Position numbers and translations under genes: made by a program. Positions 1-64,000 of a stretch of DNA of 64,000 bases are shown in pieces. The stretch covers positions 1 through 64,000 of the IMG/VR virus record IMGVR_UViG_3300036803_000072; one strand, 5' to 3'. Below the pieces are notes generated by a model. The model searched no databases. It had not been told where the DNA came from and was given only the letters and a program-made list of their open reading frames with translations. The DNA is from a virus (taxonomy: Duplodnaviria > Caudoviricetes). How positions within the stretch are numbered: the first letter of the stretch is position 1; the number at the start of each line of letters is the position of its first letter.

Positions 1-1061
1 TGCCCGGCGCTTTTGGCCTGCTCCCATGCCCGGTTCATGAATGCCGTGGCCCGGCCAGAGTCGGTCATCTTATTCGACCAGGCCTGGAATTTAGTCGTCA
101 GTCGGTCGGCGCCATCGGCCATGGACCGGAACATCGGCAACGCGGAGAAGGCGAGATTGATAAAGACATTGAACACTCGCCCGAGAATGTTGCCCAGCAT
201 CGCGACAATGGGGTTGATGACTCGGAAGATGGTCCCTATCTGCCCCACCGTGCGCGCATTGGTGATCATTGCGCCGAAGTTCTTCGCGGCCGTAGCAAAC
301 GATCCGGCCATGCCGACCAGACCCGTCTTCAGGGTCGGCATTAACCGGTCGTGTATCTCCCTGTTGAATGCCTGGAGGCCGGGCACCATGGCCTGAGTGA
401 TCTCATAGCGCATCGCGCGAATGTCATTGGTCAACGGGCGCAGGATCGCCCCGACGTCCATGCCGGAGATCTTGAAAATGGCCATCATGCCGGCGCCTAG
501 GAACAGCGCCGGACCTAGCGCGCCCAGCACCCCTACCATCGGCGCCAGCCGGGCCACCGCCATCACGCCGCCAGCGGCCAGCGACGTGAGCATGCCCACG
601 ATCGCCTGACCGCCAGCGAGGATCGTGCCCCACTTAAACAGCATGGTTATCGGCTTGATGCCGCCGAGAGTTTTGCTCAGCTTGCCCAGCTTGCCGGCCA
701 GCTTGTCAATCGAGGTGTCGTCGGCACCCTTCTTACTGGCCTTCGTGGCGCTGTTAGTCGCGGCGGCCAGCGCGGTGAAACCGACGGCCCCGGCAGCGGC
801 TTTCGCGCCCGCACCGCTGGCGGCGCTACCGGCGGCATGCGCCACGGGGATGAACTGCCCCAGGGCGTTACGGGCGCGCTGAGTGCCCGACTTCCCCTGA
901 TCCATGCCAGTCTTGAGTTCTTCACCCGCCTTGAGCCCGGCGCGTCCCATTTCGTCGAGCTCGCGCTGCGTCTCTTTCAGGTGCGCGTCAGTGCTCTCCA
1001 GGGCACGGGCGAGCGACTCGTCGGACGCGGTGATCTTTAGATGTGCCTCATCCTCGGCCAC
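1..1061 (-). CDS. Tape measure protein, N-terminal part (runs off the window)
   Basis: Absent from the ORF track. GTG at 1061 follows GGAGGTGG. Reads MAEDEAHLKITASDESL...RARNALGQF, then Ala/Gly-rich amphipathic helices with no stop before the window edge. Lies directly downstream of the tail chaperone and tube genes. Confidence 0.75.
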   Translation of the reverse strand, partial: MAEDEAHLKITASDESLARALESTDAHLKETQRELDEMGRAGLKAGEELKTGMDQGKSGTQRARNALGQFIPVAHAAGSAASGAGAKAAAGAVGFTALAAATNSATKASKKGADDTSIDKLAGKLGKLSKTLGGIKPITMLFKWGTILAGGQAIVGMLTSLAAGGVMAVARLAPMVGVLGALGPALFLGAGMMAIFKISGMDVGAILRPLTNDIRAMRYEITQAMVPGLQAFNREIHDRLMPTLKTGLVGMAGSFATAAKNFGAMITNARTVGQIGTIFRVINPIVAMLGNILGRVFNVFINLAFSALPMFRSMADGADRLTTKFQAWSNKMTDSGRATAFMNRAWEQAKSAG

Positions 1062-1134
1062 CGCACCACCTCCTCGCCCATCGAGCCAGGGGTGATCGTG
1101 TCAGCGGGAGCGGGCGTAAACGGGCACGACACGC

Positions 1135-1382
1135 TCACCGACCGTCGGTATCGGACTGAGCCCGCTTCGCCGCCGCTTCCTCGCAGCGCACCACGTAGCG
1201 GGCCGCCGCGACCCGCACCAGCATCGGCCACTCGTCGCCGTCGTCAGCGAGCAAACTGACCGGGTCGACCCGGAAAATCCGGGCCACCGCCGCTGCCTCT
1301 TGGACCGCGCCCAAACCGGACAACCATTCGATGGTCGCCTCGCGGCGCGCGAACCGAGGGTGGACGCCGCCTACGTAGGGTC
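1135..1382 (-). CDS. Tail assembly chaperone extension, probably reached by -1 frameshift
   Basis: Open frame (YVGGVHPRFARREATIEWL...) overlaps the chaperone stop in the -1 frame, has no plausible start of its own, and sits between chaperone and tape measure. Confidence 0.5.
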
Positions 1383-1949
1383 CTCGTCGTCCTGCGGGTC
1401 GCCCGGCCTGCGGTCTCCGAACCCGCACGCGTTGATGAGCTCCTCGCCCGCACGGAGCACGTAGGCGTCCTGACGGCCGAACACGCGATGCACTGCCACC
1501 GCCACCTCGGTGGCGCCCAGTGCGGCCAGCAACTCGGGGTCATCGAACGTGCCCGTCATCGGCAGGTAGTCGCCGTCACCCTGGAGCACGCCGATCTCTT
1601 TGGTCTGCTCGCCGATGAGCAGGGCGTACATCACGACCTCGTCGATCTTGCGCGGGTCCGGGCGCATCTTCTTACGCTGCGCAGGTGGCAGCGCGGCGAT
1701 CTGGATGCGCTTCCAGTCGGATTGCTCCAGCTCCGTCGAGCACGTCAGGCGCAGGTGCTTACCAGGGCCGTAGAGGTAGTGGTCGGTGAACTCGGCCTCG
1801 GCCACCTCCTCGGACGCCTGCGCGGCGGCGCGCAAGTCGTCGAGAGTGGAGCTCACCTTGCCGTTAGCTACCGCTGTACCCGGCGTGTAGGGGTCGTCCA
1901 CGGCGCCCTGGGCGCCCAGCGGGTCATATCGGGTCGTGCCAGTACTCAT
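1371..1949 (-). CDS. Tail assembly chaperone
   Basis: ATG at 1949 with AGGAG RBS. Acidic protein ending DPT*. Positioned between tube and tape measure. Confidence 0.65.
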   Translation of the reverse strand: MSTGTTRYDPLGAQGAVDDPYTPGTAVANGKVSSTLDDLRAAAQASEEVAEAEFTDHYLYGPGKHLRLTCSTELEQSDWKRIQIAALPPAQRKKMRPDPRKIDEVVMYALLIGEQTKEIGVLQGDGDYLPMTGTFDDPELLAALGATEVAVAVHRVFGRQDAYVLRAGEELINACGFGDRRPGDPQDDEDPT

Positions 1950-2050
1950 GTTGGTCTCCTCACGGTTTACGGGCGATCCGGCGCCGACCTCGGCCCGTGA
2001 GGAGACGCCCACTCCGAGATCGGCCCGCATCGCCCGTTAAAGGCGATCGA

Positions 2051-2464
2051 TCAGGTCACGTCACCTACCGAGAACGTGAGCTCATAGGTGGCCGGATCGC
2101 CGCTGTTGGCGTCCACTTCCGGCAGCTTCACGGCCTTCAGCAGTGCGTTGGTGAACACGTCGGGCTTACCGCCGGGGGCGCGGGTCATGTCGCCGAGCAG
2201 CGGCACCTTGGTCACGACCGTGCGCAGAATCCCGACCTGCGCCTTCGCCGTGGTCAACAGCGAGCCGTCAGTGTCGGGATCGTAGGCGTTGGTCAGCACG
2301 ATGTCGCTGACTTCCGGCGGCGCGGCCAGCACATCGGGCACCGTGGCTCCGCCGTCGCGCCACTTCGTGGTGTTCGATGACTTTTCCCCGCCCGTCATCT
2401 TCGTGAACGTGCGGTTACCGAAAGCGGCGCAGGTGACCAGGAACTGGTAGCCGGCGGACTTCAT
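2051..2464 (-). CDS. Tail tube protein (contractile tail)
   Basis: 137 aa with FTKMTGGE...RDGG...IVLTNAYD pattern of gp19-like tubes; directly follows the sheath gene. Confidence 0.75.
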   Translation of the reverse strand: MKSAGYQFLVTCAAFGNRTFTKMTGGEKSSNTTKWRDGGATVPDVLAAPPEVSDIVLTNAYDPDTDGSLLTTAKAQVGILRTVVTKVPLLGDMTRAPGGKPDVFTNALLKAVKLPEVDANSGDPATYELTFSVGDVT

Positions 2465-2473
2465 AGGAGCCTC

Positions 2474-3937
2474 CTAGAACTGCCTGGTGACGCCGACCTT
2501 GGTGACGGTGAGCTCCAGCAGCACGGCCGTCGGGGAAACTCGCACAGCGACAGTGGCACGCACCCGGTTACCGGAGGCCACGTCGCGGGACGGATCGGTG
2601 GTGACCCGGTATCCGGGGTCCACCAGTACCGGCTGGCCACCAGAGTCAATGTCGATCCACGGGTACAGGCCACCCAGCGCCGCCATGGGCTGCACGATGT
2701 TGAGCAGCACGCCCTCGACTCGGGCTAGCAGGTGCCCGCGCGCGTCGATCGTGTCGAACGTCAACGGGTCGATGTTCTCTTGAGCGGCGACCACGATCCG
2801 ATTGATCACGTCGATACCCGTGAGCAGCCTCCAGTTGGGGAGGTCCTCGGACAGCGACCGCCACCCGTAGAGCCGGACCCCGCCGGTGACCGGGAGGATC
2901 GGGTTGACCTTCGCGTCCTCCAACGCGCCGCTGGTGACCAGGTCGAAGATCTGATCGGGGGCGACCACGCTGACCGACTTCGAGCGGTTACCGGCCGGTG
3001 CCTGCCACGGTCCCACGTTGCGGTGCGCCCGGGAGCGCGCCGCTGCCACGTACCCGTCGGGGGGGATGGTGTTCAGGCCACCGAAGGCGTCTCGGATCTG
3101 AACCCACGGCGCGAACAGTCCCGCGTACTCCGAGGCGTACGACGCGGCCAGGGTGGACAGCTGTGTGGTGCCGGCGCCGCGCGCCGAAACCAGGATGGCC
3201 ATGCGGTTGTGGGTGCGGGCGTGCGCGATCAGACCCGCATGGGTAGTGTCCCCGCCACCGGGGATCGCCACACAACCATCCCCGAACTGGGTACCGAAGC
3301 GATCCAGCGCGGCGACCAGCGCAGTGGAGTTGACCGAGGACCGGTCATCGGCACCGGCGGCCAACGCAACAGGGCTCCCGGTAACGGCCGGGTTGTTGTT
3401 GGGGGCGACGGTGACACTGGCCAGGTCGGTGGGCACCACCCATGCCGACCCGGACATCTTCGCAATGGCGTCCTGGGGGCTGACCAGGTTCGCGTACCGC
3501 TCCATCTCGATACCGAGGTAGGCGACCGAGACGGTGAACGTGTTGGGCACGGTGCCGGCGAGGATGGCGATCGTCACGTCCGAGGACCACGAGCCGGGGC
3601 CCTTCGCTGCGAAAGACAGCGTGGGCAACGGTGTGCCCGCGCGGTCGTTCAGGGGCGTGGCCAGGGCGCCGGAAGTGGCGGCCGGACCGACCACGCGGGC
3701 GATGTAGGCCTCGGCGCCGCCCTCGGCGAAGAACGTCGCGATGTCGTCATAGAGGTTGCCGTAGCTCGGTCGCGTCCCGTAGGTGGCCTCGAACTCCGCC
3801 ACACTGGTCACTCGGGTTACGGCAGTGGATGAACCGCGCGCGGCCAGGCCCACCACGAAATAGGACGCGGACGGCACAGGGAGGGGAAACAGCGATCCGG
3901 CTGCGGCGGTCCGAGTAACCGTGACGCCTACCGTCAT
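2474..3937 (-). CDS. Tail sheath protein
   Basis: Sheath motifs VTSVAEFEATYG, FFAEGG, PPDGYVAA, GPWQAPAG, KVNPI, VRLYGWRSL. Confidence 0.92.
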   Translation of the reverse strand: MTVGVTVTRTAAAGSLFPLPVPSASYFVVGLAARGSSTAVTRVTSVAEFEATYGTRPSYGNLYDDIATFFAEGGAEAYIARVVGPAATSGALATPLNDRAGTPLPTLSFAAKGPGSWSSDVTIAILAGTVPNTFTVSVAYLGIEMERYANLVSPQDAIAKMSGSAWVVPTDLASVTVAPNNNPAVTGSPVALAAGADDRSSVNSTALVAALDRFGTQFGDGCVAIPGGGDTTHAGLIAHARTHNRMAILVSARGAGTTQLSTLAASYASEYAGLFAPWVQIRDAFGGLNTIPPDGYVAAARSRAHRNVGPWQAPAGNRSKSVSVVAPDQIFDLVTSGALEDAKVNPILPVTGGVRLYGWRSLSEDLPNWRLLTGIDVINRIVVAAQENIDPLTFDTIDARGHLLARVEGVLLNIVQPMAALGGLYPWIDIDSGGQPVLVDPGYRVTTDPSRDVASGNRVRATVAVRVSPTAVLLELTVTKVGVTRQF

Positions 3938-3987
3938 TGCAACCTCCCGCGCGTCGACACGGGGCGGATCATCGCAGAGCGGGCGAG

Positions 3988-4194
3988 CTACTCCGGCCGC
4001 GACGCGCCGTCAGCCTCCGGCTCGCTGGACAGCTCCGCCAGGATGAGGTGGCCGTTGTCGACGGCGGCTTGCCCGACCTCATCGAGCTGGGCGGCTTCCA
4101 CGCGTTCCCCACCGCCGAGACTGTGCCCCTCGACGTCATAGACGACACCGGAGCGGTAGGGATTGACGAGAATCTGGACGGGTGTCTTAGGCAT
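3988..4194 (-). CDS. Small hypothetical tail/neck-module protein
   Basis: ATG overlaps the upstream stop; fills the gap before the sheath gene. Confidence 0.5.
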   Translation of the reverse strand: MPKTPVQILVNPYRSGVVYDVEGHSLGGGERVEAAQLDEVGQAAVDNGHLILAELSSEPEADGASRPE

Positions 4195-4843
4195 GGCTAG
4201 TCTCCACGGGTGGGTAGGGGAGCAGGGTGACGAACAGGTCAACCCCATTGAAAACGCCCCAGTCTTCACGAGTGGTGACGGCATCGGGATTGTATTCATG
4301 ATCAATCTCATAGGACAACAGTGCCGGTGCCCACACACGGGGGGAGCCACCGGCGCGTTTGATCCGGTAAGGCTCTCCATACTCCTCGGAGATCGTAGAA
4401 GTGTTGAGCAGGAACCCCGTGTTGCCCACTGCCGGTGGCACGGCCAGGGTGGGGTAGTCGAACAGGGAGTCTCGCACTGCGCCGGCTAACCGGTCACGAT
4501 CATCGAGTGCTTGTGTCCACTGGTCGGCGACAGCCCACACGTAGATACGCGCCGAGTATCGGTAGCGGTTGATGGCACTGCCACTGGGAGTGATGTCCAT
4601 GGTGCGGGTACGGGGCAGCAATCGCGGGGTGATGACCTCGATCCAGGTTTTCCCGCGCGCATCGAGCGCATTATCAGCCGTCTCCCCGGAAGTGATCATG
4701 TCGGCACCGGGGACGCTGCCCACATCGAGACCCCACAGGCTTGTCACGCGGGCAATCCGGGCCGGCAGGTCAGCTGTCAGCAGTGCGGCCACTCTGTCCC
4801 GGACAACCTTGACCCCGTGCTCGGGCTGGCTCGGCGAGCTCAT
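4187..4843 (-). CDS. Putative tail terminator / neck protein
   Basis: 218 aa; assignment from synteny between the virion morphogenesis gene and the sheath. Confidence 0.5.
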   Translation of the reverse strand: MSSPSQPEHGVKVVRDRVAALLTADLPARIARVTSLWGLDVGSVPGADMITSGETADNALDARGKTWIEVITPRLLPRTRTMDITPSGSAINRYRYSARIYVWAVADQWTQALDDRDRLAGAVRDSLFDYPTLAVPPAVGNTGFLLNTSTISEEYGEPYRIKRAGGSPRVWAPALLSYEIDHEYNPDAVTTREDWGVFNGVDLFVTLLPYPPVETSHA

Positions 4844-5187
4844 GCGGGCGCTTCCATCGGCGGCGGCTGGGCTCCGGCGACCTTATTGGCCAGCCACCGA
4901 GCGACCGCAGGTGACACCATCACCGCGATGAAGTCGTCCACGTGCTCCACGCACGGCTCGGCATAGACCAGTCGGCCCACCGAGATCCACGGCGCGTCCG
5001 CCGGAACGAGCCCGGTGTTGATCGCGGTCACGGCGTAGGCCGCCAACGACTGGTTGTTGAAAACTCCCAGGTAAGGATCGGTGGTGGTGGGTAGGTCACC
5101 GAACTGGGCGTAGAGGGTGGTGCCGAGGTTCGTCCCGGTGCGGGCATACCTCATGCTGTCAATGGTGAGGCTGACCGGCTCTGACAT
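4840..5187 (-). CDS. Hypothetical protein
   Basis: Coupled ORF inside the neck operon. Confidence 0.5.
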   Translation of the reverse strand: MSEPVSLTIDSMRYARTGTNLGTTLYAQFGDLPTTTDPYLGVFNNQSLAAYAVTAINTGLVPADAPWISVGRLVYAEPCVEHVDDFIAVMVSPAVARWLANKVAGAQPPPMEAPA

Positions 5188-5190
5188 GGT

Positions 5191-5685
5191 CTAACGCTCC
5201 AGCTTGATGATCCCGCCGCCATGGGGCACCCCATTCACGATCCAGCTCAACACGTACGCTCCGGCCGCTCCCTCGGCCGCCACCTGCCTCGCGTTCACCA
5301 ATGCTCGACGTGGCAGGTGCGCGCGCGGGGCTCCCCCTTGATGGAACTTCGCGTACGGCAGGTCCGTGCCGGCGTCGAGGGAATTATGGGTCACGTGCTC
5401 GACACCCAACGGACGGCGGGTCAACTCCCCGCGCAGTCTCGTGGTGCGCACCAGAGGATCGCTGAGCAGGCCGCTGCGGCGCTTCTCAATCCTGGTCGAC
5501 GCGGCCAGTCCGGGCCACGGGGTGCGCCACCGGCGTCCCTTGGAGCTGAACTGTTCAGCGTTGGTGAGAGCCCACCACACGAGCAGTTCCTGCCACGCAG
5601 GGGACAGGTCGGCGGCGCGCTCCCGCATCTGGTGCAGCTCGGCGCGCATCTCGGTCAGGCCACTCACATCGACGTCAATTCTCAT
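5191..5685 (-). CDS. Phage virion morphogenesis (Mu gpG-like) protein
   Basis: WPGLAASTRIEKRR, LVRTTRLR, AGTDLPYAKFHQGG and LPRRALV match the family pattern. Confidence 0.75.
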   Translation of the reverse strand: MRIDVDVSGLTEMRAELHQMRERAADLSPAWQELLVWWALTNAEQFSSKGRRWRTPWPGLAASTRIEKRRSGLLSDPLVRTTRLRGELTRRPLGVEHVTHNSLDAGTDLPYAKFHQGGAPRAHLPRRALVNARQVAAEGAAGAYVLSWIVNGVPHGGGIIKLER

Positions 5686-6278
5686 CAGCGCGCGAACACC
5701 CCCCGTGGCCGCTTGCGGGAACGCAGCATGAGTAGTTCGGCCTCAGTCCATTCTTCCTTCAGCGGGGGTGGCCCCTGGGCGTCGAGGTTGCGCGCCACCA
5801 CCGTGTCGTCGTGACGGTTGAGCATCGTGGCGCCGACTTTTTCGATGACCGCCCCGATGATGTCGGCTTTCGGTCCCCATCCGGCCAGGTGTTTCACCGA
5901 GACACGCCGCTGCCCTGCCCGGGAGTCGCCGAACGCGATGGAGAACGGCCGCGTGCTGTACCCGGCGTAACCGGGGTCCACGCAATACAGCCACGCCTCG
6001 TCACGCAGCTCGTAGGTCACCGGCAGGACGCCGCCGACCAGGTCGACACCGTCGATGGCGAGCACCTGATAGATCGGCATGGGGGTGGCGACCAGGCCCG
6101 AAGGCTGCAAGATCGGCACCGTGTCTACCCGCAGGGTCGGCTCCAGGGGCACGCCGAACCATCGGGCCAGCTCCTCTTCCCGTTTGCCGATCAGTGTCGC
6201 GCACGCCGCGCGCTGATCAGGCGACCACGGTGGGCTCGACAGATGATTGTTGACTTCGTCAACGGTGGTCAGCGGCAT
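5685..6278 (-). CDS. Head-tail adaptor/connector protein
   Basis: LTTVDEVNNHL N-terminus, VSVKHLAGW motif and synteny. Confidence 0.6.
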   Translation of the reverse strand: MPLTTVDEVNNHLSSPPWSPDQRAACATLIGKREEELARWFGVPLEPTLRVDTVPILQPSGLVATPMPIYQVLAIDGVDLVGGVLPVTYELRDEAWLYCVDPGYAGYSTRPFSIAFGDSRAGQRRVSVKHLAGWGPKADIIGAVIEKVGATMLNRHDDTVVARNLDAQGPPPLKEEWTEAELLMLRSRKRPRGVFAR

Positions 6279-6700
6279 CAGAGGTGGGCGACGACGATTC
6301 CGCCGCCGGGCTCGTTGACCGGCGTGGCGTCCTGCGGGGTCGCCGGGGCGTCATCGCCGCCGTAGGCCTTGTAGTGGGCGATGTTGACCAGCTGTCCGGC
6401 GTTCCACAGCAGCACAGTGGACGGCTGGCGCGCGCCGCGCGGGTACCAGGAGTGATAGGCGGCCTTCACGGTGCGCACGTAGTCTTCGCTGGTGGTGTGC
6501 CCAGCGACGAACGAGCCGGTCAGCGTGGCGGGCGCGTGGTTGCCGCCGCCGACGATGCCGGCCGCGCTGGGGGTCTGCGCTTCGGGCATCGGGACGACGC
6601 TGCCGTGTTTGGCGCTGCCGCCGTTCGCACGCCGTGCCTTGACCGCACTGGCAGCGTCGCCACTGCCCCCGGTGATGTCGGTATCAGTGTCTGCTGCCAT
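6278..6700 (-). CDS. Hypothetical virion protein
   Basis: Stop overlaps the adaptor ATG. Contains ED...LLWNAGQLV, similar to ED...KLFAAGQVV in 13957-14433. Confidence 0.55.
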   Translation of the reverse strand: MAADTDTDITGGSGDAASAVKARRANGGSAKHGSVVPMPEAQTPSAAGIVGGGNHAPATLTGSFVAGHTTSEDYVRTVKAAYHSWYPRGARQPSTVLLWNAGQLVNIAHYKAYGGDDAPATPQDATPVNEPGGGIVVAHL

Positions 6701-7716
6701 GCCGCCAACGGTAGAGCAGCGGCCACGCCGCCAGCGCCGCGCCACGCGGCGAGGTGCTCGACCAGCGACAGTCCACCGGGGGCGGCGAGGACACATCCGG
6801 TGAAGCACACGGGGTAGACGACGGCGAGCTCGAACCATCGCCCGGTCTTAAACGCTGGCTTGTAGACGCGCCCGGCGAAGTACGGCACCCAGTCGGGCGC
6901 GGTGATCGAGGGGATCTTCGTCTCCTGCCAGCGTTTGCCGGTGGCGGAGTCGATAAACGGGAACTTCCAGCAGATCCCGGACTCGGTCACGGAGTCGCCG
7001 AGCATGTGGGTAAGGATGCCGATGGCGACGAGCACACCCAGGACAGCGGCCCAGTCGGTGCGCAGCTCCGGTGTGTTCTTAGTGACCAGCCATGAGGCGC
7101 CGCTGCACACGACCAGCGATCCGGTGCGAACCCACTTGCCGGTGAAGCCACAGAACCGGGCGCCTTTGCGGACCAGCCAGTTGAAAACTCGGCCGGGTTG
7201 GGGGATCAGGCGGTTGAACACGTAGGCGCGGTGGGTGAGGAAGCGTCCGGCGATGTTGCCTTTGGGTTTGCCGTGCGGTGCGGTGGGAATGGCCAGGCCG
7301 CGCATTGCCCAGTGGGCGGAGATGGCGAGCACGGTCGTGGTGGCAGCGCGGGGCCAGGTCAGACACAGGACGGTGACCAGGCTGCCCATGACGACGGCGG
7401 CTGGCCAGGTGTGCGTAGGGCCTCGGTGGACGCGGGGCTTGTCGGCGGGGTCGGCTTCGGTGCGGGTGGCGTGGTAGATCAGGACGCACAGCCCGACGAT
7501 CGCCGGGTGCAGGATCCGTTGGGAGATCCAGCCTAGGGACGTGCTCACGGTGGATTTGGCGGTGTCGCAGTCGCACCACAGGGCCCAGCCGGCAACGATG
7601 ACGGCGGCGACGTGCGGGAACCACCAGGACCACTCGTGCCCGGTTACTGCCGAGTAGGTTAGGCAGGCGGTGTAGCCGACGTAGGCGCCCGAGAATGAGT
7701 GGCCTGAGCTCATCAT
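6520..7716 (-). CDS. Membrane-bound metal-dependent hydrolase (YdjM-like)
   Basis: GHSFSG, HRGPTHTW and THMLGD motifs with several TM segments; ATG 7716 has an RBS and the conserved promoter motif upstream. Confidence 0.7.
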   Translation of the reverse strand: MMSSGHSFSGAYVGYTACLTYSAVTGHEWSWWFPHVAAVIVAGWALWCDCDTAKSTVSTSLGWISQRILHPAIVGLCVLIYHATRTEADPADKPRVHRGPTHTWPAAVVMGSLVTVLCLTWPRAATTTVLAISAHWAMRGLAIPTAPHGKPKGNIAGRFLTHRAYVFNRLIPQPGRVFNWLVRKGARFCGFTGKWVRTGSLVVCSGASWLVTKNTPELRTDWAAVLGVLVAIGILTHMLGDSVTESGICWKFPFIDSATGKRWQETKIPSITAPDWVPYFAGRVYKPAFKTGRWFELAVVYPVCFTGCVLAAPGGLSLVEHLAAWRGAGGVAAALPLAAWQQTLIPTSPGAVATLPVRSRHGVRTAAAPNTAASSRCPKRRPPARPASSAAATTRPPR

Positions 7717-7738
7717 GCGCGTGCCCCTCTCGACGGCT

Positions 7739-7763
7739 GACCGGAACACGGGTCAGAGTATCA
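7739..7763 (-). promoter_or_regulatory. Conserved phage motif, extended -10 + TGTTCCGGTC
   Basis: TGA TACTCT gacccg TGTTCCGGTC upstream of the YdjM-like gene. Confidence 0.7.
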
Positions 7764-8072
7764 GGAGGTTGCGCGGTCGCCTACCATCGAATAGATGGCG
7801 GCAGGAGAGACGGCCTGGACGTTAGGTCCATCACCCAACGAACCCCCCGTGTTGCAGGCGCCATCGGTGCCCGATGACGACGAGGTCACGATCGCGGATC
7901 TCACAGCAGCCATCCCACTGCGCCTGTGGCCGCTATATCGAAGGGCCAAACATCGTGACAAACGACCTCTACCGCCTGCTCGCACGCGGCGCCTCACCTG
8001 AGATCCTGGTCGACCTCGACACCGCGATGTGCTGGATGCACGACCACTACGGGCTGTCGGCTGGACCGATCC

Positions 8073-8702
8073 TCAGCTCAGAACAATCGTCACATCCACC
8101 AGCGGCACCGCATCGGGCACAGGCGGACAGGGCGCAGGCGTAGCGGCCGGCGCGGGGGCGGTGGTGACTCCTCCCGCCCCCGCTGGTGGTGGAGGGACCA
8201 GCGCGGGAACCACCGACGGGGGCGGTGATGGGACCGGGCGCGGCGCGGGTCGCACTGGGTTGCGATGGATCGGCGCGGCCGGCGGACTCACCCTACGCGG
8301 CGGCGCGGGTATCGGCGCAGGGGTGAACGGGTAACAAACCAGGCCGTCCCGAACCTGCCCAGGTGGACACGGGGGTTGACAGGCCGCGTCGAGCTCGTGC
8401 CCGGGCGGGCATGGCGGCAGATTCGGCAGCGCGCGCGGCGGCGCGGCAGGGGGTGGTGGCGCTACTGGCGGCGGGGCCGGGGGCAGCACCTGGATCCCGG
8501 GGACCACGCATAGCAGGCCGGACAGCACCCGACCGGGCGGGCACGGTGGCGGCGGGGTGACGCACACCAGGCGGGGCGACAAAACCTGCCCCAGGGGGCA
8601 CGCCGGGTCGGCGGACACCGGCGCAGTGAGCACCGTCGTCCCGGCCGCCGGAATCAGCGCCCCGACGAACAGGGCAGCTAGGAGGGTTCGCTGATCACGC
8701 AT
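8073..8702 (-). CDS. Secreted Pro-rich protein with four CP(P/L)G cysteine repeats
   Basis: Signal peptide (AALFVGALIPAAG); repeats CPLGQVL, CPPGRVL, CPPGHEL, CPPGQVR. Confidence 0.65.
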   Translation of the reverse strand: MRDQRTLLAALFVGALIPAAGTTVLTAPVSADPACPLGQVLSPRLVCVTPPPPCPPGRVLSGLLCVVPGIQVLPPAPPPVAPPPPAAPPRALPNLPPCPPGHELDAACQPPCPPGQVRDGLVCYPFTPAPIPAPPRRVSPPAAPIHRNPVRPAPRPVPSPPPSVVPALVPPPPAGAGGVTTAPAPAATPAPCPPVPDAVPLVDVTIVLS

Positions 8703-8860
8703 CGGGCCTTCCCTCTGAAGTCGGCTGCTACGGCATCGGGGTCTTCATCCCAGATCCTTCCCGGACCGAACGGCATGATGCGTATCACGTCGTCGGGCGG
8801 TCGAGGATCCACCACGACCGAGAAGCGGTGTCCCCACAACTCGATGTCCATGCCCTGACC

Positions 8861-9481
8861 TTAGGCCGGCGGGTTGGGGACGAGAGCCATGAAAACGATG
8901 ATGTTGTCGTTGTAGCCGGTCTGGCCACCGACGAACTTGCCGGTGCACGAGATCAGGCGCAGCTCCGGCCCGACGGTGTCGCCGTAGACCACGCTGGCCG
9001 GGAACTGGGTTTTGGCGGTCTCCAGTACCCGGTAGGCGCTGAAGGTGAGGATCTTTCCGTTGGCCTCGGTGACGGTGGCAGTATCACCCACGGCCATCTT
9101 CGGCAGGTCGTAGAAGATCCCCTTTTGCTTCGCCCCGTCGATGTGCCCCACCACCACGGCCGGGCCGGGTTGACCAGGCACGACCCCGTTGGAGCACACC
9201 TTGCCGGGGTCGATGTCGACGACGCAGAAGTAGCTGGCCTGCTTCGGGTGCTTGACGTCAGGCACCTTCAGCGACCCGTCGGGCTCCAGGCCCAACGGGA
9301 TCAGGGTGGAATGCGCGTTGATCTTCGGGATGTCGATGCTGGCCGGCGGCACTCGGGGCGCCGGGGGCGGTGTCGGCGTGGTCGACGGACTGACGGTGAC
9401 ATGGGAGACGCCCCCGCCGGAAGGGGCACCACATCCGGCGAGGGCGAGACCCATGAACAGCAAGACGAGAATCCGCCTCAC
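8861..9481 (-). CDS. Class F sortase (lipoprotein)
   Basis: Lipobox LALAGC; GHID, LRLISC and GYNDNIIVF motifs (His, Cys and the Asn typical of class F). Confidence 0.88.
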   Translation of the reverse strand: MRRILVLLFMGLALAGCGAPSGGGVSHVTVSPSTTPTPPPAPRVPPASIDIPKINAHSTLIPLGLEPDGSLKVPDVKHPKQASYFCVVDIDPGKVCSNGVVPGQPGPAVVVGHIDGAKQKGIFYDLPKMAVGDTATVTEANGKILTFSAYRVLETAKTQFPASVVYGDTVGPELRLISCTGKFVGGQTGYNDNIIVFMALVPNPPA

Positions 9482-10252
9482 TTAACTACCGATGTAGCGG
9501 TCAGCCGGGTTGATCGAGCCGGCACTGGGTGCGCCGGCAGGGGCCTGGACGATCTCGCTGGGCCCCTGGACGATCGTCGGGCCGGGCACCACGATCGGCG
9601 CCGGAGGAGCCTCAGTCACCGTCGGCGCGGGGGTCACGACCGGCGTGGGCAGCGGCACGGGGGTGTCGGTGGGGGTCGGCGTCGGCGTGGGCGTCGGGAT
9701 GTTGCAGTTACCCAGGTCGACGCGCAGCCGGGCGAGCAGGGCGGTGTCACTGTTCTCGGCCCGCTGGTCGGCGACACACTTCGCGTCCGCAGCCCTCACG
9801 GCGGCCTTCGCGTTCTCCAGGTTGGTCTTAGCTGTGGCGATCGCCTGGTCTTCGGCATCGGTCGAGGTCTCAGTGGCCTCGCCAGCCTCATTGTCGGCCG
9901 CTACAGCGTCGTTATAGGCCTTCTGGGCGTCCGCCAGGTGCTGTCGCGCGGTCTGCGCTGCCTGGGTGTCGGTGCGCGCCGCCTTACGGTCGGTGCGGAC
10001 GTCGATGTCGGCGCGGACGATCAGGCCCGGCAAGTCGTTGCAGTTGGCGCCGACGCCTGCGTGTACTCGGGCGAGATTACCGACCCGGGCGTTGACGTTG
10101 ACCAGGTTGCCGTTGCCACGATTGCCGGTACCGTTGTCGCCGCAGGTGTTGTCCTGGCACGCGGTGGCCGACGCCGAGGCGGGGACCGCCAGGGCGAGCA
10201 CGGCGAAGGCGCTCGCCGCCACGCTGAGCAGGGCATTCTTCGGGCTGATCAC
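9482..10252 (-). CDS. Secreted coiled-coil / Pro-Thr-rich protein, possible sortase substrate
   Basis: Signal peptide ending ASA, Ala-rich coiled coil, (TP)n linker, C-terminal APAGAPSAGS; directly upstream of the sortase. Confidence 0.65.
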   Translation of the reverse strand: MISPKNALLSVAASAFAVLALAVPASASATACQDNTCGDNGTGNRGNGNLVNVNARVGNLARVHAGVGANCNDLPGLIVRADIDVRTDRKAARTDTQAAQTARQHLADAQKAYNDAVAADNEAGEATETSTDAEDQAIATAKTNLENAKAAVRAADAKCVADQRAENSDTALLARLRVDLGNCNIPTPTPTPTPTDTPVPLPTPVVTPAPTVTEAPPAPIVVPGPTIVQGPSEIVQAPAGAPSAGSINPADRYIGS

Positions 10253-10462
10253 TCTCGTACTCCTCGTGTTAAGGGTCCTGCCGCCTACCGGCTAGGAAAC
10301 TCACAGTGGATACACAGGTCACGGAAAGCTACTGCCCGTGCACTGCTGATCGCGGTGCGCCACGCTGATAGGACGCGCGTATACTGGGTAGGTTCCGGCG
10401 TCACCACAACGACAACCCCCATCAACCCGATGGTGGACGGTTGCGCCGGAACTCCTAACCCG

Positions 10463-10487
10463 TGGTAGGCTACGGTTCGTTCCGGTC
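10463..10487 (+). promoter_or_regulatory. Conserved phage motif, extended -10 + (C)GTTCCGGTC
   Basis: TGG TAGGCT acggtt CGTTCCGGTC, then GAGGAG RBS before 10506. Confidence 0.7.
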
Positions 10488-10505
10488 CGACCGTGAGGAG
10501 CCACG

Positions 10506-11249
10506 ATGGAAGAAAAACTGCTTGCCCGCGTTCGCGCCCTACTCGCGAAAGCCGAAGCCACCGACTACCCCGACGAGGCCGAAGCGTTCACCGCGAAGGC
10601 CGCCGAACTCATCGCGAAGTACGGCATCGACGAGGCCATGCTCGCCGCCGCCGGTGGACGCGCCGACGAGATCAAGCAAGTCAAGATCAATATCTCGGAT
10701 GCCTACAGCACAGAGAAGGCGATCCTGCTCGGTGGCATCGCCAACGCTCTACGCTGCCGCTGCGTCACCTACGCCTACAAGGGCAGCCGCACCGTTCTCT
10801 ATGCCCACGTCCTGGGCTACGGCGTCGACCTCGAACGTGTCGAGCTGCTCTACACCAGTCTGCTTTTTCAGGCCTCCAGCCAGGTCACCGAAGTCCGCCC
10901 CAGCTGGTACGACGATTCCAGCGTCAGGACCTACCGCAAGTCGTGGCTGATGGGTTTCGCCACCGCCGTGCAGAACCGTCTCACGGCAGCCGAAAACAAG
11001 GCCGCCGAACAGGCGCAGCGCGCAGCGACAGTCAGTGCCACAGGCACCGGTGCGCCGTCCACGGATCTCGTGCTGCTCGACCGGGTCGAGAAAGTTGATG
11101 CCGAGTACGACCGGCTCCATCCGAACCTCGAAGACCGCAAATACAGGGCCCGGCTCACCTCCGAGGGCTACAGCGGTGGGCACGCCGCCGGCCGCCGGGC
11201 CGACCTCGGAAACACCCGTCTCGGCGGTACCCGCACCGCCCTGAAGTGA
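10506..11249 (+). CDS. DUF2786 family protein
   Basis: Signature LARVRALLAKAEAT.YP.EAEAFTAKAAELIAKYGID; SWLMGFA. Confidence 0.85.
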   Translation: MEEKLLARVRALLAKAEATDYPDEAEAFTAKAAELIAKYGIDEAMLAAAGGRADEIKQVKINISDAYSTEKAILLGGIANALRCRCVTYAYKGSRTVLYAHVLGYGVDLERVELLYTSLLFQASSQVTEVRPSWYDDSSVRTYRKSWLMGFATAVQNRLTAAENKAAEQAQRAATVSATGTGAPSTDLVLLDRVEKVDAEYDRLHPNLEDRKYRARLTSEGYSGGHAAGRRADLGNTRLGGTRTALK

Positions 11250-11288
11250 CCATCCATTCCTATCGAAGGAGACCGATATACTGCCATT

Positions 11289-11459
11289 ATGGAGACAGTA
11301 AATTTCGACCCGCCGATACCCACTCCCTGTTACATTGCAATGATCACTGACGCGCAAGGGCGTTACAAGTTTGGAATTTATGACGTCAAAGAGAAGCAGC
11401 TACGAACCGTGTACCAGCTCAACGCGGAAGGAACCGCCTACGTCCCAGCGGAGGTATAG
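11289..11459 (+). CDS. Small hypothetical protein (56 aa)
   Basis: METVNFDPPIPTPCY... open to TAG 11457-11459; lower-GC segment; below the ORF-track cut-off. Confidence 0.35.
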   Translation: METVNFDPPIPTPCYIAMITDAQGRYKFGIYDVKEKQLRTVYQLNAEGTAYVPAEV

Positions 11460-11655
11460 TCGGTCCATGGAGTCACCACCCTGGGATATCATGCGCAGCT
11501 CAACCGCGATAGAAAGTTATCCGGGCGGTTTGCGCATCACCGTTGATGACGGACAGCACAAGGCAACGGTGGATCTCACACCCCGTGCCTGGGAAGTTTT
11601 CAAGGCGCGGGGCGATCTGGTCCTGGGGCTACCTACGCCGCCCCCGTGACAACGA

Positions 11656-11904
11656 CTATCGACTACCCGTGATAAACGTTACGGGCATGCTATAGTCTCC
11701 TATCTGGATCTGCATCTCGGTCTGTAGCTTAGACAGGGCGGATGACTGGTCGTCGGTAGAGAGTACGGCGTCACCGCTGGTGATGCTGCCCGAACTTGTT
11801 ACTGCATTGTTATCGTCCATAATGACGTACGAACCAGTAATGCGTAGCGCCCCGTTGAGGTCTGTGACGAAACTGGTGGGGATGATGAATGCGTAGTTGG
11901 CCAT
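11656..11904 (-). CDS. Small hypothetical protein of the fibre cassette
   Basis: ATG with GGAG RBS; follows the fibre gene. Confidence 0.55.
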   Translation of the reverse strand: MANYAFIIPTSFVTDLNGALRITGSYVIMDDNNAVTSSGSITSGDAVLSTDDQSSALSKLQTEMQIQIGDYSMPVTFITGSR

Positions 11905-11916
11905 TGCTATGCGCTC

Positions 11917-12591
11917 CTAAGGTAGCCACACGGAATAGTGCATCGGACTGCTCGGCGAAAGTGAACTCTCCAGGAAACTACTAGGTAGGTCGGACTGTCC
12001 TGTCATCCGGCCGGAAAGTCTTAGCGACATCGCCCATTCAGTTGCCACAACGGTAGCTGGCGCCAGTATTCCTGTGAGCGACGGTGTAGCCACACTGGTA
12101 ACAACTAGAATTGCGGACGCGTATCGCTGTCCGGCCACCTTGGCATAGGATGCCGATAATGTCCGCGTGTACGCAGTTCCGATCGCTGCCCAGAGGGTGG
12201 TGTCATTCGCAATCGACGCTACCAGCGTACCATTGCCGCTGCTATCGATCGTATATAACCCAATTCGACATAGAGTTGGTGTTGCCGCCGCTGCGGGAGA
12301 CCCGCATGACGTTCTAACCTGCGTAATTGTCTCCGACTTACGCGCGGTGAAGTAGGATAAACAAAATACACCGGTAATAAGTGAGGCGCCTTGAGTGTTT
12401 ATCAGTCGGCGAGAAAAATTCTCCTCACCTGTTGTCACGCCGTCCGCGACAGTGAGGGATCGCACGTCGGTGTACTGCTTCGTTGCGGCATGTAGATTAG
12501 CGGACGGGTCCGACGGGAGCAGTAGGTTGTCTCCCGACTGCACCTCTTGAATGCTGCCGCTGTATAAAGCTAATGCTTTTCTATCCGCCAT
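11917..12591 (-). CDS. Putative head/neck fibre protein
   Basis: N-terminal LPSDPSANLHAATKQYTD fibre-type motif followed by a beta-rich domain. Confidence 0.55.
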   Translation of the reverse strand: MADRKALALYSGSIQEVQSGDNLLLPSDPSANLHAATKQYTDVRSLTVADGVTTGEENFSRRLINTQGASLITGVFCLSYFTARKSETITQVRTSCGSPAAAATPTLCRIGLYTIDSSGNGTLVASIANDTTLWAAIGTAYTRTLSASYAKVAGQRYASAILVVTSVATPSLTGILAPATVVATEWAMSLRLSGRMTGQSDLPSSFLESSLSPSSPMHYSVWLP

Positions 12592-12592
12592 T

Positions 12593-13105
12593 TCACCCGG
12601 TCACAATGGGCGCGAATGGACGGAACTCGACTACAGTTGCCGATAAGGCGATGCCGATTCGCTGCACCGTCTGGCCGGCTGTACCGCTGGGTGCCGAGCC
12701 AGTTGCGGCGCCAGGCGTAGTAGCCGAGAGGAAAACGTCACCGGGTGTCATGCCCGTTACTTGAGTGTTCTGACCCGCAAGGTAGACGGTACCCATGGCG
12801 CCGGACGACACAGCCCCTAGCACAAACCCGTCGGCTTTCTTGCCCGTAGTCGACGCGTCCGCCTTCCTCGTATTCAAGGTGCCGGAGTTGTTATAGAGGC
12901 TGACAAAGTTGCCAGCGGACAGGGCTTCAGAGGCGAGGACACTGACCGTGTCAGCACCGATGCCGGTGGGCATCACCGTGGAATCTAGATGTCCACTACC
13001 GTCGAGAGCCACAATTTGTCCGGCATTGGCGCCCCCGGCGGAGGAGACCGTAGCAGCCTTCTCCGTGATAGTGCCGCTATTATTATACAGATACTTATCG
13101 GCCAT
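12593..13105 (-). CDS. Putative capsid cement / fibre-base protein (DUF2190-like fold)
   Basis: Gly/Ala/Ser-rich with ASEALSAG, RKADAS, ADGFVLGAV, VQRIGIAL motifs; similar to the C-terminus of 13116-13901. Confidence 0.55.
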   Translation of the reverse strand: MADKYLYNNSGTITEKAATVSSAGGANAGQIVALDGSGHLDSTVMPTGIGADTVSVLASEALSAGNFVSLYNNSGTLNTRKADASTTGKKADGFVLGAVSSGAMGTVYLAGQNTQVTGMTPGDVFLSATTPGAATGSAPSGTAGQTVQRIGIALSATVVEFRPFAPIVTG

Positions 13106-13115
13106 GCCGAGGCTC

Positions 13116-13901
13116 CTAGCTTAGACTAATAGATGGTTGTCTATCAAAGAATGCTGATCGAGGCCCAGTGGCATAACCAACCTGAGCTAAAAACAGGGCC
13201 GCTGGCGCTACGGGGACGGCCTGAGCGAGCACACCGTTTAGCCCGAGATACAAGGGACCGGAAGACCACGACCAGGTGGACTCATCCACCGGCCCGAAAG
13301 CTACCACCTCAACCGAGGCGCCGTCAGCGACAGCACCGAGGGTCATCCACAATGGCGCATTCACATGAGCGGCGTTGGTGTTGCTCGCGTAGCTCACCGT
13401 GCCATCGCCGTTGTCGGTCACCATCCTGTGACCGGACAGCGCACCCCGGGCAGTCGAGCTCAGAATGACTCCCCGACCGTTTCCCACAGTAGTGGGTTTC
13501 CAGGTGGAGCCGTCAAAGCCCAGGAACTGTCCCGCCGAAGCCCCGGCGGTAGTGACATCACTCAGCGAACCAAGGCTCATCCCCCCGGCTCCCGGCGAGG
13601 AGACGGGAACGATCAACCGATCTCGAAGTCGCTGTGTAGTCGGAGTATCAGCAACGGTGGCCGTGTATCTCGCCACCTCCAATTCCCGCACAACGTAGTA
13701 TGTCGTGCCCTCATAGGCTGACTGGGGAGGCAGATCTACCTGCCAACGCCCATTCCCGTCCGTGGTACCCACCCAGAAGGCTCCCGGGGGGGATTCTCGG
13801 TCACCGCTGGCCGACCACAAACCAACTAGCTCGACAGTCACCCGGCCGCCAACCACCGGATCACCTGCGGCATTGACCAGGACATTGGTCAACGTAGGCA
13901 T
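13116..13901 (-). CDS. Putative virion decoration/fibre protein
   Basis: N-terminal TTDGNGRWQVDLPP beta-sandwich, LGSLSDV...GQFLGFDGSTWKP fibre repeat, cement-like C-terminus. Confidence 0.55.
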   Translation of the reverse strand: MPTLTNVLVNAAGDPVVGGRVTVELVGLWSASGDRESPPGAFWVGTTDGNGRWQVDLPPQSAYEGTTYYVVRELEVARYTATVADTPTTQRLRDRLIVPVSSPGAGGMSLGSLSDVTTAGASAGQFLGFDGSTWKPTTVGNGRGVILSSTARGALSGHRMVTDNGDGTVSYASNTNAAHVNAPLWMTLGAVADGASVEVVAFGPVDESTWSWSSGPLYLGLNGVLAQAVPVAPAALFLAQVGYATGPRSAFFDRQPSISLS

Positions 13902-13919
13902 GTCTCACCGATCTGCGAA

Positions 13920-13949
13920 CGCCCGGCGCGGAGGGTGTCGCGCCGGGCG
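13920..13949 (-). terminator. GC-rich hairpin after the capsid/decoration genes
   Basis: Perfect 11-bp stem CGCCCGGCGCG / CGCGCCGGGCG with an 8-nt loop, starting 8 nt past the 13957 stop. Confidence 0.6.
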
Positions 13950-13956
13950 TCGCCCG

Positions 13957-14433
13957 TTAGACGTATGTGTAAGCGCCAGTCGCGGTCACGTTGCCGGCGT
14001 CATCATTGACCACCACATCGACCACACCCGTGGCATGCGACGCCGTCACACCGGTGATCGTGGAATCGTTCACGACCTTAAACGTGGTCAACGCGCCACC
14101 GCCCACCGTGGCACCGGTCGCCCCGGCGAAGTGCGTGCCCTTGATCGTCACCGCCGTGCCGCCAGCAGCAGCACCCGTCGCCGGTGAGATCGAGGCGATC
14201 GTCGCCGTCGGGTACAGGAAGTCCAGCTGGGACTGGTCGACCACCTGACCGGCCGCGAACAACTTGCGCCGCTCACCCTCGAACGTCTTGAAATTGTCCC
14301 GGTAAGGGTCGTAATTGTAGGCCTGATAGATGTCCTCATTGACGGTGACCTTCGTGCTGGGCACGGTGGTCACCTTCGCCTGCAAAGCCGACTTCGACAA
14401 CTTCGTCGTCCCATCGGCCGCGTAAATGGTCAT
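13957..14433 (-). CDS. Ig-like (IPT/TIG) head decoration protein
   Basis: PTATIASISPATGAAAGGTAVTIKGTHF...VVNDSTIT...GVVDVVV is an IPT/TIG pattern; directly after the capsid gene. Confidence 0.8.
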   Translation of the reverse strand: MTIYAADGTTKLSKSALQAKVTTVPSTKVTVNEDIYQAYNYDPYRDNFKTFEGERRKLFAAGQVVDQSQLDFLYPTATIASISPATGAAAGGTAVTIKGTHFAGATGATVGGGALTTFKVVNDSTITGVTASHATGVVDVVVNDDAGNVTATGAYTYV

Positions 14434-14464
14434 TCGATTATCCTCCTATCAAAGAATCGTTGGA

Positions 14465-15814
14465 TCAGGCACCGATAGCAGCGGCCAGGTTCACCTTCAC
14501 CATGGAAGCCGGGCGGTACACCGCAAGACCGAGCCTCTCCTCGGCCAGGACCACGATCGCGTTGCGGATAAAGAAGTCACTGTGCTGGTCGGCCGTGCGA
14601 ATGTTGGACTGCATCCGGTCGAACACCTGCGCACCCAGACCGAAAGCACCCAACAGGGCGGTACCTTCCGGGCACGCTGGGGTCGCCACAACCGGCATCT
14701 GCCACAGCGTCTTCTGTGCACCGGAGATGACCGACCCGGACACCAGGTAACGGCCCTGGTTGTCCTTGGTCAGCTCCATCTTCTCCCAGTCGTACGGGTG
14801 CACGACGATGCCCGTGGGGTCGTACTGGGCGAGCATCACGCGGGTGGCCGCACGGCGGATCGCGTCGACATAGGACTCGAACGCGGGCGGGGTGTAGGCG
14901 CCGGAGGGGAACAGCTGAATACCGGGCGTGTTGAAAATGCCGAGCAGGTTCTGACCCGTGCCGTCACCGAGCAGGATCTGCTCGTCTTCGACCAGGCGCA
15001 GGCCGTACATCAGGCGGGTGTCGATGATGCCGCGCAGCTGCGGCTCGTCATCGAGCACGTTGCGCGACGCAGGCACCCAGTGCGCCAGGGTGCGGATCGG
15101 AGTGGTCTTGATGTCGAAACGGATGTTGGATTTCGGCTTCAGACCGAAGTTGTCGCTAGGTGGGGTGCCTTCTCGTTCGGGCACCATCGCCGCTGCATTG
15201 TCGGCCGGGTCGACGAACCCCAACTCCTCAATGTATTCGATCATCACCGAGGAGGTGTTCATCTGCGGGAACAGGTCGCGCACCCGCCAGGTGAGCATCG
15301 GTGCGGTGACCATCGGGGCCCGCTGCACAGTGCCGAAACCGGGGTGCGTCACTACCCCGATGGAGCCGGAGTGCACGTCCTTGTACTGGACGCCGGAGGT
15401 GATCTCCATGTCCTCGACGGTGAACGCCCGGTCCATGAAGCCGGAGTCGCGGTGGCCCTTGAACTCCTCGGACTCAATGAACCGCTGACCGAGGGACTTC
15501 TGCTGCATCTGCGCCGGCACCATTTGCGCCGCGCCGCCTTGAGCCATCGCTACCGGCGCGGTGGCCGGGGCGTCGAGCCACGCGTCGAGCTCGCCCTTGC
15601 GTTCGATGGCGGTGACGGTCTTAAAGACGGTCTCGGCCTGATCGAGCAGACCCTTGTACTGAGTGAACGCCTCGGGCTTGACGTGCATGTTGCCGTCTTT
15701 GTCGAGCCACCCGGACGCGGTGATCTCATCCATCTTGCTGTTCAGAGACTTGATCTCTGCTCGACCACGTGAGACTAGGTCTTTGTCTTCGCGGTCGAGG
15801 ACTGGCGCTGTCAT
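14465..15814 (-). CDS. Major capsid protein, HK97 fold with N-terminal delta domain
   Basis: RTLAHWVPASRNVLDD, EDEQILLGDGTGQNLLGI, VVLAEERLGLAVYRP; ATG 15814 with GAGGAG RBS (ORF track starts upstream). Confidence 0.95.
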   Translation of the reverse strand: MTAPVLDREDKDLVSRGRAEIKSLNSKMDEITASGWLDKDGNMHVKPEAFTQYKGLLDQAETVFKTVTAIERKGELDAWLDAPATAPVAMAQGGAAQMVPAQMQQKSLGQRFIESEEFKGHRDSGFMDRAFTVEDMEITSGVQYKDVHSGSIGVVTHPGFGTVQRAPMVTAPMLTWRVRDLFPQMNTSSVMIEYIEELGFVDPADNAAAMVPEREGTPPSDNFGLKPKSNIRFDIKTTPIRTLAHWVPASRNVLDDEPQLRGIIDTRLMYGLRLVEDEQILLGDGTGQNLLGIFNTPGIQLFPSGAYTPPAFESYVDAIRRAATRVMLAQYDPTGIVVHPYDWEKMELTKDNQGRYLVSGSVISGAQKTLWQMPVVATPACPEGTALLGAFGLGAQVFDRMQSNIRTADQHSDFFIRNAIVVLAEERLGLAVYRPASMVKVNLAAAIGA

Positions 15815-15972
15815 GCGCTCTCCTCGTGCTCGGTGGGGGAGAGCACGGGGGCAGGCTGAGGCGAGCCCATCGTGCTCTGGACTCGCACCGGTCAGCACCA
15901 GGCGCGCGAGCAGGAGTAGATCACCGAAGGCGGAGATAGCGACGGCGACACGCCGGGCATTACCATGGGCCT

Positions 15973-16176
15973 ATGACAGTCAGGCGAATCGTTGCCGGTG
16001 TCGTACTGACAGCCGTGGCGGTGCTCGTTCCCGTGGCCACGGCGGTGCCGGCATCAGCAGCGTGCGGGGTCACCCCGGGGTTTTGTCCCAACTCGCCAGA
16101 CACCAGCAACCCGGACACCGGTGACATCACTCGGGAGAGCTACCCGGCCTGGCACACCGAAGCCGACTGGAGCTAG
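15973..16176 (+). CDS. Small secreted protein (moron, probably leaderless)
   Basis: Signal peptide ending ASA; TACCAT -10 box 6 nt before the ATG. Confidence 0.55.
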   Translation: MTVRRIVAGVVLTAVAVLVPVATAVPASAACGVTPGFCPNSPDTSNPDTGDITRESYPAWHTEADWS

Positions 16177-16427
16177 TCCAGTACGACACCCAGCACCGGT
16201 CTGGTGACCGCGTCGGTTATCTCCACCCGAATCCCATAAATGGTGGCCGTTCGTACGTCGCTGCCGGGCCACGGTGGCGGGAAGTCCTCGGGCACGTACA
16301 GGCGCAGGCAAGTGGGGGCCAGGTCCCCGATGCCGCAGCCCATCCCCGCAGTGAGCCGCGCCAGCACCGAGAGCAAGGTCAGCGACAGCTGATGCCACTG
16401 CGGCGCCATCACCATCGGCTCGGCCAT
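16173..16427 (-). CDS. Hypothetical protein
   Basis: 84-aa ORF between the polyprotein and capsid genes. Confidence 0.4.
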   Translation of the reverse strand: MAEPMVMAPQWHQLSLTLLSVLARLTAGMGCGIGDLAPTCLRLYVPEDFPPPWPGSDVRTATIYGIRVEITDAVTRPVLGVVLD

Positions 16428-16536
16428 TCAGCTCCAAATCTTGGATCAACTTGGATGGATCTTGGACGTAAAGAGACGGCCCCCTTGGAGCGAGGGCCGT
16501 CGGGCCCGGGCTGCTCACTCGGGCGTGGTACGACTT

Positions 16537-16734
16537 CTACCTTAGCCGGTCCGGGATGAAAGCCAACCCGATCGAATGCTTCCCATCTTCGGGGATCGGT
16601 GAACAGCACGCCGGGCACGGCATGCCCGCTCCGCCGCAGTAACAGGCCGCCGCGCAATCATGAAGATCACCCCACGGCTTGTCGGGGTGGTTCTCGCACA
16701 CGTGGGCCTGATCGTGACAGTTCTCGCAGTACAT
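16537..16734 (-). CDS. Small Cys/His-rich putative zinc-binding protein
   Basis: CENC, VCENH, CYC and CPAC motifs; ATG coupled to the polyprotein stop (TGATG). Confidence 0.6.
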   Translation of the reverse strand: MYCENCHDQAHVCENHPDKPWGDLHDCAAACYCGGAGMPCPACCSPIPEDGKHSIGLAFIPDRLR

Positions 16735-19700
16735 CAGCCCACCGTCGCCGCTGTGGGCTGCATCTGATACCCGGTGGCGGCCGTAACCCCGCGCGGACCG
16801 GCTTTCGACCCGCACGACGGGCACGCCGTGGCCTTGCTATCACTACCAACGGGGACCTGGACGTCGTTGCCGCAGGCCGCGCACGGCCACACCTTGTGCA
16901 TCACTCCGGAAGCGTCCATGACGTACCGGATGTCGGCGGCCACCGTGTCCGCGTAGGCCTCCTCATCGGGGTCCGGCTTGTCTTCCGGGTCCGGGGTGTC
17001 GGACCCCGACGCGGTTCGGGCCTTGATCTCCACGCCGAGCCGGGCGGCGCGCGACAAATCGAATGCGTCGATCACCATGTCTTCGATGGTCTTCTCCTCG
17101 GGCACGAGGTGACGCTTCCACACGGCGTCGATCGCCGCCTTGTCCGCCTCTTCTCCCTTGCGAGCCTCCGCCCGGCGGGCTTCCTGGCGCTTCTCCCGTT
17201 CGGTGTAGTTCAGCTTGTAGTCGGACGGGTCGTAGCTGTATCCGCTCCACCGTTGCTGAAGCTGACCACTCCCCGTGCCCCACGGCAGGTCCAGGGCCTG
17301 GAGGTCGGCGAGCAGCGCGGCCGGGTCATCCACTGTCCCGGTCATGCCGGCGGGGCGCACGCTGACCCCGTCGGTGGTCATGAACACCTTCAGGTCACTA
17401 GCGTCGCCCATCGCGCCGAGCGCCCCATCGGGCGACGCGTAGGCCTTCCCGGAGGCTTGCGGGTTGACGAACTTCTGCAACACCACCTTGCCGGCCTTGT
17501 TATAGGTGGAACGGCCCATGTTGCCCACCGCGCGGGCGGCCCTACTGCGGGCCGCTGACACGTTCTCGTCGGCCTGGGTTGCTACCGGCCCGGTCGGTGC
17601 GGCCGTGTTCACTCCGTCGGCTTGGAGTTTCGCCTCCAGCCGGGCCGACTCTGCCCGCGCGGCCTTCAGCTCATCGGTCTTCGGGAAGGCCATCCCCACG
17701 CGGGTCTTCATCTGCGCCACCTCTGAGCGCAGGTGCGCGGCCCGGTCGTGAAAGCGGTCGCGGCGGTTCTCGAAGCTGTGCAAGCTGTACTCGATCTTCG
17801 CGATGGTGCCGACACCCAGCTTATTGACGTCCTCTTGCGACATGCCGGTGATCACACCGGGCACGTCCTCAAAGTAGAGGTCGACGTGCATGCGCTGCTC
17901 GCGGCCCTGGTAGGGCTTCGCCATCAGCGTGTGGCCACCGATCTGGGCGACCTGCACCGGGCGGGGCGACCCGTAGGCGTACCGGGCCCGGTCGATGACG
18001 TCACCCAGCTTGGTCTTCAGCTCCGTGGCGGCGTCGGCGCGCTTAGTGACATCCACACCGGCGATGGTGGCCCGGAAGTGATCCCCGCCGATCTCCGTGC
18101 GCCTCTTGATCGCCGCATCCATCACTTTCGCGTCCGCGTCGGCCCCGGCGGCGTTAGCGGTGTAAGACACGATGTCTTTTTCGAGGTTGGTTTGGGTGCG
18201 CTTGTGCACCCGTTCCAATTTCGACAGCTTCGCCACCGACGAGTCGGCCTTCGCTTTGGCCATCAGGTCCATGTTGCCGGTGGCCAGGGCCTTGACCTCG
18301 TCATAGGACAGAGCGGTGTCGCCGACGTCCTCGATCTCCCGGGCGTCGAGGTTCCCGCGCATGATCTGCTCGATGAACTTTTGTTTACGGGCCAGGGTTT
18401 GCCACATGTAGGCGTCGAATGAGCCTTCGGTGACGTACCGGTAGATCCCCACCGTGGTATTGGTGTTGCCCTGGCGCATGATCCGGCCGTCGCGCTGTTC
18501 CACATCGGCGGGGCGCCACGGGGCGTCGAGATGGTGCAGGGCCACCGCACGGCGCTGCACGTTCGTGCCGACCCCCATCTTCTCCGAGGATCCGACGAGC
18601 ACGGAGATCGAGCCATTGCGGGCAGCGGCGAACATCTCCGCTTTCTGCACGTCGTTTTTCGCCTCGTGAATGAACCGCACCGACTTAGGGTCCATGCCCC
18701 GGGCGGCCAATTCGTCCCGCAGTTTCGCGTACGCGTTCCACTGCTCGGGATTGCCCGGTGTGCCCATGTCCAGGAACACCAGTTGCATCCCGCCGGGTGG
18801 CGGGTCGTCACCGGCATCAGGATTGTCGAGGTCTTTCGGCACGGGACGGTTTTTGTTGACCAGGTAGATCGCGTGGATCTTGTCGGCCGCGTCCTCGATC
18901 TTGCCCGTGGTGTGCTCGCCACCGACCAGGGCCATGCTCAGCGCGGCCTTGCGGCCATCACCGGAGATCTTGAGCATGTTGTCTTCCTCGGGCAGCACGG
19001 TGCGGTTGCGGACCGCCTCGGCCCGCTCGCCCAGCTGCGCCACGTAAGCCCGCAGCTCCTCCGAGGGCTGCACCGTGACGTTCTGCACCGCACCGGTCTC
19101 CAGGGCCGGGGTCGGCAGGTTCAGATCCTCAGCGGTCTTGATGTCGGCGAAGACGTGGAACAGGCGCAGCAGCTCAGGCACGTTGCGGAACTTCGCGAAT
19201 CGCGACGTCTGCCGGAAACCGATCCCCTCGGGCTTGAGCTCCATCTCCTCGACCACTTGACCGAATGTGGCCGCCCACTGGTCGAACGAATGGATGCCGG
19301 CCTCCTCTAGGAGGTCGGGGCGCATGAACCGTTGCATCACATACATTTGAGTGATGCTGTTGCGGATCGGGGTGCCGGTCGCGAACGTCGCCACCTTGCC
19401 CGACTGACTGCTAGCCCGCAGGTACTCCAATTTCATGTGCAGGTCGGTGGCCCGATCACTGCCCTCGATGGCGGCGCCCTGAATGTTGGACAGGGTCCGC
19501 AGGTTCGAGTACATGTGCGCCTCATCGACCATGACATGGTCGATGCCGGTCTGGTCGAAGCTGACCCCGACATCCTTCTGCTTGTCGAGCTTCTTTTTCA
19601 TCGCCTCCTCGGCGCGGATAACGGCCTTCTCCATTTTCTTGACCGTATTGTCGTGCGCCTTGCCCGACGCTGAGGAGGACTGCATGGCGAGCAGCTGGGC

Positions 19701-22700
19701 TCGCATCGTGGCGAGCTCGCGGTCGATGTAGGCCTTCTGCTGGTCTTTCGACATCGGGATGGCCTCGAACGCGCCCTGGGTGAGGATCACACAGTCCCAG
19801 TCGCCGGTGGCGGCGCGGGCAACGAACTCCCGGCGCCGGTCACCGTCGAGGTCTTTGGTGCCGGCGGCCAGGATCTTCGCCTGCGGGTAGGCCTCCAGGT
19901 ACTCGCGGGAGAACTGTTCGAGCATGTGGTTGGGGACCACGATGCTGGGCTTGTTGGCCAGGCCGAGCCGTTTGAGCTCGGCGCACCCCATGGCCATCTC
20001 TAGCGTCTTGCCGGCGCCCACCACGTGACCGAGTAGCGCGGCCGGTTCGGACACGATCCGTTCCACGGCCGCCACCTGGTGCGGGCGCGGCACTTTGGCG
20101 TCCGACATGCCGGGGAAGGCGCGTTCGGTGCCGTCGTAGCTGCGCAGCACGATCGCATTGAACCGATCGTTGTAGACGCCCTGAAGGCGCCGGGCGCGTG
20201 CCGGGTCCTCCCACAGCCACTCGCTGAAGCGTTCCTGGATCTCCTCGCCCTTCGCCTGGGCGGCCAGGGTGTCTTCGAGGTTCGGGTAGGACTTGCCATC
20301 GATGGTGTCAACGACCTTGATAGGTCGCTGCTCCAGCATCGCTTGCACGAGCTCGCCGAAAGACTTGCGGTCCGTGCCCCACTGCTCGGTGGCCGCCTTA
20401 CCGTAGGACGGGGCGTCCACCGTCCAGATGCCACCACCGGAGGTGGCCACGTTCACACCGGAGTAGCGATCACTCCCGACGCCCAGCATCTCCTCGATGA
20501 ACGCTTTGATGTCGGTCGGGCCGATCCACGCCGCGCCGAGCCGGCCGTCGATCTCGGCCGCACCGAGGTCCTCGGGTACGACTTTCTCCAGGGCCTTGAC
20601 GTTGGCCTCGAAGCGCGGGTCGTGCTCCGCTGCGGCTTTGGCGACAGCCAGCTTGCGGCGTACGTTGCCGGACAGGTAGGCCGCTGCCGGCTCCAGGGAA
20701 CCAGCCTCTTGCACAGACTCGCCGACGGTGGACAGGTCTACGTCACCGGCAGTGAGATGGGTGTCGACCAGCAGTCCGCGCGCTTCGGCGTCGGCGGCCA
20801 CGGCGGCGTTGGTTTCGGCGTCCGACAGCGGCGGCTGCTCGAAGATCAGGTCACCGAGTTGCGTGCGAGCACCAGCCTCATCGGTGCCCAGCATTTTCGC
20901 GATCGCCGGTAGGTCCACCCGACCGTAGGTGTCCATCGACAGGGCCAGCGCGTCTTTCGGATTGTCCGCCGTGGTCGGGATGACCCTCGGTGCGACCGTC
21001 CGCTTAGTGAAGATGCTGGTCTTGTGACCCTTGCCGGTCTCCGGGTCGTAGGTTTCCAGCGCGCGCACAGTCGCCGACATCGGGTCGCGGCGGAACCCAC
21101 CCTGACCGGGGGTGTTGCGGGCCCCGATCTTGCTCAGGGTGTAGCGGTTGATCGGCCCGTAGCGTTTCGCGTACGCGTCGTACTGGGCATTGAGGTCGGC
21201 CCGGAGTTGCTTGATCTCCGGTGTGTTCGACACCGACGCGGCCTCAGCGGCGAGCAGTGAGGCCAGGGTGTCGCGCATGCCCATCAGGCCGCGCAACTCC
21301 TCTTTCTGCTTCTCCGGCACCTCGAACGGGACGGCGGCGCCGCCGTTGGCCTGAGTGAAGTTGCCGTCGGCGTCGACCCCGATGTGCCCCTCGTGCCGGG
21401 AGGTGTCCGGGTCGACGAGTGCCCCGTCACCGGCCAGGCGCGGGCTGGACGTCAGGCCCTGTTCTTTCGCGGCGTCGGTGATCCGGGCCAGCGCGTCAGG
21501 CAGATCGGCCATGGACTTGTCACCGATCACCCGGATCTCGCCGGTGCCGTACTGGCCGGGCTCGGCGTGCAGCTCACCGAGGATCTGATCGGGGTGCTCG
21601 GTAAAGTAGTCGTTGACCGGGACTGTCTCGCCGTCGATCTCCCGCTCGCTGGAGTTGATCCAGCCTTGCGGGGTTTGTGGTTCCGCACCCGGCTCCCGGC
21701 GCCGGAAAATGAGAATGTCCTCGATGACCGACGTGCCCGACGCGCGCTGATGGCTACCGGTGGGCAGGCGCACCGCGCCGAGCAGGTCACCCTTCTCGGC
21801 CAGGCGCTTGCGCGCCGCGCTGCCCTTGGAGTCCAGGGTGTAGCGGGAGGTCAGGACGGCGACGATGCCGCCGGGTTTGGTCAGGTCCAGGGATTTGGCG
21901 ATGAAATGGTTGTGGATCGAGTCACCGGCGCGGTTGTGCAGCCGGTCGGTGAGCTTGAAGTCCCCGAAGGGGACGTTGCCGATGGTGGCGTCGAAGTGGC
22001 CGGTGGGGATGCGGGTGTCGGCGAAGGACTCGTTGCGGATGGTGGCGTTGGGGTACAGGGCGTGGGCGATGGCGGCGGTGGTGGAGTCGAGCTCCACCCC
22101 GACCATGTCGACGTTGCTCGGTGCGAAGCCGATGAAGTTGCCCGACCCGCTGCCCGGCTCCAACACCCGACCCCCGTCACTGAGGCCGAGATCCTGCACT
22201 GCCTTCCACATGGCCTGTACGGCGGTGGCGTCGGTGTAGTGGGCATTGAGGGTGTTGCGCTTGGCCTCGTTCCACTCCGAGTCGGACAGCAGGCCGCGCA
22301 GCTTGTCGCGGTCGGCCGCGTACTCGGGCTTCAGATCGTCGAAGACCTCAGGCAGGCCACCCCATCCGGCCCACCGGGCGAGGATCGCCTGCTCCTCGGG
22401 CGTGGCGGGGCGCTTGTCTTTTTGCAGCTCCCGCAGGGTTTCCAGGGCGGCGAGGTTGGCGTCGAGCTTCGCTTTCTTACCGGCGGGCGCGAGATCATCC
22501 ATGCCACCGGGCTGGAATGACTGGGCGGCGTCGGGGATGGCGTCGACCGCGCCCGGTGTGGCTTCAGGCTGGGCTAGGTCAGGTTCGCCGGCCGGGGCGG
22601 CACTACCGGCATCGCTTCCCGCTGGCTGGCCGTCTGTTCCTGTGTCGCTTGATCCATCAGGAGTTGGAAGTCGCTCAGGGCCTCGGTCAGTTCGTTGTCC

Positions 22701-25700
22701 TCCGGTGTCGGTTTCTGCGGGGGCATGCTCGGGTCCGGTGTCGCCACCGGCGGGTAGTCGCTGTCCGGCCAGTCCGGGGGCGGTGAGCTCATCAGCGTTT
22801 CCCGCATCACCAGTTCGGTCGCTGCCTGCTCCGCTGCTTTCAGGCGTCCCAGCTTCTGGCTGAACGTCTCGTCGGGCGGGTCGGTCCCCGCCAGCGCGTC
22901 GGCCACCTGCTGTATCTCCTGCTGCGCCCGGTCGCCCAGCTGGCCGAAGTACGTCGCCTTGTCCGCGATCTTGTCGTAGATCTGTGGCAGGTACTGCTGG
23001 TACCACTGGGCTACCCTCGTCGCCAGTGGCCCCATGGTGGGCGTCGTCATGGGCCGATTGTGCACCCTGATCGGCGAGTCGCCAGTTGGCTTCGCTGTCG
23101 CGTTTCGCATCGACTTCTTTCAGGATCTCGTCTACGGCGTCGTCGTCATCAGCGGCGAGCAGTCGAGCCTCTAGGGCGTGACACTCTTCCGGGTCACCGT
23201 CGACCCCCATTTCTCGCAACGCTTTGCGCAGCTTCAGCCGGTGCCCGTCGCGCACGGCATCGATGGCATCGTGCCGTGCATCGAGGTAGCCGTCCTGAAG
23301 TGAGGGTCGCCCCGACTCGTCAATGACGCGGGCAACATCGACTTTCGGCGCCGTTCCGGTCGTACTGGGTAAGGCGATCAAACCGAGGCGCCGCGCTTCC
23401 GGCGCCGCTTCGATCTCGGTAGCGCGCTCACGGGGATTGTCGTGGCCCATGGTTCGCAGGGCGCGCACGAGGGCGCCGTGGTCACCGGAGCGCGCGGCGG
23501 CTACAGCTGCGGCGTGGGCGTCTTGGATGGCGCTGTGCGCGTCGGCGGCTTCCCCGTTGGCCTGATCGCGGGCTGAAGCGTTGGCCTGCCGGGCGGTGCG
23601 GCGCTCGGTCGAGTCGGCGGGGGGGCCGGTCCGGTCGGCGGCGCCGGGCTTGACGGCGCCCATGCGGGCACGGTGCGCGTCGTAAGCGTCCGGCGCGGGC
23701 TTCACCTTGCCGGCGGTCTCCCGGCGGCGCAGCTCCGTCTCGACGGAGCCGAGCAGGGCCTTGATCCGATCCCGTTCGATGCGCTTAGCGACCCGACGCA
23801 CTTTGGCGTTCGCGTTGCGCTTGACGCGGCGTTCCTCGCGCAACCCGCCAGCGGCGGCGAACAGCATGCCGGGCTTGAGCTCCCCGCGCGCGATGGCGCC
23901 GTGGATGTCGTCCCCGATGACCCTATGAAGGTCATTGAACGCTTTGCTGTCGGCCGGGACGCGGCGCAACAACTTCGCCAAACGGTCCGCCGCTGCCTTC
24001 ACCGCAGCGGGGTCGGAGTCTTTCGTATTGAGCAGGTCACCGAGGTCTTCGGCGGCCCCGGCGACACCGGGGCGCAATTTCGGGCCGGTATCCTCACCCT
24101 GCCCGGCCGGGTCGGAAGTCGCCCCCGACCCCCCCGACCCGGCCGGGGCCTTCAGCGATGTACCGGCCTCGCGCTTGCGGGCGGTGTCGCGGCGAGCCAG
24201 CTCCGTCTGGAGAGCCAGTTCGTCGGTGAGATCTTTTTGGGTGGTGTGCAGCTGCGGCGTGGTCTGTCCGACTAGTGCCGCTTCGCCCGCTTGCAAGGCG
24301 GCTTCGACGCGGTCTTGCCGGGCGGCGACCTCCTCCGTAACCTCGATCGTGCCGTCGGGGTCTTCGCTGATACCCAACGCCTTATCCCGGACCTCGGCGG
24401 CGCGGTCTTGCACGTCGGGTGGCACGGGCACCGCGTCGGTGGGGATCTCCGACGCGGGCCTGCCTTGCGGCTGCACAGCGGCGACGGCGGCGCGCTTGCG
24501 CTTCTCATCCCCGAAGATCTTCTCGGCCATCTTCGAGTCGGAATACTCAGTCGAGGTCTTCGGCAGATTGTTTCCCCGTGCACGGGCGTGCCGCGCTTCC
24601 GCTGCCGCGTGCTCGGCTTCGAGCTGGTCGTCGGTCAGCTTCTCCGGCGCATTCATGTTGCCGGTGGGCACGTACGGGCCATCAGCGCGGGTGCCGCCAC
24701 CGGGCTTGCCGACCTGCTCACGGGCGTGCTGCTCGACGGTGGCCTGATCATCGGGCTGCGGGGTGCCGGTAGTGATCCGGGAATGCGCCGCCTGGGCGGC
24801 CTGATCGGTCACCGGGACGGCGGCCGGTGCGTTCACCCCGGGCGGCGCGTTCGGCGGCGCACCGGGCTTACTGGGGGGCGGGGCGACACCGCCGGGCGCT
24901 TGCCCCGGCTTACCCGCGCCAGCGGCGGGGTTCGCCGCGTTGGCGATCTTGTCGAGGCGTTGCTGCGCCACCTCGGTGGGCAGCACGAGCAGGGTGGCGG
25001 CAACGTCGTGCGGATCCTGGTCTTTGCTCAAACCCATCCGGGTCAGGGCGTCGGCGAGCTCATCGCGGTTGCCGTCACTGATCGCGCCCTCGGCGTCGTA
25101 CCGGGCCTGGGCGGCGTCCGCCGATGGCATGCCTTTCGGTGCCGGGGTCGCGCCCAGGGCGGTGCCGATCGTGGCGGCCTGGGAATGCTTGGTGATGATC
25201 GCGGTAACCGAGTCCTGGTCGGCCTTCCTCGCCGCCGGGTCCGCCCACCGCTTCTTACGGGCCGCCATGTCATCCCAGGGGATGCCGAGACCGGCGATCT
25301 CGGTCAGCGCAGCCTCGACCTGATCAGGCGGGGTGTCGGTCGGCAGCATCGGCAGGGGTGAGCCGTTGGCCGTGTCGACGATCACCCAGCCCTTGCCGTT
25401 GTTCACGGCCGCGATCTGGGAGTCCGGGGAGGCGAGCACGTTGGCGCCGGGACGGGTGAACTGGGCGAGCATGTTGGCGCTGGCGATCGCGCCGACACTG
25501 GCGACACCGCCGGGGGTGGTGTCGACGGCCTTCAGCTCGGAGATCCGCTCACCGAGGTGCGCGATCGCAGTAGCGGAGGCGTCGGTCGCACCGGACGTGT
25601 GACCGGGCAGCGCGTGACCGCCTGGTCGGTCACCGGGCGGGGGTGGTGGGCCGGCGGCGTTCGCACCCGAAGGTCGCTGTCCGGTGACCGGATGGGTGAG

Positions 25701-26513
25701 TTTGTGGCTGTCCTGCGCCGCGACGGTGGTGTGACGGATCTCGTCGTCGGTGGCGGGTCGGTCCAGGCCATGGGGTTTCGTGCCGGGCCTGATCGGCGTG
25801 CCGATAGGCATGCCCCAGAACTTCGCGTCGCGAACAGTACGCACTTTGACTTCGATCCCCTCGACGGTGGCTAGACCGGAACGAGGGTCATCGTACCACG
25901 TGTCGCCGTCGGCGGTCTCCGTTTGGAGGGATTTCACTCCAGTCAGATGTGCGAGCCGATGCGCGCCGTGCAATACCTGAGAAAACTCATACACATCGTA
26001 GTCGCTGAGGTAGCGTTTCCCGCCGCGCATTTTCGCGCCGCCGGGCCGCACCTTATAGCCAATCGAGAATGACTGCTCGGGACCGTAGAACTTCGCGTTC
26101 TCATAGGCGTCCCGGCCCGCCGTAGTGGCCAAGTTGTAGCGGGCCTTAACGAGCAGTCCGCCAGCGTTGGCGGGCCACGGGGCACCGTCGGGGGTCGTCT
26201 TCGGTAGCCGATCGTCGCCAGGCATGAGCTCAACCGCCCATTCCGCGCGCGAGACCGGGACCTTCCAGTCGTGCGAGTCGACACCCTTAGGCTTCAGCCG
26301 CTTGACGGCCACACCCAGGGAACCGGGCACGATGACGTCACCGACCTCATCGCCGACGCCGGACACCGCAACCAGCGCGGTGATGGTGCCCTCTTTGTCG
26401 TCATGGCCGATGACCCCGGTCATCGGTGAGGACGTCTCGCCCGTCGGCAGCGCCTTCCACTCCAGCTGACCGATGTCAGCCGGGCACGTGTCGAGGTCTT
26501 CGGTGGTGGTCAC
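16734..26513 (-). CDS. 3259-aa head polyprotein: HK97-type prohead protease + DarB-like N6-adenine methyltransferase + SNF2-type helicase
   Basis: Protease about 25930-26410 (GDVIVPGS, SHDW, SFSIGY, YEFSQV). MTase about 21600-22480 (RWAGWGG, NAHYT, VLEPGSGSG, IGNVPFG). Helicase about 18350-20100 (GAGKT, DEAH, ATGTP, QRDGRIMRQGN). Confidence 0.9.
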   Translation of the reverse strand: MTTTEDLDTCPADIGQLEWKALPTGETSSPMTGVIGHDDKEGTITALVAVSGVGDEVGDVIVPGSLGVAVKRLKPKGVDSHDWKVPVSRAEWAVELMPGDDRLPKTTPDGAPWPANAGGLLVKARYNLATTAGRDAYENAKFYGPEQSFSIGYKVRPGGAKMRGGKRYLSDYDVYEFSQVLHGAHRLAHLTGVKSLQTETADGDTWYDDPRSGLATVEGIEVKVRTVRDAKFWGMPIGTPIRPGTKPHGLDRPATDDEIRHTTVAAQDSHKLTHPVTGQRPSGANAAGPPPPPGDRPGGHALPGHTSGATDASATAIAHLGERISELKAVDTTPGGVASVGAIASANMLAQFTRPGANVLASPDSQIAAVNNGKGWVIVDTANGSPLPMLPTDTPPDQVEAALTEIAGLGIPWDDMAARKKRWADPAARKADQDSVTAIITKHSQAATIGTALGATPAPKGMPSADAAQARYDAEGAISDGNRDELADALTRMGLSKDQDPHDVAATLLVLPTEVAQQRLDKIANAANPAAGAGKPGQAPGGVAPPPSKPGAPPNAPPGVNAPAAVPVTDQAAQAAHSRITTGTPQPDDQATVEQHAREQVGKPGGGTRADGPYVPTGNMNAPEKLTDDQLEAEHAAAEARHARARGNNLPKTSTEYSDSKMAEKIFGDEKRKRAAVAAVQPQGRPASEIPTDAVPVPPDVQDRAAEVRDKALGISEDPDGTIEVTEEVAARQDRVEAALQAGEAALVGQTTPQLHTTQKDLTDELALQTELARRDTARKREAGTSLKAPAGSGGSGATSDPAGQGEDTGPKLRPGVAGAAEDLGDLLNTKDSDPAAVKAAADRLAKLLRRVPADSKAFNDLHRVIGDDIHGAIARGELKPGMLFAAAGGLREERRVKRNANAKVRRVAKRIERDRIKALLGSVETELRRRETAGKVKPAPDAYDAHRARMGAVKPGAADRTGPPADSTERRTARQANASARDQANGEAADAHSAIQDAHAAAVAAARSGDHGALVRALRTMGHDNPRERATEIEAAPEARRLGLIALPSTTGTAPKVDVARVIDESGRPSLQDGYLDARHDAIDAVRDGHRLKLRKALREMGVDGDPEECHALEARLLAADDDDAVDEILKEVDAKRDSEANWRLADQGAQSAHDDAHHGATGDEGSPVVPAVPATDLRQDRGQGDVLRPAGRPGAAGDTAGGRRAGGDRPARRDVQPEAGTPESSGAGSDRTGDAGNADELTAPGLAGQRLPAGGDTGPEHAPAETDTGGQRTDRGPERLPTPDGSSDTGTDGQPAGSDAGSAAPAGEPDLAQPEATPGAVDAIPDAAQSFQPGGMDDLAPAGKKAKLDANLAALETLRELQKDKRPATPEEQAILARWAGWGGLPEVFDDLKPEYAADRDKLRGLLSDSEWNEAKRNTLNAHYTDATAVQAMWKAVQDLGLSDGGRVLEPGSGSGNFIGFAPSNVDMVGVELDSTTAAIAHALYPNATIRNESFADTRIPTGHFDATIGNVPFGDFKLTDRLHNRAGDSIHNHFIAKSLDLTKPGGIVAVLTSRYTLDSKGSAARKRLAEKGDLLGAVRLPTGSHQRASGTSVIEDILIFRRREPGAEPQTPQGWINSSEREIDGETVPVNDYFTEHPDQILGELHAEPGQYGTGEIRVIGDKSMADLPDALARITDAAKEQGLTSSPRLAGDGALVDPDTSRHEGHIGVDADGNFTQANGGAAVPFEVPEKQKEELRGLMGMRDTLASLLAAEAASVSNTPEIKQLRADLNAQYDAYAKRYGPINRYTLSKIGARNTPGQGGFRRDPMSATVRALETYDPETGKGHKTSIFTKRTVAPRVIPTTADNPKDALALSMDTYGRVDLPAIAKMLGTDEAGARTQLGDLIFEQPPLSDAETNAAVAADAEARGLLVDTHLTAGDVDLSTVGESVQEAGSLEPAAAYLSGNVRRKLAVAKAAAEHDPRFEANVKALEKVVPEDLGAAEIDGRLGAAWIGPTDIKAFIEEMLGVGSDRYSGVNVATSGGGIWTVDAPSYGKAATEQWGTDRKSFGELVQAMLEQRPIKVVDTIDGKSYPNLEDTLAAQAKGEEIQERFSEWLWEDPARARRLQGVYNDRFNAIVLRSYDGTERAFPGMSDAKVPRPHQVAAVERIVSEPAALLGHVVGAGKTLEMAMGCAELKRLGLANKPSIVVPNHMLEQFSREYLEAYPQAKILAAGTKDLDGDRRREFVARAATGDWDCVILTQGAFEAIPMSKDQQKAYIDRELATMRAQLLAMQSSSASGKAHDNTVKKMEKAVIRAEEAMKKKLDKQKDVGVSFDQTGIDHVMVDEAHMYSNLRTLSNIQGAAIEGSDRATDLHMKLEYLRASSQSGKVATFATGTPIRNSITQMYVMQRFMRPDLLEEAGIHSFDQWAATFGQVVEEMELKPEGIGFRQTSRFAKFRNVPELLRLFHVFADIKTAEDLNLPTPALETGAVQNVTVQPSEELRAYVAQLGERAEAVRNRTVLPEEDNMLKISGDGRKAALSMALVGGEHTTGKIEDAADKIHAIYLVNKNRPVPKDLDNPDAGDDPPPGGMQLVFLDMGTPGNPEQWNAYAKLRDELAARGMDPKSVRFIHEAKNDVQKAEMFAAARNGSISVLVGSSEKMGVGTNVQRRAVALHHLDAPWRPADVEQRDGRIMRQGNTNTTVGIYRYVTEGSFDAYMWQTLARKQKFIEQIMRGNLDAREIEDVGDTALSYDEVKALATGNMDLMAKAKADSSVAKLSKLERVHKRTQTNLEKDIVSYTANAAGADADAKVMDAAIKRRTEIGGDHFRATIAGVDVTKRADAATELKTKLGDVIDRARYAYGSPRPVQVAQIGGHTLMAKPYQGREQRMHVDLYFEDVPGVITGMSQEDVNKLGVGTIAKIEYSLHSFENRRDRFHDRAAHLRSEVAQMKTRVGMAFPKTDELKAARAESARLEAKLQADGVNTAAPTGPVATQADENVSAARSRAARAVGNMGRSTYNKAGKVVLQKFVNPQASGKAYASPDGALGAMGDASDLKVFMTTDGVSVRPAGMTGTVDDPAALLADLQALDLPWGTGSGQLQQRWSGYSYDPSDYKLNYTEREKRQEARRAEARKGEEADKAAIDAVWKRHLVPEEKTIEDMVIDAFDLSRAARLGVEIKARTASGSDTPDPEDKPDPDEEAYADTVAADIRYVMDASGVMHKVWPCAACGNDVQVPVGSDSKATACPSCGSKAGPRGVTAATGYQMQPTAATVG
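22574..23050 (-). CDS. Nested same-strand, out-of-frame gene (TnpV-like small protein)
   Basis: Protein-like sequence WYQQYLPQIY...YFGQLG...LAGTDPPDETF.QKLGRL; codons end almost entirely in G/C in this frame, while the polyprotein frame here is A/T-ending and low-complexity. Confidence 0.6.
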   Translation of the reverse strand: MTTPTMGPLATRVAQWYQQYLPQIYDKIADKATYFGQLGDRAQQEIQQVADALAGTDPPDETFSQKLGRLKAAEQAATELVMRETLMSSPPPDWPDSDYPPVATPDPSMPPQKPTPEDNELTEALSDFQLLMDQATQEQTASQREAMPVVPPRPANLT

Positions 26514-28264
26514 CCGGTCACCGGCGCGTCGAACAGGTTCGGCTCCGCCATCTCCGCACCGTCCACTGTGGCCGTTCCGGAAACGTCCGCGACGTCCTCC
26601 ATTGTGGATTCAGGCGCGGGGTCGGCGATCATTCGAGCCCCTAGGGCGGCGTGCTGGGCGGTGGCCAACAGGTCAGCCGTAGTGTCGTCGGCGTCACCCT
26701 GGGCGTCGTCAGGGATGTCGCCCAGCTGCTCCTCCAGGGCGGCGAGGTAGTCGGCCACGTAGGGCTCATCGAAGACCTGACCCCAGTCGTCGACCCCGGC
26801 GTGCAGCGCGGCGAGCTCGGCGTCGGTGTCATCTATCGCCATCGCCACGGCCTTGATCTCGACATCTTCGGGCCAGACCAGGGCCTTCGCACCCACTACG
26901 CGGCCCATGTTCATCGACCGGCCGACGTTGCCGCGCGCGGTGTGCGCGTACTTACCGGGCCATTCACCCGTGGCCATCTTGTGAATGTTCGCGGTGAGTC
27001 CATTAAGAACGCGCGGGGAATGCACATACTTAGCCAGGTGCCGGCGCAGGCGCTTGAAATCCCCGCCGCTACCCGGACGCCATTTTGCGCGTCCTTTCCC
27101 GTAAGCCCAGTAATTGCGCAGTTTCGCCGCACGCGGATCCGGTGAAGCGATCTTCACCTCGACGTCGTCTTCGAGAGACTTCTCGCCGGGCTTGTCGGGC
27201 TCGCCGGAGTCGTCGTCACCGTCGTGGTCGGGATCCAGGGCGTCGATACGGTCGTGGATGACCTGTGGGGCGTACAGCCGGTGCGCTTCGGACTTCAGGT
27301 GCGCCTTGAGCTTGTGCTTGTCCCCCGGTCGGGCGTCATGGAACTTATCGATCTCGTCTTTCAGGTCCTCGGAGTTCTGCACCGGGTGACGGTTGGTGCG
27401 CCCGTCTAAGGTGTGCCCGGTCTTGCGCAGCCCGTTGCGCTCGTGCCCGGACATGGCCCGCTTGACCTCGATGTCGTCGACATCATCGGCCTCGACGCTC
27501 TCGGCGCGTTTGGCTTCGATCTCACCCGCGCGGTCGCGCATGTCGCCGGCCCACGCGGCACCCACGTCCCCGCAATGTTCGGCCACCCAGTCCACGCCGC
27601 GCGAGTTAAGGGCCTTGCCCTCAGCGACCAGGGCGGCGACCGGGCCGGGCAGAATCGCGGCCACCTCGCACACCACCTGCGGCGGGGTGAAAGTGACCTC
27701 ACCGGACTTCGTTTCGGTGATCACGGGTGCCTCCTGATTGCCGAGCGGTATGTCGAGCACGTCGCCGGCCAGGGCCAGGCGCAGCGTGCCGAAGCGAACG
27801 GGGCCGGTGTAGGTCTGCGCCGAGACTCCAGCTGCTGAGTCGTCGGGGTCCACGGCCACCGTGACGTGAGGCAGGAATGGTTCGTGTTGCGGTGGCGGGT
27901 CGGGGTAGTCGTCATAGGTGCTGGTCGTCCAGCTCGCCCACGTGCGCAGCGCACCCAGTCCCGGTGCGTCGCTGACCATGAGCACGAGACAGGGGGTGCG
28001 GTCACCGTCGGGCCCGCCATCGGGATTGAACAGCGCGGGTCCGATGATCCGGGCGTCCACCGGATCGAGACTCGGTGCGGATGCGGTCACCAGCTGGCGG
28101 AGCCGGTCACCGGCACTGGCAGGCCAGGTGGTGACGTCATCACCGAGATAGAGCAGGGTCAGGTGCAGTTCGCTGGCCGGCTCGCCACCGTCCAGCGCCA
28201 GAACGGCAGGGTTGTCGGGGACCAGTGCAAGCATACCGCCGGTGTGCTGCGGGCTATCGACCAT
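26510..28264 (-). CDS. 2H phosphoesterase (2'-5' RNA ligase-like) fused to several small head-associated domains
   Basis: Two HxT motifs (LHLTLLYLG, FLPHVTVA) in the first ~175 aa, followed by modules separated by ExK motifs; stop overlaps the polyprotein start. Confidence 0.8.
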   Translation of the reverse strand: MVDSPQHTGGMLALVPDNPAVLALDGGEPASELHLTLLYLGDDVTTWPASAGDRLRQLVTASAPSLDPVDARIIGPALFNPDGGPDGDRTPCLVLMVSDAPGLGALRTWASWTTSTYDDYPDPPPQHEPFLPHVTVAVDPDDSAAGVSAQTYTGPVRFGTLRLALAGDVLDIPLGNQEAPVITETKSGEVTFTPPQVVCEVAAILPGPVAALVAEGKALNSRGVDWVAEHCGDVGAAWAGDMRDRAGEIEAKRAESVEADDVDDIEVKRAMSGHERNGLRKTGHTLDGRTNRHPVQNSEDLKDEIDKFHDARPGDKHKLKAHLKSEAHRLYAPQVIHDRIDALDPDHDGDDDSGEPDKPGEKSLEDDVEVKIASPDPRAAKLRNYWAYGKGRAKWRPGSGGDFKRLRRHLAKYVHSPRVLNGLTANIHKMATGEWPGKYAHTARGNVGRSMNMGRVVGAKALVWPEDVEIKAVAMAIDDTDAELAALHAGVDDWGQVFDEPYVADYLAALEEQLGDIPDDAQGDADDTTADLLATAQHAALGARMIADPAPESTMEDVADVSGTATVDGAEMAEPNLFDAPVTG

Positions 28265-28763
28265 GGACGCTCGTCCCGCTCAGGTCGGGGCTGGCACACA
28301 GCGACCCGTCGGTGTGGACGCCTCGGAGGCTGTCGCCCATCCGGTGGCCCGCTTCGGGGCAGGAGTAGCAGCACAGTTCAGAGGGCGGTTCGCAGTTCCT
28401 GCCGTGTGAGTCGCAGCAACGCTCGCGGTTCACCACCGTGAGTGGCAGCACGGTGCGCACGTCGGCGTGGAACGCGCACACCGGGTCCAAGCTGTAGCGG
28501 CCCGGATCCGGGGCGTCGTCGTACCAGGGGTAGCCGGAGCAGATCGGCGGCCGGTCGTCATAAGCGGTGCACGTGCGGGCGTGCTGGTCGAACTTCGCGC
28601 AGCGCACCAGGTACACGGTGGTGCCGTCTACGTCTTTCCCGAGGTGAGTCACCGTCCAGTGCTCTCGGGCGAATGGACCGGAGGGGCCTCGCATGTCGTC
28701 GGGGTGCCGCTTCAGGCGCACCGGATCGCAACAGGCCCCACAGCCGGGTGGGCATTCAGTCAC
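28254..28763 (-). CDS. YkgJ-family Cys-cluster protein
   Basis: C.PGCGACC, C..FD...RTCTAYDDRP.IC..YP. Confidence 0.8.
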   Translation of the reverse strand: MTECPPGCGACCDPVRLKRHPDDMRGPSGPFAREHWTVTHLGKDVDGTTVYLVRCAKFDQHARTCTAYDDRPPICSGYPWYDDAPDPGRYSLDPVCAFHADVRTVLPLTVVNRERCCDSHGRNCEPPSELCCYSCPEAGHRMGDSLRGVHTDGSLCASPDLSGTSVHGR

Positions 28764-28992
28764 AGGCGTCCCCCAGCATGTGCCAGGTACCGGCCGCCAT
28801 CCCCGCGTCGTAGGCGCACTCGTTGTGGTGACTGCCCGTAGGGGTGATGACGAAAAAGTTCCACATGGTGCCGCCCAGATGCTCCACAGCGATCGCGGGG
28901 CGACAGCGGGGCCGGTAGACCTGAGTGCCGTCGGCGAGGATCGGACTGCCGTGAGCCCGATAGTGCACCCAGTGACCGATGGCTAACAGCAC
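28756..28992 (-). CDS. Conserved actinophage-type hypothetical protein
   Basis: VHYRAHGSP...CRPAI...TPTG...GTWH pattern; overlaps the start of the downstream gene. Confidence 0.6.
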   Translation of the reverse strand: MLLAIGHWVHYRAHGSPILADGTQVYRPRCRPAIAVEHLGGTMWNFFVITPTGSHHNECAYDAGMAAGTWHMLGDACD

Positions 28993-29201
28993 GCAGGCAT
29001 GGTGTCAGGCTCGACGGCCAGGGTCCGCCATGGCGCGCCGCGACACCTGGAAACCGCATTCAGCGGGTGTTACACTCGCCCCTGTCACAGGTTGGGACAG
29101 TTGGAGTCGAGGGAAACCTCCTCTGGCATCTCCTCTGGTGGCCGGAACCGGGACCGCCCGCTTCCCACTTCGGTGGGGGCGGGCGGTTCGCGTTGTGGGG
29201 G

Positions 29202-29951
<750 letters not shown>

Positions 29952-29958
<7 letters not shown>

Positions 29959-30920
29959 AAACCCACCATGTCACGGACCAGCTGGAAAGCCCTGAGCTGT
30001 GCGGTGGCCAGGTTGCCGGAAGTCAGGGCCCGGCGGGCGCGAGCGACACCGAGGCTACCCTCAGTCCTTTTGATGCCCTGGTAGTGCTCCCCGAACTCCA
30101 GGATGGCCTGGTAGGCACCCCATGCGGTGTTCCTGATGGGTTCCTGAGTGGGTGAGGAGTAGATCTGCTGGAGCAGATCGATGCGCTTGTTGCTGCGGGT
30201 CTTCGCCGACTTCGAGTCACCGCCCAGCGGGTAGAGCCGTTCGACGATCTTGGTGAACTCGTCGGCGGTGACCTTGCGGGCGAGCATCTGTTCACCCTGG
30301 ACGGCCATCTGACGCATGCTGCCGACGGCGGCGGTGAGAACCTGCTCAGCTGCCGCTGTGCGCGCGGGAGCGGAGCTGGTGTGCCGGATGATCACCTTGA
30401 AATTGTCTTCGGCCATTACCTGCGGTTGCTGGTTGGCGCAGTAGAGGCGAGTGGCGGTGGGGGCGAGCACGTTGGAGGAGACCCCATGGGCCATGAAGGC
30501 GACGAGTCGGGCTTCGACCGGGTCGATACCGCCGATAGAGATCTTCTCCGGTAACAGCATGGCGATGTAGGCACGGGCACCGCCGATGCCGTAGGCGCGG
30601 ACGTCCAGAGCTGCGGCGGACTCGAAGGTCGCGCCGGTGGCTGCGGCGACCGCGTCGAGGGTGTCGCAGACCTCCTCGTACTGCACGACGGTGAAGCCTT
30701 GCCCGACGGTGATGTTAGGCAAGGGTTCGCCTTGCGCGTCTTCCAGTGCGTACTGGCCTTCGATGACCCGGCCTCGTTCAGTCATCAGGGGGACTTTGGT
30801 GACGTTCATGCCGGCGAGCTTGGAGTCGATCAGCGCCTGGCGCGCGCTGCCGGATCCGCTGACGTCAGTACCGAGAACGGTGTAGGCGTTGGCGTGGGGT
30901 GCTTCGATCGCTGTGGTCAT
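29952..30920 (-). CDS. DUF932 (phage/plasmid-like) protein
   Basis: VGQGFTVVQYEE, AYIAMLLP, TATRLYCANQ, VIIRHT, NTAWGAYQAI.EF; ATG 30920 with an RBS. Confidence 0.85.
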
Positions 30921-30995
30921 GGGGATCTCCTGTGGTCGGAACGGCGCAGCTGGCCAATACTGAGGAGTGTAGCGTAGCCACGCAACTGTGTCACC

Positions 30996-31020
30996 TGCTA
31001 CACTTAGCAGTGTTCCGGTA
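30996..31020 (+). promoter_or_regulatory. Conserved phage motif heading the dnaE operon
   Basis: TGC TACACT tagcag TGTTCCGGTA, then GAGGAGG RBS. Confidence 0.7.
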
Positions 31021-31037
31021 CTGATCGAGGAGGCATC

Positions 31038-31211
31038 ATGCGCATCGAAACACTGTCCATGTTCGGTGGCCTGGGCGCGCTGGCCGCCCTCATGGTCATG
31101 GCTATCGTCGCCCTGCGCGTCGACGACGAGCCACCGCCGTTCGTCTACCTCGTCGGGCTCGTTCTCACTGTCGCCGCAATGGTCCTGTTCACGGGGGCGG
31201 GCATCCGATGA
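31038..31211 (+). CDS. Small two-TM membrane protein (57 aa)
   Basis: GAGGAGG RBS; MRIETLSMFGGLGALAALMV...; below the ORF-track cut-off. Confidence 0.55.
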   Translation: MRIETLSMFGGLGALAALMVMAIVALRVDDEPPPFVYLVGLVLTVAAMVLFTGAGIR

Positions 31212-31529
31212 GGACCTGCGCACGCGTAATCGATGACCAGTACTGCGGCCGATCATTCGACACGAGCCGCCGCATCACCGTCACAACCTCAGCGGTAGCC
31301 AGAGCGGACCTCGAATACGTGGTCGACCTGTGCTTGGAGCACGGCATCGAGTACGACCGGGACCACCTGTGACTTGCGGGGTCTGCCACCGGCTGCTCGA
31401 TCAACCTGGAGTGCCTGAATCGCGAGACTGCGGCGGCGACTGCCGGGGCTGCATCCGTGCGGCTGAGGATCACGTCGAGGGCTGCCCAGACCCGTCTTGC
31501 TGTGGCGACTGCCAAGAAACGGAGAGCGA

Positions 31530-31751
31530 ATGAGCGACCCCGGCCCTGTCAACGGGCATCAGTTCCACTTCGCGGTCACCGTCCAGGGGTCCTATCAGAT
31601 CGTCGGCGACCCGCAGCACTACGACTGCGAACCCGACCCGGAAGCCGACCCGTTCACCCTCACCGTGCGAGCCTGGTGTCTCGCCGACGCCTGCCGGATG
31701 GCCGCTGAAGTGCCGTTCGGTGACTGGACACATTCTGGTGATGCGGAATGA
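31530..31751 (+). CDS. Hypothetical protein
   Basis: GGAG RBS, ATG 31530, stop coupled to the next gene. Confidence 0.5.
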   Translation: MSDPGPVNGHQFHFAVTVQGSYQIVGDPQHYDCEPDPEADPFTLTVRAWCLADACRMAAEVPFGDWTHSGDAE

Positions 31752-32059
31752 AATACCATTCCGGCAACTACGTCGGCGCTGACGAGATCGGTGCGTGGCT
31801 TGGCCGCTCCGGTGCGTGGATTCGACTGCTGCGACAGCAAGACAGCAAATACGCAATTCCCTGCCCCGTGCCACTGCCCGAACCGGACATGCTCACCGAG
31901 AAGCGCCGCCGACGCGGGGAAAGCATCGCGTTGTGGCGTCGTGATCGCCTGCCCGAGTTTGAGGAGTGGTTCCGGGCGCACGTCCGCACGCTGGCCGAGC
32001 AGGAGATCGCCACCATGGAAGCCAACGTGGCCCGCATGAAGCAGACGGAGACATCGTGA
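31748..32059 (+). CDS. Small putative HTH DNA-binding protein
   Basis: YVGADEIGAWLGRS...P.PD...LWRRD.L.EFEEW resembles excisionase/MerR-like winged HTH; coupled to dnaE. Confidence 0.55.
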   Translation: MKYHSGNYVGADEIGAWLGRSGAWIRLLRQQDSKYAIPCPVPLPEPDMLTEKRRRRGESIALWRRDRLPEFEEWFRAHVRTLAEQEIATMEANVARMKQTETS

Positions 32060-35000
32060 CCAGCTCGTTTGTTCATTGCCACGTCCATTCGGACTGCTCC
32101 ATGCTCGACGGCGCCGCCCGACTGCCCGACCTGATGACCGAAGCAGTCCGGCTCGGCATGCCCGCACTGGCCATCACCGACCACGGCAACGTCTTCGGCG
32201 CCTACGACTTCTGGAAAGCGGCCCGCGCCGCCGGCATCAACCCGATCATCGGCATGGAAGGCTACGTCGCCCCCGGCTCCCGGCACGAACGCACCCGCGC
32301 CACCCTGGACGGGACGACGGTCGATGACTCGAACCCCGGCGAGATGTACACCCACATGACGTTGCTCGCCGAGACCACCGAGGGCATGGGCAACCTGTTT
32401 CGACTGTCGTCACTGGCCAGCCTGGAAGGCTTCTACTACAAACCGCGCATGGACCGGGAGCTGCTCGAAACCTACTCGAAGGGGATCATCGCCACCACCG
32501 GATGCCCATCCGGGGAGGTCAACCGCCTCTTGCAGCGCGGCGACTATAAAGCCGCATGCCAGGCCGCCAGCGACTACCGCGACATCTTCGGGGCCGAGAA
32601 CTACTACTGCGAGCTCATGGATCACGGCATCGATGTCGAGCGCGGCGTCAAGCGAGACCTGATGCGACTCGCCCATGATCTGAACCTGCCGCTGCTGGCG
32701 ACCAACGACCTGCACTACGTGCGCGCACAGGACGCGAAGCCACACGACGCACTGCTGTGTGTCCAGACTAAGAAGACCATCGCCGACCAGAACAGGTTCC
32801 GTTTCGAGGGGCAGGAGTTCTACCTAAAGTCCGCCGAACAGATGCGGGCACTGTTCGATGACGGCGACTTCCCGGGGGCGTGCGACAACACGCTCGCCAT
32901 CGCGGCCCGCTGCCACGTCGAGTTCGACGAGGGCGCCGACCTCATGCCCCGGTTCCCGGTACCTGATGGCGAGACCGAGGCCAGCTGGCTTCTCAAGGAA
33001 GTTAACCTCGGTCTCGCCCGTCGCCTTCCCCGCGACGTCCCCGCAGAATACCGCGCCCGGCTCGATGCCGAGCTCGACCTGATTCTGCGCATGGGCTACT
33101 CCGGTTACTTCCTGGTCACCGCCGACTTGATCCGTCACGCGAAGTCCATCGGCATCCGCGTCGGACCCGGTCGTGGCTCTGTCGTCGGCTCCCTGGTCGC
33201 CTACGCCCTGGGCATCACCGAACTGGACCCGATCGTTCACCGTCTGCTGTTCGAGCGGTTCCTGAACCCGGAGCGACCCTCGACGCCCGACATCGACCTC
33301 GACTTCGACGAACGCCGCCGAGGCGAAGTGATCGACTATGTTACCGGCAAATACGGTGCCGACCGGGTCGCCCAGATCGTCACCTACTCCACGATCAAAG
33401 CCCGCGCGGCGGTGAAAGACGCAGCGAAAGTCCTGCACGGGGCAGCCGGTTTCGCCCTCGCCGACCGGATCAGCAAGGCCATGCCCCCGCCGATCATGGG
33501 CAAGGACATCCCGTTGACCGGCATCTTCGACCCCGACCACAAGCGGTACGGCGAGTCGGCCGCCGTGCGCGCCCTGTACGACAACGACGCGCAGGTCAAA
33601 GAGGTCATCGACACGGCGCGCGGACTGGAGGGCCTGAAGCGGCAGTGGGGAGTGCACGCCGCTGGTGTCATCGTTTCCCGCCTCCCCCTGCTCGATGTTG
33701 TCCCCATCCACCGGCGCCCAGCCGACGGGGCGATCATCACTCAGTTCGACATGTGGGCGTGCGAAGCCCTCGGTCTGGTCAAAATGGACTTCCTGGGTTT
33801 ACGGAACCTGACGATCATTGACGATTGCCTGGCGGGGATCGCAGCCAGCGGCAAACCCGTCCCCCTACTGGAGACCTTGCCGCTGGATGACCCCGGCGTC
33901 TACCAGCTGCTCGCGCGCGGCGACACCCTGGGCGTCTTCCAGCTCGACAGCGGCCCCATCCGTGACCTACTGCGCAAGATGGGGCCAACCCACTTCGGGG
34001 ACATCTCCGCCTGCAACGCCCTGTACCGGCCCGGGCCGATGGCGGCCAACGCGCACAACGACTACGCCGACCGGAAAAATCACCGACAGCCGGTCAAACC
34101 CATCCACCCGGAGCTCGCCGAGCCACTGGCCGACATCCTCGACGAAACCTATGGCCTGATTGTCTACCAGGAGCAGGTACTGGCCATCGCCCAACGGGTC
34201 GCCGGGTACTCCCTGGGGCGGGCGGATCTGCTGCGCAAGGCGATGGGTAAAAAGATCCGGGCGGTGCTCGACCGAGAATACGGGCCCTTCGCTGACGGCA
34301 TGGCGGCCTCCGGCTACTCCCCAGGCGCTGTCAAGGCGCTGTGGGACATCCTGATCCCGTTCTCCGACTACGCGTTCAACCGAGCCCATACCGCAGCCTA
34401 CGGGCTGATCGGCTACTGGACGGCGTACCTGAAAGTGCATCACCCTGTGGAATACATGGCGGCCCTGCTCACCAGTGTCGGTGACGACAAAGACCGCAGC
34501 GCGATCTACCTGGCGGAGTGCCGCCACATGGGCATCACCGTGCTGGTGCCCGATGTGAACGCCTCGGGTGCGCACTTCACTGCCGACGGCGTCGACATCC
34601 GCTTCGGCCTCTCGGCGGTGCGCAACGTCGGGGCGGGCGCGGTCGAAGCGATCATCGCCGGTCGAGTCGACGGCCCGTACACCAGCATCGCCGACTTCCT
34701 GCGCCGAGTACCCGCTTCGGCGTGCAACAAGGGCGCGGTCGAGTCCCTGATCAAAGCGGGCGCGTTCGACTCCCTGGGATACGCACGCTGCGGCCTGCAC
34801 GGTGCGTGCGCGGCGGTGATCGCAGCCGCGCGACCGAAAGGCAAACGGGCCGGGCAGGGTGACCTGTTCGCCGAAGGCGCGTTCGACGTCGACATTCCCA
34901 CCGCACAGTGGGACACCCCGGTCCAGCTCGCCCACGAGCGCGACATGCTCGGCCTCTACGTCTCCGCCCACCCCCTCGACAGCGTTGCCCCGATGCTGGC

Positions 35001-35535
35001 GACACAAGGGGGCACGCCCATCACCGCGATCCTCGACGGCACCGTGCCCGGCGGCGGGGAAGCGGTCGTGACCGGCATGCTCACCGACGTCAAGCGCGGG
35101 GTGACCAGGGGCAAGGGCGAACCGTGGGCGAAAGCGCGACTGGAGGACCTGGCGGCCGGCATTGAGGTGCTGTTCTTCCCGAAAACCTATGCGGTGGTCG
35201 GTGAGCACGTGACCGATGACGCGATTGTGGTGCTCAAGGTGAAGGTGTCGACGAAAGATGATCGGATCGCTCTGTTCGTCACCGACCTGATCGTGCCGGA
35301 ACTACCGACGTCGAGCGCAGTGCCGCCGCTGGAGTTGGGGATCGCCGCCGGTGACTGCACACCGAAACTGTTGGCGCAGCTTACGACAGCACTGGCGGCC
35401 AACCCAGGGAATAGTGAGGTGTGGCTGCGGCTGGCCGGACCGGGCGGAGTTCACCGGCTGCGCCTGCCGGGGGGGCTGCGGGTCGATCCGTCGGTGGCCC
35501 GGAATATAGGTCACCTTCCTGTATCAATCGGATGA
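32056..35535 (+). CDS. dnaE: DNA polymerase III alpha subunit
   Basis: PHP domain HCHVHSDCSMLDG, GPGRGS, catalytic PDIDLDF, HAAGV, KMDFLGL, YAFNRAH, clamp-binding QGDLF and OB fold; GTG 32056 with GGAG RBS; no intein. Confidence 0.97.
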   Translation: MTSSFVHCHVHSDCSMLDGAARLPDLMTEAVRLGMPALAITDHGNVFGAYDFWKAARAAGINPIIGMEGYVAPGSRHERTRATLDGTTVDDSNPGEMYTHMTLLAETTEGMGNLFRLSSLASLEGFYYKPRMDRELLETYSKGIIATTGCPSGEVNRLLQRGDYKAACQAASDYRDIFGAENYYCELMDHGIDVERGVKRDLMRLAHDLNLPLLATNDLHYVRAQDAKPHDALLCVQTKKTIADQNRFRFEGQEFYLKSAEQMRALFDDGDFPGACDNTLAIAARCHVEFDEGADLMPRFPVPDGETEASWLLKEVNLGLARRLPRDVPAEYRARLDAELDLILRMGYSGYFLVTADLIRHAKSIGIRVGPGRGSVVGSLVAYALGITELDPIVHRLLFERFLNPERPSTPDIDLDFDERRRGEVIDYVTGKYGADRVAQIVTYSTIKARAAVKDAAKVLHGAAGFALADRISKAMPPPIMGKDIPLTGIFDPDHKRYGESAAVRALYDNDAQVKEVIDTARGLEGLKRQWGVHAAGVIVSRLPLLDVVPIHRRPADGAIITQFDMWACEALGLVKMDFLGLRNLTIIDDCLAGIAASGKPVPLLETLPLDDPGVYQLLARGDTLGVFQLDSGPIRDLLRKMGPTHFGDISACNALYRPGPMAANAHNDYADRKNHRQPVKPIHPELAEPLADILDETYGLIVYQEQVLAIAQRVAGYSLGRADLLRKAMGKKIRAVLDREYGPFADGMAASGYSPGAVKALWDILIPFSDYAFNRAHTAAYGLIGYWTAYLKVHHPVEYMAALLTSVGDDKDRSAIYLAECRHMGITVLVPDVNASGAHFTADGVDIRFGLSAVRNVGAGAVEAIIAGRVDGPYTSIADFLRRVPASACNKGAVESLIKAGAFDSLGYARCGLHGACAAVIAAARPKGKRAGQGDLFAEGAFDVDIPTAQWDTPVQLAHERDMLGLYVSAHPLDSVAPMLATQGGTPITAILDGTVPGGGEAVVTGMLTDVKRGVTRGKGEPWAKARLEDLAAGIEVLFFPKTYAVVGEHVTDDAIVVLKVKVSTKDDRIALFVTDLIVPELPTSSAVPPLELGIAAGDCTPKLLAQLTTALAANPGNSEVWLRLAGPGGVHRLRLPGGLRVDPSVARNIGHLPVSIG

Positions 35536-35701
35536 GCTGCGGCATCAGGATAGTGTCGACCATCCGAGCGAAATGCCATTCCTCGCACCATCTTTGCGCG
35601 CTCCTGACCATCATCGGCCCGTTGGGAGCCTTCAGCCAGACCTCCTCACTGGGCGGAAGGTCATGGAAGGGGCACTCCTGTGCCTCGTCAGACGTGGTCA
35701 T
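35381..35701 (-). CDS. Hypothetical protein
   Basis: ATGA-coupled to the MuF stop; its 3' end overlaps the dnaE 3' end in antisense. Confidence 0.4.
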   Translation of the reverse strand: MTTSDEAQECPFHDLPPSEEVWLKAPNGPMMVRSAQRWCEEWHFARMVDTILMPQLIRLIQEGDLYSGPPTDRPAAPPAGAAGELRPVRPAAATPHYSLGWPPVLS

Positions 35702-38025
35702 GCTGCCAGGGTAGGCGCCACCACAGGCTGCGCCACCACCTGACCGGCGCTGACCGAGGCGACAGCCAGGGTCACTCCGGCTGTCAAGATCACCGCGCCG
35801 CCCAGCACACCGACGGCCATGCCGGCAGGGATCGCCACGGCCAACACGGTCGCCCCCGCGACGGCCGGGGGTGCCAGGGCCAGGGCCAGGGCGCCCGGCC
35901 AGGACAGCTGTTGACCGGGCTCCACCGGGACGGAATCCATGCGTCGGTAGGCGACCACAGGGGCGGGCACGGTCACCTGCGGTGCCGCTGCCGCGTGCAA
36001 CTCCGGCGCCCCCTCGGTCCAGCCGTCCTGGCGCTGGGCCAGGAGTTGCCGTGCGGCAGCCGGCGTGCCGGCCTTCACCAGGGCCAGGGCCTTGCGTTTG
36101 TCCACCGACGGCGGCGCGAAGATCAGAGAGCATCGGCAGTTGCGTGATACTATGCCCTCTGCTAAGTAAACCCCTGTTCCGGTCTGGAGGGTATAAACGT
36201 GGCCACTGAACGCGCTCCGGTGAATCTCGATCACCTCATCGAGCTCTACCGATCCGGCCAGAGTCCGGCAAGCATCGGCGAGCAGCTCGGCATACCGGGC
36301 CCCACCGTCCGAGGTCAACTGGTCCGCGCTGGCGAACCCTTGCGTGGTCGTGGAAGCGCGTGGCGTCATCGCAAGGGTTTCCAGGTGCTCGATGCCGAGA
36401 AGTTGGCCGCTCGCTATCTCGCAGGCGAGTCGGAGCAGGCGATCGCTCACAGCCTCGGCATCTCTCGCGGAGTCGTCCGACGCCACCTCCTCGGAGCCGG
36501 TATCCAGCCGCGCGGTCGAGGTGACGCAATGCGTGTCCGCTGGTCTGGCCTGGATGATGCTGGGCGCACTGCCTTGGTGGCTGATGCCCACGCCGCTACT
36601 CGCGGCATCCCGCAGTCCGAGCTGCATCGCAGCAGAATCGCCACCGGACGTAGAGACCTCGAATGCTTCACTTCGCCATGGGAGACCGCTCTGGGAATCA
36701 TGCTGGCGGAACGAGGCATGGCGACCGAACCGCAGCGGGCGGTCGGTCGCTACAACATCGACCTCGCCTGTTGGCCGGTCGCCGTAGAAGTCCACCGCCA
36801 CACGGCCTATCCGCCGTGCTGGCAGGCCAGCGCCGATCGCATCATGCACCTTCTCGATCAGGGCTGGCGAACCCTCTACGTGTGGATCAGTCCCCGCCGA
36901 GACGTTCTGACCCCGGCGTGCGCCGACCACATAGTCACCCTCGTGCAACTCGCCCAGTCCAACCCAGCCTCGTTCGGTGAGTATCGGGTGATTCGGAGTA
37001 CCGGTGAGGATGCGACCCGACGTAGTGCAGATAGTGACAACGTCGCCGACATAGGGAGCCCGGAATGATCCCTCGACATCCGGCGCGCTCACCTCAGTTC
37101 CGGCGATAAAGCAGTTCGCCACCTCCCGGATACCTTCCGGGAGCACGGCGGGGTCGGCGGGGAACCGCAGCCGGAACGCCCCGACCTGAAACTTCCCGTC
37201 CACCGGACGGACCTGTCCATCGGCCGTGCGATGGGTCTCCCGGACCCTGGGATCACGCTTGGACAGCCACTGGGTGTGGGTGACGCCCATGGCACGGGCA
37301 GCAGCCAGAGCAGCGTCACCGGCCAGCGCGGTCGCTAGAGTGCGGCCATACATCAGCAACCAGTTCCCGCCGCGCCGCTGCGCCTCCAAGATTCGATCTA
37401 TGACCTGATCGAGGCTCTCCGCACTGGAGTCTGCCGCCAGAATCTCTCGGCGGATATCTCTGGCGTGACGTTCTGCGACATCCGCCATGGCAGCTACGGC
37501 CGAGTCCACCGCCGCTTCGACAGTCGCCCGGTCGAACGCAGCGAGCCCAACGTTGGGGCGACCGAGGGACTTCGCGACTCCGCCAGCAGCGTCGGCGACG
37601 ATACGCAAGCCGACGGGGCGGACCGCCTTACCGATCTCGTCGACAGTCCGCTCGGGCAGGATGTAGGTAGCGTCAAGGGTTTTGTACTCCAGCCCGGCCC
37701 CCTGTCCTGTAAGAGAGTCCAGCCCACCCCCTTGAGATACTTCGACCCCGACTTTCACCTGATCAGACCAGAATCTGGTGTGCTTGCGTGCCTTGGGGCC
37801 ACGCAGGCGCGCCTCCACTACACCGGCCACACGCTCGTTGTAGGACTTAATAACTGATTCCATCAGTTCCACAGCCCGGTCGACCCGGGCGGCGCCATCG
37901 TCAGCCAGCTTGTCCCGGATCTCCCCATGCGGCGGGTCCGGCAGCGCCTCGTGCACCATCGCGGTAGCTAGCGGGAGGGCGGGCAGCTCATCGGCGCCCA
38001 GAGGGTCGCGCGCGGCCCTGCTCAC
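35698..38025 (-). CDS. MuF-like minor head protein containing an intein
   Basis: QWLSKRDPRVRETH...DG...FQVG...LRFPADP...AN|CRC MuF signature split by the intein; adjacent to the portal. Confidence 0.88.
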   Translation of the reverse strand: MSRAARDPLGADELPALPLATAMVHEALPDPPHGEIRDKLADDGAARVDRAVELMESVIKSYNERVAGVVEARLRGPKARKHTRFWSDQVKVGVEVSQGGGLDSLTGQGAGLEYKTLDATYILPERTVDEIGKAVRPVGLRIVADAAGGVAKSLGRPNVGLAAFDRATVEAAVDSAVAAMADVAERHARDIRREILAADSSAESLDQVIDRILEAQRRGGNWLLMYGRTLATALAGDAALAAARAMGVTHTQWLSKRDPRVRETHRTADGQVRPVDGKFQVGAFRLRFPADPAVLPEGIREVANCFIAGTEVSAPDVEGSFRAPYVGDVVTICTTSGRILTGTPNHPILTERGWVGLGELHEGDYVVGARRGQNVSAGTDPHVEGSPALIEKVHDAIGAGLPARRIGRVAVDFYGDRPTGEVDVVATDRPLRFGRHASFRQHDSQSGLPWRSEAFEVSTSGGDSAAMQLGLRDAASSGVGISHQGSAPSIIQARPADTHCVTSTARLDTGSEEVASDDSARDAEAVSDRLLRLACEIASGQLLGIEHLETLAMTPRASTTTQGFASADQLTSDGGARYAELLADACRTLAGSVELDEVIEIHRSAFSGHVYTLQTGTGVYLAEGIVSRNCRCSLIFAPPSVDKRKALALVKAGTPAAARQLLAQRQDGWTEGAPELHAAAAPQVTVPAPVVAYRRMDSVPVEPGQQLSWPGALALALAPPAVAGATVLAVAIPAGMAVGVLGGAVILTAGVTLAVASVSAGQVVAQPVVAPTLAA
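36160..36190 (+). promoter_or_regulatory. Phage motif variant + RBS for the antisense endonuclease
   Basis: TGC TAAGTA aacccc TGTTCCGGTC, then GGAGG (36186-90) 8 nt before GTG 36199. A second extended -10, TGaTACTAT, lies at 36145-53. Confidence 0.6.
36199..37068 (+). CDS. HTH-repeat + DUF559/Vsr-like PD-(D/E)xK endonuclease, nested antisense in the intein
   Basis: Two HTH repeats (LYRSGQS...LGI...VRGQL; YLAGES...LGISRGVVRRHL) and E..L..ML.E.G....Q..VGRYNIDLA...VAVEVH; strong RBS. Confidence 0.85.
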   Translation: MATERAPVNLDHLIELYRSGQSPASIGEQLGIPGPTVRGQLVRAGEPLRGRGSAWRHRKGFQVLDAEKLAARYLAGESEQAIAHSLGISRGVVRRHLLGAGIQPRGRGDAMRVRWSGLDDAGRTALVADAHAATRGIPQSELHRSRIATGRRDLECFTSPWETALGIMLAERGMATEPQRAVGRYNIDLACWPVAVEVHRHTAYPPCWQASADRIMHLLDQGWRTLYVWISPRRDVLTPACADHIVTLVQLAQSNPASFGEYRVIRSTGEDATRRSADSDNVADIGSPE

Positions 38026-39679
38026 CCTCCAGCTCTAGGACTTTGGTTTGCGCCCCGGCCAGTTGCCCGCCGCCGCGATCGGCTTGCACGAGCGCCCGCT
38101 GGCCACCGGCACTGCCGTCGGCCGGGTCGGCGTTGGGGTCGCCATCGGACGGAATGTCCTGCCCGGAGCCCATGAGATCAGCGGACGGGTCGACCCCGAA
38201 ACCGGGCGGTAGGGAGTTGGGCACCCCGACCCCGCCGGGTAGCGAACCGGCGGCCGGCGGCGCGGGTGGCTGGCCACCCATGGGGGCTTTGCCCGCAGCA
38301 TCGGCGTCCCCATCGTGGGCGGGCTGATCGTCGGCGATGGCCAGGCGACCGGCCGGGATCCACAGCACACGGGAACCGGGAACGTCCCACGGGTCGAGCT
38401 CTTTGACTTCCCGGTACTCATCGATGGTGATGGCGCCACGGTCTAGGTCGGCAGCGGCCCGGTCCTCTCGCGCGCGCTTGTAGCGGCCGAGCACCCACAC
38501 GTCGGATACGTCGTGGGCGAGATAGGAGTCATCATCGAACCCACCGGGGGTGATGACGTCGAGCTGGGCATCGAGTAGCCGGAACAGGGGGAGCATGCCG
38601 TGCTCCCACGCTTTGGCGTAGTCGGCGTCGGCGTTATCGAAGGTCTGGCCTGATGAATCGGAGACGACGGACTCGGGGAGGCCGAACGCGACGCAGATCT
38701 CGCGTTTCGTCCGGTCCATGGTGTCGCCCCACTGGGTGTCCCGTGGGTGGCCGGAGGTGTCGATCCAGGAGACTTCGTCGGCTTCGATGACGACGGTGCG
38801 GGCGCCGGAAACGTCGGGGCCCCCGTTGAAACGGTGCTCCAGCATGTCCGCGTAGGCGTCTTCGATGGGGCCCTTGACGGCGGCGATACCGCCGGGGCGG
38901 CCGTCTTCCATCATGAAACGGCGGTTGTAGAGCCGAGCGTACTTATCGAGGTCCGCGCTCAGCCCGGCGGCCTCCATGGGCGACATGCCGCGCTCGAAGA
39001 TCGTGGGATGGGGGGAGCGCACCCACACGATGCCGCTGGGTTGGTCTTCAGGTGTGGCGTCCGGGTCGAACGGGGGGCGCCATTGCCACATCGGGGAGCC
39101 GTCGGCTACGGCGGTGGTGATGCGAAACGATTCGATGGGGGTGACGACGCCGCGCTCGTTCGGATCACTGGGGTTGATCTTGCGGCGACCGGGCACCGGC
39201 AGTACTCGATCGGGGTCCAAGAGGTACACCGAATGGATGCCGCCACCGCGCGATCGGACGGCTTCGACGAACACGCCCCGGCTCGACAGCATGAACTGGG
39301 CGATCAGCCGGTGCCGGAAGATCTGGGCAACTTCCCATTCGTTGGCGCGCCGATTCAGCCTGCGCAGTAACCGGACCTGGTCGCGACTGAGCTGCCCCGG
39401 CTCAATGATCGGGCCGGTGTCAGGATCCTCCCGGCGCAGCACGATACGTCGAGCCCGTTCGTTGGCCGCGACAAACTCGACGCACCGGAAAATGTAGGGG
39501 TTGAGGGTGTACCCCTCGGTGACCGCACGGTCGGTGTTCCACTCGGTCTGGTAGGGCTGACCGGGAACGATGTAGCCGCGCGGGCCGGACACGATGCGGG
39601 AATCCAGGCCGCCCTGGGACGTAGCGCCGGTGGCGAATCGCTGACGCAGGGCGGGGAACCACTTCGCGCTGCGGGCCAC
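37988..39679 (-). CDS. Portal protein (HK97 family)
   Basis: YIFRCV, VYLLDPDRV, GMSPMEAA, EDGRPGGI, REICVAFGLP, TFDNA, ITIDEYR; GTG 39679 follows GGAGGTG (alternative start 39718). Confidence 0.92.
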   Translation of the reverse strand: MARSAKWFPALRQRFATGATSQGGLDSRIVSGPRGYIVPGQPYQTEWNTDRAVTEGYTLNPYIFRCVEFVAANERARRIVLRREDPDTGPIIEPGQLSRDQVRLLRRLNRRANEWEVAQIFRHRLIAQFMLSSRGVFVEAVRSRGGGIHSVYLLDPDRVLPVPGRRKINPSDPNERGVVTPIESFRITTAVADGSPMWQWRPPFDPDATPEDQPSGIVWVRSPHPTIFERGMSPMEAAGLSADLDKYARLYNRRFMMEDGRPGGIAAVKGPIEDAYADMLEHRFNGGPDVSGARTVVIEADEVSWIDTSGHPRDTQWGDTMDRTKREICVAFGLPESVVSDSSGQTFDNADADYAKAWEHGMLPLFRLLDAQLDVITPGGFDDDSYLAHDVSDVWVLGRYKRAREDRAAADLDRGAITIDEYREVKELDPWDVPGSRVLWIPAGRLAIADDQPAHDGDADAAGKAPMGGQPPAPPAAGSLPGGVGVPNSLPPGFGVDPSADLMGSGQDIPSDGDPNADPADGSAGGQRALVQADRGGGQLAGAQTKVLELEGEQGRARPSGRR

Positions 39680-39739
39680 GCTCACCTCCGTAAAGATCGG
39701 GCGAGCCAATCTAGCCACGGACAGTGTCGTGAAATGGGG

Positions 39740-39772
39740 CGACGCGCCGGGCGGGGGATGCCCGGCGCGTCG
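39740..39772. repeat. 13-bp perfect inverted repeat upstream of the portal gene
   Basis: CGACGCGCCGGGC / GCCCGGCGCGTCG with a 7-nt loop. Confidence 0.55.
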
Positions 39773-39824
39773 AGGGGTGATTGCGGTGGAGCCATCGGCA
39801 GTGGTGTGACCGATACGACCGATC

Positions 39825-40145
39825 TTAGCCCTTACCGTCTAGCGATGCGTCCCAGTAGCCGAGAACGCGGGCGAGGTAGCCGGAAAACACGGCGACGAGC
39901 AGGCCCACCGCCGGTATCCCTCCGAGTGTCCATAGTGACCAGACGGCCACAGCGACGGCGACTACGGTCAGGAGGACCGCCCCCAGTTCTCTAGCTAACG
40001 GGCGAAGACTTCGATCTGTCGGGGCCGCCGCTGGTTGCGGGGTGGGATCGGTCTGGCGACTAACGCGGCCACCATCATCAACAACTCTGGGCGCAGCGGT
40101 AGGTGCACCGTGCCATGCCACGTGGTCAGTCTCAGTACTCCGCAC
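39825..40145 (-). CDS. Small two-TM membrane protein preceding the portal (true start probably downstream)
   Basis: Hydrophobic LGAVLLTVVAVAVAVWSLW...VGLLVAVFSGYL. Confidence 0.5.
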   Translation of the reverse strand: MRSTETDHVAWHGAPTAAPRVVDDGGRVSRQTDPTPQPAAAPTDRSLRPLARELGAVLLTVVAVAVAVWSLWTLGGIPAVGLLVAVFSGYLARVLGYWDASLDGKG

Positions 40146-40255
40146 TTCGCGCCTCTCAAAGCGTGGTGCCTACCTGATCTCGTCGTCTCTCGTGCCACTT
40201 GCTTCCGTGCCCTTCCAGTCGTGTGCCCCCGACGGTCGGACCCGCAACACCGAGA

Positions 40256-40280
40256 AGCCCCAACCTTAGAGGCTGGGGCT
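40256..40280 (-). terminator. Hairpin terminator ending the sigma-factor operon
   Basis: On the minus strand AGCCCCAGCC-TCTAA-GGTTGGGGCT forms a 10-bp stem (one G-U), downstream of 40343. Confidence 0.55.
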
Positions 40281-40342
40281 GCCGGCTAGATTAGCTACGG
40301 GCATCGAGCCAGTGAACCACGCGAGTGCAAGTGCGAACGAGA

Positions 40343-40609
40343 TTACGCGGGGCGCGTCTCGTCGCGGGCCGCAGTCAGCCTCTCGGCGTGGAGCAGTGCG
40401 ACCACCTCGTTGAGGGACTTCTCCACGGCGCGAGCTTGATCAGCCATCTGACGGAGTACGCGGGCGGCGACGGTCAGTGTTTCGGCGTGCTGCGCCAGGG
40501 CCACGGCGGCGTCATCGAGGTCGTTGGCGCGTGCGTACAGCGTGGCCATCTCTCGCAGGGTGCTGACTTGCGCTGCCCGTACGAGGTCGCGCGCGAGGCT
40601 ACTATCCAT
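40343..40609 (-). CDS. Small helical hypothetical protein
   Basis: ATG with GGGAG RBS; coiled-coil character. Confidence 0.55.
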   Translation of the reverse strand: MDSSLARDLVRAAQVSTLREMATLYARANDLDDAAVALAQHAETLTVAARVLRQMADQARAVEKSLNEVVALLHAERLTAARDETRPA

Positions 40610-40759
40610 CCTGGTCTCCCTCTAGTTGTTCCATCAGGGCGTCGCGCTCCGTTTGAAGGGCGCGGCGAGCCTGGTCGGTTTGGGCGTCGGCGTAGTCCAG
40701 CGCCCGTAGGCCGGCTTTGATCTGATCGAGGCGCTGCGGCATGGTCAGCACGGCGGTAC

Positions 40760-41380
40760 TCATCGGATCGCCTCGGGCACTCGCCTACGCATGGCCAGCA
40801 TCGCCCGATGCTGGAGGGCCTTGATGCGGCCGGTGTCGCCGCCCATGATCTCCCGGGTCTCCTCGATGGAAAGATCGCGGAAGTGGCGCAGGATCATCAC
40901 CTCGCGCTGCTGCTCGCTGAGCGTGTCCAGAGCCTCGATCACCTGAGCGACACCTTCTTTTTGGATTGTTCGATGCTCGGGATCGTAGAACGGTTCCGAG
41001 TATTCGTCGTGCACGCCGAGCATGTCCGAGCAGCAGATCTCGTTAACGGTGGACGACTTCTTGAAATAATCGAGCATGATGTTGCGAGCGATGGTGATGA
41101 ACCACGCGCCGACTGTCTTGCCGATGTTGTGCAGGGAATGGATATTTTTCAGTCCCCGCAGGAACGTCTCGGAGGCGAGGTCTTCCACTACCACGTTATC
41201 GTTTTGCATACGGAACCGTAGATAAAGGCGTACTGAGGTGTGGTAGCGGGACCACAGGTCGCCGTACGCGTCCGTGTCGCCGCTCTGCGCCCGGTAGACC
41301 AGCACCCAGGATTCGCGCTCGAAATCGGGGTCGAGCTCTCGCTGGGCGGGCTCGGGCCGGTTAATGGCCGGGGCGCTCAT
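40760..41380 (-). CDS. ECF sigma factor, BldN-like
   Basis: LV.RAQ.GD..AY..L..RY, EDLASETFLRGL, GAWFITIARN...DYFK, QQREV.ILR.F..LS.EET..IMG...G.IKALQHRA. Confidence 0.9.
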   Translation of the reverse strand: MSAPAINRPEPAQRELDPDFERESWVLVYRAQSGDTDAYGDLWSRYHTSVRLYLRFRMQNDNVVVEDLASETFLRGLKNIHSLHNIGKTVGAWFITIARNIMLDYFKKSSTVNEICCSDMLGVHDEYSEPFYDPEHRTIQKEGVAQVIEALDTLSEQQREVMILRHFRDLSIEETREIMGGDTGRIKALQHRAMLAMRRRVPEAIR

Positions 41381-41670
41381 CGGATCGTCCCGGCGGCAAC
41401 CCACTCGCCGGAGTCGCACAGCGCGGGCTGACCGCCGTCGATCTCGCACTGCTCGAAAGCCCGCGCATTGGTGTGGAAGTTGCGGCAGGTGGGGCACCAG
41501 CAGTCGGAGCAGACGTGGTCGCCGTCGTCGGTAAGCCCGTCGTAGCCGCGCGGGTCGCAGGTGGCCAGGCGACCCTCGAAACGGTCACTGATCACTGCCG
41601 TGACGCTGTTGGCGCAGCCGACGCACGGTGCAAGGGAGCACACGAGGCGGTCAGCGGGGATGGTTGACAC
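41377..41670 (-). CDS. Small Cys-rich hypothetical protein
   Basis: GAGGAGG RBS; CVGC, CSDC and CPTC motifs; coupled to the sigma gene. Confidence 0.55.
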   Translation of the reverse strand: MSTIPADRLVCSLAPCVGCANSVTAVISDRFEGRLATCDPRGYDGLTDDGDHVCSDCWCPTCRNFHTNARAFEQCEIDGGQPALCDSGEWVAAGTIR

Positions 41671-41765
41671 AGGAGCCTCCTCTAGGAGATCGACCGGAAC
41701 GCTGTCCACCGTACCACACTCCTCATGGCTGTCCAGCTATCCGTACAGGTTGTACGCTGCCGGTC

Positions 41766-42014
41766 ATGGCAATCACTGTGACCCGTTCATGGACCGACGA
41801 TCTGCAAGACGCGCGAGAGCGCATGAGAGAGGCGCGCAAAGCCCTAGAGGATTTGTCCGCTCACCTGGATGCACTAGCGGGGAACCCGACGCGAGGGCAC
41901 GCCTACCAGGTCTCCCGCACCGCGATCCTCGCAAAGACCCTGGTTAAGGAGACCTGCGAACACGGGCATCGGGCCGTCGCCGACTACCTGGGAAACCCCG
42001 CCAACCACGACTAG
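41766..42014 (+). CDS. Small helical hypothetical protein
   Basis: ATG 41766, divergent from the sigma operon. Confidence 0.5.
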   Translation: MAITVTRSWTDDLQDARERMREARKALEDLSAHLDALAGNPTRGHAYQVSRTAILAKTLVKETCEHGHRAVADYLGNPANHD

Positions 42015-42141
42015 GCTGCCCGCGTGGATGGGACCTGCCCGCGCTGTCATCGCCCGCGCTACGTGGTGTGTTCGCCCTACGTTGGCGCGATGGGCTGGTG
42101 CCCCTGCCGTCCAGACGGAGCGCAGCTATGGCCGGAGCTAG

Positions 42142-42975
42142 TCAGAGCTCAGTCTCATACAGCAACGAATAAGACGCGGCCTCGACCACGGTGACAGAGA
42201 ACTCCACCGCCCGCTGCCCGGCATAGAACACCCGCTCCACCTCCAGAACGCCGCTGGTGGTCTCAATACCCAGCGCGCGGCGCTCTAGCGGAGTCGGCGC
42301 CCGCCAACGGGCCTCCTCCCGCACGCGGGTGACCTCTTGCCCGATGCTGTAGAGCTCGGCGATAGTCCCACCGGGCCACGGCTGGCGCTTCGGATCAGCC
42401 ACCGGAGTGTTCTCCACCAGCGGTAGCGGGATCACCGAAGTCTGTAGCTGCACCGTCACGCCATGCACACGCTTGACCAGCTGCCTGCGCAGCACCCACC
42501 AACTGGTACCCGTCGTCGGCCCCAGTTCGAGCCGGTTCGCTTCCTTCGGCGAGGCGAGAACCTCCTCATACGCGGTGCCCACCCCGTAGGCCGACCAGTC
42601 GACACCGTGATCCTCGGTGAATGCCGAGGAGTCCGGATGTACACCGCCGTTGGCCCGGATCTTCTCCAGGGCCTCGGCGTAGCGGCTCGTGGTCATCCGA
42701 CGCACCTGCCGTTGCGCGGCTACTCGCGCGGGACGCCCGGTGCGCTTAACGAGTAGGCCTTCAGCGACCAGGGTGGACAGCGCGTGGCGCACGGTGTTGC
42801 GGTGCAGCCCGGATGCCTCAGCGAGATCAGCCTCGGCCGGTAGCGCCTCGTGCGGACCCAGGTCGCCGGACGCGATGGCGTCCCGCAGCACCGTCGCGAG
42901 CTGCTGATACAGCGCCCCGCCGGTTTCGTCGTACGGGTTTACCCGCGCCCGCACTGTCTCTAGGTCCAATGGCAC
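42142..42975 (-). CDS. GntR/HutC-family repressor with UTRA domain (KorSA/TraR-like)
   Basis: YQQLA..LR..I..G...P...LPAE..L....G..R.TVR.AL..L..EGL, plus C-terminal UTRA; leaderless (TATGAT 6 nt before GTG). Confidence 0.9.
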   Translation of the reverse strand: MPLDLETVRARVNPYDETGGALYQQLATVLRDAIASGDLGPHEALPAEADLAEASGLHRNTVRHALSTLVAEGLLVKRTGRPARVAAQRQVRRMTTSRYAEALEKIRANGGVHPDSSAFTEDHGVDWSAYGVGTAYEEVLASPKEANRLELGPTTGTSWWVLRRQLVKRVHGVTVQLQTSVIPLPLVENTPVADPKRQPWPGGTIAELYSIGQEVTRVREEARWRAPTPLERRALGIETTSGVLEVERVFYAGQRAVEFSVTVVEAASYSLLYETEL

Positions 42976-43016
42976 GGGTGCATCATAGCGCAGCTGTGCA
43001 GCTATCCACCTATACC

Positions 43017-43030
43017 GCTGTACGTACAGC
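43017..43030. promoter_or_regulatory. Putative GntR operator
   Basis: Perfect 14-bp palindrome GCTGTACGTACAGC (TGTA-N2-TACA core, HutC-type) between the divergent repressor and tra genes. Confidence 0.7.
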
Positions 43031-43120
43031 AGGGTGTACTCTGATCAAACCGCGCCTGCCGGGCGGGTGAACTGGCTTCCGCGCCTGGCAGGCGCCACCA
43101 ACGAGAGAGAGGAGACGCCG

Positions 43121-44017
43121 ATGGGCGCGCATCAGTCCGTCAGCCACGCGACTGATGCGCGCCTACTCGATCGTTGGACCCGCACCGGTGTCGCCGTCGC
43201 GGTCGCTCCCCTGTTGCCGTGGGGCGCGGTGCACGTCTTCCTACTCGCCGCCGCGTGCGGCATCCCCTCGTGGGTGGCTTGGATTCCCGCTCTGTCGACC
43301 ACGGGCGTGATGATCGCCTCGACCCGGCTGGCGCTCCAGCACAAGCTCGACCGCCACACCCGCGCGCTGGCCAAATACCTCTCCTGGTTCGCGATCACCC
43401 TCGACGCCCTGGTGTCGGGCATCTACCACGTGCTGCCCGTCCACCTCACGCCGAGCGCAGTCGTGATCTTCACCGTCGCCATCCTCCCCGCGATCATGGG
43501 CGGACTGCTGTGGCACATCCGGTCACTAGCCGGGGCGCAGGAATCCCGCGCAGCCGCCGAGGCAGCAGAGGCGGCCATCGCTGCGCAGACCGCTACGGCC
43601 GAGCTCGATGCGCAACGTCAAGCCCTCGCCCTCCAGGCCAGCGCCGACGAACAGCGCCGTCTCGACGAACTCAATCACGCGCAACAGATCGCAGACATCC
43701 GCAAGCAAGCGGCGCACGCCGCCGAACGTGAGCAGGCCGCCCGCAAGCGAGTCGCCGACGCGGTCACCGCGCCGAGCAAGCCACACCTCGTGCCCGACCC
43801 TCCGGCCGGGCCGGTGGACGCGCTGGGGCGCCCGGCGAAGGCGTCTCCGAAGCGGGACAAGGCCCTGCGCTACCTGATTGCCCAGGCAGGACGCCTCGAC
43901 GAGGTCACCGCCGCTGAGGTCGATCGACACATCGAGTCCAAGGGCTACGCCCGTAAGTACCTGACCGAATGGAAGGCCGGCGTGCGGACGCACGTCACGA
44001 ACAAGGGTGCCGCGTGA
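43121..44017 (+). CDS. Spd-like membrane spread protein (DUF2637-like)
   Basis: Four N-terminal TM helices, coiled coil and a C-terminal helical domain; AGGAG RBS; first gene of the tra operon. Confidence 0.6.
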   Translation: MGAHQSVSHATDARLLDRWTRTGVAVAVAPLLPWGAVHVFLLAAACGIPSWVAWIPALSTTGVMIASTRLALQHKLDRHTRALAKYLSWFAITLDALVSGIYHVLPVHLTPSAVVIFTVAILPAIMGGLLWHIRSLAGAQESRAAAEAAEAAIAAQTATAELDAQRQALALQASADEQRRLDELNHAQQIADIRKQAAHAAEREQAARKRVADAVTAPSKPHLVPDPPAGPVDALGRPAKASPKRDKALRYLIAQAGRLDEVTAAEVDRHIESKGYARKYLTEWKAGVRTHVTNKGAA

Positions 44018-45162
44018 TGGCCACAAAGACAGATACCTCACTGGAGAAGGCCCTAGCTGCCGCGCTGAAGGCGGCCGGGGTCAAGTCCACCGGAAGCAAG
44101 ACCAAGCGCAAGCCGTTCGGCAAGGGCCGGGTAGGGCGACTGTGGCGCAAAGAGCGGGAGGGCTGGAAGGAACGCAAGGCGGCCCGCAAAGGCAACCGCG
44201 AACCGAAGATCAAGACGCGTCGGGCGCGGTTCGCCGAACGTTTCAAGGCCCGCGTCGAACGCCTGCGGTACGGCAGCGCGCACTGCGGCAACTGCGGGGC
44301 CCGCATGTCCGGCAAAGACGCCGCCGGGCACGCCTGCGGGGGCAAGTCCAGCCCCGAGAAGTTCACCAAGATGAAGGCCCAGCTGCGTGACGTCGCCCGC
44401 AAGGAAGTCAAGCGCCAGGGCACCAACCGAGAGGCGAGGCGCGACCACCGCCAGGCCCGCAAAGACACCATGACCCGACCGGCACGGGTCGCGGACACGG
44501 TGATCCGACGTACCGCGCTGGTCGCCGGTTTCGCGGGCCGGTGCACCGAGTGCAACTCGATCATCCGCAACCACGAGGCGACCACCCACAAATGCTGGTC
44601 GGCCGAGCGCACGGCGGGCACCGACAGCCGGGCTGACAACACCACCCAGCCGGGCGGCAAGAGGCTCGGCACCGACAACGCAACCCAGCCCAACCCGGCT
44701 CCGGCAACCAGCAACGGCGCGACACCACCGGCGACACAACCCAACAGGAAGGCAGGACCAGCTATGACCAGTCCCAACGGCAAGGGTGGTGGCGGTGGCC
44801 CGTCCGGGCACGCCCAGGCCATCGCCCAGGCCATGCACAACTGGGCGCAGAACGTGCCCGGTACGCACTCCGAGATGGAAGCCGACATGCGCTCCATGCA
44901 GTGGCTGTTCGCCTCGGCCATGCCCTCCGCCATTCAGGCACGCGGGCAGGCGATGCTCGCGAAGCAGTTCCACCCGGAGTGCATCCGTCCCCTGATCGGG
45001 GTGGAAACCAACTGCGCCCAGGCCGGCGCCGGCTTCATGGAGTGCTACATGGCGATCACCACCATGTACAAGGCGCTGCTGGAGCACTACGCGGCCGGAA
45101 CCCCCGACCCCGGCCGCACCTACCTGTCCGACGGCCGTGTCCCGGCCGGCGCGACCGCGTAA
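44017..45162 (+). CDS. TraA-like accessory transfer protein
   Basis: TGATG coupling; basic N-terminus, two CxxC...H.C zinc motifs, helical C-terminus; lies just before traB. Confidence 0.5.
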   Translation: MATKTDTSLEKALAAALKAAGVKSTGSKTKRKPFGKGRVGRLWRKEREGWKERKAARKGNREPKIKTRRARFAERFKARVERLRYGSAHCGNCGARMSGKDAAGHACGGKSSPEKFTKMKAQLRDVARKEVKRQGTNREARRDHRQARKDTMTRPARVADTVIRRTALVAGFAGRCTECNSIIRNHEATTHKCWSAERTAGTDSRADNTTQPGGKRLGTDNATQPNPAPATSNGATPPATQPNRKAGPAMTSPNGKGGGGGPSGHAQAIAQAMHNWAQNVPGTHSEMEADMRSMQWLFASAMPSAIQARGQAMLAKQFHPECIRPLIGVETNCAQAGAGFMECYMAITTMYKALLEHYAAGTPDPGRTYLSDGRVPAGATA

Positions 45163-45183
45163 GAAAGGAAAGGCAAGACCACC

Positions 45184-47313
45184 ATGACTAAGCGCGTCGG
45201 TCACGCCCCGGCGATCACCTCGGAGCAGAGCTGGGGTGATTGGTATAACGCCAATCGTCTCCTGCTCAACCCGCTCGTTACGGGGACGGTCGTCGGGCTG
45301 GCCGGCGTGGTCAACGCGCTGATCCTGCCGTTGTGGCCGCACACCGTCCTGTGGGTGGGGATCGGGCTACTCGTCGCCCTGTTCACGACGGTGAATCTGA
45401 AGGACCGGGGGCAGCGCGCGTTCTATCGGGCGTTCTTTGTGGCTACCGCCGCATGGTTTTTCGCGCTCGAAACGTCACTAGCGGCCAACCACTGGCGGGC
45501 GTTCGTTGTGGGCTGGTTGTGCGCCACCCTGGTCGGCTGCGGCGGGTATTGGACCGACCAGCGGGTGCGCTCAAAGATCCGACTGTCGGATGATGAGGCG
45601 GCATGGCCGGACCTGGCGGCGAGCATCGGCATCCCGAAAGCATGGATCACTCCGAAGAAAACGACCGAGTCGGGCTACTCCCGGCGTTTGTCGTGGCCCC
45701 GGGGTACCTACCAGATCTCGCGCATCAAGGGCCTCTCCGAGGCACTGGAGAACGCGCTCGGTATCCCGCACGGGCAGATGCGTCTCATGCCGGTGAAGGA
45801 CAAAGACGAGAATATCGACTCGGGCTCCATCGATATTGTGGTGAACACCAACGCCGCATCCCGTAAGGCACCGGTGCCGTTCACCGTGCCCACCATGCGC
45901 CACATCACCGACCCGATGAACGTCGGCCCCTATGAGGACGGCGAGGACTGTGAGGTCTGCTGGTACACAAAGGGCTACGGCGGTATTCACACTCTGGCGG
46001 CCGGCATCACCCGCTCCGGCAAGTCCGGCCTGTATCACCTGATGCTCGCCGAAACTGCGGCGTGCACGGATGTGGTGCGTCTCGGTATCGACGCTAAAGG
46101 CGGCATGGCGCTGCGCCCGTGGGCGCCGATGTTCGAGTGGCTGGTCTGTGGCCGCAACTCCAAGGCTCAAGAGGAGCAGGCGGCGATGCTGGAATGGCTC
46201 GACGCCGAAATGATGGAGCGAGAGACCTACGCGGCCGAGAAAGGCTGGGACGTGTGGCGGGTGTCCAGGAAACACCCGTTGATCATCCTCTATATCGATG
46301 AGGTCAAAGAAGTCCTCGGCATGAAGCTGGAGAACTTCACCGCCCTAGAACTGGTGGGGAAGATCGGCACGATGGGTACCGGTGTCGGTGTCCTGTTGTG
46401 CCTAGCCACCCAGCACCCAACGTTGGAGGCGTTGGCGTCGAGCCAGATCCAGGCCAACATCGGTCGGCGGTTCTGTTTCCGGGTAGAGCGGGTGGCACAC
46501 CAGTACGTGATCCTGCCTAAGGGCACCGACATTGACGCCACGTTCCCGGACAAGCCGTCAGGCGATAAGGGCGCGGGGCACTGCTTCCTCAATGACGGCG
46601 GTTCGATGAAGCCGATGTCACTGCGTGTTCGCCACGTCAACCGGGGCAAGATCCGGGGCATCGTGGAGGAGTACTGGGAGTCGAAGTGCCCGATGCGGCC
46701 ACTGAACACGAAGGTGCGGGTAGACGCGTGGGATGACCGCAAGCGTTGGACGCTAGCGGATCTGCCCCGGCCGGAAGACGAGGACGCGGATGAGATCTGG
46801 GAGGACGAGGGGCCCGAGATCGTGCCCGAGGATGACGACGTGCCGGGCACGGCGGGACTGTTCGATGAGACTGTGACCGTGACTCAACCGGGTCCGGGAA
46901 AGGTGACTGAGACCGTGACTGTGGACGGGAATGAGAGGGTGACTGAGATGGTGACTGAGACGAACGAGCAGGTACCGGCGGGTGTGGATATCGACTTCGA
47001 GACGCTGCTGACGCCGCGCACACCGGAGGACGCGAGGATCCTGGCGAAGGCCCAGGCCGACTTCGCGGAGGAGATGGCGGAGTGGCCGACGGAGAAGGCA
47101 CGGACCGAGTTCTGGCGCGTGTTCGGTTTGGCGGGCTCGGACGGGATCCGGGTGGGCAAGCTCGCGGAACTGTGCCACCGGTCCACGTCGTGGGCCAGTG
47201 AGGAGCTGCGGGTGGCTCGTGAGGCGGGCCTGTTGGTGCCGGCAGCGACGAAGGGCTACTACCGGATCGCCCCCGGTGCGGAGATTCCCACCGCCCGCGC
47301 TCACGCTGAGTAG
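45184..47313 (+). CDS. traB: TraB, FtsK/SpoIIIE-family conjugative DNA translocase
   Basis: N-terminal TM helices, Walker A GITRSGKS, Walker B ILYIDE, LATQHP, C-terminal winged helix; AAGGAAAGG RBS. Confidence 0.88.
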   Translation: MTKRVGHAPAITSEQSWGDWYNANRLLLNPLVTGTVVGLAGVVNALILPLWPHTVLWVGIGLLVALFTTVNLKDRGQRAFYRAFFVATAAWFFALETSLAANHWRAFVVGWLCATLVGCGGYWTDQRVRSKIRLSDDEAAWPDLAASIGIPKAWITPKKTTESGYSRRLSWPRGTYQISRIKGLSEALENALGIPHGQMRLMPVKDKDENIDSGSIDIVVNTNAASRKAPVPFTVPTMRHITDPMNVGPYEDGEDCEVCWYTKGYGGIHTLAAGITRSGKSGLYHLMLAETAACTDVVRLGIDAKGGMALRPWAPMFEWLVCGRNSKAQEEQAAMLEWLDAEMMERETYAAEKGWDVWRVSRKHPLIILYIDEVKEVLGMKLENFTALELVGKIGTMGTGVGVLLCLATQHPTLEALASSQIQANIGRRFCFRVERVAHQYVILPKGTDIDATFPDKPSGDKGAGHCFLNDGGSMKPMSLRVRHVNRGKIRGIVEEYWESKCPMRPLNTKVRVDAWDDRKRWTLADLPRPEDEDADEIWEDEGPEIVPEDDDVPGTAGLFDETVTVTQPGPGKVTETVTVDGNERVTEMVTETNEQVPAGVDIDFETLLTPRTPEDARILAKAQADFAEEMAEWPTEKARTEFWRVFGLAGSDGIRVGKLAELCHRSTSWASEELRVAREAGLLVPAATKGYYRIAPGAEIPTARAHAE
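46867..46960 (+). repeat. GTGACTGAGA-type repeats inside traB
   Basis: GGTGACTGAGA at 46902, 46938 and 46950, plus GTGAC variants; encodes a VTET/ETVT linker. Confidence 0.7.
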
Positions 47314-47322
47314 TGGTGCCTA

Positions 47323-47474
47323 CTGGCGAGTCGAACTCGCCAGTGGACGCCAGACCTCGCCAGTCGGGCACCCCGCGCAGCTCCCACCTTAGGGATACTT
47401 CGCGGGGTGCCCAGAGGTCGCCAGGAGGCACCAGACCTCACCAACCCTCACCAGAGGTCGCCAGGAGGCACCAG
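47323..47474 (+). repeat. clt-like array: ten 8-bp repeats with 10-bp period, plus inverted repeats
   Basis: CCAG cores at 47340, 47350, 47360 and 47411-47471 in steps of 10 (one CCAA); inverted copy at 47323-30; 12-bp IR 47366-77/47401-12. Confidence 0.8.
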
Positions 47475-47507
47475 CGACCCGCTACCCACTGAGACGAGTG
47501 GTTACAG

Positions 47508-47816
47508 ATGGTTACCATGCAGGCGGTTGCCGAGCAGAGCTCCGGCGGCGGCACAGGCGGGCTGATCCTGCTCGCCCTCGGTGCCCTGCTGTGGTGGTTC
47601 GTCAAAGTGCAGCGCGACCCGTTGCGGCTGTGCCAGAAGTGCAAGGGCAAGCCACCGGGGGACGGACGGGGCAACTTCCACCACTGCCGCCGCTGCGGTG
47701 GCAACGCCCGGGTACTCAAACCGTCGGCGTGGGCACTGATGAAGGCAGGCGTCCCGGTGCCGCGTGCACGGAGCTCGAAGCAGCATCCGTTCCGCGTGCC
47801 TAAGGACGGCGAGTAG
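47508..47816 (+). CDS. Small TM + DnaJ-type zinc-finger protein
   Basis: TM helix, then CQKCKG...CRRCGG; the kind of gene seen next to actinomycete tra genes. Confidence 0.7.
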   Translation: MVTMQAVAEQSSGGGTGGLILLALGALLWWFVKVQRDPLRLCQKCKGKPPGDGRGNFHHCRRCGGNARVLKPSAWALMKAGVPVPRARSSKQHPFRVPKDGE

Positions 47817-48165
47817 ACGCGAGTCCGGTTCCCAAAGGTGACTGTGCCCCACCTCCAGACGCGGGGGGTGGGGCACAGTCCTGGGTGGTTCAGTCACGCT
47901 CACAGTCACTCCACGATCTCTACGGGCACGCCTGGGTGGTGCTGTTCAGTCCCTGTCGGCGGCGCGCTGATTCTGGTCACCGTAGTAGTGGTAGTAGTCG
48001 GCGTGGTCGGTGTTGCCGGCAGCTTCCGCCTGATCGCCGGCTGCATTCCAGTAGTCCGCCCAGTCCTGACGGGAAGAGATTCCTAGCCGGGCGGCGTAGT
48101 CACCAGAGTTGCTTTTCATGGTCGGTCTCCTTATAGGTCGAATGGATAGCGTTCTTAATTACGGG

Positions 48166-48564
48166 TCACCACGGGTCGTAGTCCCCGAACTCGGCCACCA
48201 ACTCATCCCAGCTGACCATGCACCCCCCGACCTCGATCCCGGTAGGTGCACCGGTGCCGTTGTCGTAGGTCATGTGGTACAGCAGGTGATAGGCGTACTC
48301 CAGGGTGTACCCCTCAGCCGCGTCGCTGGTCATGGGTTCGCGGTACCGCTTGTAATGCAGGACCACCAGTACCCGTGGGTAGGACAGGTGCTTTTCCAGC
48401 GCGACGAGTCGCATTCTCCACTGGTCGATCTGCTTATGACAGAGGTCGATCTGTTGCGTCAGGTCGAAGTTGGGGTCTTTGAGTTGCTCTGCCACGATCA
48501 CAGCATGGGTGTAGGCCATCCAGTCGGTTTCGCCGATGGGGGAAGTCGTGGCCACGTCAGTCAC
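48166..48564 (-). CDS. Hypothetical protein
   Basis: 132-aa ORF with phage-like composition. Confidence 0.5.
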   Translation of the reverse strand: MTDVATTSPIGETDWMAYTHAVIVAEQLKDPNFDLTQQIDLCHKQIDQWRMRLVALEKHLSYPRVLVVLHYKRYREPMTSDAAEGYTLEYAYHLLYHMTYDNGTGAPTGIEVGGCMVSWDELVAEFGDYDPW

Positions 48565-48749
48565 TTACCGGGTAAAGGTTGGCGAGCTCCCAACGCGTCA
48601 TCTCCAAGCGTTCGGCCATAACGGCGTCGGATTCGTATCCGCCTCCGGTGTCTGGGTTCCACCAGGAGTGGTCGCCTACGGGGACGGCGTTGTCTGCGGG
48701 TTTGTCGCCTCTGGTCATGGTCAGTCTCCCGAGGATCGAGGGGTAGCGG

Positions 48750-49307
48750 TCATTCGGCAGCGCGGATCGCGGCGATGATGGCCGGGAGGGCTTTCTCGAT
48801 GGCGGTCATGCTCAGGTCGAGGTGGTGGTCGTCTTCGGTTTTCGCGAAAGCGTCGGAGAGGTCCCAGGCGATCATCTTGGCGTCGGCGCCTTCGGGGAGT
48901 GCGTCTGCTTTGGCGGGAATGTAGTCAACGGCCTCAAACCAGCGCATGCCGGCGCCGTGAAGATTGATCGCCCAATTGGCGGCATCATCACTATCGGCGA
49001 AGACGCAGACGGCTCTGGTGTCCCGGCCGGGTTCATCGAGGAGTGCGACGTAGAGCTTAGGTGTGGGGTACATCTGTTCGAGGCAGTGTTCGATGTTCTC
49101 GCCGCACTCGATGGTCAAGTCGAGAAGACGTGGAGCGTCGACGGTGCCGAGGAGTTTGGCAGCAACACGGAGGAACGTGTCGCTCACTTCACCGTAGGCG
49201 CCGCCGGACTGATAGGCGAAATCCTGGGTGTGGGCAGCGTTGCAGGCCATCAGCGCGTCGCGAAGGGACTGGAGGACGGCGATGTCGGCGGGGTCGATGC
49301 GGGTCAT
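48750..49307 (-). CDS. Hypothetical protein
   Basis: GAGGAG RBS; follows the conserved motif at 49329-53. Confidence 0.65.
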   Translation of the reverse strand: MTRIDPADIAVLQSLRDALMACNAAHTQDFAYQSGGAYGEVSDTFLRVAAKLLGTVDAPRLLDLTIECGENIEHCLEQMYPTPKLYVALLDEPGRDTRAVCVFADSDDAANWAINLHGAGMRWFEAVDYIPAKADALPEGADAKMIAWDLSDAFAKTEDDHHLDLSMTAIEKALPAIIAAIRAAE

Positions 49308-49328
49308 GGCGGGGTCTCCTCTTCAGTG

Positions 49329-49353
49329 GACCGGAACACCCCAGACGCTACCA
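49329..49353 (-). promoter_or_regulatory. Conserved phage motif
   Basis: TGG TAGCGT ctgggg TGTTCCGGTC. Confidence 0.7.
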
Positions 49354-49374
49354 GGTACCGCGTAGGTGCGCAAC

Positions 49375-49875
49375 TCACACCTTGACGGCGCTCGCCGGGG
49401 CACTCCCATCCCGCACCAAACGCGCCGCATGCACCTCGATCAGCTTCCATCTCGGGGTGAGCAGCTGTTGCGCCCGAGATCGCGCCATTGCCAGCGAGAT
49501 CGGCGGTCGCCGGCCCCCGTAGTCCCGGAACATCTTCATATCCCCGGTCGCGCCCGCTTCCGCGTCACCCATGGCTTTGTCGAAACCGTCCCCCTTATAG
49601 AGGACGTGCCACATGGCCTCACCGACCTGCCCACCGACGCATGCGATGAGCCAGCCCGGCATCATCTCCGGCGAGATCTTCTCCATCTCGCATTTCGTGA
49701 CCCCGGCGACGCCCTCACCGACCATCCATACGTGCGTCTCGCCGGGTTGGAATCCGGCGAGCACGTCGAGAACCGCGTGGGACGCCTCGTGCACACCACC
49801 CCTGGTGAGCTGATGGGCGCGTAGGACGCCGTCGAAGTACTCGAAGCCGGGCAGGCCGGACCAGTGCTCACTCAT
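49375..49875 (-). CDS. HExxH metallopeptidase-like protein (M41-like)
   Basis: VHEASHAVL...IACVGGQVGE...ATGDM...A..LL...W. Confidence 0.65.
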   Translation of the reverse strand: MSEHWSGLPGFEYFDGVLRAHQLTRGGVHEASHAVLDVLAGFQPGETHVWMVGEGVAGVTKCEMEKISPEMMPGWLIACVGGQVGEAMWHVLYKGDGFDKAMGDAEAGATGDMKMFRDYGGRRPPISLAMARSRAQQLLTPRWKLIEVHAARLVRDGSAPASAVKV

Positions 49876-50057
49876 GTCTGCCTGTCCAGTGGCTGGATCA
49901 AGGTCATGCAGTGATTGGTGACGTCCTCGCCTTTCACGTTGCGCATACAGTCCCCCTCATGGATGTGCGTGCGAAGGCGGTGGTGGTACCAGTGTTCGCC
50001 GGTTATCGGCTCGTGGCAGCCGCCGCAGAGTGGGAGTGGGCGTTCAGTGTTCGTCAT
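49872..50057 (-). CDS. Small Cys/His-rich protein
   Basis: CGGC...H...C; coupled to neighbours. Confidence 0.5.
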   Translation of the reverse strand: MTNTERPLPLCGGCHEPITGEHWYHHRLRTHIHEGDCMRNVKGEDVTNHCMTLIQPLDRQT

Positions 50058-50608
50058 TCCCTTGACCCTCCTGTAGTCAGTTCGTTGAGTCGCGACATCA
50101 TGGCCTCCTCGGTCTTGCAGGTGGCATCAGCGAACGTAGGCGACTCCTCGGCACGGGGCTGCTCACCGGGGTGCACGCAGGAGACGACGAGGTAGCGGCC
50201 GTCGGTGCGCTGGTAGTGGTTGAAAGCCATGCCGTAGGCCTGCCGGGGCCCGTGGGCGTGCCAGCGGCCGGAGTAGCACTGCCCGTTGCCTATGAACATG
50301 CCGCACACCGTCCATAGGCTGGCTTCGGGGTAGCGGCGGATCTCCTCGGCCTCGTCGACTTCCTGGTCGGCGTAGTCCAGACGAGGCGCGCGGGTGATGT
50401 CGTGCCCGTGGTGCATGGTGCAGAGCAGGACATCAGTGGTGAACTGGCCGATGGCCAGGCCCTCCCGGTCGACCTGGAGCTCGACGAACTCTTGCGCCAC
50501 GGCGGCGTCGAGCTCGGCGAGCTCCACCTGATAGAACGCGGTCTGCCAGGCCTGCCACTCTCTGGTGAGGTCGGCGAGCAGGCAGCACAGGGTCACGGGG
50601 TAACTCAT
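50054..50608 (-). CDS. Hypothetical protein
   Basis: Coupled ORF in the minus-strand array. Confidence 0.55.
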   Translation of the reverse strand: MSYPVTLCCLLADLTREWQAWQTAFYQVELAELDAAVAQEFVELQVDREGLAIGQFTTDVLLCTMHHGHDITRAPRLDYADQEVDEAEEIRRYPEASLWTVCGMFIGNGQCYSGRWHAHGPRQAYGMAFNHYQRTDGRYLVVSCVHPGEQPRAEESPTFADATCKTEEAMMSRLNELTTGGSRE

Positions 50609-51450
50609 CGCCGGCCGCCGCTAGAACCGCCGGAGCGACCACTGCTACCGCTACTGCCACCTGAGCGACCACTGCTCGATCCGGAACTGGATCCGGTGTA
50701 GGACTTGCTTCCCCCGGTGTAGGTCTTATCAATACCGGGACTGGTATTGCTGTTCTTGGTCTTCGGGGTGGTCGTGCCGGGCTTGCTGGTCGGTGCGTCG
50801 CCGGCCGCCGAACCAGGCGTGACGTTGGTGCCCTTGAATGCGGACTTAGGTGCGGTGGCGCCGGTGTAGGTCTTGCCACTGGCGGTCTTGTAGCCGCCGG
50901 TCTTCGGGTTGGCCGCTGCCGCCTTCTCTTGTGCCGCGTATTTAGTATTGGTGGGCTGCACAACGGTGGTGTGATAGTTGTTCACGGTCGTGATCCGGGT
51001 GACCGGTGCGTGGCCGTACCCGTAGTAGGTGCCGGGGTAGCGCGACCACGCGGGCCCGATATGCCGGTAGTAGTAGCCGTCGCTGTAGTAGTAGTCCGAG
51101 TGACCCAGGCCGAAGCGGAACATGGCACCGAGGGCGAACCAGTCCGCGTCGCTCATGCCCGTTTGGCGTACTGGCTGGGTGGTGGGCATGGCGAAGTCGC
51201 AGGCCCGCAGGCCCGACCCGTCGGTCTCGTGCGGGTTGTTCACCCAGGGGGCGCACTTCTCACCGGTGGTGGGGTTGGTGAACGCGGTGGGCGCGATGGT
51301 CTGGTCATCGTTGGTGGCGGAGTCGCATGCGGCGGCCGAGGGGGCGATGACGGCGACGGCGATCAGGGCTAGTAGGAGGGCTTTGAGTCGGGCGGGAATG
51401 TTCATGGCAGATCCTTCGGGGTGTGCTGGGTGACGAGGGTCTGGAGCCAC
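50605..51450 (-). CDS. Putative lipoprotein with Gly/Ser-rich tail (true start probably MNIPAR)
   Basis: Signal peptide ending SAAAC, Tyr-rich middle, SGSSSGRSGG repeats. Confidence 0.6.
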   Translation of the reverse strand: MAPDPRHPAHPEGSAMNIPARLKALLLALIAVAVIAPSAAACDSATNDDQTIAPTAFTNPTTGEKCAPWVNNPHETDGSGLRACDFAMPTTQPVRQTGMSDADWFALGAMFRFGLGHSDYYYSDGYYYRHIGPAWSRYPGTYYGYGHAPVTRITTVNNYHTTVVQPTNTKYAAQEKAAAANPKTGGYKTASGKTYTGATAPKSAFKGTNVTPGSAAGDAPTSKPGTTTPKTKNSNTSPGIDKTYTGGSKSYTGSSSGSSSGRSGGSSGSSGRSGGSSGGRR

Positions 51451-51713
51451 TCGGGCAGCGAATCACCGACACCACCGGGCCAGTAGGTGTTCTCACATCG
51501 ACCTAGTCCGTCGGTACCGTCTTTCCACCGTCGGGGGCCGAAGATCGCGACCTGCTCGGCGGACCAGTCGCCCGCGTCGAATCGGTATTCGATGCAGATA
51601 GCGTCGGGCCGGAACATGGCCAATCCGTAGAGCCTGTGAACAGGTGGCGCGTCGACGAGGTCGGCGGTGAGCTCCCGCTTATAGCGAGGGTTGGTGAGCG
51701 TGACGTCGGGCAT
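51402..51713 (-). CDS. Hypothetical protein
   Basis: GAGGAG RBS after the motif at 51737-61. Confidence 0.6.
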   Translation of the reverse strand: MPDVTLTNPRYKRELTADLVDAPPVHRLYGLAMFRPDAICIEYRFDAGDWSAEQVAIFGPRRWKDGTDGLGRCENTYWPGGVGDSLPEWLQTLVTQHTPKDLP

Positions 51714-51736
51714 GGCAGAAGTCTCCTCACATCATG

Positions 51737-51761
51737 GACCGGAACACAAGCCAGGCTACCA
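51737..51761 (-). promoter_or_regulatory. Conserved phage motif
   Basis: TGG TAGCCT ggcttg TGTTCCGGTC. Confidence 0.7.
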
Positions 51762-52262
51762 CTGTCGTGGCTGATGGTACAGCGGAATTAGCGCAGGGCG
51801 ATCCAAATCCCCAGGACGCCGCCCAGAGCGCCCGCCAGCACCAGCAGGACGGCGATCAGGATGGCCAACCACGGGCTCGGCTGAGACGCTTCCTGGTTCG
51901 CGGCGACGTCGAGCAGTGCGGGGTGCGGTACGGCGTCGATCTCAGCGCGCCAGCCGGCGAGCAGAGTGGCCAACTCGTCGCGCCCGGCGTGCGCAGCCGG
52001 GTCGTCGAGCAGGGCGTCGTCGGAGATGAGGGGGTCGAGCCGGTCGCGCAGGGCCCGATCGGTGATGTCGTCGGTCATGACCGGGCCACCTTGACCAGTG
52101 CGACAGCGACAGCGATGAGGACCAGCGGCACGACCAGCATGCCGAGGAAGACTAGGGCAGCGGCCACAGCCATTGCCGTCAACAGGCCGTTGAGCAGGTA
52201 GATCATGAACTCCTCCTAGAGTTGACCGGAACACTAGGAGTATCGCCGCTGGTCGCGGGCTG

Positions 52263-52505
52263 TTACCGGTCGCCGCCATCGAAAAAGCGGCGTACGTAAC
52301 CAGCCTCTACGGCTGGAGCCGTGTGTCGATCACACACGCCGAATGGTGTATCACCCACGAAGATGTAACCGCTGACTGCCCCCTCGTGAGGTCGCCCACA
52401 GACGCAGCGATACTCCATGGCCTCACCGAGGCAGGCTTCGCGGAGCTGGTCTGCGGTCAGCTGCTGGGCTTGCTCAATAGCAGCGATAAATTCGTCTGGT
52501 GTCAC
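52263..52505 (-). CDS. Small Cys-containing hypothetical protein
   Basis: CVC...CDRH motif, similar to the C-terminus of 53630-53983. Confidence 0.5.
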   Translation of the reverse strand: MTPDEFIAAIEQAQQLTADQLREACLGEAMEYRCVCGRPHEGAVSGYIFVGDTPFGVCDRHTAPAVEAGYVRRFFDGGDR

Positions 52506-52518
52506 GCGGGGACACCTG

Positions 52519-53106
52519 TTACCGGGTCGCCTTGTGGCGGTCCTGGCAGGTTTGGCACATGTCGCCCAGGACGGTGAAGGGGAACTCAGGGGCCACGGCG
52601 TAGTCGCCCACGGAGCATTCCGACTCGCGGACCCGGGCCTCGATCGTGCCCGATAGCTCGTGCCGGCAGTCGCTGTAGCGGTGCAGCCGGAACTCTGGAG
52701 TGCGGAAGCGGTAGTCGTGCCACAGGGTCACGACCGCTTCCGGGTCTGCTTGTGTTTCGCCGTACCGCCGGTCGGCGCACGCTACGCAGTACTCCTCCGA
52801 GTCGCGCAGCTCGGCCAGCACTTCGGCCTTCGCTGACTCATGCGCGTCACTCCGGTCGCCGTCCTCTCGGATCGCTTCCTGATGCTGGAGCAGCGTGTCG
52901 CGGTAGTCGTCGAGCAGCGTTGCCACGGTGTCGTAGTCGTAGAGGGCTTGACTGCCCAGTGGAGGCGCTTCCACGGTCCAGTCGTGCACACCTCGGTGGT
53001 CGGCCAGGGTGCGGCGCCAGCGACCGCTCAAGGCGGGGCAGTAGATGTAGACCCCGGAGTGCTCACCTTCGGGTACCCAGCGGACTGCGGGCGGGTCGGT
53101 GCTCAC
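52519..53106 (-). CDS. Hypothetical protein
   Basis: Coupled ORF with CVAC and CQTC motifs. Confidence 0.55.
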   Translation of the reverse strand: MSTDPPAVRWVPEGEHSGVYIYCPALSGRWRRTLADHRGVHDWTVEAPPLGSQALYDYDTVATLLDDYRDTLLQHQEAIREDGDRSDAHESAKAEVLAELRDSEEYCVACADRRYGETQADPEAVVTLWHDYRFRTPEFRLHRYSDCRHELSGTIEARVRESECSVGDYAVAPEFPFTVLGDMCQTCQDRHKATR

Positions 53107-53633
53107 AGCGTCACCGTCGCTTCGGGGTCAAAGGTGCCCCATCCGTGTCCGGCGCCCTTGTGCTCGCGTAGCGCAGCGGCGATGCGGCGTCCGACGTCGG
53201 TGAGGGCGTAGGTGGCGCGGGTCATCAGCTCGGCTTCGACTAGTCCGGTGATCAAGGTGCCTGCGGGTGGCTGCGGCATGGTGACGGTGACCAACCCTTC
53301 GGCGATCATGTCGTCGAGGCAGTCGTAGTCGTCGTGGTGTTCGGCTTCACCGTCCCTGAGGCGGGTGGGGTAGGCGCGGCCATCCCCACAGCCGAAAATG
53401 TTGGCGCGGCGTTTGGCGAGCAGCATGGCCGGGTGGCGATCACCGTGGCAGCGCATGTGGTCGTGGCTGAGCTTGCCGTGGTGGTCGACGATGCGGACCT
53501 CCAGGTAGGCCAGCGTCGACCAGTGGTCCTTCCCCCAACGCTCCATGGGGATACGTTCGCCGGTCGGGACGTACTCGGCAGGACCGTTGGACAGGCCATA
53601 GGCGGCCAGGATGTCGAGAACGGGGTTACTCAT
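53103..53633 (-). CDS. Conserved phage hypothetical protein
   Basis: WGKDHWSTLAY, YPTRL and HDDYDCLDD motifs with a winged-helix-like tail. Confidence 0.65.
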   Translation of the reverse strand: MSNPVLDILAAYGLSNGPAEYVPTGERIPMERWGKDHWSTLAYLEVRIVDHHGKLSHDHMRCHGDRHPAMLLAKRRANIFGCGDGRAYPTRLRDGEAEHHDDYDCLDDMIAEGLVTVTMPQPPAGTLITGLVEAELMTRATYALTDVGRRIAAALREHKGAGHGWGTFDPEATVTL

Positions 53634-53983
53634 AGCGTCACCTCTTTCGGCAGGTCGTGGACGGTGAGGTCAGAGCTGTGAGCCGCAGGGGCGTGGCGTT
53701 CGCAGATGCCGTAGTGGCTGCCGCGACAGGTGTAGTAGCCGATGACCGGATCGGTGCAGTTGCGGTACCAGCGGCACGGACTGTTGACGATGCTCATGAA
53801 GCGGTCGCGTTCCTTGAGTAGGTCAGCGAGCACGTATGCCTGAGTGGTCAGCGCGCGACGCTCACCGGGGAGCATGGTGGCGATGATCTCCCGGGCGGTG
53901 TCGATATCGCCCTCGATCACAGCGAGCAGGGCGTTGGCCTCAGTGAAATTGGTCGGGTAGCGGCTCATGCCCATCTCACCCAC
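53630..53983 (-). CDS. Hypothetical protein
   Basis: Coupled ORF with a Cys/His C-terminus. Confidence 0.5.
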   Translation of the reverse strand: MGEMGMSRYPTNFTEANALLAVIEGDIDTAREIIATMLPGERRALTTQAYVLADLLKERDRFMSIVNSPCRWYRNCTDPVIGYYTCRGSHYGICERHAPAAHSSDLTVHDLPKEVTL

Positions 53984-54306
53984 TCTGGTGGGTGGAAGTG
54001 GCAGTCCTCATCGCCTTCAACATCGGTGTAGAACAGTTCGCTGGTGATGTAGTCGCGGGTGGCGGTGCCGGGCCAGGTGGTGCCGTCGCCGTAGTCGCAG
54101 TAGATGGTGACCGGCTCACCGCTGCCGGGGGCGACGTCGTCGGGGAGGCTCCAGTGGTCGGAACGGTTGCCGGAAGCGTTGTCCGCGTCCCAGGGTTCTG
54201 TCATGGTGGCGAACAGCCGGGGCAGGAGGCGGTCACTGCTGCCGATGTAAAGGCCGTACCGGATGGTGCCGTCAGGGAAAAGGACGGCGACGGATGCTCG
54301 GGCCAT
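53965..54306 (-). CDS. Hypothetical protein
   Basis: ATG 54306 with GAGGAG RBS; FPDGTIRYGLY motif. Confidence 0.55.
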   Translation of the reverse strand: MARASVAVLFPDGTIRYGLYIGSSDRLLPRLFATMTEPWDADNASGNRSDHWSLPDDVAPGSGEPVTIYCDYGDGTTWPGTATRDYITSELFYTDVEGDEDCHFHPPEWVRWA

Positions 54307-54529
54307 TATCGTCTCCTCGGGACGCGGGCCAACCGGCGTGCACCGCGCCGCAGCTGCCGGTGTTCGAGGTAGGCCCAGGCGGCGCAGACCACGGCAGCGT
54401 AAGTGAACGCGGTCGACGGATAGCCGAAAATAAAGAACACCACGAACAGCACGAATGCGGGCAAAGTCAGCACGACAGCAACCCACACGGCGATCGCGAT
54501 GGGCAGGGCAAAGATCCGGGCGAGGATTC

Positions 54530-55288
54530 TCATGCTTCCCAGCTCTCGGTTCCCCGGACGAAGTGCACGATCCGGGCCAGGCCGCCGGTGACGGCATTGG
54601 CGGCCTGAGCGATAAGAACGACGGCGATCAGCCAGCACACGAGGGCGACACCGAGAGTGACGAGGTCGTGTGCCCGGAAGTTCAGGTGACCGGCGGGATC
54701 GTAGGTGGCGTGGCCCAGGACATCGCGGAACCACAGGTAGATGACGAACACCAGGAAGGTGAGTAGGGCAGCGAGGGTGGCCATGCTGAAGGCGACGTCG
54801 GCGGGGCGCCAGTCGCGGGGCATGGTGTCCTGCGCCCACTCGGTTCCGCAGGTGGGGCAGAAGTACCACTGGGCGGGGGCGTAGTCGCGGCCTTCGAGGC
54901 CAGCCTCGGCGCGGCATTCGGGGCAGCCCGCGATAACGATGTCGTCGGAGATCTGTGCTTCGACGCGCTGCGCGTGGAACTCGCAGAGCCATTCGTCGCC
55001 GACCTCGCGGGCGCCGGGGGCGCGGCAGCCGTAGGAGTGTCCAGCGGTGTCATTCCAGCCCTGGTCGCAGCGGTAGGTGCCGGGTGCCCAATTCCAGCCG
55101 TGGGCGAGCTCGGGACGGGAGATGAGGGGCGTGGCGGTGGGCGTGTATGCGGCTACGTAAGTCATGGCCGGGTTTCCTTCGAGGTCGGTGGGGATCATGA
55201 TGGGCCGGAACGTGGTGTGAACACCGAGGCGGGCGAACTGTTCGTCATTCATGGCGGTCACCAGTCGAAACAAGTGATGTGGTTGCAC
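54530..55288 (-). CDS. Zinc-ribbon + membrane hypothetical protein
   Basis: CPEC and CPTC motifs, then two TM helices. Confidence 0.5.
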   Translation of the reverse strand: MQPHHLFRLVTAMNDEQFARLGVHTTFRPIMIPTDLEGNPAMTYVAAYTPTATPLISRPELAHGWNWAPGTYRCDQGWNDTAGHSYGCRAPGAREVGDEWLCEFHAQRVEAQISDDIVIAGCPECRAEAGLEGRDYAPAQWYFCPTCGTEWAQDTMPRDWRPADVAFSMATLAALLTFLVFVIYLWFRDVLGHATYDPAGHLNFRAHDLVTLGVALVCWLIAVVLIAQAANAVTGGLARIVHFVRGTESWEA

Positions 55289-55575
55289 TTGCTGTTCGGG
55301 TCCGCGAAGTGTGCCTTCATCTCGCGAGAGAGCCGGGCGTCTTTCTCCGCCCGGCTCTGGCCGAAACCCTCGCGGGGTGCGTCGCCGTCGTCGAGCTCGA
55401 TGCAGCGAGGGCAGTCGGTGACGCGGCGGAAGCCGAACGGACCGGCGTGGTTGTGCTGGGTGCGGCCTTCGGCGTTGAGCTCGTCGCGGCGTTGATCGCA
55501 GCGGGGACAGTCGCCGGGGGCCTCTAGGGCGCCGAAGTCATTGTTGGGGTGATTATGTCGCAGTTTGGCGGCCAT
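55258..55575 (-). CDS. Small protein with a duplicated HNH..FG..CPRC motif
   Basis: Two copies of HNH(x)nFG(x)nDCPRC; follows the motif at 55595-619. Confidence 0.6.
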   Translation of the reverse strand: MAAKLRHNHPNNDFGALEAPGDCPRCDQRRDELNAEGRTQHNHAGPFGFRRVTDCPRCIELDDGDAPREGFGQSRAEKDARLSREMKAHFADPNSKCNHITCFDW

Positions 55576-55585
55576 GATGGGCCTC

Positions 55586-55843
55586 TCACTCGGATACCGG
55601 AACATCGCCCACGGTACCAGGCATCATGTCGGGTGTCCAGCGCCACGACGGCAACAGGCTCCACAGGCTCGACACGTCCCCGTCGGCGATGCGCGCCGCC
55701 GCCCGGTACGCGGCGGCCTCCACCATGAGGATCGTCCGTGCCTCGGCCATCGGGCCCGTCTCGGGCAGGCGGTCGGCGTACTCCTCGCGGCCGGCGGCGA
55801 CCGCTCGCAGGATCGCCACCACATCGAGCGGGCCCTCGGTCAC
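55586..55843 (-). CDS. Hypothetical protein, paralogous to the middle of 62226-62849
   Basis: Shared LR..A.GREEY...L..EAAA.R.AA.I..GD.S.LW.LLP.WR. Confidence 0.65.
   Translation of the reverse strand: MTEGPLDVVAILRAVAAGREEYADRLPETGPMAEARTILMVEAAAYRAAARIADGDVSSLWSLLPSWRWTPDMMPGTVGDVPVSE
55595..55619 (-). promoter_or_regulatory. Conserved phage motif
   Basis: TGG TACCGT gggcga TGTTCCGGTA. Confidence 0.7.
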
Positions 55844-56467
55844 AGCGCAACCCCAGGAGTGAACAGGGTTACGCCGACCGGCTCACCGAGAGCCAGCAGC
55901 TCCGACAGCTCACCAGGGAAAGTAGCGAGCACGTCCGGGGTCGCGTACAGCGCCACTTTCCGCAGCGCCCGGGACGGTGTGTAGGGCTCGCGGCGCTGGA
56001 GGATCAACTGCCGAAGCTCGCCCATCAGTCGCTCAATCTCCCGCACGCCCACAGCGGTACGGGAGGCGATGCGACTGCACGGCGCGGCAGGCTCACCGAC
56101 GAGGTGCAGGCACCACAGCACCGTGGTCTCCGCTTCGACTTCAGCGCGGATCTGCTCGAAACCGGTCACAGTGCACCGTCCCGGCAGGCCACGCAAAAGG
56201 CGTCCGGTGTGCAACGCACGGCGACCCGCAGTGCCCGCAGAGTGAGGTAGTCCGGTGACCCCTCCCAGCGCAACAGCACCAGGCCGATGACCTCCCCCGC
56301 CTTGCCAGGGATCCTCGCGAGCAGAGCGAGCCACCAGGCGGCCCGGTGTTGATTGCGGTGGGCGCTGTACCATGCAAGGTCAGTGGGGGACTTGAGGTGC
56401 ATGATGAGCCCGCAGCACCGGATGCGGAGCTGGAGTGCTCTCACTGTGTAGAACATTGCCTCGCCTT

Positions 56468-57010
56468 TCAGAGGATCACGGTCACGATGGCCGCGACGAA
56501 CAGCCAGAAGATGTGCCACCACTGATCAAGCACGTAGGCACCGGTGCCTAGGGACGGATTGTCCCAGGACACTGGGGCCGTCTCCGCGTCGACAGCGAGC
56601 CGCAACTGCACCGACTCCCGGCCGTGAGTATCGGTGAATCTCGCTGCCCGCACCGGGCGCGGCATACCGAGCCGGTAGAAGCTGCCCTTGCCGAGCCGAT
56701 CGCAGAATCGGGCCAAAGTGAACCGCCGATCGGCCCAGTAGTGGGTTACCCCGCTGACTGCCTGCCCGGCGAGCACGCCGGCCACCGTCAACTGGAGACC
56801 GCAGACCGCGCTGATCGCGAGCAGGAACGCGGCGGCGGTCATGATGTAGACCCCGACGTGCGTCCCGCACGCGGCGGCGCCTAAGCGTCCGGGCTTGCCT
56901 TTCGTGGCGGCCTGGTAGTCGGTTTGCAGCCAGTGGTCGGCGAGCCCGTGCGCGACATAGAGGGCGATGAACACGACGGCGAAGGCGCCAGGATCTGCGG
57001 GTACGAACAT
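56468..57010 (-). CDS. DUF3307 family membrane protein
   Basis: AHGLADHWLQT...H...SGVTHYWAD...LDQWWH. Confidence 0.8.
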   Translation of the reverse strand: MFVPADPGAFAVVFIALYVAHGLADHWLQTDYQAATKGKPGRLGAAACGTHVGVYIMTAAAFLLAISAVCGLQLTVAGVLAGQAVSGVTHYWADRRFTLARFCDRLGKGSFYRLGMPRPVRAARFTDTHGRESVQLRLAVDAETAPVSWDNPSLGTGAYVLDQWWHIFWLFVAAIVTVIL

Positions 57011-57019
57011 CGGGCGCTC

Positions 57020-57250
57020 CTAGAGCGGGTTGAGCCAGCTCAACGGAATGTACGGCCCCCAGTCGGGGCCACCGAACTGGAAACCGATCAGGTGGTAGAC
57101 GGAGACCGTGACAATGCTGATCGCCTGCCCGCCAGCGGGATACCGGTACTGCCCACTGATGTGGAGCGTCAGCGCGGCGGCGATGATCCCCACCGCCAGG
57201 GCAACCCATCCGGCCTTCGATCCTCGGACGGGTGGTCGTTTCGATGTCAT
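57020..57250 (-). CDS. Small membrane protein
   Basis: One TM helix; AAGG RBS. Confidence 0.5.
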   Translation of the reverse strand: MTSKRPPVRGSKAGWVALAVGIIAAALTLHISGQYRYPAGGQAISIVTVSVYHLIGFQFGGPDWGPYIPLSWLNPL

Positions 57251-57429
57251 GGCTGGTCCTTACCTTCCTGGATTGGTGTTCAGGGCAAGAGCGATAGCGG
57301 ACAGAACGATTGCGCTGACCAGGCAACGGGCAGCGAGATTGTGCATGCCGTTGTCACTGAGCACGAGGGCGATGAATATGCAGGTGGGTAGGCCGATGGC
57401 GGCGAACCGGGCGAGTGGGCTCCAAGGGT

Positions 57430-58113
57430 TCATGCGGCCATCTCCAAGGACTCGGCCCGACGCCGATGGATCGAGGTGGCGATACCGGCGAGCACGAGCG
57501 CGGTGGCGGCGAGGTTCATCGAGAAGTGCCACCAGACGCGGTAGCTGGCGGCAACCCAGTCGGGCATCAGGTAGGGGGCGAAACCGAACAGGGTGGACAC
57601 GCCGACCGGATGGTGCCAGATCAGCATGGTCGCGGTGAGGCACACGTGCTCGACCATGTGGAAGGCCTGAAGCTGGAAGGCCCAGCGGATCCAGCGGTTG
57701 TCGGTGCGCTGGTACCAGGCGCACACCCCTAGGAAGAAGATCCAGTTGCCGACGAAGTGGGTGAGCTCCATGCCGACGGCCATGTCGCCGGAGTGCCCGG
57801 TGATGGCGGCGAACCCGTGATCGGAGAACTGAAACAGCCACGACATCCACGGTGCGGCGTGCGGGTTGGCCCACCAGGCTTTGACCTGCTCCCAGTGTTC
57901 GTAGAGGTGGTACAGCTGGAAGATGGTCGCGGCCCAGGCCAGCCAGCGCAGTAGGTCCACGGAGTGCTCGGTGATGTGCGGGTGGAAGCTGCCCCAGCGG
58001 TCCAGGAAGTAGGCGTAGCCGAACCACACGGTGATCGCGATCAAAACGAAGATCATCATGAAGGCGCCGATGCCGGAAACGAAGTCATACAGCGCCGAGG
58101 TGACCATGTTCAT
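57430..58113 (-). CDS. Multi-TM His-rich membrane protein (DUF6008-like)
   Basis: FQLYHLYEH, MELTHFVGNWIF, QAFHMVEHV motifs. Confidence 0.6.
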   Translation of the reverse strand: MNMVTSALYDFVSGIGAFMMIFVLIAITVWFGYAYFLDRWGSFHPHITEHSVDLLRWLAWAATIFQLYHLYEHWEQVKAWWANPHAAPWMSWLFQFSDHGFAAITGHSGDMAVGMELTHFVGNWIFFLGVCAWYQRTDNRWIRWAFQLQAFHMVEHVCLTATMLIWHHPVGVSTLFGFAPYLMPDWVAASYRVWWHFSMNLAATALVLAGIATSIHRRRAESLEMAA

Positions 58114-58469
58114 GACCGCACGTCCCTACGGGCGTGCGCGCGCTGAAGATGCCGGTGCGCGCGCTTCAAGCGCCCAGTGGCACCGAGACCGCAGACGGCC
58201 AGTCCGGCGCTGAACCACGTGATCACGTCGAGCACCGAGGCCCAGCGGCCGAACCATTGCTGCTGGATCTGTTCGACGTACATGGCGATGCCGAACAGGT
58301 GGTAGATCAGGATCGCGATGATGGCGGCCGGAGTGAGTACATAGAGGGCGGCGATGTAGTTCTCTGGGTTGGCCCGGGGATTCCATGCCGAGGGTTCCGG
58401 GTACTGCTCGACCGGGTCGGGTGCCAGGGTCAGCGGGGATGGATGGTCGACGGGGTCTGGTGTGGGCAT
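58110..58469 (-). CDS. Two-TM membrane protein
   Basis: First gene after the motif at 58494-518. Confidence 0.55.
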   Translation of the reverse strand: MPTPDPVDHPSPLTLAPDPVEQYPEPSAWNPRANPENYIAALYVLTPAAIIAILIYHLFGIAMYVEQIQQQWFGRWASVLDVITWFSAGLAVCGLGATGRLKRAHRHLQRAHARRDVRS

Positions 58470-58493
58470 GGATGTCTCGTCTCATCGAAGGGT

Positions 58494-58518
58494 GACCGGA
58501 ACAGGTCTTAGACTATCA
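58494..58518 (-). promoter_or_regulatory. Conserved phage motif
   Basis: TGA TAGTCT aagacc TGTTCCGGTC. Confidence 0.7.
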
Positions 58519-59511
58519 CGTGCCGCGTAGTCTGCGGAGCTGCCTTTTGCCGAGCTCCGTCAACCGCACACGGCGCCTGCGCCAGCGACCCCCGCGATCA
58601 ATCTTGACCCAGCCACGCGCGATCGCCGTGTTCAGCGCCGCGCTGTAGTCGAGGTCGCGCTCCAGGGGTTGAGTCTCGACGTTAGCAAGAACCTGGTGCA
58701 GGGTGGCCGGTCCGAAGTCCGGGACCGCCTCGTCGAGCCATGCCAGCTGGTCGCCGCTGTCAGGTGACGGCACATTCTCGATGCCCCGCCACGTCGGCTG
58801 TGACCACGCGTGCGTGCTCCACACGGCGGCCTGCTCAGCTGCCGCTCTCGTCTCGACTGCCGCTCTCATCTCATCCGAATACAAACGGACCACGAACTGC
58901 TCATTGGCCGGCAAAGTAAAGACATCTTCGGACTCGTCAACGGGTACTTCGCCGGACCGGGGTGGGCGGAAGCGGGCCTGGAAGTTCCGGATGCTCTCAT
59001 CGAGCTGGGCCAGCCAGTCCTGGACCTGGTCGGATCCACCCGGTTCCGACGTGACCCGCCACCCCAACGAGGACTCGGCAGGCACGCCGTAGGCGTCGGT
59101 GATTCGCTGACTGATCAGTTCGCGCTGCGCTTCGATGTCGCGACGGAATATCCGAGCCGGATATTGGAGGGGGAAAGTCGGACAATAATCGTCACGGGGC
59201 ACTGTGCGGCACCCGTACTCGTCGGGGAAGCCGGCGGCCTGCGCCTGGGCGAACGTCCGATATTTCGGGGTCGGGAGATGGTCGAGGCTCTCGTCGAGGT
59301 AGTCCTGGGCGGCGAACTCCGATGAGCAGTCGATCAGCGGGGCGCCGATACCGAGCACAGCGGACCAAGCGGCGGGCGCGGCGTCGGGGCGCCGGCAGAT
59401 CCAGCCGTCCGGTACGCGGCGCCACAGGTCGAGGTCGCGGTCGCGTACGGCGGTGATCTCGGGGCCGGGTTCGGGGTCACCGGTGGTGAAGGTGCGGCAC
59501 TGGTCGGTCAT
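58516..59511 (-). CDS. Hypothetical multi-module protein with a winged-helix-like C-terminus
   Basis: ATG 59511 with GGAG RBS; VRDRD.D.W N-terminal module; VRLTELG at the C-terminus. Confidence 0.55.
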   Translation of the reverse strand: MTDQCRTFTTGDPEPGPEITAVRDRDLDLWRRVPDGWICRRPDAAPAAWSAVLGIGAPLIDCSSEFAAQDYLDESLDHLPTPKYRTFAQAQAAGFPDEYGCRTVPRDDYCPTFPLQYPARIFRRDIEAQRELISQRITDAYGVPAESSLGWRVTSEPGGSDQVQDWLAQLDESIRNFQARFRPPRSGEVPVDESEDVFTLPANEQFVVRLYSDEMRAAVETRAAAEQAAVWSTHAWSQPTWRGIENVPSPDSGDQLAWLDEAVPDFGPATLHQVLANVETQPLERDLDYSAALNTAIARGWVKIDRGGRWRRRRVRLTELGKRQLRRLRGT

Positions 59512-59789
59512 GACTTCTCTCCGTGCATCCGTGAGTACGCATAGGCGTGCCAACGATCTTTATTGGAGCCGTCGATCGGTGGCCCGTCATCGGGTGGTCC
59601 GGTAGTCGTCTCGACCCCGGTGCACTCGAAGCACGTCTCGCCCTCGTCGACTTTCGCCAGTGCGAGCTCGGCGAGCTGTTCGTAGGTCGCATCATGCGGT
59701 GCTTCGATCACGACCGTCACCTCCAGCTCTTGCCGCAGGGTCACTTTGTGTCGCATGACGGCCTCCGATGCTTCGCTTCGGCCTTGCAC
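59508..59789 (-). CDS. Hypothetical protein
   Basis: Coupled ORF (probable start MRHKVTL). Confidence 0.5.
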   Translation of the reverse strand: MQGRSEASEAVMRHKVTLRQELEVTVVIEAPHDATYEQLAELALAKVDEGETCFECTGVETTTGPPDDGPPIDGSNKDRWHAYAYSRMHGEKS

Positions 59790-60127
59790 AGGCGGTCCAG
59801 GCGCCGCGCCGCTGCACCCAGCTCGGTCAACGCTTCCGGGGTGAGGCCACCCAGGTACTGCTGGGCGCGGGTCTTGTCGGTGGTCGCGTCGAACGCGTCA
59901 ACGAACGCGTCGAGGATCTCCTCAGGTAGCCGCAGTTCGGTGTCGTCGTCATCCGAGTCAACGATCAGGTCCAGGATCGCAGTGTCGGGCACGATGGTGT
60001 CGCATGCCCAGTCCAGGACTGTGTAGACCGATACGGCGCTGGTGCCGTGCCGACTTTCGGTCAGAGTGAGGGCGTGCAGCTTGTCGCGCATGGCCTGGAT
60101 CTCAGTAGGCGCTCGCATCCCGGTCAT
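59741..60127 (-). CDS. Hypothetical protein
   Basis: TGATG-coupled to 60127-60468. Confidence 0.5.
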   Translation of the reverse strand: MTGMRAPTEIQAMRDKLHALTLTESRHGTSAVSVYTVLDWACDTIVPDTAILDLIVDSDDDDTELRLPEEILDAFVDAFDATTDKTRAQQYLGGLTPEALTELGAAARRLDRLCKAEAKHRRPSCDTK

Positions 60128-60468
60128 CAGTGCATCTCGACTTCCCAGGGGGCGCGGTGGGCGTCCACTTTTTCTAAATCCACCTGAGCCTGCTCGATGG
60201 CTTTGCCCAGCGCGGTGTGCAGTTCGCGGGCAGTGTGCAGGTCGAAACGCAGACTGCGGGTGGTTAGCCAGTCGCCAGCCTTGCTGTATCCCTTGATCCA
60301 CACACGGGCGTAGGTGCCGCGCACCGAAGTACCGCCGACACCGCCTTCCACAGTGTGCGGACGCAGGTTGTGGTCGAAAAACACGTCTTGATCACCTTTG
60401 CCGAACAACCACCGCACTCGGCGGGGCAGCGCGGCGACAGTCTTAGGATCGAGGTCCATGAGTCGCAT
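60127..60468 (-). CDS. Hypothetical protein
   Basis: 113-aa ORF in the array. Confidence 0.55.
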   Translation of the reverse strand: MRLMDLDPKTVAALPRRVRWLFGKGDQDVFFDHNLRPHTVEGGVGGTSVRGTYARVWIKGYSKAGDWLTTRSLRFDLHTARELHTALGKAIEQAQVDLEKVDAHRAPWEVEMH

Positions 60469-60485
60469 TAGTTAGTCCATTCCCT

Positions 60486-61478
60486 CTAGTGCGGTTCGCA
60501 TTCCGTGCAGTCGTCGGGGTCGCAGATCCCAGCCTCGTGAGCGGAGGACGCAGGACGTGGCCCCTCCTCGGGGCGCAGCTCGCGCCACTCAACCCCGCTT
60601 TTCGCGAACCACAACGGCGGCAAACTCAAGCTGCCGTTGTCATGGATCCGGCACCACTCCTGGTAGACGAACTGAAGATGGATCTCCTCATCCTCCGAAA
60701 GGGGGTGCCGGACAACGATCTCCCGATCACTGGGCGCCGATTCCATCGGCCGCCAGGTCAACGGCGACTCACCCCATGGCGTTGTCCAGCGCACGAGGGC
60801 ACGAACCAGCGGCTGGTCTTCCAGCCATTCGACGTCCGGCGTGTCCCACTGCCGCTCGCATTCAGCCTCGAACGCGTCGCGGGCCATGTCTCCGCTCGGG
60901 CCAGAGGTAGACGCGTACGACCAGTCCTCCCGCAGCTTCAACTGCTCCGCCCGACGGCGCAGGAAGTCGAGCAAAGCCAGGCGGTGCGAGTGGGTCATGT
61001 CGGCGAGTCGGATCGGCTCGGTTGCGGGATTATCGGACTGGATCCGGGCGCGCCACCAGTGCGACTGCTTAAGCAGGTCCGATATGCCGACCCGCGCCGG
61101 TGGCGGGCCGAGCTCGTCAACCTGGTCGACCTGGTCGTCGTCATAGAAGCTGGCCTCGAACGCCCAACGCCGGGCGGCCACGATCTCGGCGCGTTCGGCG
61201 ACCTCCTGCGCTTCCAGCGGTGTCCAGGTGGTGCGAATGTCGAAGTACGCACCCTCGACAGCGTCGCCGTCGACCTCCCGGTGCACGTTGGCGCCGTTGA
61301 CCAGGCCCTGGGAGTCGCGCAGATAGTCAGTGTTGCGTTTGACGCTCCACCCTTCGGTGACTTTCGCAACAGCGTCGGCGATCATTGCCCGGCGGGAGTC
61401 GGTCTTGGCATTCAGGGCGTCGCCGAGCGCCGCACTGAGTTCGGTGCGGAATTGGTCAATCGGCTTGGAGCGTTTCAT
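60486..61478 (-). CDS. Hypothetical multi-module protein
   Basis: Contains IRLADMT..HR...L.FL and WRPMESAP.D modules. Confidence 0.6.
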   Translation of the reverse strand: MKRSKPIDQFRTELSAALGDALNAKTDSRRAMIADAVAKVTEGWSVKRNTDYLRDSQGLVNGANVHREVDGDAVEGAYFDIRTTWTPLEAQEVAERAEIVAARRWAFEASFYDDDQVDQVDELGPPPARVGISDLLKQSHWWRARIQSDNPATEPIRLADMTHSHRLALLDFLRRRAEQLKLREDWSYASTSGPSGDMARDAFEAECERQWDTPDVEWLEDQPLVRALVRWTTPWGESPLTWRPMESAPSDREIVVRHPLSEDEEIHLQFVYQEWCRIHDNGSLSLPPLWFAKSGVEWRELRPEEGPRPASSAHEAGICDPDDCTECEPH

Positions 61479-61999
61479 GATTCGTCCCTCGCTTTCAGCG
61501 CGGCGGCGATGATCTCTTGGAAAACGCCCCGGTTCAACACCAGTGCGAAGCCCTCGTGATTGGCAGCGACACGCAGCGCGGCAGTGACCATGTCAGGGGT
61601 CACTGCCGGCTCGGTCGGCTCAACGTGAACACTGAGGAACACGCCCTGGTGGATTTGGCCGATGTGATTGACCACTCTCGGGTTGTCACCGTTCAGCGGC
61701 ATCATGATCACCACTAGATCGCCCCCGACCTCAGGCATGGCGTAAGTGGCGTGCAGGTGATCGAGCCCGGCACTGACCAGAGCCCTCACACGCGGGCCGG
61801 TGACCGGTCCAAGACGACGGGAACTGGACGGGGCCATGTCGAGCCGGCCCAGCTGGCGCCACGCGTCGGTCGCGGATGTGGCGAACACGATCAGAGAGCC
61901 TTGCTTGACGTGCGGTGGCCGTCCTAAGGCGGCGAGCACGTCGCGGGGCAGGAACGCGTTGCCGGGGTCGCGGTAACCGTAGGCGGTGATCTTTTTCAT
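61475..61999 (-). CDS. Hypothetical protein
   Basis: ATG coupled to the upstream stop; VT.DMV.AA C-terminal module. Confidence 0.55.
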   Translation of the reverse strand: MKKITAYGYRDPGNAFLPRDVLAALGRPPHVKQGSLIVFATSATDAWRQLGRLDMAPSSSRRLGPVTGPRVRALVSAGLDHLHATYAMPEVGGDLVVIMMPLNGDNPRVVNHIGQIHQGVFLSVHVEPTEPAVTPDMVTAALRVAANHEGFALVLNRGVFQEIIAAALKARDES

Positions 62000-62229
62000 G
62001 ACCCGTTCGACTTTCTGATCGCGGGGATGATGTCGCAGATGAAGGCGTAGCCGACGACGAATCCGCAGAAGGCCGCCGACCATGGCTTGCCGGTGGTGGC
62101 GGCGATGGCACCGAGAACGATGAAGATCAGAATGCCGATGCCGACGAACCAGGGGGACGCGGGCTTGCGCAGCCAGACGAGCAGTCCGCGTCCCGCGTCC
62201 TTGAGAGATTGACGGCCGGACATGGTCAC
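61996..62229 (-). CDS. Small two-TM membrane protein
   Basis: Hydrophobic; coupled on both sides. Confidence 0.55.
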   Translation of the reverse strand: MTMSGRQSLKDAGRGLLVWLRKPASPWFVGIGILIFIVLGAIAATTGKPWSAAFCGFVVGYAFICDIIPAIRKSNGS

Positions 62230-62849
62230 CCTTCCTGAGCTTCGAGAGCGGCCCTGATGGCGTCGCGCAGGGTGGTGAGGATGTCTGGCCCGTCACCGGC
62301 TTGGCGCCATGATTCGTACGCCTGCTGATAGACAGCGTGGGCGGCTTCGACCATGGCGTCGGTGACTTCGAGCTCGGGCTCGGACTTGCCGTCCAGGCGG
62401 TCGCACAGCTGGGCTAGCTGTTCGGCCTCGGCGTCGAGTCGCCAGGTGGGCAGTAGGCGCCACAGCCCGGACGTGTCGCCCTCGACGATGATGGCGGCGG
62501 AGCGGAACGCGGCGGCCTCGGTGCGCAGAATGTCGCGTTGCGCGTCGGGGGTATTGCTGGTGATGTACTCCTCGCGGCCGTCGGCGATGATGCGCAGTAG
62601 GCAAGCAAGATCGTCGCGCGTGCCCCCTCCTGAGTCGGGGATCGTTTCGATCCTGGTGACGTGCCCGTATTCGCGCTGCGCCTGTTCGCGGGCGGCGGCC
62701 TCGTCGTTGGCCATGGCGAGGTAGGTGTGGTGCTCGCCGGTGACGTCGGTGCACTGCACTTCCGGGGCGAGCGGGCAGGCCCCGGTGACTTTGGCACGCG
62801 GATTGTGGGCGGGGTTGCGGGGCAGTTTGACGGTGACGAGGAAGAACAT
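62226..62849 (-). CDS. Three-module hypothetical protein
   Basis: C...C.D.TGEHH N-terminus, GREEY module, VTDAMVEAA module. Confidence 0.6.
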   Translation of the reverse strand: MFFLVTVKLPRNPAHNPRAKVTGACPLAPEVQCTDVTGEHHTYLAMANDEAAAREQAQREYGHVTRIETIPDSGGGTRDDLACLLRIIADGREEYITSNTPDAQRDILRTEAAAFRSAAIIVEGDTSGLWRLLPTWRLDAEAEQLAQLCDRLDGKSEPELEVTDAMVEAAHAVYQQAYESWRQAGDGPDILTTLRDAIRAALEAQEG

Positions 62850-63045
62850 GGTCACCAGTCCTCGCCGCACTCGATGATGCTGGCCAGGACGGCGGCGGAG
62901 CGGACGGCGCTACGGCCGCGACGCTGGCCACGGTGCGAGCCGGCGGCGGAAGACCGACGGCGCTCCTGGACCTCGACGACGGGACGGGGGACGGGGCGGG
63001 TTGCGAGTGCGCTAGACACGGGGGACTCTCCTAAACTCGGTATCG

Positions 63046-63070
63046 GACCGGAACAAGGCAGAGCCTACCA
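63046..63070 (-). promoter_or_regulatory. Conserved phage motif
   Basis: TGG TAGGCT ctgcct TGTTCCGGTC, then AGGAG RBS. Confidence 0.7.
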
Positions 63071-63161
63071 CGTACCCCGGGTGTGGCGTCAAGCATCGGG
63101 TTCGCCACGCCGACGCGACAACGCCCGGCCCCTTGCGGGTACCGGGCGCTACGCTGCGCGG

Positions 63162-63317
63162 ATGATCGGACTCGTCATCGTGCTATTGGTGCTCTGGGCT
63201 GCGTTGGCCATCATCGGCCTCACGGTCAAAGCCCTGTTCTGGCTGTTCATCGTGGGCGCGGTGCTGTTCGTGCTCACGATCCTCGGTGGCGCGGTCGGAC
63301 ACTCCCGCAAGGGCTAG
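63162..63317 (+). CDS. Small hydrophobic membrane protein (leaderless)
   Basis: MIGLVIVLLVLW...; TACGCT -10 box 6 nt before the ATG. Confidence 0.6.
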   Translation: MIGLVIVLLVLWAALAIIGLTVKALFWLFIVGAVLFVLTILGGAVGHSRKG

Positions 63318-63328
63318 AGGACACCCCG

Positions 63329-63583
63329 CTACGGCTTCTCAGCCTTCCTTACGATGCCGCTGAGGTGCTCAGGGATCAGGTTGTCCAGGGCGAGATGCGC
63401 CCGTACGTCGCTGGCGACGGCGTTGGCGTTGTGCCCGGTGCCGTACTCGGCGTCCCAGCCGGCGACGTCGACCTCGACGGTGCCTCCTACGCGGATCCGG
63501 ATTCCATTGCCCTGTCCTTGTCTGTGGTCGGGATGAAAAGTACGGTCAGAATCTCTTGTATCGACGGTGCTGAGAGTTCTCAT
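63329..63583 (-). CDS. Hypothetical protein
   Basis: IRVGGTVEVDV..W..EYG motif; start uncertain. Confidence 0.5.
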   Translation of the reverse strand: MRTLSTVDTRDSDRTFHPDHRQGQGNGIRIRVGGTVEVDVAGWDAEYGTGHNANAVASDVRAHLALDNLIPEHLSGIVRKAEKP

Positions 63584-63770
63584 AGAGAATGAATGCCACC
63601 CAAATCGCCAGTGTCGCCCCGATAACACAGAGCTCCGCAATGGAGCCGCCCAGTCCCCACAACACGACCTCTCCCGCAAGCACTAGAGCGGCCAGAATTG
63701 TGAGGTCGCGCTGAGCTCTACGATGGATCTTGTCGAGGTTGCGGTGATAGCGGACGTCATAATCTTTCAT
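63546..63770 (-). CDS. Small membrane protein
   Basis: Two hydrophobic segments; AAGGG RBS. Confidence 0.5.
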   Translation of the reverse strand: MKDYDVRYHRNLDKIHRRAQRDLTILAALVLAGEVVLWGLGGSIAELCVIGATLAIWVAFILYENSQHRRYKRF

Positions 63771-64000
63771 GGCGACCCTTCGAGAAAGTGAGTTAGCGGA
63801 TCGGGTCGGGGTCGCCGTCGAGGAGACCGTCGTCAACCGTCTCGGTCTCCGGCAGGATCACCAGGTAGTCGGTCAACTCGCGGCAGGTCCCCATCAGCGG
63901 GTCATCCCAGCGCACGCGGCAGGCCTTCGGGCCGTACGTGCCGACGATCAGGCCGGTGACGCTGGCGTAGCCCTGGTAGTGGGTGCGGTGCCCGATGAGG

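Follow-up and report, generated by a model that had tools for sequence, protein, structure and literature searches.

Why would a phage encode its prohead protease and a DarB-like anti-restriction enzyme as a single protein? The question is raised by the window analysed here, a stretch of 64,000 nucleotides covering positions 1 to 64,000 of the IMG/VR virus record IMGVR_UViG_3300036803_000072. The record, of 77 kb, is a viral contig derived from a soil metagenome with a CheckV completeness of 64%, and the phage is an uncultured phage of actinobacteria with a genome of 66% GC. The ORF in question (16734..26513, minus strand), hereafter the giant, starts with GTG and encodes 3259 aa (346.6 kDa). 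As the first-pass annotation of this DNA had stated, it joins the protease, the methyltransferase and the helicase in one uninterrupted frame, namely 3259 codons with zero stops. The upstream gene ends in a stop codon that overlaps the GTG start (GTGA), and relatives' proteins align from residue 1-3 of the giant. The upstream gene (26510..28264, minus strand) encodes a 2H phosphoesterase-domain protein (PF13563, synteny) and is translationally coupled to the giant. The head module starts with the portal protein gene (37988..39718, minus strand; PF04860). The next conserved gene downstream of the giant encodes the major capsid protein of the HK97 fold family (14465..15898, minus strand; PF05065, E 1.3e-40; phrog_10), so that the protease lies immediately before the major capsid gene, as expected for the S78/HK97 type.

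Residues 1-250 (25764..26513, minus strand) are predicted to form an HK97/S78-type prohead serine protease domain. Residues 36-198 matched phrog_80 ('head maturation protease', E 6.8e-12), and residues 42-195 matched positions 1-140 of the 142 in the TIGR01543 model ('HK97 family phage prohead protease'), although a score of 21 bits (E 2.8e-4) falls below the curated 59 bits. The giant's own N-terminus gave zero matches to Pfam, PF04586 included. Alignment A1 comprises the giant's protease domain and 43 of its nearest stand-alone relatives (38-45% identical), and 41 of these 44 sequences matched PF04586 (Peptidase_S78); two other giants, P0027 and P0031, matched it directly. In tblastn, the identity was 41-49% with capsid maturation proteases annotated in phages of Gordonia and Brevibacterium. 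In the 44 sequences of A1, H81 is conserved in at least 90%, while S150 and E176 are invariant; by analogy, we take these three to be the catalytic residues. The protease motifs were found in 22-23 of the 23 other giants carrying DarB. Membership of the S78/HK97 family is thus indicated by the PHROGs match, transitive homology and the conserved residues; the sequence search of the PDB returned no relative of the domain. The stand-alone relatives, for example those of Gordonia phages, manage without the carrier and cargo parts described below.

The first-pass annotation had seen no other protease gene in the window, and a wider search bore this out. The whole 77-kb record contains one phrog_80 match, inside the giant, and no Peptidase_S49 or ClpP was found in it or in the relatives' genomes searched. 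One phrog_80 match each was also present in the records of five relatives; two of these are complete genomes that have terminal repeats, and another is 92% complete. A search for S77 matched no control genome and is uninformative. The upstream ORF of 584 aa was considered as a protease and rejected, as its match to phrog_18402 ('head maturation protease') involves only the 2H phosphoesterase part. At the sequence level, these searches show the giant to be the only recognisable prohead protease of the phage.

The middle of the giant resembles DarB of phage P1. A pre-methylase domain (residues 1314-1420; 22254..22574, minus strand), present in 24 of 51 giants and in 79 of 79 bacterial DarB loci, is followed by the core of a predicted N6-adenine DNA methyltransferase (residues 1421-1605; 21699..22253, minus strand; phrog_11801, a weak Eco57I match in Pfam) and, C-terminal to it, by a predicted SNF2/SF2 helicase (residues 2092-2732; 18318..20240, minus strand; phrog_10089, weak Pfam matches to SNF2-rel_dom, ResIII and Helicase_C). 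The match to phrog_11801 (DNA methyltransferase) spans residues 1347-2557 and that to phrog_10089 ('DarB-like antirestriction', E 0) residues 1938-2997. The alignment with P1 DarB is collinear in three segments of 30%, 24% and 37% identity: the methyltransferase core is 30% identical to P1 DarB residues 87-274, while P1 residues 784-1225 and 1474-1567 correspond to residues 2092-2500 and 2639-2732 of the giant. The methyltransferase motifs are intact (motif I LEPGSGSGNF at 1451; motif IV GNVPFG at 1512, aligned with GNVPFG of P1 DarB), as are the helicase motifs GAGKT (2166), DEAH (2330) and QRDGR (2673), and the catalytic motifs of both enzymes are kept in 22-23 of 23 relatives. Together, these comparisons show that the giant holds a complete DarB-like methylase-helicase dyad.

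The fusion of protease and DarB described by the first-pass annotation stood, but DarB turned out not to be an appended part: a whole DarB of ~1,900 aa, of the type found in conjugative elements, sits inside a larger carrier that has its own conserved middle module and a Zn-ribbon C-terminus. The nearest relative of the giant, P0040 (1634 aa), has an N-terminus 89% identical to that of the giant and the same carrier without DarB; it aligns solely to residues 1-1048 and 3139-3259. The DarB proteins of actinobacterial genomes (1798-1904 aa) are 45-46% identical to residues 1333-2953/2965. Since P0040 lacks the middle part and the unfused DarBs match it, DarB is an insert within the carrier.

Carrier modules were delimited with jackhmmer. 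The first copy of a ~100-aa domain, R1, occupies residues 346-460 (25134..25478, minus strand) and gave zero matches to Pfam and PHROG. The module m690 (residues 691-944; 23682..24443, minus strand; alignment A3) is made up of a helical part, an invariant RPGxAGAAEDLGD core and a very basic C-terminal helix, and gave zero matches to the PDB, Pfam and PHROG. Every one of the 51 giants that reach 1800 aa contains this module of ~245 aa, versus 1 of 110 proteases shorter than 900 aa; judged by this distribution, it is the hallmark of the cargo-carrying protease lineage. Behind DarB lies the second copy of the R domain, R2 (residues 2991-3139; 17097..17543, minus strand), of which neither the DarB-less carrier P0040 nor the bacterial DarB loci have a counterpart. 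The conserved C-terminal tail (16737..17096, minus strand) contains a putative Zn ribbon (CAAC 3211, CPSC 3231; weak Zn_ribbon_8 match), ends with QMQPTAATVG and is shared with P0040 at 77% identity. The Pfam and PHROG comparisons, and for m690 also the PDB comparison, assigned no function to m690, R1/R2 or the tail.

The domain-architecture search proposed in the first-pass annotation retrieved about two dozen database proteins that share protease, methyltransferase and SNF2 helicase. Long proteins having the giant's N-terminal domain numbered 38 (1792-5704 aa); DarB-type Pfam families were present in 21 of them and Zeta_toxin in seven. DarB was found in 24 of the 51 giants with m690; the remainder have zeta-toxin kinases or cargo of unknown kind. 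Six loci, which represent five contig lineages and include two complete genomes, have the architecture and gene order of the giant in common. The order portal-MuF-DUF932-(CxxC)-2H-giant is kept in all six; the capsid gene follows the giant in five, and the sixth, L008, ends within the giant gene. DarB together with a small gene nested in the same DNA (gene B, see below) is present in unfused form in actinobacterial genomes, where capsid genes are absent within 10 kb, and the one such neighbourhood examined belongs to an integrative conjugative element. It follows that the phage took the cassette whole. P0040 and the unfused genomic cassettes show the fusion event in its before-and-after states.

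On balance, we consider the giant likely to be a polyvalent head protein, anchored through its protease, that delivers DarB as an injected anti-restriction enzyme, and the fusion probably serves to load this enzyme into the head. Loading of DarB by fusion to the head protease fits the protease slot beside the capsid gene and is partly supported; further support comes from the giant being the only detectable protease, from the recurrence of the architecture, from the selected joining frame described below and from the other cargo on the same carrier. The entry of the enzyme into every capsid, as the first-pass annotation had it, is an assumption about stoichiometry. In the proposed mechanism, the procapsid would be built from the capsid protein jointly with the protease and the other carrier parts, in the usual manner of prohead proteases, and this would take the DarB module inside the head. 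The protease would then cut the polyprotein within linkers, and a large DarB fragment would remain in the head and enter the host along with the DNA. There, the methylase and the translocase would shield the incoming genome from restriction, like P1 DarB. B would be translated separately from an internal start; because it accompanies DarB in the conjugative element too, it may be a partner of DarB and no head protein. The junction between carrier and DarB passes through the DNA of B, where the giant frame forms a disordered linker. It should be noted that, with the fusion as the sole source of protease, each protease molecule would bring about 320 kDa extra into the prohead, a load that may sit uneasily with normal protease copy numbers.

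P1 DarB is described as a 250-kDa head protein that gives protection against type I restriction and is believed to pass into the cell; its recruitment comes last, through helper proteins and an N-terminal signal of 30 residues (PMC9024508). The giant shares with the Dar system of P1 (Hdf, DarA, DdrA, DdrB, Ulx) the methylase-helicase dyad in the same order at 24-37% identity. In P1, however, DarB is a separate protein and the protease a separate gene, whereas in the giant the DarB part is built covalently into the protease protein. Genes for Dar helpers were not recognised in the phage of the giant.

With at least two effector-type domains in one polypeptide encoded together with virion genes, the giant is a polyvalent protein. 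As presented by Iyer, Burroughs, Anand, de Souza and Aravind (2017, PMC5512222), such proteins likewise combine several effector and structural domains in one giant polypeptide among head genes, commonly contain a DarB-type dyad and have cargo common to phages and conjugative elements. Assemblin-like peptidases are described there as a rare component in the C-terminal position only, whereas the peptidase is N-terminal in 51 of 51 giants and is here the only prohead protease of the phage. The same paper describes effectors fused to MuF or portal proteins, where a head structural protein also serves as the carrier; here the carrier is the protease. No description of m690, the R domains, the Zn-ribbon tail or the nested gene was found in the sections and passages of that paper used for the comparison. 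Set against its main account, in which polyvalent proteins with a C-terminal assemblin-like peptidase are already known, DarB as an insert, the lineage module m690, the nested B and the N-terminal peptidase appear to be new. The internal proteins of T4 are reported to be sent to the core and to undergo trimming by the prohead protease; these proteins, Alt (gp21 removes the capsid-targeting sequence) and the ejection proteins of SPN3US resemble the proposed case as enzymes or anti-restriction proteins that are loaded, trimmed, kept and ejected with the DNA (PMC7411985). Whereas the T4 and SPN3US cargos are made as proteins of their own that bear short targeting peptides, the giant has its cargo attached directly to the protease.

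HK97 gp4 shares with the giant the protease family and the gene place just upstream of the capsid gene. Duda, Oh and Hendrix are said to have found in 2013 that encapsidation is directed by the part of gp4 other than the catalytic domain, and that this part can serve as a carrier of foreign proteins. Fusions of protease and scaffold are exemplified by lambda C/Nu3 and P2 gpO. All these proteins have 200-700 aa and at most a scaffold domain and, unlike the giant, are not known to have enzymatic cargo or a nested gene.

It is also conceivable, though rather unlikely in our estimate, that the fusion enters the head and DarB has another role there: methylation of the genome in the capsid during or after packaging, an aid of its translocase to DNA packaging or ejection, or a core or scaffold formed by the bulky protein that helps to set head size. 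The Dar proteins of P1 are described as tied to head morphogenesis and head size (PMC9024508, PMC12810830), the long helical segments and the basic helix of the carrier could act as a scaffold, and no separate scaffold gene was recognised between the protease and the capsid gene. However, the DarB-B cassette also exists away from capsid genes, in one case in a conjugative element, and the core function of DarB would therefore be tied to DNA entry and not to head building. A carrier without DarB (P0040) or with zeta-toxin kinases further argues that DarB is dispensable for assembly, and the conserved catalytic motifs of both enzymes likewise speak against a role of this kind.

The linker of the giant (residues 1160-1312; 22578..23036, minus strand) is rich in R, G, P, A and D and represents a stop-free reading, in the giant frame, of the DNA of gene B. 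Over residues ~1080-1320, the GC3 of the giant frame drops to 0.47-0.57 and the coding signature is found in the +1 frame; for the linker, GC1/2/3 is about 0.87/0.6/0.47. Gene B itself (22574..23035, minus strand, +1 frame) encodes a predicted protein of 153 aa from MGPLATRV, and its longest ORF starts at 23110. For the same DNA, the B frame is 53-56% identical versus 38-46% for the giant frame. B belongs to a conserved actinobacterial family. The earlier single-frame reading had passed over it. The name 'TnpV protein' occurs in one NCBI record, among 120 B homologues in the matches listed, and was rejected, as no family of Pfam or NCBIfam, TnpV included, matched B above threshold. In Pfam, B had two matches at E 0.13-0.26 to unrelated families (E up to 1), and four genome-borne versions of B had one unrelated sub-threshold match (E up to 0.1). 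Identity with P1 Ulx was rejected as well: the hhalign probability was 0.3%, and P1 ulx sits downstream of darB, not inside it.

These signatures would suit an incidental read-through, where three genes (protease-carrier, B and DarB) are joined by a frame open by chance and DarB is made separately. Indeed, stops are intrinsically rare in this frame relation: codon-resampling nulls gave a probability of no stop of 0.057 for the giant itself and of 0.075, 0.023, 0.024 and 0.050 for its relatives, so that a single genome would be open by chance at P about 0.02-0.08. However, the giant frame is stop-free across B in five diverged lineages, and the product of these probabilities is about 1e-7, a value that overstates independence because the lineages share ancestry. 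In addition, 21 of the 38 database giants are called as a single protein, the carrier's C-terminal tail is kept in frame behind DarB, and in the unfused actinobacterial copies, too, the DarB frame begins upstream of B and spans it. No conserved in-frame start (ATG or GTG) was found after the stop of B, and with no in-frame stop, ribosomes starting at the protease must read through. The giant frame over B is thus kept open by selection, and we regard an incidental read-through as improbable.

More tentatively, as a possibility that we rate below even chances, the essential prohead protease of a lineage of actinobacterial phages may have become a general cargo-delivery chassis (protease, m690, insert site and Zn-ribbon tail) that takes whole effector genes of conjugative elements in frame, with B as an obligatory overlapping gene on the same strand of the DarB cassette and the alternative frame of B as a disordered, protease-accessible tether between carrier and cargo. 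If the frame over B was co-opted in this way, one DNA stretch would encode both a folded partner and the linker deciding the loading and release of the cargo.

An assembly or sequencing artefact, in which separate genes look fused owing to contig chimerism or a compensated frameshift, is extremely improbable: the contig is metagenome-derived and incomplete, and two alleles around 22230-22717 in the source run break its unitigs, but contigs of several independent samples share this architecture and two of them are closed, complete genomes, the source run shows 0 differences, and the soil contigs of another study have substitutions only. The stop or frameshift between the parts that the first-pass annotation had named as grounds for refutation was not seen, with zero indels inside the ORF across 4 runs, and the giant ORF is genuine.

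If the protease is a covalent carrier, this would be the simplest known way to guarantee an anti-defence enzyme in the head, with a targeting signal and helpers superfluous compared with the six-protein Dar system of P1, and it could naturally be adapted to load foreign proteins into capsids. The cargo looks exchangeable on one chassis (DarB, zeta-toxin kinases, unknown cargo), which provides a testable model for the evolution of injected counter-defence. The conserved same-strand overlap of 150 codons is a clear-cut case of long dual coding, tested for selection, that occurs in DNA phages as well as in unfused genomic copies (one of them in a conjugative element), with a folded protein in one frame and an obligatorily open linker in the other. 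Gene callers systematically hide B. Finally, the MuF gene of the same phage (35698-38025) bears an intein-like insert.

The open reading frame at 16734-26513 (minus strand) was examined for the claim of the first-pass annotation that a prohead protease and a DarB-like methylase-helicase are joined in one 3259-aa protein. The uninterrupted frame and the PHROG matches to both parts confirmed it. This giant ORF has 3259 codons without a stop and starts with a GTG that overlaps the stop codon of the upstream gene as GTGA. Alignments of relatives' proteins to it begin at residues 1-3, which makes this start credible. For the giant protein, a mass of 346.6 kDa is predicted. The window covers bases 1-64000 of its source record, which has 77,313 bases and a CheckV completeness of 64%; G+C is ~66%.

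In the DarB-like part, phrog_10089 'DarB-like antirestriction' matched aa 1938-2997 (E 0) and a DNA methyltransferase PHROG family matched aa 1347-2557. The Pfam matches of the protein (SNF2, ResIII, Helicase_C, Eco57I, Zn-ribbon) were all sub-threshold. The alignment with P1 DarB, taken from the P1 record, was collinear in three segments, with 30% identity in the methylase segment (P1 DarB aa 87-274, giant aa 1421-1605) and 24% and 37% identity in the N and C lobes of the helicase, respectively. The giant protein contains motif I LEPGSGSGNF (aa 1451) and motif IV GNVPFG (aa 1512, identical in P1 DarB) as well as Walker A GAGKT (aa 2166), DEAH (aa 2330) and motif VI QRDGR (aa 2673), and the methylase and helicase motifs are kept in 22-23 of the 23 other DarB-carrying relatives.

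The N-terminal domain gave no Pfam match in aa 1-250 even at E 1, and no PF04586 match was found in the whole record. The profile phrog_80 'head maturation protease' matched aa 36-198 (E 6.8e-12), and aa 42-195 spanned nearly all of TIGR01543 'HK97 family phage prohead protease' at E 2.8e-4, below the cut-off of that model. In a tblastn search, proteins annotated as capsid maturation proteases in phages of Gordonia and Brevibacterium were 41-49% identical to it. When the domain was aligned with its nearest stand-alone relatives, 41 of the 44 members were Peptidase_S78 by Pfam, and two other giants were called S78 directly. In this alignment, H81 is at least 90% conserved and S150 and E176 are invariant. 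By analogy, these residues fit the His/Ser/acid pattern of such proteases and are putatively catalytic. A sequence-profile search of the PDB with the protease domain returned only noise (best E 0.21).

To see how far the fusion extends, we used aa 1-260 in a length-restricted search of JGI, Logan, ENA and NCBI data. It yielded 38 proteins of 1792-5704 aa with 41-73% identity, among which DarB-type Pfam families were found in 21, Zeta_toxin in seven and Peptidase_S78 calls in six. The newer Pfam families PF28553-5 are also listed for the relatives. An exhaustive search of 1.84 billion representatives found 1469 relatives at E <=1e-3, the best 150 of which were mostly stand-alone proteases of 300-800 aa. 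A locus scan with the N-terminal domain alone gave no loci, one with P0015 gave no new contig, and one with the relative P0032 gave only contigs that were short and matched its zeta-toxin part. Six loci, from five lineages of IMG/VR contigs, shared one order, namely portal, MuF, DUF932, (CxxC), 2H, the fused gene (protease, m690, B, methylase, helicase, tail) and capsid protein; here, m690 is the module at aa 691-944 and B is a gene nested in the linker at aa ~1160-1312. Two of these loci (L004 and L007) have identical giant genes, and L008 ends inside its giant. The proposed domain architecture thus recurs beyond the window, both in the six loci and in the 21 of 38 long proteins with DarB-type families.

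An artificial joining of the frame by assembly was checked by comparing contigs of four soil runs with the ORF. The probable source run had no differences, a run from another study covered most of the giant ORF with substitutions only, and the only indel among the four runs was at 26703, outside the ORF. The frame is therefore uninterrupted by a stop or frameshift, as had been read from the sequence, and an assembly artefact is excluded for practical purposes. At 22230-22717, the probable source run carries two alleles at depths of ~45 and 15, and the minor one equals the variant seen in a separate, independent run from soil, a sign that the end of B and the pre-methylase domain vary at the strain level.

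The giant gene lies in a head module on the minus strand. The order begins with the portal gene (37988-39718) and a gene for a MuF-like head protein with an intein-like insert (35698-38025; a weak Intein_splicing match, below cut-off), followed by DUF932, Rpf-LysM, a CxxCxxCC protein, a 2H phosphoesterase protein, the giant and the major capsid protein (14465-15898). Between MuF and DUF932, a plus-strand gene at 31966-35535 encodes a full DNA polymerase III alpha (PHP, NTPase, finger, HHH, OB); the relatives have only ~1 kb in this slot. Among cultured relatives, the protease homologue has a gene of its own (417-484 aa), placed in exactly the slot of the giant. The 2H protein directly upstream (26510-28264, 584 aa) consists of an N-terminal 2H phosphoesterase (PF13563) and the small conserved domain phrog_6439. 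Its translational coupling to the giant and its synteny in all relatives make it a candidate for further head cargo.

The whole record was searched for a second protease. The single phrog_80 match in its 77,313 bases lies inside the giant and no S49 or ClpP match was found, which bears out the observation that the window holds no other protease gene. The 584-aa ORF matched a PHROG labelled 'head maturation protease' only via its 2H domain, and the S77 search gave no signal even in control genomes. The records of five relatives, including two genomes of 120-121 kb that are complete, with terminal repeats, and one that is 92% complete, have exactly one phrog_80 match each, within their own giant ORFs, and S49 and ClpP are absent from the three most complete of them.

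To define the parts of the giant protein, we ran jackhmmer with its pieces against 189 collected proteins, a sample biased towards length-restricted hits and best representatives. Of 180 proteins, 161 have the protease domain at the N-terminus, and the other 19 (421-1685 aa) have it internally or at the C-terminus. The ~245-aa module m690 was found in all 51 N-terminal-protease proteins of at least 1800 aa and in 1 of 110 proteases shorter than 900 aa. Its core, RPGxAGAAEDLGD, is invariant and its terminal helix is very basic; in a few giants (P0028, P0054), m690 follows the cargo rather than preceding it. No match to m690 was found in Pfam, PHROGs or the PDB profile search, and its comparison with the C-terminal halves of stand-alone proteases by hhalign gave 0.3%. 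The DarB module was present in 24 of the 51 giants and the Zn-ribbon tail in 17. A domain of ~100 aa occurs twice, as R1 (aa 346-460) behind the protease and as R2 (aa 2991-3139) behind the helicase; this repeat was recovered only by jackhmmer, a self-BLAST of the giant finding no internal repeats. Neither R1 nor the tail matched anything above noise in Pfam and PHROGs.

The nearest representative, P0040 (1634 aa), has a protease 89% identical to that of the giant and gave no Pfam match. It aligns to giant aa 1-1048 and then to aa 3139-3259, ending in the same ...QMQPTxATVG Zn-ribbon tail. By this alignment, P0040 is the carrier without DarB. Because this DarB-less protein aligns on both sides and has the same tail, DarB is an insert between the middle of the carrier and its conserved C-terminus.

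The linker of the giant contains an out-of-frame ORF, B, at 22574-23110 in the +1 frame, confirmed by a frame plot. At aa ~1080-1320, the GC1/2/3 values of the giant frame are ~0.87/0.6/0.47, with GC3 of 0.8-0.9 elsewhere, so that the coding signature lies in the +1 frame. B (153-178 aa) has a balanced composition and looks helical; read in the giant frame, the same stretch is filler rich in R, G, P, A and D. The possibility that B is an in-frame domain of the relatives' giants, displaced here by frameshift errors, was rejected, as blastp against the 38 relatives found nothing below E 0.49. Instead, a homologue of B stands in the +1 frame of every relative's locus, directly ahead of the pre-methylase domain. 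Over the same DNA, amino-acid identity is 53-56% in the B frame versus 38-46% in the giant frame, and in the closest pair the differences at B codon positions 1/2/3 number 6/10/20. B is therefore under protein-level selection.

A nested gene could leave the surrounding frame open by chance. For this, the B protein was kept fixed, its codons were redrawn from the usage of its own genome and stops were counted in the giant frame. The probability of no stop was 0.057 for the window, 0.075 for L004, 0.064 for L005, 0.024 for L008, 0.023 for L006 and 0.050 for L011, and the giant frame is stop-free across B in all six genomes. The joint probability is ~1e-7 with L005 left out as nearly the same as L004, a product that overstates independence. 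The result is decisive in direction: the giant frame is kept open across B by selection, not chance. Separate initiation of DarB was also considered and rejected, since no conserved in-frame start follows the stop of B; the conserved GQVDAIP...DDFAPAGKK stretch found there has none. No RNA data set was listed as matching the junction stretch, a result without bearing on expression.

B has a Shine-Dalgarno-like run ahead of its ATG in most lineages. The motif AGGGTGCACAATCG (window ~23040-23075, minus strand) lies ~20-40 nt upstream of the B start in four lineages, including L004, L005 and L006, and is not conserved in L008 and L011. An internal promoter is one possible role, some other signal another. 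Translated in the giant frame, the motif gives QGAQS, a sequence that more of the relatives share. The giant-frame reading of the B DNA (the B shadow) is detectable in 12 of the 24 DarB giants, and the rest carry motifs of the linker, for example QGAQS or (E)VPAxDLRxDxGxGxVL; it is by such motifs that B is suggested to be present in the seven most distant DarB giants. A tblastn search of 50,697 phage records gave no match to B, and Pfam and PHROGs gave nothing above noise. Its family comprises 171 clusters, typically of ~174 aa, from many actinobacterial genera and nearly all 'hypothetical'. One cluster is labelled 'TnpV protein', a name backed by no Pfam or NCBIfam model. An analogy to P1 Ulx was likewise dismissed, with an hhalign probability of 0.3% and ulx lying downstream of darB in P1.

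The origin of the DarB cassette was traced by a scan with the relative P0018 of one genome per prokaryote species, which found ~600 DarB-like genes. In the best 79 loci, similarity to P0018 was limited to the DarB part: the pre-methylase, methylase and helicase parts were present in 79/79, and the protease, R1, m690, R2, the tail, this capsid protein and this portal in 0/79 within 10 kb. Five of the 79 loci, all from Actinobacteria, carry a homologue of B just ahead of the pre-methylase domain; in four of them it lies in the +1 frame. Three of the loci (L017, L018 and L022) have an intact DarB frame, and there B is nested within the open frame of DarB itself. This frame starts with a short basic peptide ahead of B and has the same non-coding signature, ~0.83/0.65/0.52, over the overlap. 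The other two, L023 and L024, are Actinomycetota MAGs whose DarB frames break after 565-596 codons, probably through assembly indel errors or because the copies are decaying. In L024, the DarB frame spans B and is broken further down; in L023, the first half of B is in frame with DarB, whose frame is broken after 596 codons.

The DarB proteins of these unfused genes (1798-1904 aa) align to giant aa 1333-2953/2965 at 45-46%. Since the nested B and DarB are also found unfused in actinobacterial genomes, the phage lineage has taken a complete genomic-type DarB gene, nested B included, into its protease carrier. One unfused locus, flanked by a type IV coupling protein on one side and a tyrosine integrase on the other, is therefore an integrative conjugative element. 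This element, in L017, also encodes a GmrSD-type restriction endonuclease beside the integrase (16946-18796, minus strand).

The joined architecture, its conservation, the selection for the joined frame and the finding of no other protease are observed. For the function of the fusion, we propose that the protease-carrier would co-assemble into the procapsid and that the protease would cut low-complexity linkers, the B shadow among them. The ~200-kDa DarB part could then stay in the head and be ejected with the DNA, and it may methylate or shield the incoming DNA, as proposed for P1 DarB (Iyer et al. 2017, section 14; PMC9024508). As the P1 head fits tens of copies of a 250-kDa protein (~40 per virion; PMC9024508), such a cargo load is physically plausible. 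Since B accompanies DarB outside phages, it is more likely a DarB partner, chaperone or regulator than a head component.

Polyvalent proteins, head proteins as carriers and the DarB dyad as cargo were already described by Iyer et al. (2017), in whose account assemblin-like peptidases are a rare polyvalent component, 'always' C-terminal (section 8). Here, in contrast, the peptidase is N-terminal and is the only detected prohead protease of the phage, and the cargo lies inside a chassis specific to the lineage and made up of m690, the R domains and the Zn-ribbon tail. The titles and abstract openings surveyed mention no protease-DarB fusion and no gene nested in darB-like genes; the full architecture lists of Iyer et al. 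could include fusions with an N-terminal protease. The DarB-less sister P0040, the open-frame statistics, m690 as a hallmark and the origin of the nested cassette from an unfused genomic type are added here. In P1, at 26577-26975, another Dar polyvalent gene, ddrB, also has an annotated nested gene, iddB. It lies on the opposite strand to ddrB, whereas B overlaps the giant on the same strand.

Three small minus-strand ORFs lie between the giant and capsid genes. The 154-aa ORF at 16054-16518 has a non-coding signature (GC1/2/3 0.79/0.64/0.54) and, with a GC3 of 0.54, is probably not a gene. In another frame, the 84-aa ORF at 16173-16427 has coding-like values of 0.67/0.49/0.85 and no match in the relatives' loci. 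The third, a Cys/His-rich ORF at ~16540-16734 with GC3 of ~0.75, starts at the stop codon of the giant (TGATG overlap) and could encode a translationally coupled zinc-binding protein.

Follow-up and report, generated by a model that had tools for sequence, protein, structure and literature searches.

The stretch of DNA analysed here, called the window, is 64,000 nucleotides of the Caudoviricetes record IMGVR_UViG_3300036803_000072, from a soil phage. A giant open reading frame (ORF) lies on its minus strand, and a small TnpV-like ORF is nested in it in another frame of the same strand. The features of the locus are as follows.

16734 to 26513, minus strand: giant ORF for a polyvalent virion-type protein of 3,259 amino acids, with a GTG start.
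25920 to 26408, minus strand: head maturation protease-like domain (residues about 36-198; phrog_80 "head maturation protease", E 6.8e-12).
23055 to 23068, minus strand: DNA motif AGGGTGCACAATCG, ending 4 nt 5' of the nested ATG.
22574 to 23050, minus strand: nested TnpV-like gene, 158 codons and TAG; the same bases encode residues about 1155-1314 of the giant protein.
16737 to 22520, minus strand: DarB-like module (phrog_10089 "DarB-like antirestriction", E 0, 1318 bits; phrog_11801 DNA methyltransferase, 9e-198).
21792 to 22034, minus strand: Eco57I-like N6-adenine methyltransferase (MTase) core (residues 1494-1574; PF07669, E 5.4e-4, below the gathering score and supported by the PHROG methyltransferase matches).
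18468 to 20093, minus strand: SF2/SNF2 helicase core (residues 2141-2682; ResIII, SNF2-related and Helicase_C matches).
16803 to 16883, minus strand: C-terminal zinc-ribbon-like CxxC..CxxC (residues 3211-3237; PF09723 weak, E 0.011; the translation shows the Cys pairs).

In the giant protein, long linkers accompany an N-terminus that resembles a head maturation protease and an MTase-helicase of the DarB type. The viral contigs L002, L007, L009 and L011 carry orthologous ORFs of 3,168 to about 3,690 codons, and that of L001 runs off its contig. The protease-like domain is about 70% identical among the phage relatives. Alignment with plasmid helicases showed that the DarB-like module opens with a conserved F-x-P..D-L-A-P-x-G motif, 54 nt past the nested stop codon, and continues in the order MTase, SF2/SNF2 helicase and C-terminal region. 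The Eco57I, ResIII, SNF2 and Helicase_C matches from Pfam are weak and below the cut-offs; the helicase match to phrog_62 has an E value of 6.6e-43.

The ORF list enters the small ORF as 22574 to 23110 on the minus strand; its homologues begin with the ATG at 23050, for a length of 158 amino acids. Relative to the giant ORF it lies in the +1 frame, since (26513-23050) mod 3 is 1, and the overlap amounts to 477 bases in two frames of one strand. An earlier note, made from the letters of the window, had described a same-strand ORF of this length hidden out of frame and rich in G/C-ending codons, above a giant frame that uses A/T-ending codons and gives a disordered linker. Our results confirm this observation. 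The codons CAG TGG TAC CAG CAG TAC CTG are present in the nested ORF, and its frame has a GC3 of 0.86 with a low GC2, which is the normal coding signature. The giant frame has a GC3 of 0.41-0.55 and a GC1 of 0.85-0.91 over about 23100 to 22550, compared with a GC3 of 0.8-0.95 elsewhere. That is, frame-specific GC3, one of the checks proposed in the note, puts the coding signature in the nested frame and not in the giant frame. The giant-frame peptide over the overlap consists to 77% of G, A, D, R, P and E (five phages), and only 7.6% of its residues are hydrophobic, aromatic or Cys.

The motif AGGGTGCACAATCG is common to the window, L007, L009 and L011. A canonical Shine-Dalgarno sequence precedes the nested gene in L001, L002, L007, L009 and seven of seven plasmids. 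The nested ATG of the window has none, so initiation in this particular phage is uncertain. A sigma-70-type scan found no promoter near the nested start.

The nested ORF is intact in seven viral contigs (six distinct sequences) and lies in the +1 frame every time. Its proteins are 42-63% identical between phage lineages, and those of L007 and L009 are 90% identical. Identity to homologues ranges over 46-96%. Nine of them, from metagenomes (47-96% identity), have been called as separate genes of 111-172 amino acids, and the relatives at 96% and 84% identity share the start of the window's protein. A profile search gave 758 family clusters at E<=1e-3 (285 at E<=1e-10), nearly all of them small proteins. 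The AF2 model built with 61 sequences is all-helical with a pLDDT of 89.5, compared with only 58 in a run with 15 sequences; the predicted protein has four helices and is strongly acidic (pI about 4.2). With tblastn, 18 plasmids were matched (E 7e-11 to 1e-3, 28-45% identity). PGAP calls plasmid homologues "TnpV protein", and such genes adjoin DarB-like helicases on the 5' side. The homologues and the modelled fold bear out the claim that the hidden ORF is a real gene, for which a lack of homologues had been named as a refuting result. The plasmid matches likewise confirm a resemblance proposed in the note, namely that to TnpV-like proteins upstream of DarB-type helicases on actinobacterial plasmids.

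PF14198 was matched by 13 of the 61 family members at E<=0.01 (best E 5e-5), and no other Pfam family recurs. The nested protein of the window has no PF14198 match at E<=0.1, and an Arthrobacter "TnpV protein" reached 16.3 bits (E 0.01) against a gathering score of 27 bits. The matches of the relatives point to a distant, transitive relationship to TnpV only. A tblastn search of 50,697 phage records gave no match to the nested protein, NCBIfam and PHROGs gave no family for it, and a sequence-profile search of the PDB gave nothing below E 0.35. Foldseek with the model found nothing in the PDB at E<=0.001 and, in BFVD, only one uncharacterised Siphoviridae protein (prob 0.97, TM about 0.4). Lambda GamS, a candidate structural relative from a VIA wide search (Z 5.2), was rejected; the best Z of 5.5 is within the noise for helical proteins.

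We compared 80 cellular or plasmid loci, which came from a narrower family alignment than the diverse 61-member set; a related-locus search with the phage-family alignment gave nothing in genome contigs or metagenome contigs. In 73 of the 80 loci the MTase is in the -1 frame relative to tnpV and continuous with the tnpV region, and the helicase ORF has no interruption from a point 5' of tnpV as far as the MTase. The nested gene lies immediately 5' of the conserved F-x-P..DLAPSG/MTase region, one base out of its open frame, in the window and six viral contigs, seven plasmids and these 73 loci. In the cellular and plasmid copies the helicase ORF starts with its own Shine-Dalgarno sequence and ATG about 85 nt (76-91 nt) 5' of tnpV; the N-terminal peptide of 28 amino acids encoded there is conserved. 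Between tnpV and the conserved helicase motif, several plasmids lack any start codon, and the tnpV of plasmids has its own strong Shine-Dalgarno sequence and ATG. Because the helicase ORF already runs through tnpV in these copies, the nesting predates the phage fusion. With its normal codon signature and its higher conservation, the nested frame looks like the older reading of the two.

A quick tree of the MTase region united the phages in one clade (SH-aLRT 100), surrounded by plasmid and chromosomal forms from actinobacteria; the pairing of this clade with two plasmid loci as sisters is weak (86) and was drawn open. This placement is compatible with capture. The earlier note had proposed that a two-gene plasmid cassette was captured and that the polyprotein reads through the first gene. 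The capture fits the tree, and the reading-through is seen in the phage giant ORF. The tandem two-gene source is not supported, since in 73 of the 80 loci the helicase ORF, with its own start and N-terminal peptide, already spans tnpV.

The giant frame contains no stop codon over the nested gene in the six phages, the seven plasmids and 75 of the 80 actinobacterial loci, where about 2-3 would be expected at each locus. The expected number per phage is 2.4-3.4, with a probability of none of 0.03-0.075 (2.2-3.4 and 0.02-0.09 in a second resampling). In 29 non-redundant cellular loci, 0 stops were found against 52.7 expected; these representatives were picked among already-open loci, a small bias as 69 of the 80 qualified. 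High GC3 had been cautioned to leave the shifted frame stop-free by default. This caveat does not account for the data: the third frame has 3-11 stops over the nested gene, and 7-11 in the phages. Three loci without a downstream helicase have 2-3 stops in the giant/helicase frame. The composition of the linker also departs from synonymous resampling, with 61 hydrophobic residues against 108.5 ± 4.6 expected in the phages and 424 against 468.7 ± 9.4 in the cellular loci.

Identity is higher in the nested frame than in the giant frame in every compared pair (for example 0.54 vs 0.49, 0.53 vs 0.40 and 0.90 vs 0.84), and variation over the overlap peaks at the third position of the nested frame. 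A point against dual coding is that synonymous-site divergence in the nested gene is only modestly reduced (0.37-0.47 vs 0.43-0.62 elsewhere). Selection among relatives was another of the proposed checks. By this comparative analysis, both frames are intact and under selection in the related phages and in most of the actinobacterial plasmid and chromosomal relatives examined.

We consider it very probable that the 477 bases are dual coding, serving both the linker of the giant frame and a separate TnpV-like gene, and that this arrangement is ancestral to the cassette. The giant frame would give a Gly/Ala/Asp/Arg/Pro-rich, presumably disordered tether, which would join a head-protease-like carrier of about 1,150 amino acids to the DarB-like methylase-helicase. 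The tether would presumably serve to load the anti-restriction enzyme into the capsid for delivery together with the DNA; virion packaging and the shielding of incoming DNA from restriction are suggested by the head-maturation-protease-like N-terminus (phrog_80) and by the biology of P1 DarB (PMC5512222). The +1 frame would give a separate folded, acidic TnpV-like protein from its own internal start. On this reading the large frame overprints tnpV, whose synonymous sites are selected to keep stop and hydrophobic codons out of the large frame. The phage lineage would have exchanged only the 28-amino-acid N-terminal peptide for the carrier of head protease and linker. We infer that both products are made in this phage.

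Rz1 inside Rz of phage lambda and comS inside srfAB of Bacillus subtilis are small same-strand, out-of-frame genes with their own starts, and both products of each pair are functional. The nested gene resembles them as a complete small gene out of frame in a larger one on the same strand. It differs from them in that the overlap is about 90-180 codons long and encodes a predicted folded protein, in its conservation (42-63% identity between phage lineages and 28-45% in actinobacterial plasmids), and in that the host-frame segment is a low-complexity tether.

Like TnpV of Tn4451/Tn4453 and Tn6104-6106 (PF14198), the nested product is a small helical protein of mobile elements. Classical TnpV is encoded by a stand-alone gene beside that of the serine recombinase TnpX and is postulated to be Xis-like, with a role in excision (PMC3158075). 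The window gene, by contrast, sits inside a helicase gene, its product carries an acidic tail rich in Pro, and the phage has no recombinase to partner it. The giant protein shares with P1 DarB and the methylase-helicase polyvalent proteins (Iyer et al. 2017, PMC5512222) the MTase and SF2 helicase, the fusion of modules into a giant phage polypeptide, and a conserved N-terminal element before the MTase, as described there for LPD36. In contrast to those proteins, the carrier here is a head-maturation-protease-like domain and the pre-MTase linker is coded in two frames. That paper contains no mention of TnpV, an overlapping gene or a frameshift, and in the literature on TnpV with helicases, overprinting and polyvalent proteins we found no description of the nesting.

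How tnpV came into the helicase gene is a separate matter. It may have arrived in a small recombinase-driven mobile element that targets snf2/DarB-type genes and have survived because it could be read through. Such an origin is compatible with dual coding, and we judge it quite unlikely. In Arthrobacter pA58H2, tnpV is immediately preceded by a small recombinase gene, and cargoes and IMEs with a TnpV gene in Streptococcus suis ICEs integrate specifically into the snf2 gene (PMC9815147). The postulated role of Tn4451 TnpV in excision would also fit. An analogue is the "ShiLan" insertion in a phage methylase gene, which is reported to be read through, to hide an HNH endonuclease gene and to be actively homing (PMC11855218). 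The two cases are alike in that a segment leaves the methylase frame stop-free and hides a gene of its own, and unlike in that the present locus shows no sign of current mobility and its nested gene is not a nuclease. However, the other six plasmid regions show no recombinase beside tnpV, and even very divergent loci share one position, frame and set of flanking motifs, a uniformity that points to long vertical co-inheritance.

A dead relic, in which a captured tnpV has stayed free of stops solely through high GC3 and the constraint from the giant frame, is a very unlikely explanation of the nested ORF. The lack of a canonical Shine-Dalgarno sequence in the window would fit a relic, as would the many open off-frames that high-GC genomes leave and that the window's ORF list shows. 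A relic is contradicted by the intact ORF in six distinct and divergent phage sequences, by the start shared with the closest metagenome relatives, by the confident fold, by the stops in the other off-frame and by the stronger conservation of the nested frame with its variable third position.

Programmed ribosomal frameshifting, with TnpV as a domain of a carrier-TnpV or TnpV-helicase fusion, is also highly improbable. A change of frame from tnpV to the helicase would be a -1 shift, the most frequent kind of programmed shift, and a fixed frame relation would be expected. Yet a scan of 13 loci showed no conserved X XXY YYZ slippery heptamer within the tnpV frame or around its start, plasmid tnpV has its own initiation signals, and a shift site close to the 3' end would leave it unexplained that the helicase frame is open along the entire gene.

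An extremely improbable alternative is that carrier, tnpV and helicase are three separate genes, with the frame open by chance and untranslated or the helicase restarting after tnpV: PGAP annotates tnpV and a downstream-starting helicase apart on most plasmids, and the window has an in-frame ATG within the conserved motif past the nested stop, but with no stop codon in the carrier, ribosomes translating it have to read on, and the stop counts, the constant frame relation, the plasmids lacking an intervening start codon, the N-terminal peptide encoded 5' of tnpV and the selected linker composition all speak against it.

With dual coding preferred, the role of the small protein can be considered. 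It is a tentative and rather doubtful suggestion that it acts as a partner, escort or regulator of the DarB-like enzyme, with its supply tied to that of the enzyme through the shared mRNA. A broader reading, which we place a little below an even chance, is that the nested TnpV-like gene is an ancient, obligatory gene within a gene across plasmids, integrative elements and phages of Actinomycetota. Its product would be a required partner or safety catch of the enzyme, and two ribosome-binding sites, separated by about 85 nt on the same mRNA, would determine its dose.

Long conserved dual coding on the same strand is rare in bacteria and phages and is seldom backed by comparative evidence this strong; the present case draws on dozens of independent lineages and includes its own negative control. 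The nested arrangement is usually missed in genome annotation, and the finding corrects this systematic error, in which tnpV is dropped or the helicase start is set after tnpV, so that the conserved N-terminal peptide and the linker are lost from the annotation. It also shows an uncharacterised small-protein family physically tied to DarB-like anti-restriction enzymes, which offers a handle on the control or assembly of giant delivered proteins. It illustrates how a phage could fuse a plasmid anti-restriction module to a capsid-targeting carrier and leave the embedded gene undisturbed. If the nesting is indeed obligatory, thousands of helicase gene starts in public databases would be misplaced, and few same-strand dual-coding regions known from prokaryotic mobile elements would be as long or as widespread as these overlaps.

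The window belongs to a 77-kb IMG/VR virus record (G+C 66%) and carries a giant ORF on the minus strand. The first 250 residues of its product matched the head-maturation-protease family phrog_80 (E 6.8e-12), and the last 1,928 residues matched phrog_10089, 'DarB-like antirestriction' (E 0, 1318 bits), as well as methyltransferase (MTase) and helicase families, with weaker Pfam matches. The two parts are separated by about 1,000 residues that resemble a linker. The features concerned are as follows.

26513-16734, minus strand: giant ORF, 3,259 codons
23050-22574, minus strand: nested gene, 158 aa; its ATG at 23050 is where homologues begin
23055-23068, minus strand: DNA motif AGGGTGCACAATCG, ending 4 nt 5' of the nested ATG
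Loci L017-L096 (e.g. L030:3925-4003, L027:3916-4003), L004 and L012, outside the window: 28-aa N-terminal helicase peptide

The half of the giant protein that forms the carrier has three occurrences of the helix motif A-L-R/T-x-M-G … P … E (giant residues ~487-525, 985-1015 and 1075-1115; window 23200-25100, minus strand), which suggests an internal repeat. A 584-aa ORF (26510-28264, minus strand) overlaps the start of the giant ORF by 4 bases at its end, and judging from this arrangement the two may be translationally coupled.

The small-frame ORF spans 23110-22574 on the minus strand, out of phase with the giant ORF ((26513-23050) mod 3 = 1). We computed the GC content by codon position across the giant ORF, using windows of 240 nt. 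Position 3 was the richest in GC nearly everywhere (0.8-0.95), and at ~23100-22550 it fell to 0.41-0.55 while position 1 rose to 0.85-0.91. Read in the nested frame, the same bases have a GC3 of 0.86 and a low GC2, a profile typical of genes in this genome. The giant-frame peptide over the overlap is rich in Gly, Ala, Asp, Arg, Pro and Glu, with 7.6% hydrophobic residues. These values confirm what the earlier note had seen, a 158-aa same-strand ORF in a shifted frame with G/C-ending codons, over which the giant frame is rich in A/T-ending codons.

The nested ORF represents a real gene. The earlier note had proposed a search for homologues of its product, and these were found among metagenome proteins (nine by word-indexed search, 47-96% identity, 111-172 aa, called as separate genes with the same start Met), on 18 plasmids, and in 758 representative clusters at E<=1e-3 (285 at <=1e-10) matched by a profile built from 15 sequences. 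Almost all of the matched clusters are small proteins that align from their first residues. The ORF is intact in seven viral contigs, representing six distinct sequences. In every phage pair, the identity over the same bases was higher in the nested frame than in the giant frame (for example, 0.54 vs 0.49, 0.53 vs 0.40 and 0.46 vs 0.35, and 0.90 vs 0.84 in the close pair L007/L009), and the third position of the nested frame was the most variable position across the pairs. AlphaFold2 gave a poor model with the 15-sequence alignment only, and a model with a mean pLDDT of 89.5 with an alignment of 61 family members; its helices span residues 8-27, 31-54, 63-86 and, after a Pro-rich connector, 116-146. 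The proteins are acidic: the median pI is 4.2 for the phage proteins and 4.4 for the cellular ones.

The resemblance that the earlier note had suggested, to TnpV-like proteins 5' of DarB-type helicases on actinobacterial plasmids, was borne out. The 18 actinobacterial plasmids matched by tblastn (28-45% identity) come from Arthrobacter, Kocuria, Micromonospora, Paenarthrobacter, Microbacterium and Rhodococcus, and nine of the matches fall under genes annotated 'TnpV protein'. On the Arthrobacter plasmid pA58H2, a recombinase gene is followed by TnpV and then by a 'helicase-related protein' of 1,673 aa, whose MTase and SNF2 matches are the same as those of the giant protein, and similar TnpV/helicase pairs are present on plasmids of Kocuria, Micromonospora and Microbacterium. 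The window protein itself gave no match to the Pfam TnpV family (PF14198), and the Arthrobacter 'TnpV protein' scored 16.3 bits, under the cut-off. PF14198 was matched by 13 of the 61 family members at E<=0.01, and no second family recurred; membership of the window protein thus appears, from these profile matches, to be only transitive. Searches of NCBIfam and PHROG assigned it no family, and structure and profile searches revealed neither a relative of solved structure nor a significant structural match. For TnpV of Tn4451, an Xis-like role has been postulated (PMC3158075). In Streptococcus suis, tnpV-carrying cargoes and IMEs integrate into snf2 genes of ICEs (PMC9815147), which suggests a hypothesis for the origin of the nested gene.

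A Micromonospora zamorensis plasmid (L013, NZ_CP107937.1 1291-6635) carries a tnpV-like gene 3' of an ArdC-like gene and 5' of a 15.5-kb 'UvrD-helicase domain-containing' gene of ~5,180 codons, a group that looks like an anti-restriction cluster. A contig labelled Vibrio cholerae strain 35D (L061) carries an Arthrobacter-type tnpV/helicase cassette and groups with Arthrobacter in the tree; its assembly is likely contaminated or mislabelled.

The earlier note had cautioned that high GC3 would leave the shifted frame open by default. This caveat did not hold, since the third forward frame of the same stretch contains 7-11 stops in phages. We kept each TnpV-like protein sequence unchanged and drew new codons for it at the frequencies used by the large gene next to it. 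The resampling predicted 2.2-3.4 stops per phage sequence in the giant frame, with a chance of zero of 0.02-0.09 each, and all five independent phage lineages have none. In seven of seven plasmids the helicase frame is likewise free of stops across tnpV (third frame, 3-9), and the tnpV-to-helicase phase is constant regardless of the annotated spacer. An actinobacterial scan with one genome per species gave 80 loci. No stop interrupts the -1 frame of tnpV in 75 of these loci, the +1 frame having 3-11 stops, and in 73 the MTase lies in this -1 frame, which stays open from a point 5' of the tnpV ATG to the MTase. Among 29 representatives (<75% TnpV identity), 52.7 stops were expected and none was seen, with a small bias because they were picked among 69 already-open loci. 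Three loci with a tnpV-like gene and no MTase within 3.7 kb downstream (L085, L089, L092) have 2-3 stops in the -1 frame and serve as a natural negative control. In three long-read Solirubrobacterales MAGs (L053, L074, L078) the phase is disturbed, with the MTase in frame 0 or the tnpV ORF extended to 335 aa, probably owing to indel errors rather than real variants. These results indicate that selection, rather than GC content, keeps the giant frame open.

Furthermore, selection on the linker exceeds stop avoidance. We counted the hydrophobic, aromatic and Cys residues of the phage linkers: resampling conditioned on the absence of stops predicted 108.5 ± 4.6, and 61 were observed; for 29 cellular loci, the values were 468.7 ± 9.4 and 424. 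Codons of tnpV ending in T are depleted in parallel. On this basis, the linker has been moulded into a hydrophilic tether, an argument for its translation.

The F-x-P..D-L-A-P-S-G motif, which opens the helicase family, begins 54 nt past the nested stop in the window. PGAP helicase starts fall within or after it, and several plasmids have no helicase-frame start codon between tnpV and this motif. A peptide encoded in the helicase frame 5' of tnpV is conserved in 29 of 29 representatives: M-A-R-x-R-K … G-Q-L/V-S-F/L-D-x-L/F-W/F … P-E-E … R-D-E-Q-V-R. In most representatives it starts at an ATG (occasionally GTG) 76-91 nt 5' of the tnpV ATG and is preceded by a GGAG-like site, and the Shine-Dalgarno sequence of tnpV (GAGGAGG) also forms its Glu-Glu codons. 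Thus, in the cellular and plasmid copies, tnpV is wholly nested in the helicase gene. The 28-aa N-terminal peptide omitted by the PGAP starts has a basic stretch followed by G-Q-L/V-x-F/L-D-x-L/F-W/F, whose Q-L-x-L-x-F/W part we take to resemble the beta-sliding-clamp-binding motif. In two Micromonospora plasmids (L005:7713-15221, L014:1162-5225), a ~430-aa primase-like N-terminal domain is joined via the same dual-coded linker. The pair is annotated inconsistently: one record shows a single 2,502-aa helicase and no tnpV, and the other shows tnpV and a shorter helicase; the minus-strand ORFs overlying the primase-like domain of L014 are probably spurious.

Programmed frameshifting is unsupported, because no slippery heptamer is conserved among 13 loci. 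GGGAG- or GAGGG-type sites lie a few bases 5' of the nested ATG in four viral contigs (L001, L002, L007, L009) and not in the window, and a sigma-70 consensus scan near the nested start found nothing. The motif AGGGTGCACAATCG is common to the window, L007, L009 and L011, four divergent phages with poorly conserved surroundings. It could be a promoter element for a leaderless mRNA (as implied by the TSS at 23050 that the earlier note had listed as a check), a polyprotein processing site, or simply a conserved Q-G-A-Q-S, which it encodes in the giant frame.

In the phage clade, a ~1,150-aa carrier (head protease and linker) stands in place of the short N-terminal peptide, and the dual-coded stretch and DarB-like module are retained. 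In a quick ML tree built from the region 3' of tnpV and rooted at the midpoint only, the six phage sequences form a single clade (SH-aLRT 100), which lies among plasmid and chromosomal forms from actinobacteria; the grouping of two plasmid loci as its sister has weak support (86) and is drawn open. It is therefore plausible that the phage captured a plasmid cassette, as the earlier note had proposed. Its second step, read-through arising after capture, did not stand, because read-through was already in the cassette, so that this first reading is only partly supported.

Small genes that lie out of frame within a larger gene of the same strand are a known kind, such as Rz1 in Rz and comS in srfAB. 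Full-text literature searches found no published descriptions of tnpV nesting. A survey of polyvalent proteins (PMC5512222) describes a DarB-type MTase-helicase dyad preceded by 'LPD36' and makes no mention of TnpV, overlapping genes or frameshifts. In the window, the linker before the MTase is dual-coded. Any role of the small TnpV-like protein is a guess. We consider it very probable that both frames are functional coding sequence. We read the stretch as a conserved dual-coding region, in which a TnpV-like gene lies inside the tether of the giant head-protease/DarB-like gene. The same nesting is present in most of the Actinomycetota relatives examined.

Follow-up and report, generated by a model that had tools for sequence, protein, structure and literature searches.

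An antisense gene for a predicted Vsr-fold endonuclease in codon register with the MuF intein of a soil phage

Inteins of actinophage minor-capsid genes with an anti-sense VSR-like homing endonuclease (HEN) have been reported by Gosselin, Arsenault and Gogarten (bioRxiv 10.1101/2025.01.02.630785). The survey covered PhagesDB actinophages only, and in the available text of the preprint the VSR-like cases are described as mostly vertical in pattern. The same text cites anti-sense LAGLIDADG ORFs in the Synechocystis DnaX and Chloroflexus SpoVR-like inteins (Gorbalenya 1998; Gogarten et al. 2002). Fractured genes, in which split inteins occur together with free-standing Vsr-like endonuclease genes, were described by Dassa et al. 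(2009, PMC2677866), and I-Bth0305I is the prototype of the EDxHD homing endonucleases (Taylor et al. 2011, PMC3239194, PDB 3R3P). 'Large inteins' have been noted in capsid morphogenesis genes of Guernseyvirinae, e.g. in E. coli phage Snoke (PMC6776784, available sections).

The locus studied here belongs to a soil phage with 66% GC and lies in a window of 64,000 nucleotides, which is the whole stretch of DNA that was analysed. It matches the architecture given in the accessible parts of the actinophage preprint: a full-length, continuous intein ORF in the minor capsid (MuF) gene, with the endonuclease as an antisense ORF between the splicing blocks. The window ORF also overlaps blocks B and F. 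Both have a helical N-terminal region before the Vsr fold and an in-frame interior without a recognisable fold, and the Vsr fold covers approximately residues 144-267 in the actinophage inteins (Z 10.6) and aa 156-273 in the window (Z 11.1). The basic architecture is already published for actinophages, as the available preprint text makes plain, and the value of the present locus therefore lies in independent confirmation, a wider host range and the details of the two-gene interlock. The architecture is not a one-off, as it is shared across phage groups and is in print. In the literature found, as far as its accessible text goes, neither the start signals built into the intein nor a spread to proteobacterial phages is described. 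The accessible preprint text says nothing of a codon register, of an ORF overlapping Hint blocks B and F or of a start opposite the block-F His, describes no two-frame selection tests, and leaves the occurrence in Salmonella, Klebsiella, Pseudomonas, Aggregatibacter and Idiomarinaceae phages undescribed.

The fractured genes resemble the window in that a Vsr-related endonuclease gene, translated on its own, lies between the N- and C-terminal splicing parts of an intein, and like the window case they are mostly phage-borne. However, their host gene and intein are split into two trans-splicing ORFs, whereas the window has one continuous intein ORF running through the antisense of the endonuclease. 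A search of the text of PMC2677866 for 'antisense', 'reverse' and 'complementary strand' retrieved no antisense case, and the three occurrences of 'opposite' concerned charges. I-Bth0305I shares with the window protein the C-terminal Vsr-fold catalytic domain, the N-terminal modular DNA-binding region, the phage origin and the tie to a self-splicing element, but it resides in a group I intron of recA, whereas the window protein resides in an intein and has Tyr at the conserved His position. The anti-sense LAGLIDADG inteins, as summarised in the available preprint text, also have a homing endonuclease on the strand opposite a continuous intein ORF, but with another nuclease family, in other host genes and in cellular genomes. 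The Guernseyvirinae inteins occupy the same MuF site as in the window, being present in Snoke and LSPA1 and absent from K1ind2 (PMC6776784, available sections). The loci of Salmonella phage demigod and Pantoea phage AH01 belong to this intein group and include the antisense ORF; in the accessible sections of the Guernseyvirinae reports only the intein is annotated and an antisense endonuclease gene is not mentioned. The phiCbK paper cites Aaphi23 for the terminase only.

The MuF-like gene encodes a precursor of 775 aa and matches the PHROG head protein phrog_15127 (E 1.7e-45) and Pfam Phage_Mu_F. The gene and its intein are composed as follows.

37988-39718: portal gene, with the MuF-like gene downstream of it
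35698..38025, minus strand: MuF-like minor capsid / head morphogenesis gene (ORF list, translation)
37114..38025, minus strand: N-extein, aa 1-304, ending ...EVAN (alignment with intein-free alleles L013/L014)
36139..37113, minus strand: intein of 325 aa, Cys305 to Asn629, +1 residue Cys630 (975 bp missing from L013/L014)
36832..37113, minus strand: Hint N-terminal lobe, aa 305-398 (AF2, substitution pattern)
36988-36999, minus strand: block B TPNH, Thr343-Pro-Asn-His346, within the Hint N-terminal lobe
36253..36831, minus strand: MuF-frame interior linker, aa 399-591 (no domain, predicted disordered, neutral in the MuF frame)
36139..36252, minus strand: Hint C-terminal lobe, aa 592-629, with blocks F and G (...VSRN) (AF2, substitution pattern)
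35698..36138, minus strand: C-extein, aa 630-775, beginning CRCSLIF, the conserved MuF NCRC motif (translation, alignment with L013/L014)

The intein begins with Cys-Phe-Ile-Ala-Gly, with Cys305 as the N-terminal nucleophile, has GHVYTLQ as block F (aa 608-614), and ends in Arg-Asn before the +1 Cys, the penultimate residue being Arg and not the usual His. Cys305, Asn345-His346-Pro347, Asn629 and Cys630 were invariant among 20 aligned homologs. The splicing blocks are normal, as first described, and the Cys nucleophile, block B TxxH and C-terminal Asn with +1 Cys are those of a class-1-type intein. Pfam Intein_splicing (PF14890) matched with E 1.1e-5 and 25.7 bits, the cut-off being 35.8, and a precomputed PF14890 match is present for several of the homologs. 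Splicing of the intein is suggested by its undamaged motifs and by the probable requirement for a functional MuF protein.

Also in agreement with the preliminary description, Pfam gave only Intein_splicing and Phage_Mu_F for the minus strand, with neither LAGLIDADG nor HNH. In the AF2 model the Hint lobes on both sides of the interior are folded, with block means of mostly 64-90 for the N lobe (with a low stretch at aa 371-386) and 65-82 for the C lobe. The interior (aa 399-591) had pLDDT of about 25-39, no Pfam match and no match to an endonuclease family. What had been called a junk peptide is accordingly a non-conserved linker (pLDDT ~30), predicted to be disordered, and the minus-strand interior gave no sign of being an endonuclease itself.

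The plus-strand ORF (36199-37068) lies entirely within the intein (36139-37113), and its coordinates and length of 289 aa agree with those first given.

36199..37068, plus strand: antisense endonuclease gene, 289 aa, GTG start, TGA stop (ORF list, dN/dS, AF2, tblastn)
36226..36495, plus strand: two helix-turn-helix DNA-binding units, approximately aa 10-43 and 66-99 (Pfam HTH_23 and HTH_58, profile match, model helices)
36664..37017, plus strand: Vsr-fold (PD-(D/E)xK-type) nuclease domain, aa 156-273 (VIA-align, profile match to 3hrl)

HTH_58 matched with E 7e-10, passing the Pfam cut-off, and profile matches were obtained to the tandem-HTH protein 2lvs (E 6e-7) and the DUF559 protein 3hrl (E 1.2e-3). 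The AF2 model had a mean pLDDT of 80.7. VIA-align gave Z 11.1 with 1cw0_A (rmsd 2.5, 108 aligned), 10.2 with 1vsr, 10.0 with I-Bth0305I (3r3p_A; rmsd 3.1, 92 residues) and 9.3 with 3hrl, the next unrelated folds having Z < 7. Foldseek with the whole model produced only weak E-values (3r3p 6.6e-3), because the model is multi-domain. The Pfam-significant HTH and the confident Vsr fold were found in the plus frame only, and the proposed HTH-HTH-nuclease product with Vsr/DUF559 homology was thereby recovered.

The metal-binding acidic residues Asp188 (YNxD) and Glu197 (AVE) were invariant both in 16 and in 24 aligned sequences. In the profile alignment the consensus His of 3hrl pairs with the DGGQH His, and the window protein has Tyr205 in that column. 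Tyr is present also in the relative L009, Gordonia phage Fosterous and BUCT629, and Ala in Jerseyvirus; across the members the column includes His, Tyr, Ala, Asn or Phe. With Tyr205 in the place of the His of Vsr-like / DUF559 relatives the full EDxHD-type catalytic set is absent, and the plus ORF is therefore placed in the Vsr-fold superfamily and not among proven EDxHD enzymes.

The two frames are in exact codon register, plus position 1 being minus position 3, just as originally stated. The plus ORF extends from block F to 15 codons past Cys1 and overlaps both block F and block B. The folded Hint N lobe faces about 78 of its codons (aa 212-289), of which about 60 belong to the nuclease fold, and block B itself is complementary to the final strand of the nuclease: TPNH in reverse reads VIRG.

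In the intein interior the plus frame gave NG86 dN/dS of 0.23-0.48, as against 0.98-1.38 for the MuF frame, while opposite the Hint N lobe it was 0.3-0.7 in both frames. Between the window and L009, substitutions per site at MuF-frame positions 1/2/3 were 0.21/0.21/0.57 in the N-extein and 0.63/0.25/0.35 in aa 441-520. The Hint N lobe had few substitutions at any of the three codon positions, and in the Hint C lobe they were dominated by third positions of the MuF frame. Selection in the intein interior acts on the plus-ORF frame. The claim of a separate antisense gene for the endonuclease is upheld.

The GC content by codon position is uninformative in this 66% GC phage (GC3 ~0.70, GC1 also ~0.70). 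From the codon usage of the flanking genes, approximately 3.5 frame-closing codons were expected in the overlap (P of none ~0.03), and the chance of no stop was 0.13-0.63 in the high-GC relatives. In three phages of 43-52% GC, approximately 11 TTA/CTA/TCA codons were expected and none was present in either frame (P ~1e-5 each). The lack of these codons indicates that the double open frame is kept by selection and that high GC3 is not the explanation. The suggestion that high GC3 keeps the antisense frame open was only partly sustained, GC3 being ~0.70 here and the frame being open also at 43-52% GC.

The start signals of the plus ORF lie within codons of blocks F and G of the intein.

36160..36183, plus strand: copy of the promoter-like signature TGnTAnnnT-N6-YGTTCCGGT with one mismatch, within block F/G codons
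36186..36190, plus strand: Shine-Dalgarno GGAGG, 8 nt ahead of the GTG, as first noted; complement of the block F Leu-Gln codons
36199..36201, plus strand: start codon GTG, reverse complement of the block-F His609 codon CAC

An ATG or GTG start opposite the block-F His codon (CAT or CAC) was found in 12 of the 13 loci, representing different phage groups; Idiomarinaceae phage 1N2-2 was left out of this tally because the motif regex missed its block F. The promoter-like signature is phage-specific and stands directly upstream of the plus-ORF Shine-Dalgarno sequence, and the block F/G codons under it are rare A/T-ending ones here. Phage-wide, 10 exact copies were present in addition to the plus-ORF copy, against 0.05 expected, and all but one of the 11 copies had an SD-like motif and a start codon 15-30 nt downstream. 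The plus ORF has the signature in common with ten other units of this phage, and the uncoupling of homing from late MuF expression, as first proposed, is not supported. The shared upstream element is a degenerate 24-nt signature, and the 19-nt stretch upstream of the plus ORF had no exact repeat elsewhere in the window. A simple scan of 35500-37600 found neither a sigma-70 consensus promoter nor a terminator.

A tblastn search with the plus ORF retrieved 117 phage records. The intein with the antisense ORF occurs in Gordonia, Salmonella, Pantoea, Klebsiella, Pseudomonas, Aggregatibacter and Idiomarinaceae phages, with identical antisense orientation and register in nine annotated phage loci (GC 43-68%), and is an old composite element common to several phage groups with the same register and start position. 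MuF alleles both with and without the intein exist: the intein-free alleles L013/L014 read EVAG across to CRCGLLF and lack exactly the 975 bp (325 codons) of the intein. The insertion site is the conserved MuF NCRC motif. The exteins of intein-plus and intein-minus relatives had only ~76% DNA identity, and they therefore make no case for recent homing. The sporadic presence and absence and the spread over actinobacterial and gammaproteobacterial phages are those of a homing element, and that very distant phages share a single, precise and highly conserved site in MuF calls for horizontal spread. In Acinetobacter phage BUCT629, a free-standing relative of the endonuclease is convergent with and directly beside an intein-less MuF target, as is typical for homing endonuclease genes. 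The existence of a free-standing relative agrees with the preliminary interpretation, but a simple insertion into the interior of a mini-intein does not describe the locus, since the ORF also extends over codons opposite the folded Hint N lobe. The observation made in the preliminary description is confirmed, and its interpretation is partly supported.

As a full account we consider it probable that a class-1-type intein in MuF and an independent antisense HTH/Vsr-fold endonuclease gene in codon register form a composite mobile element. The anatomy, the selection on both frames, the folds, the presence/absence alleles and the wide distribution are direct observations. The course that we infer beyond these, from expression of the plus ORF (transcription as well as translation) and splicing to the action of the nuclease on its target site, is as follows. 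The MuF precursor would be translated through the antisense of the endonuclease gene, giving an unstructured linker of ~190 aa between the Hint lobes, and protein splicing would take out all 325 aa, so that the conserved MuF motif ...N|CRC... is re-formed. The endonuclease would most likely come from its own plus-strand transcript, with the putative start signals (promoter-like signature, GGAGG, GTG opposite the block-F His) within block F/G codons. It would most likely nick or cut the intein-free MuF near the NCRC-coding site in co-infection, and repair would then copy the intein and the endonuclease gene together.

It is slightly favoured that the MuF intein and the antisense Vsr-fold gene are one old, widely shared and physically interlocked mobile unit, with block F/G recoded here for the promoter signature. 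The phages of this proposed unit include those of Actinobacteria and Gammaproteobacteria and uncultured ones, and the interlock consists of the endonuclease start and Shine-Dalgarno sequence being complements of the block-F His and Leu-Gln/Glu codons, of the final nuclease strand being complementary to block B, and of the ~60 nuclease-fold codons facing the Hint N lobe. If the unit is real, its overlap (870 nt) would be among the longest demonstrably dual-selected antisense overlaps, and an intein and a free-standing endonuclease gene could fuse without a common reading frame.

It is less likely, although conceivable, that the plus gene, though functional, has ceased to encode a homing nuclease and now gives a domesticated or degenerate Vsr-fold DNA-binding protein under selection in a vertically inherited intein and serving as a regulator, a nickase with another role or a maturase-like helper. 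Purifying selection persists even though many members have Tyr, Ala, Asn or Phe in place of the catalytic His, the intein-plus and intein-minus alleles are no close relatives, and the VSR-like actinophage cases, too, are mostly vertical in the available preprint text. However, the metal-binding Asp188 and Glu197 are invariant in 24 of 24 aligned sequences, the single precise site in very distant phages needs horizontal spread, and the free-standing BUCT629 relative adjoins an intein-less MuF target. It is highly improbable, and already contradicted, that the plus ORF codes for nothing, being held open by base composition and seemingly conserved only through the conservation of MuF: a codon-aligned antisense frame is often open at high GC, as the no-stop chances of the high-GC relatives show, but the interior substitution pattern and dN/dS favour the plus frame over the MuF frame, the Pfam HTH and the Vsr fold belong to the plus frame, gene callers sometimes prefer it, and it is open at 43-52% GC. 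Least probable of all is a canonical intein with the endonuclease in frame on the MuF strand and the plus-strand match as a mirror artefact, since the BLASTP matches of the MuF-frame interior to relatives, although present, and with PHROG 15127 spanning the interior, are weaker than the plus-frame ones and centred on the Hint lobe or the nuclease-core antisense, and the MuF strand has no endonuclease family, an interior pLDDT of ~30 and dN/dS of ~1 or more.

On the composite-element reading, the same 870 bases would encode two proteins, one on each strand, and selection can be measured for each of them; the locus favours the view of intein evolution in which the splicing element came first and the endonuclease later. 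One family joins continuous inteins, split-intein fractured genes and free-standing endonuclease genes. Annotation pipelines have overlooked a whole gene in many phages, well-studied ones of Salmonella (Jerseyvirus), Klebsiella and Pseudomonas among them; in some genomes the plus ORF is chosen by gene callers over MuF.

The sequencing runs listed for the stretch were five soil-metagenome DNA runs, with no RNA run among them. Among the contigs of four of these runs compared with 35000-38800, none joins across the intein, and a few short contig pieces of relatives end near 37133.

Interlocked coding on two strands is real at the MuF intein. The window derives from a 77 kb IMG/VR virus record, and soil metagenome runs hold DNA near-identical to it. 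The locus includes the following features:

31966-35535, plus strand: DNA polymerase III alpha gene, upstream of the antisense ORF on the same strand
35698-38025, minus strand: MuF-like head-morphogenesis ORF, 775 aa (phrog_15127, E 1.7e-45; Pfam Phage_Mu_F and, below its cut-off, Intein_splicing)
36139-37113, minus strand: intein, MuF residues 305-629 (splicing blocks and intein-free alleles)
36199-37068, plus strand: antisense endonuclease ORF, 289 aa, GTG start, entirely within the intein
37988-39718, minus strand: portal gene (PHROG portal, E 3e-33), preceding the MuF-like ORF

The intein starts with Cys305, includes block B (TPNH, aa 343-346) and block F (GHVYTLQ, aa 608-614), and ends in ...VSRN, the next residue being Cys630 of the MuF NCRC motif. 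The plus ORF has GGAGG 8 nt 5' of its GTG, and the frames are codon-aligned, plus position 1 facing minus position 3. The anatomy given in the preliminary description (MuF intein, enclosed plus ORF, GGAGG and codon register) was accurate, its ORFs, motifs and coordinates all being confirmed.

The 325-aa insertion really does appear to be an intein. MuF alleles of both kinds, the comparison proposed earlier, were found among the IMG/VR relatives: in L013 and L014 the MuF protein has 458 aa, reads ...EVAG|CRCGLLF... and is without exactly the 325 codons, and in L009 the insertion is identical in length and position to that of the window. Cys305, Asn345-His346-Pro347, Asn629 and Cys630 were invariant in 20 homologs. 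Soil-metagenome contigs of relatives (~85% alike) matched only window positions 37133-37195, just upstream of the intein junction, and then diverge; they may represent MuF alleles that carry another intein or lack one.

The helix-turn-helix and Vsr/DUF559 likeness expected of the plus protein was borne out. Pfam HTH_58 matched above cut-off (E 7e-10) and HTH_23 fell just under it (24.5 vs 24.6 bits), while a profile of 16 homologs matched 2lvs, a structure with tandem HTH units (E 6e-7), and 3hrl, an endonuclease-like DUF559 protein (E 1.2e-3), with a weak match to Vsr. In the AlphaFold2 model (mean pLDDT 80.7), residues 156-273 align structurally with Vsr (1cw0_A; Z 11.1, rmsd 2.5, 108 residues), and also with I-Bth0305I (3r3p_A, Z 10.0) and 3hrl (Z 9.3). 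Absence of an endonuclease from the MuF-frame interior likewise held: the Pfam search matched no endonuclease family on that strand, and in a model of the MuF precursor built with 20 homologs, the Hint lobes at aa 305-398 and aa 592-629 were folded (pLDDT block means mostly 64-90) and the linker aa 399-591 had pLDDT about 25-39. The nuclease domain lies opposite MuF aa 337-454, so that about 60 nuclease-domain codons face the folded Hint N lobe in antisense. VIRG, conserved in the plus frame, mirrors block B TPNH and is not kept in the free-standing relative, and the nuclease core YNIDLA...VAVEV is mirrored by a conserved MuF-frame stretch around GDRPxGEVDVV.

A chance ORF was rejected as a reading of the plus-strand gene. 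Base composition was indecisive on the coding strand of the intein interior, because GC1 and GC3 were both ~0.70. Between the window and L009, whose plus proteins are 63% identical, substitutions per site at MuF-frame positions 1/2/3 were 0.21/0.21/0.57 in the N-extein and 0.21/0.14/0.52 in the Hint C lobe. At MuF aa 441-520 they were 0.63/0.25/0.35, the fastest position being the third of the plus frame, even though the alignment was made from MuF-frame proteins and its bias runs against this result. Nei-Gojobori dN/dS over plus residues 19-211 (five pairs), also proposed for both frames in the preliminary description, indicated purifying selection in the plus frame (0.23-0.48) vs values of about 1 or above in the MuF frame (0.98-1.38). 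Opposite the Hint N lobe (plus residues 212-288), dN/dS was 0.3-0.7 in both frames and all codon positions were slow, so both frames appear constrained there.

The codon register stood as first described, but the idea that high GC3 keeps the antisense frame stop-free did not, since the frame is open also at 43-52% GC. In three phages of that GC range, TTA, CTA and TCA make up ~4% of neighbouring-gene codons, so ~11 are expected in the overlap; neither frame contained any (P about 1e-5 for each). In the window ~3.5 are expected, and the only such codon there complements the plus ORF's own stop. This absence argues that the double open frame is maintained through selection on both genes and not by GC3.

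With the plus protein as query, tblastn detected 117 phage records (Salmonella 62, Pseudomonas 15, Gordonia 11, Klebsiella 8); further carriers included Aaphi23, S1249, Idiomarinaceae 1N2-2, Cronobacter, Edwardsiella, Pantoea and others. In nine annotated loci (Fosterous, Malisha, Aaphi23, KpTDp1, Pseudomonas BR313c, 1N2-2, Rctr197k, Salmonella demigod and Pantoea AH01) the match was antisense to the annotated head/MuF gene, with both frames open in the same register, and the IMG/VR relatives L009-L011 shared this layout. In 12 of 13 loci the endonuclease gene starts with an ATG or GTG that exactly complements the His codon of block F, and in most of these 12 an SD-like GGAG or GAGG lying upstream complements the Leu-Gln/Glu codons of that block. 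This shared placement points to a composite that arose once and was afterwards passed among the MuF genes of distant phages.

Acinetobacter phage BUCT629 carries the homolog as a separate, annotated gene of 311 aa (L016, 1779-2714, plus strand). Its MuF gene (2708-3484, minus strand) is intein-less, ends shortly after a ...CKCR... motif, and converges on the homolog with a 7-nt overlap at the MuF 3' end. The layout is as would be expected of a free-standing homing endonuclease gene adjoining its target, and the form is possibly an ancestral or a derived version of the element. It is consistent with a free-standing gene joining an intein, as first supposed; invasion by free-standing endonuclease genes is also proposed by Gosselin, Arsenault and Gogarten (bioRxiv 10.1101/2025.01.02.630785, version Oct 2025). 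Judging from sequence, the composite of intein and antisense gene is most likely a homing unit.

A 24-nt signature, TGnTAnnnT-N6-YGTTCCGGT, occurred in the window as ten exact copies and one single-mismatch copy (0.05 expected by chance), at 7740, 10463, 25875, 30996, 36160, 41693, 49330, 51738, 55596, 58495 and 63047. In 10 of the 11, an SD-like motif with a start codon follows 15-30 nt downstream, and this promoter-like signature probably marks the phage's transcription units. The single-mismatch copy, 36160-36183, has the endonuclease GTG at +15. Its bases double as intein block F/G codons, which are rare A/T-ending ones (TTA, ATA, GTA, TCA, GGA, ACA), and the extended -10-like TGnTAnnAT is also kept in three relatives. 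Expression by read-through from the polymerase gene, its upstream neighbour on the plus strand, is possible as well, because a simple scan of 35500-37600 found no terminator between the two. The uncoupling of homing from late MuF expression that was first supposed is a conjecture.

In the family alignment Asp188 and Glu197 of the plus protein were invariant. Tyr205 (codon 36811-36813) occupies the column of the DUF559 DGGQH His and of the GGxWH His of several family members, which elsewhere holds Tyr (L009, Fosterous, BUCT629), Ala (Jerseyvirus), and Asn or Phe (others). With Tyr205 at the canonical His position, the protein can be regarded as a Vsr-fold family member under purifying selection that lacks the full EDxHD catalytic set. 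Its action could be cutting, nicking or mere binding. The His position varies while Asp188 and Glu197 never do, and the family may use a chemistry other than that known for Vsr and for I-Bth0305I, the latter characterised by Taylor et al. 2011 (PMC3239194).

The antisense Vsr-like architecture is already known, because the preprint surveys 784 actinophage inteins and reports 63 with non-canonical endonucleases, among them an 'anti-sense VSR-like HEN' in full inteins; a new category of element was accordingly rejected, and the window contributes a metagenomic soil-phage member. The preprint gives a Vsr match of Z 10.6 over residues 144-267 (Z 11.1 over 156-273 in the window) and in-frame interiors without a recognisable fold, the window's linker likewise having no domain and low pLDDT. 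It also states that non-canonical endonucleases are the only kind in minor-capsid inteins, and cites Gorbalenya 1998 and Gogarten 2002 for previous anti-sense LAGLIDADG cases. Dassa et al. 2009 (PMC2677866), who established the Vsr-like family from fractured genes with split inteins, described no antisense continuous form. Guernseyvirinae MuF inteins are known only as 'large inteins' (PMC6776784). The searched literature, as far as its accessible parts go, makes no mention of the composite in proteobacterial phages, its fixed codon register and start codon, selection tests in two frames, stop-avoidance statistics, the BUCT629 free-standing form or the co-opted promoter signature.

Relatives of the Hint N lobe also occurred in glycoside hydrolase 25, Phage_min_cap2 minor capsid and zeta-toxin/AAA proteins, which suggests that the intein lineage switched host genes; query coverage was 38-45% for the relatives P0042, P0047, P0053 and P0055, and P0063 covered the whole query. 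Intein-bearing MuF homologs were sometimes fused to a portal (PF04860) or ADP-ribosyltransferase (PF03496) domain (P0038, P0040, P0067, P0070, P0073, P0039), and some Jerseyvirus records (Salmonella H63, H68, H76) name the gene NAD+--asparagine ADP-ribosyltransferase. Annotations routinely miss one of the two genes: in metagenome contigs L018/L019 (3001-3924, plus strand) and L020/L021 (3001-3687, plus strand) the antisense ORF was called, and MuF, which lies between the portal gene and that for scaffold or protease, went uncalled; GenBank phage records show the reverse.
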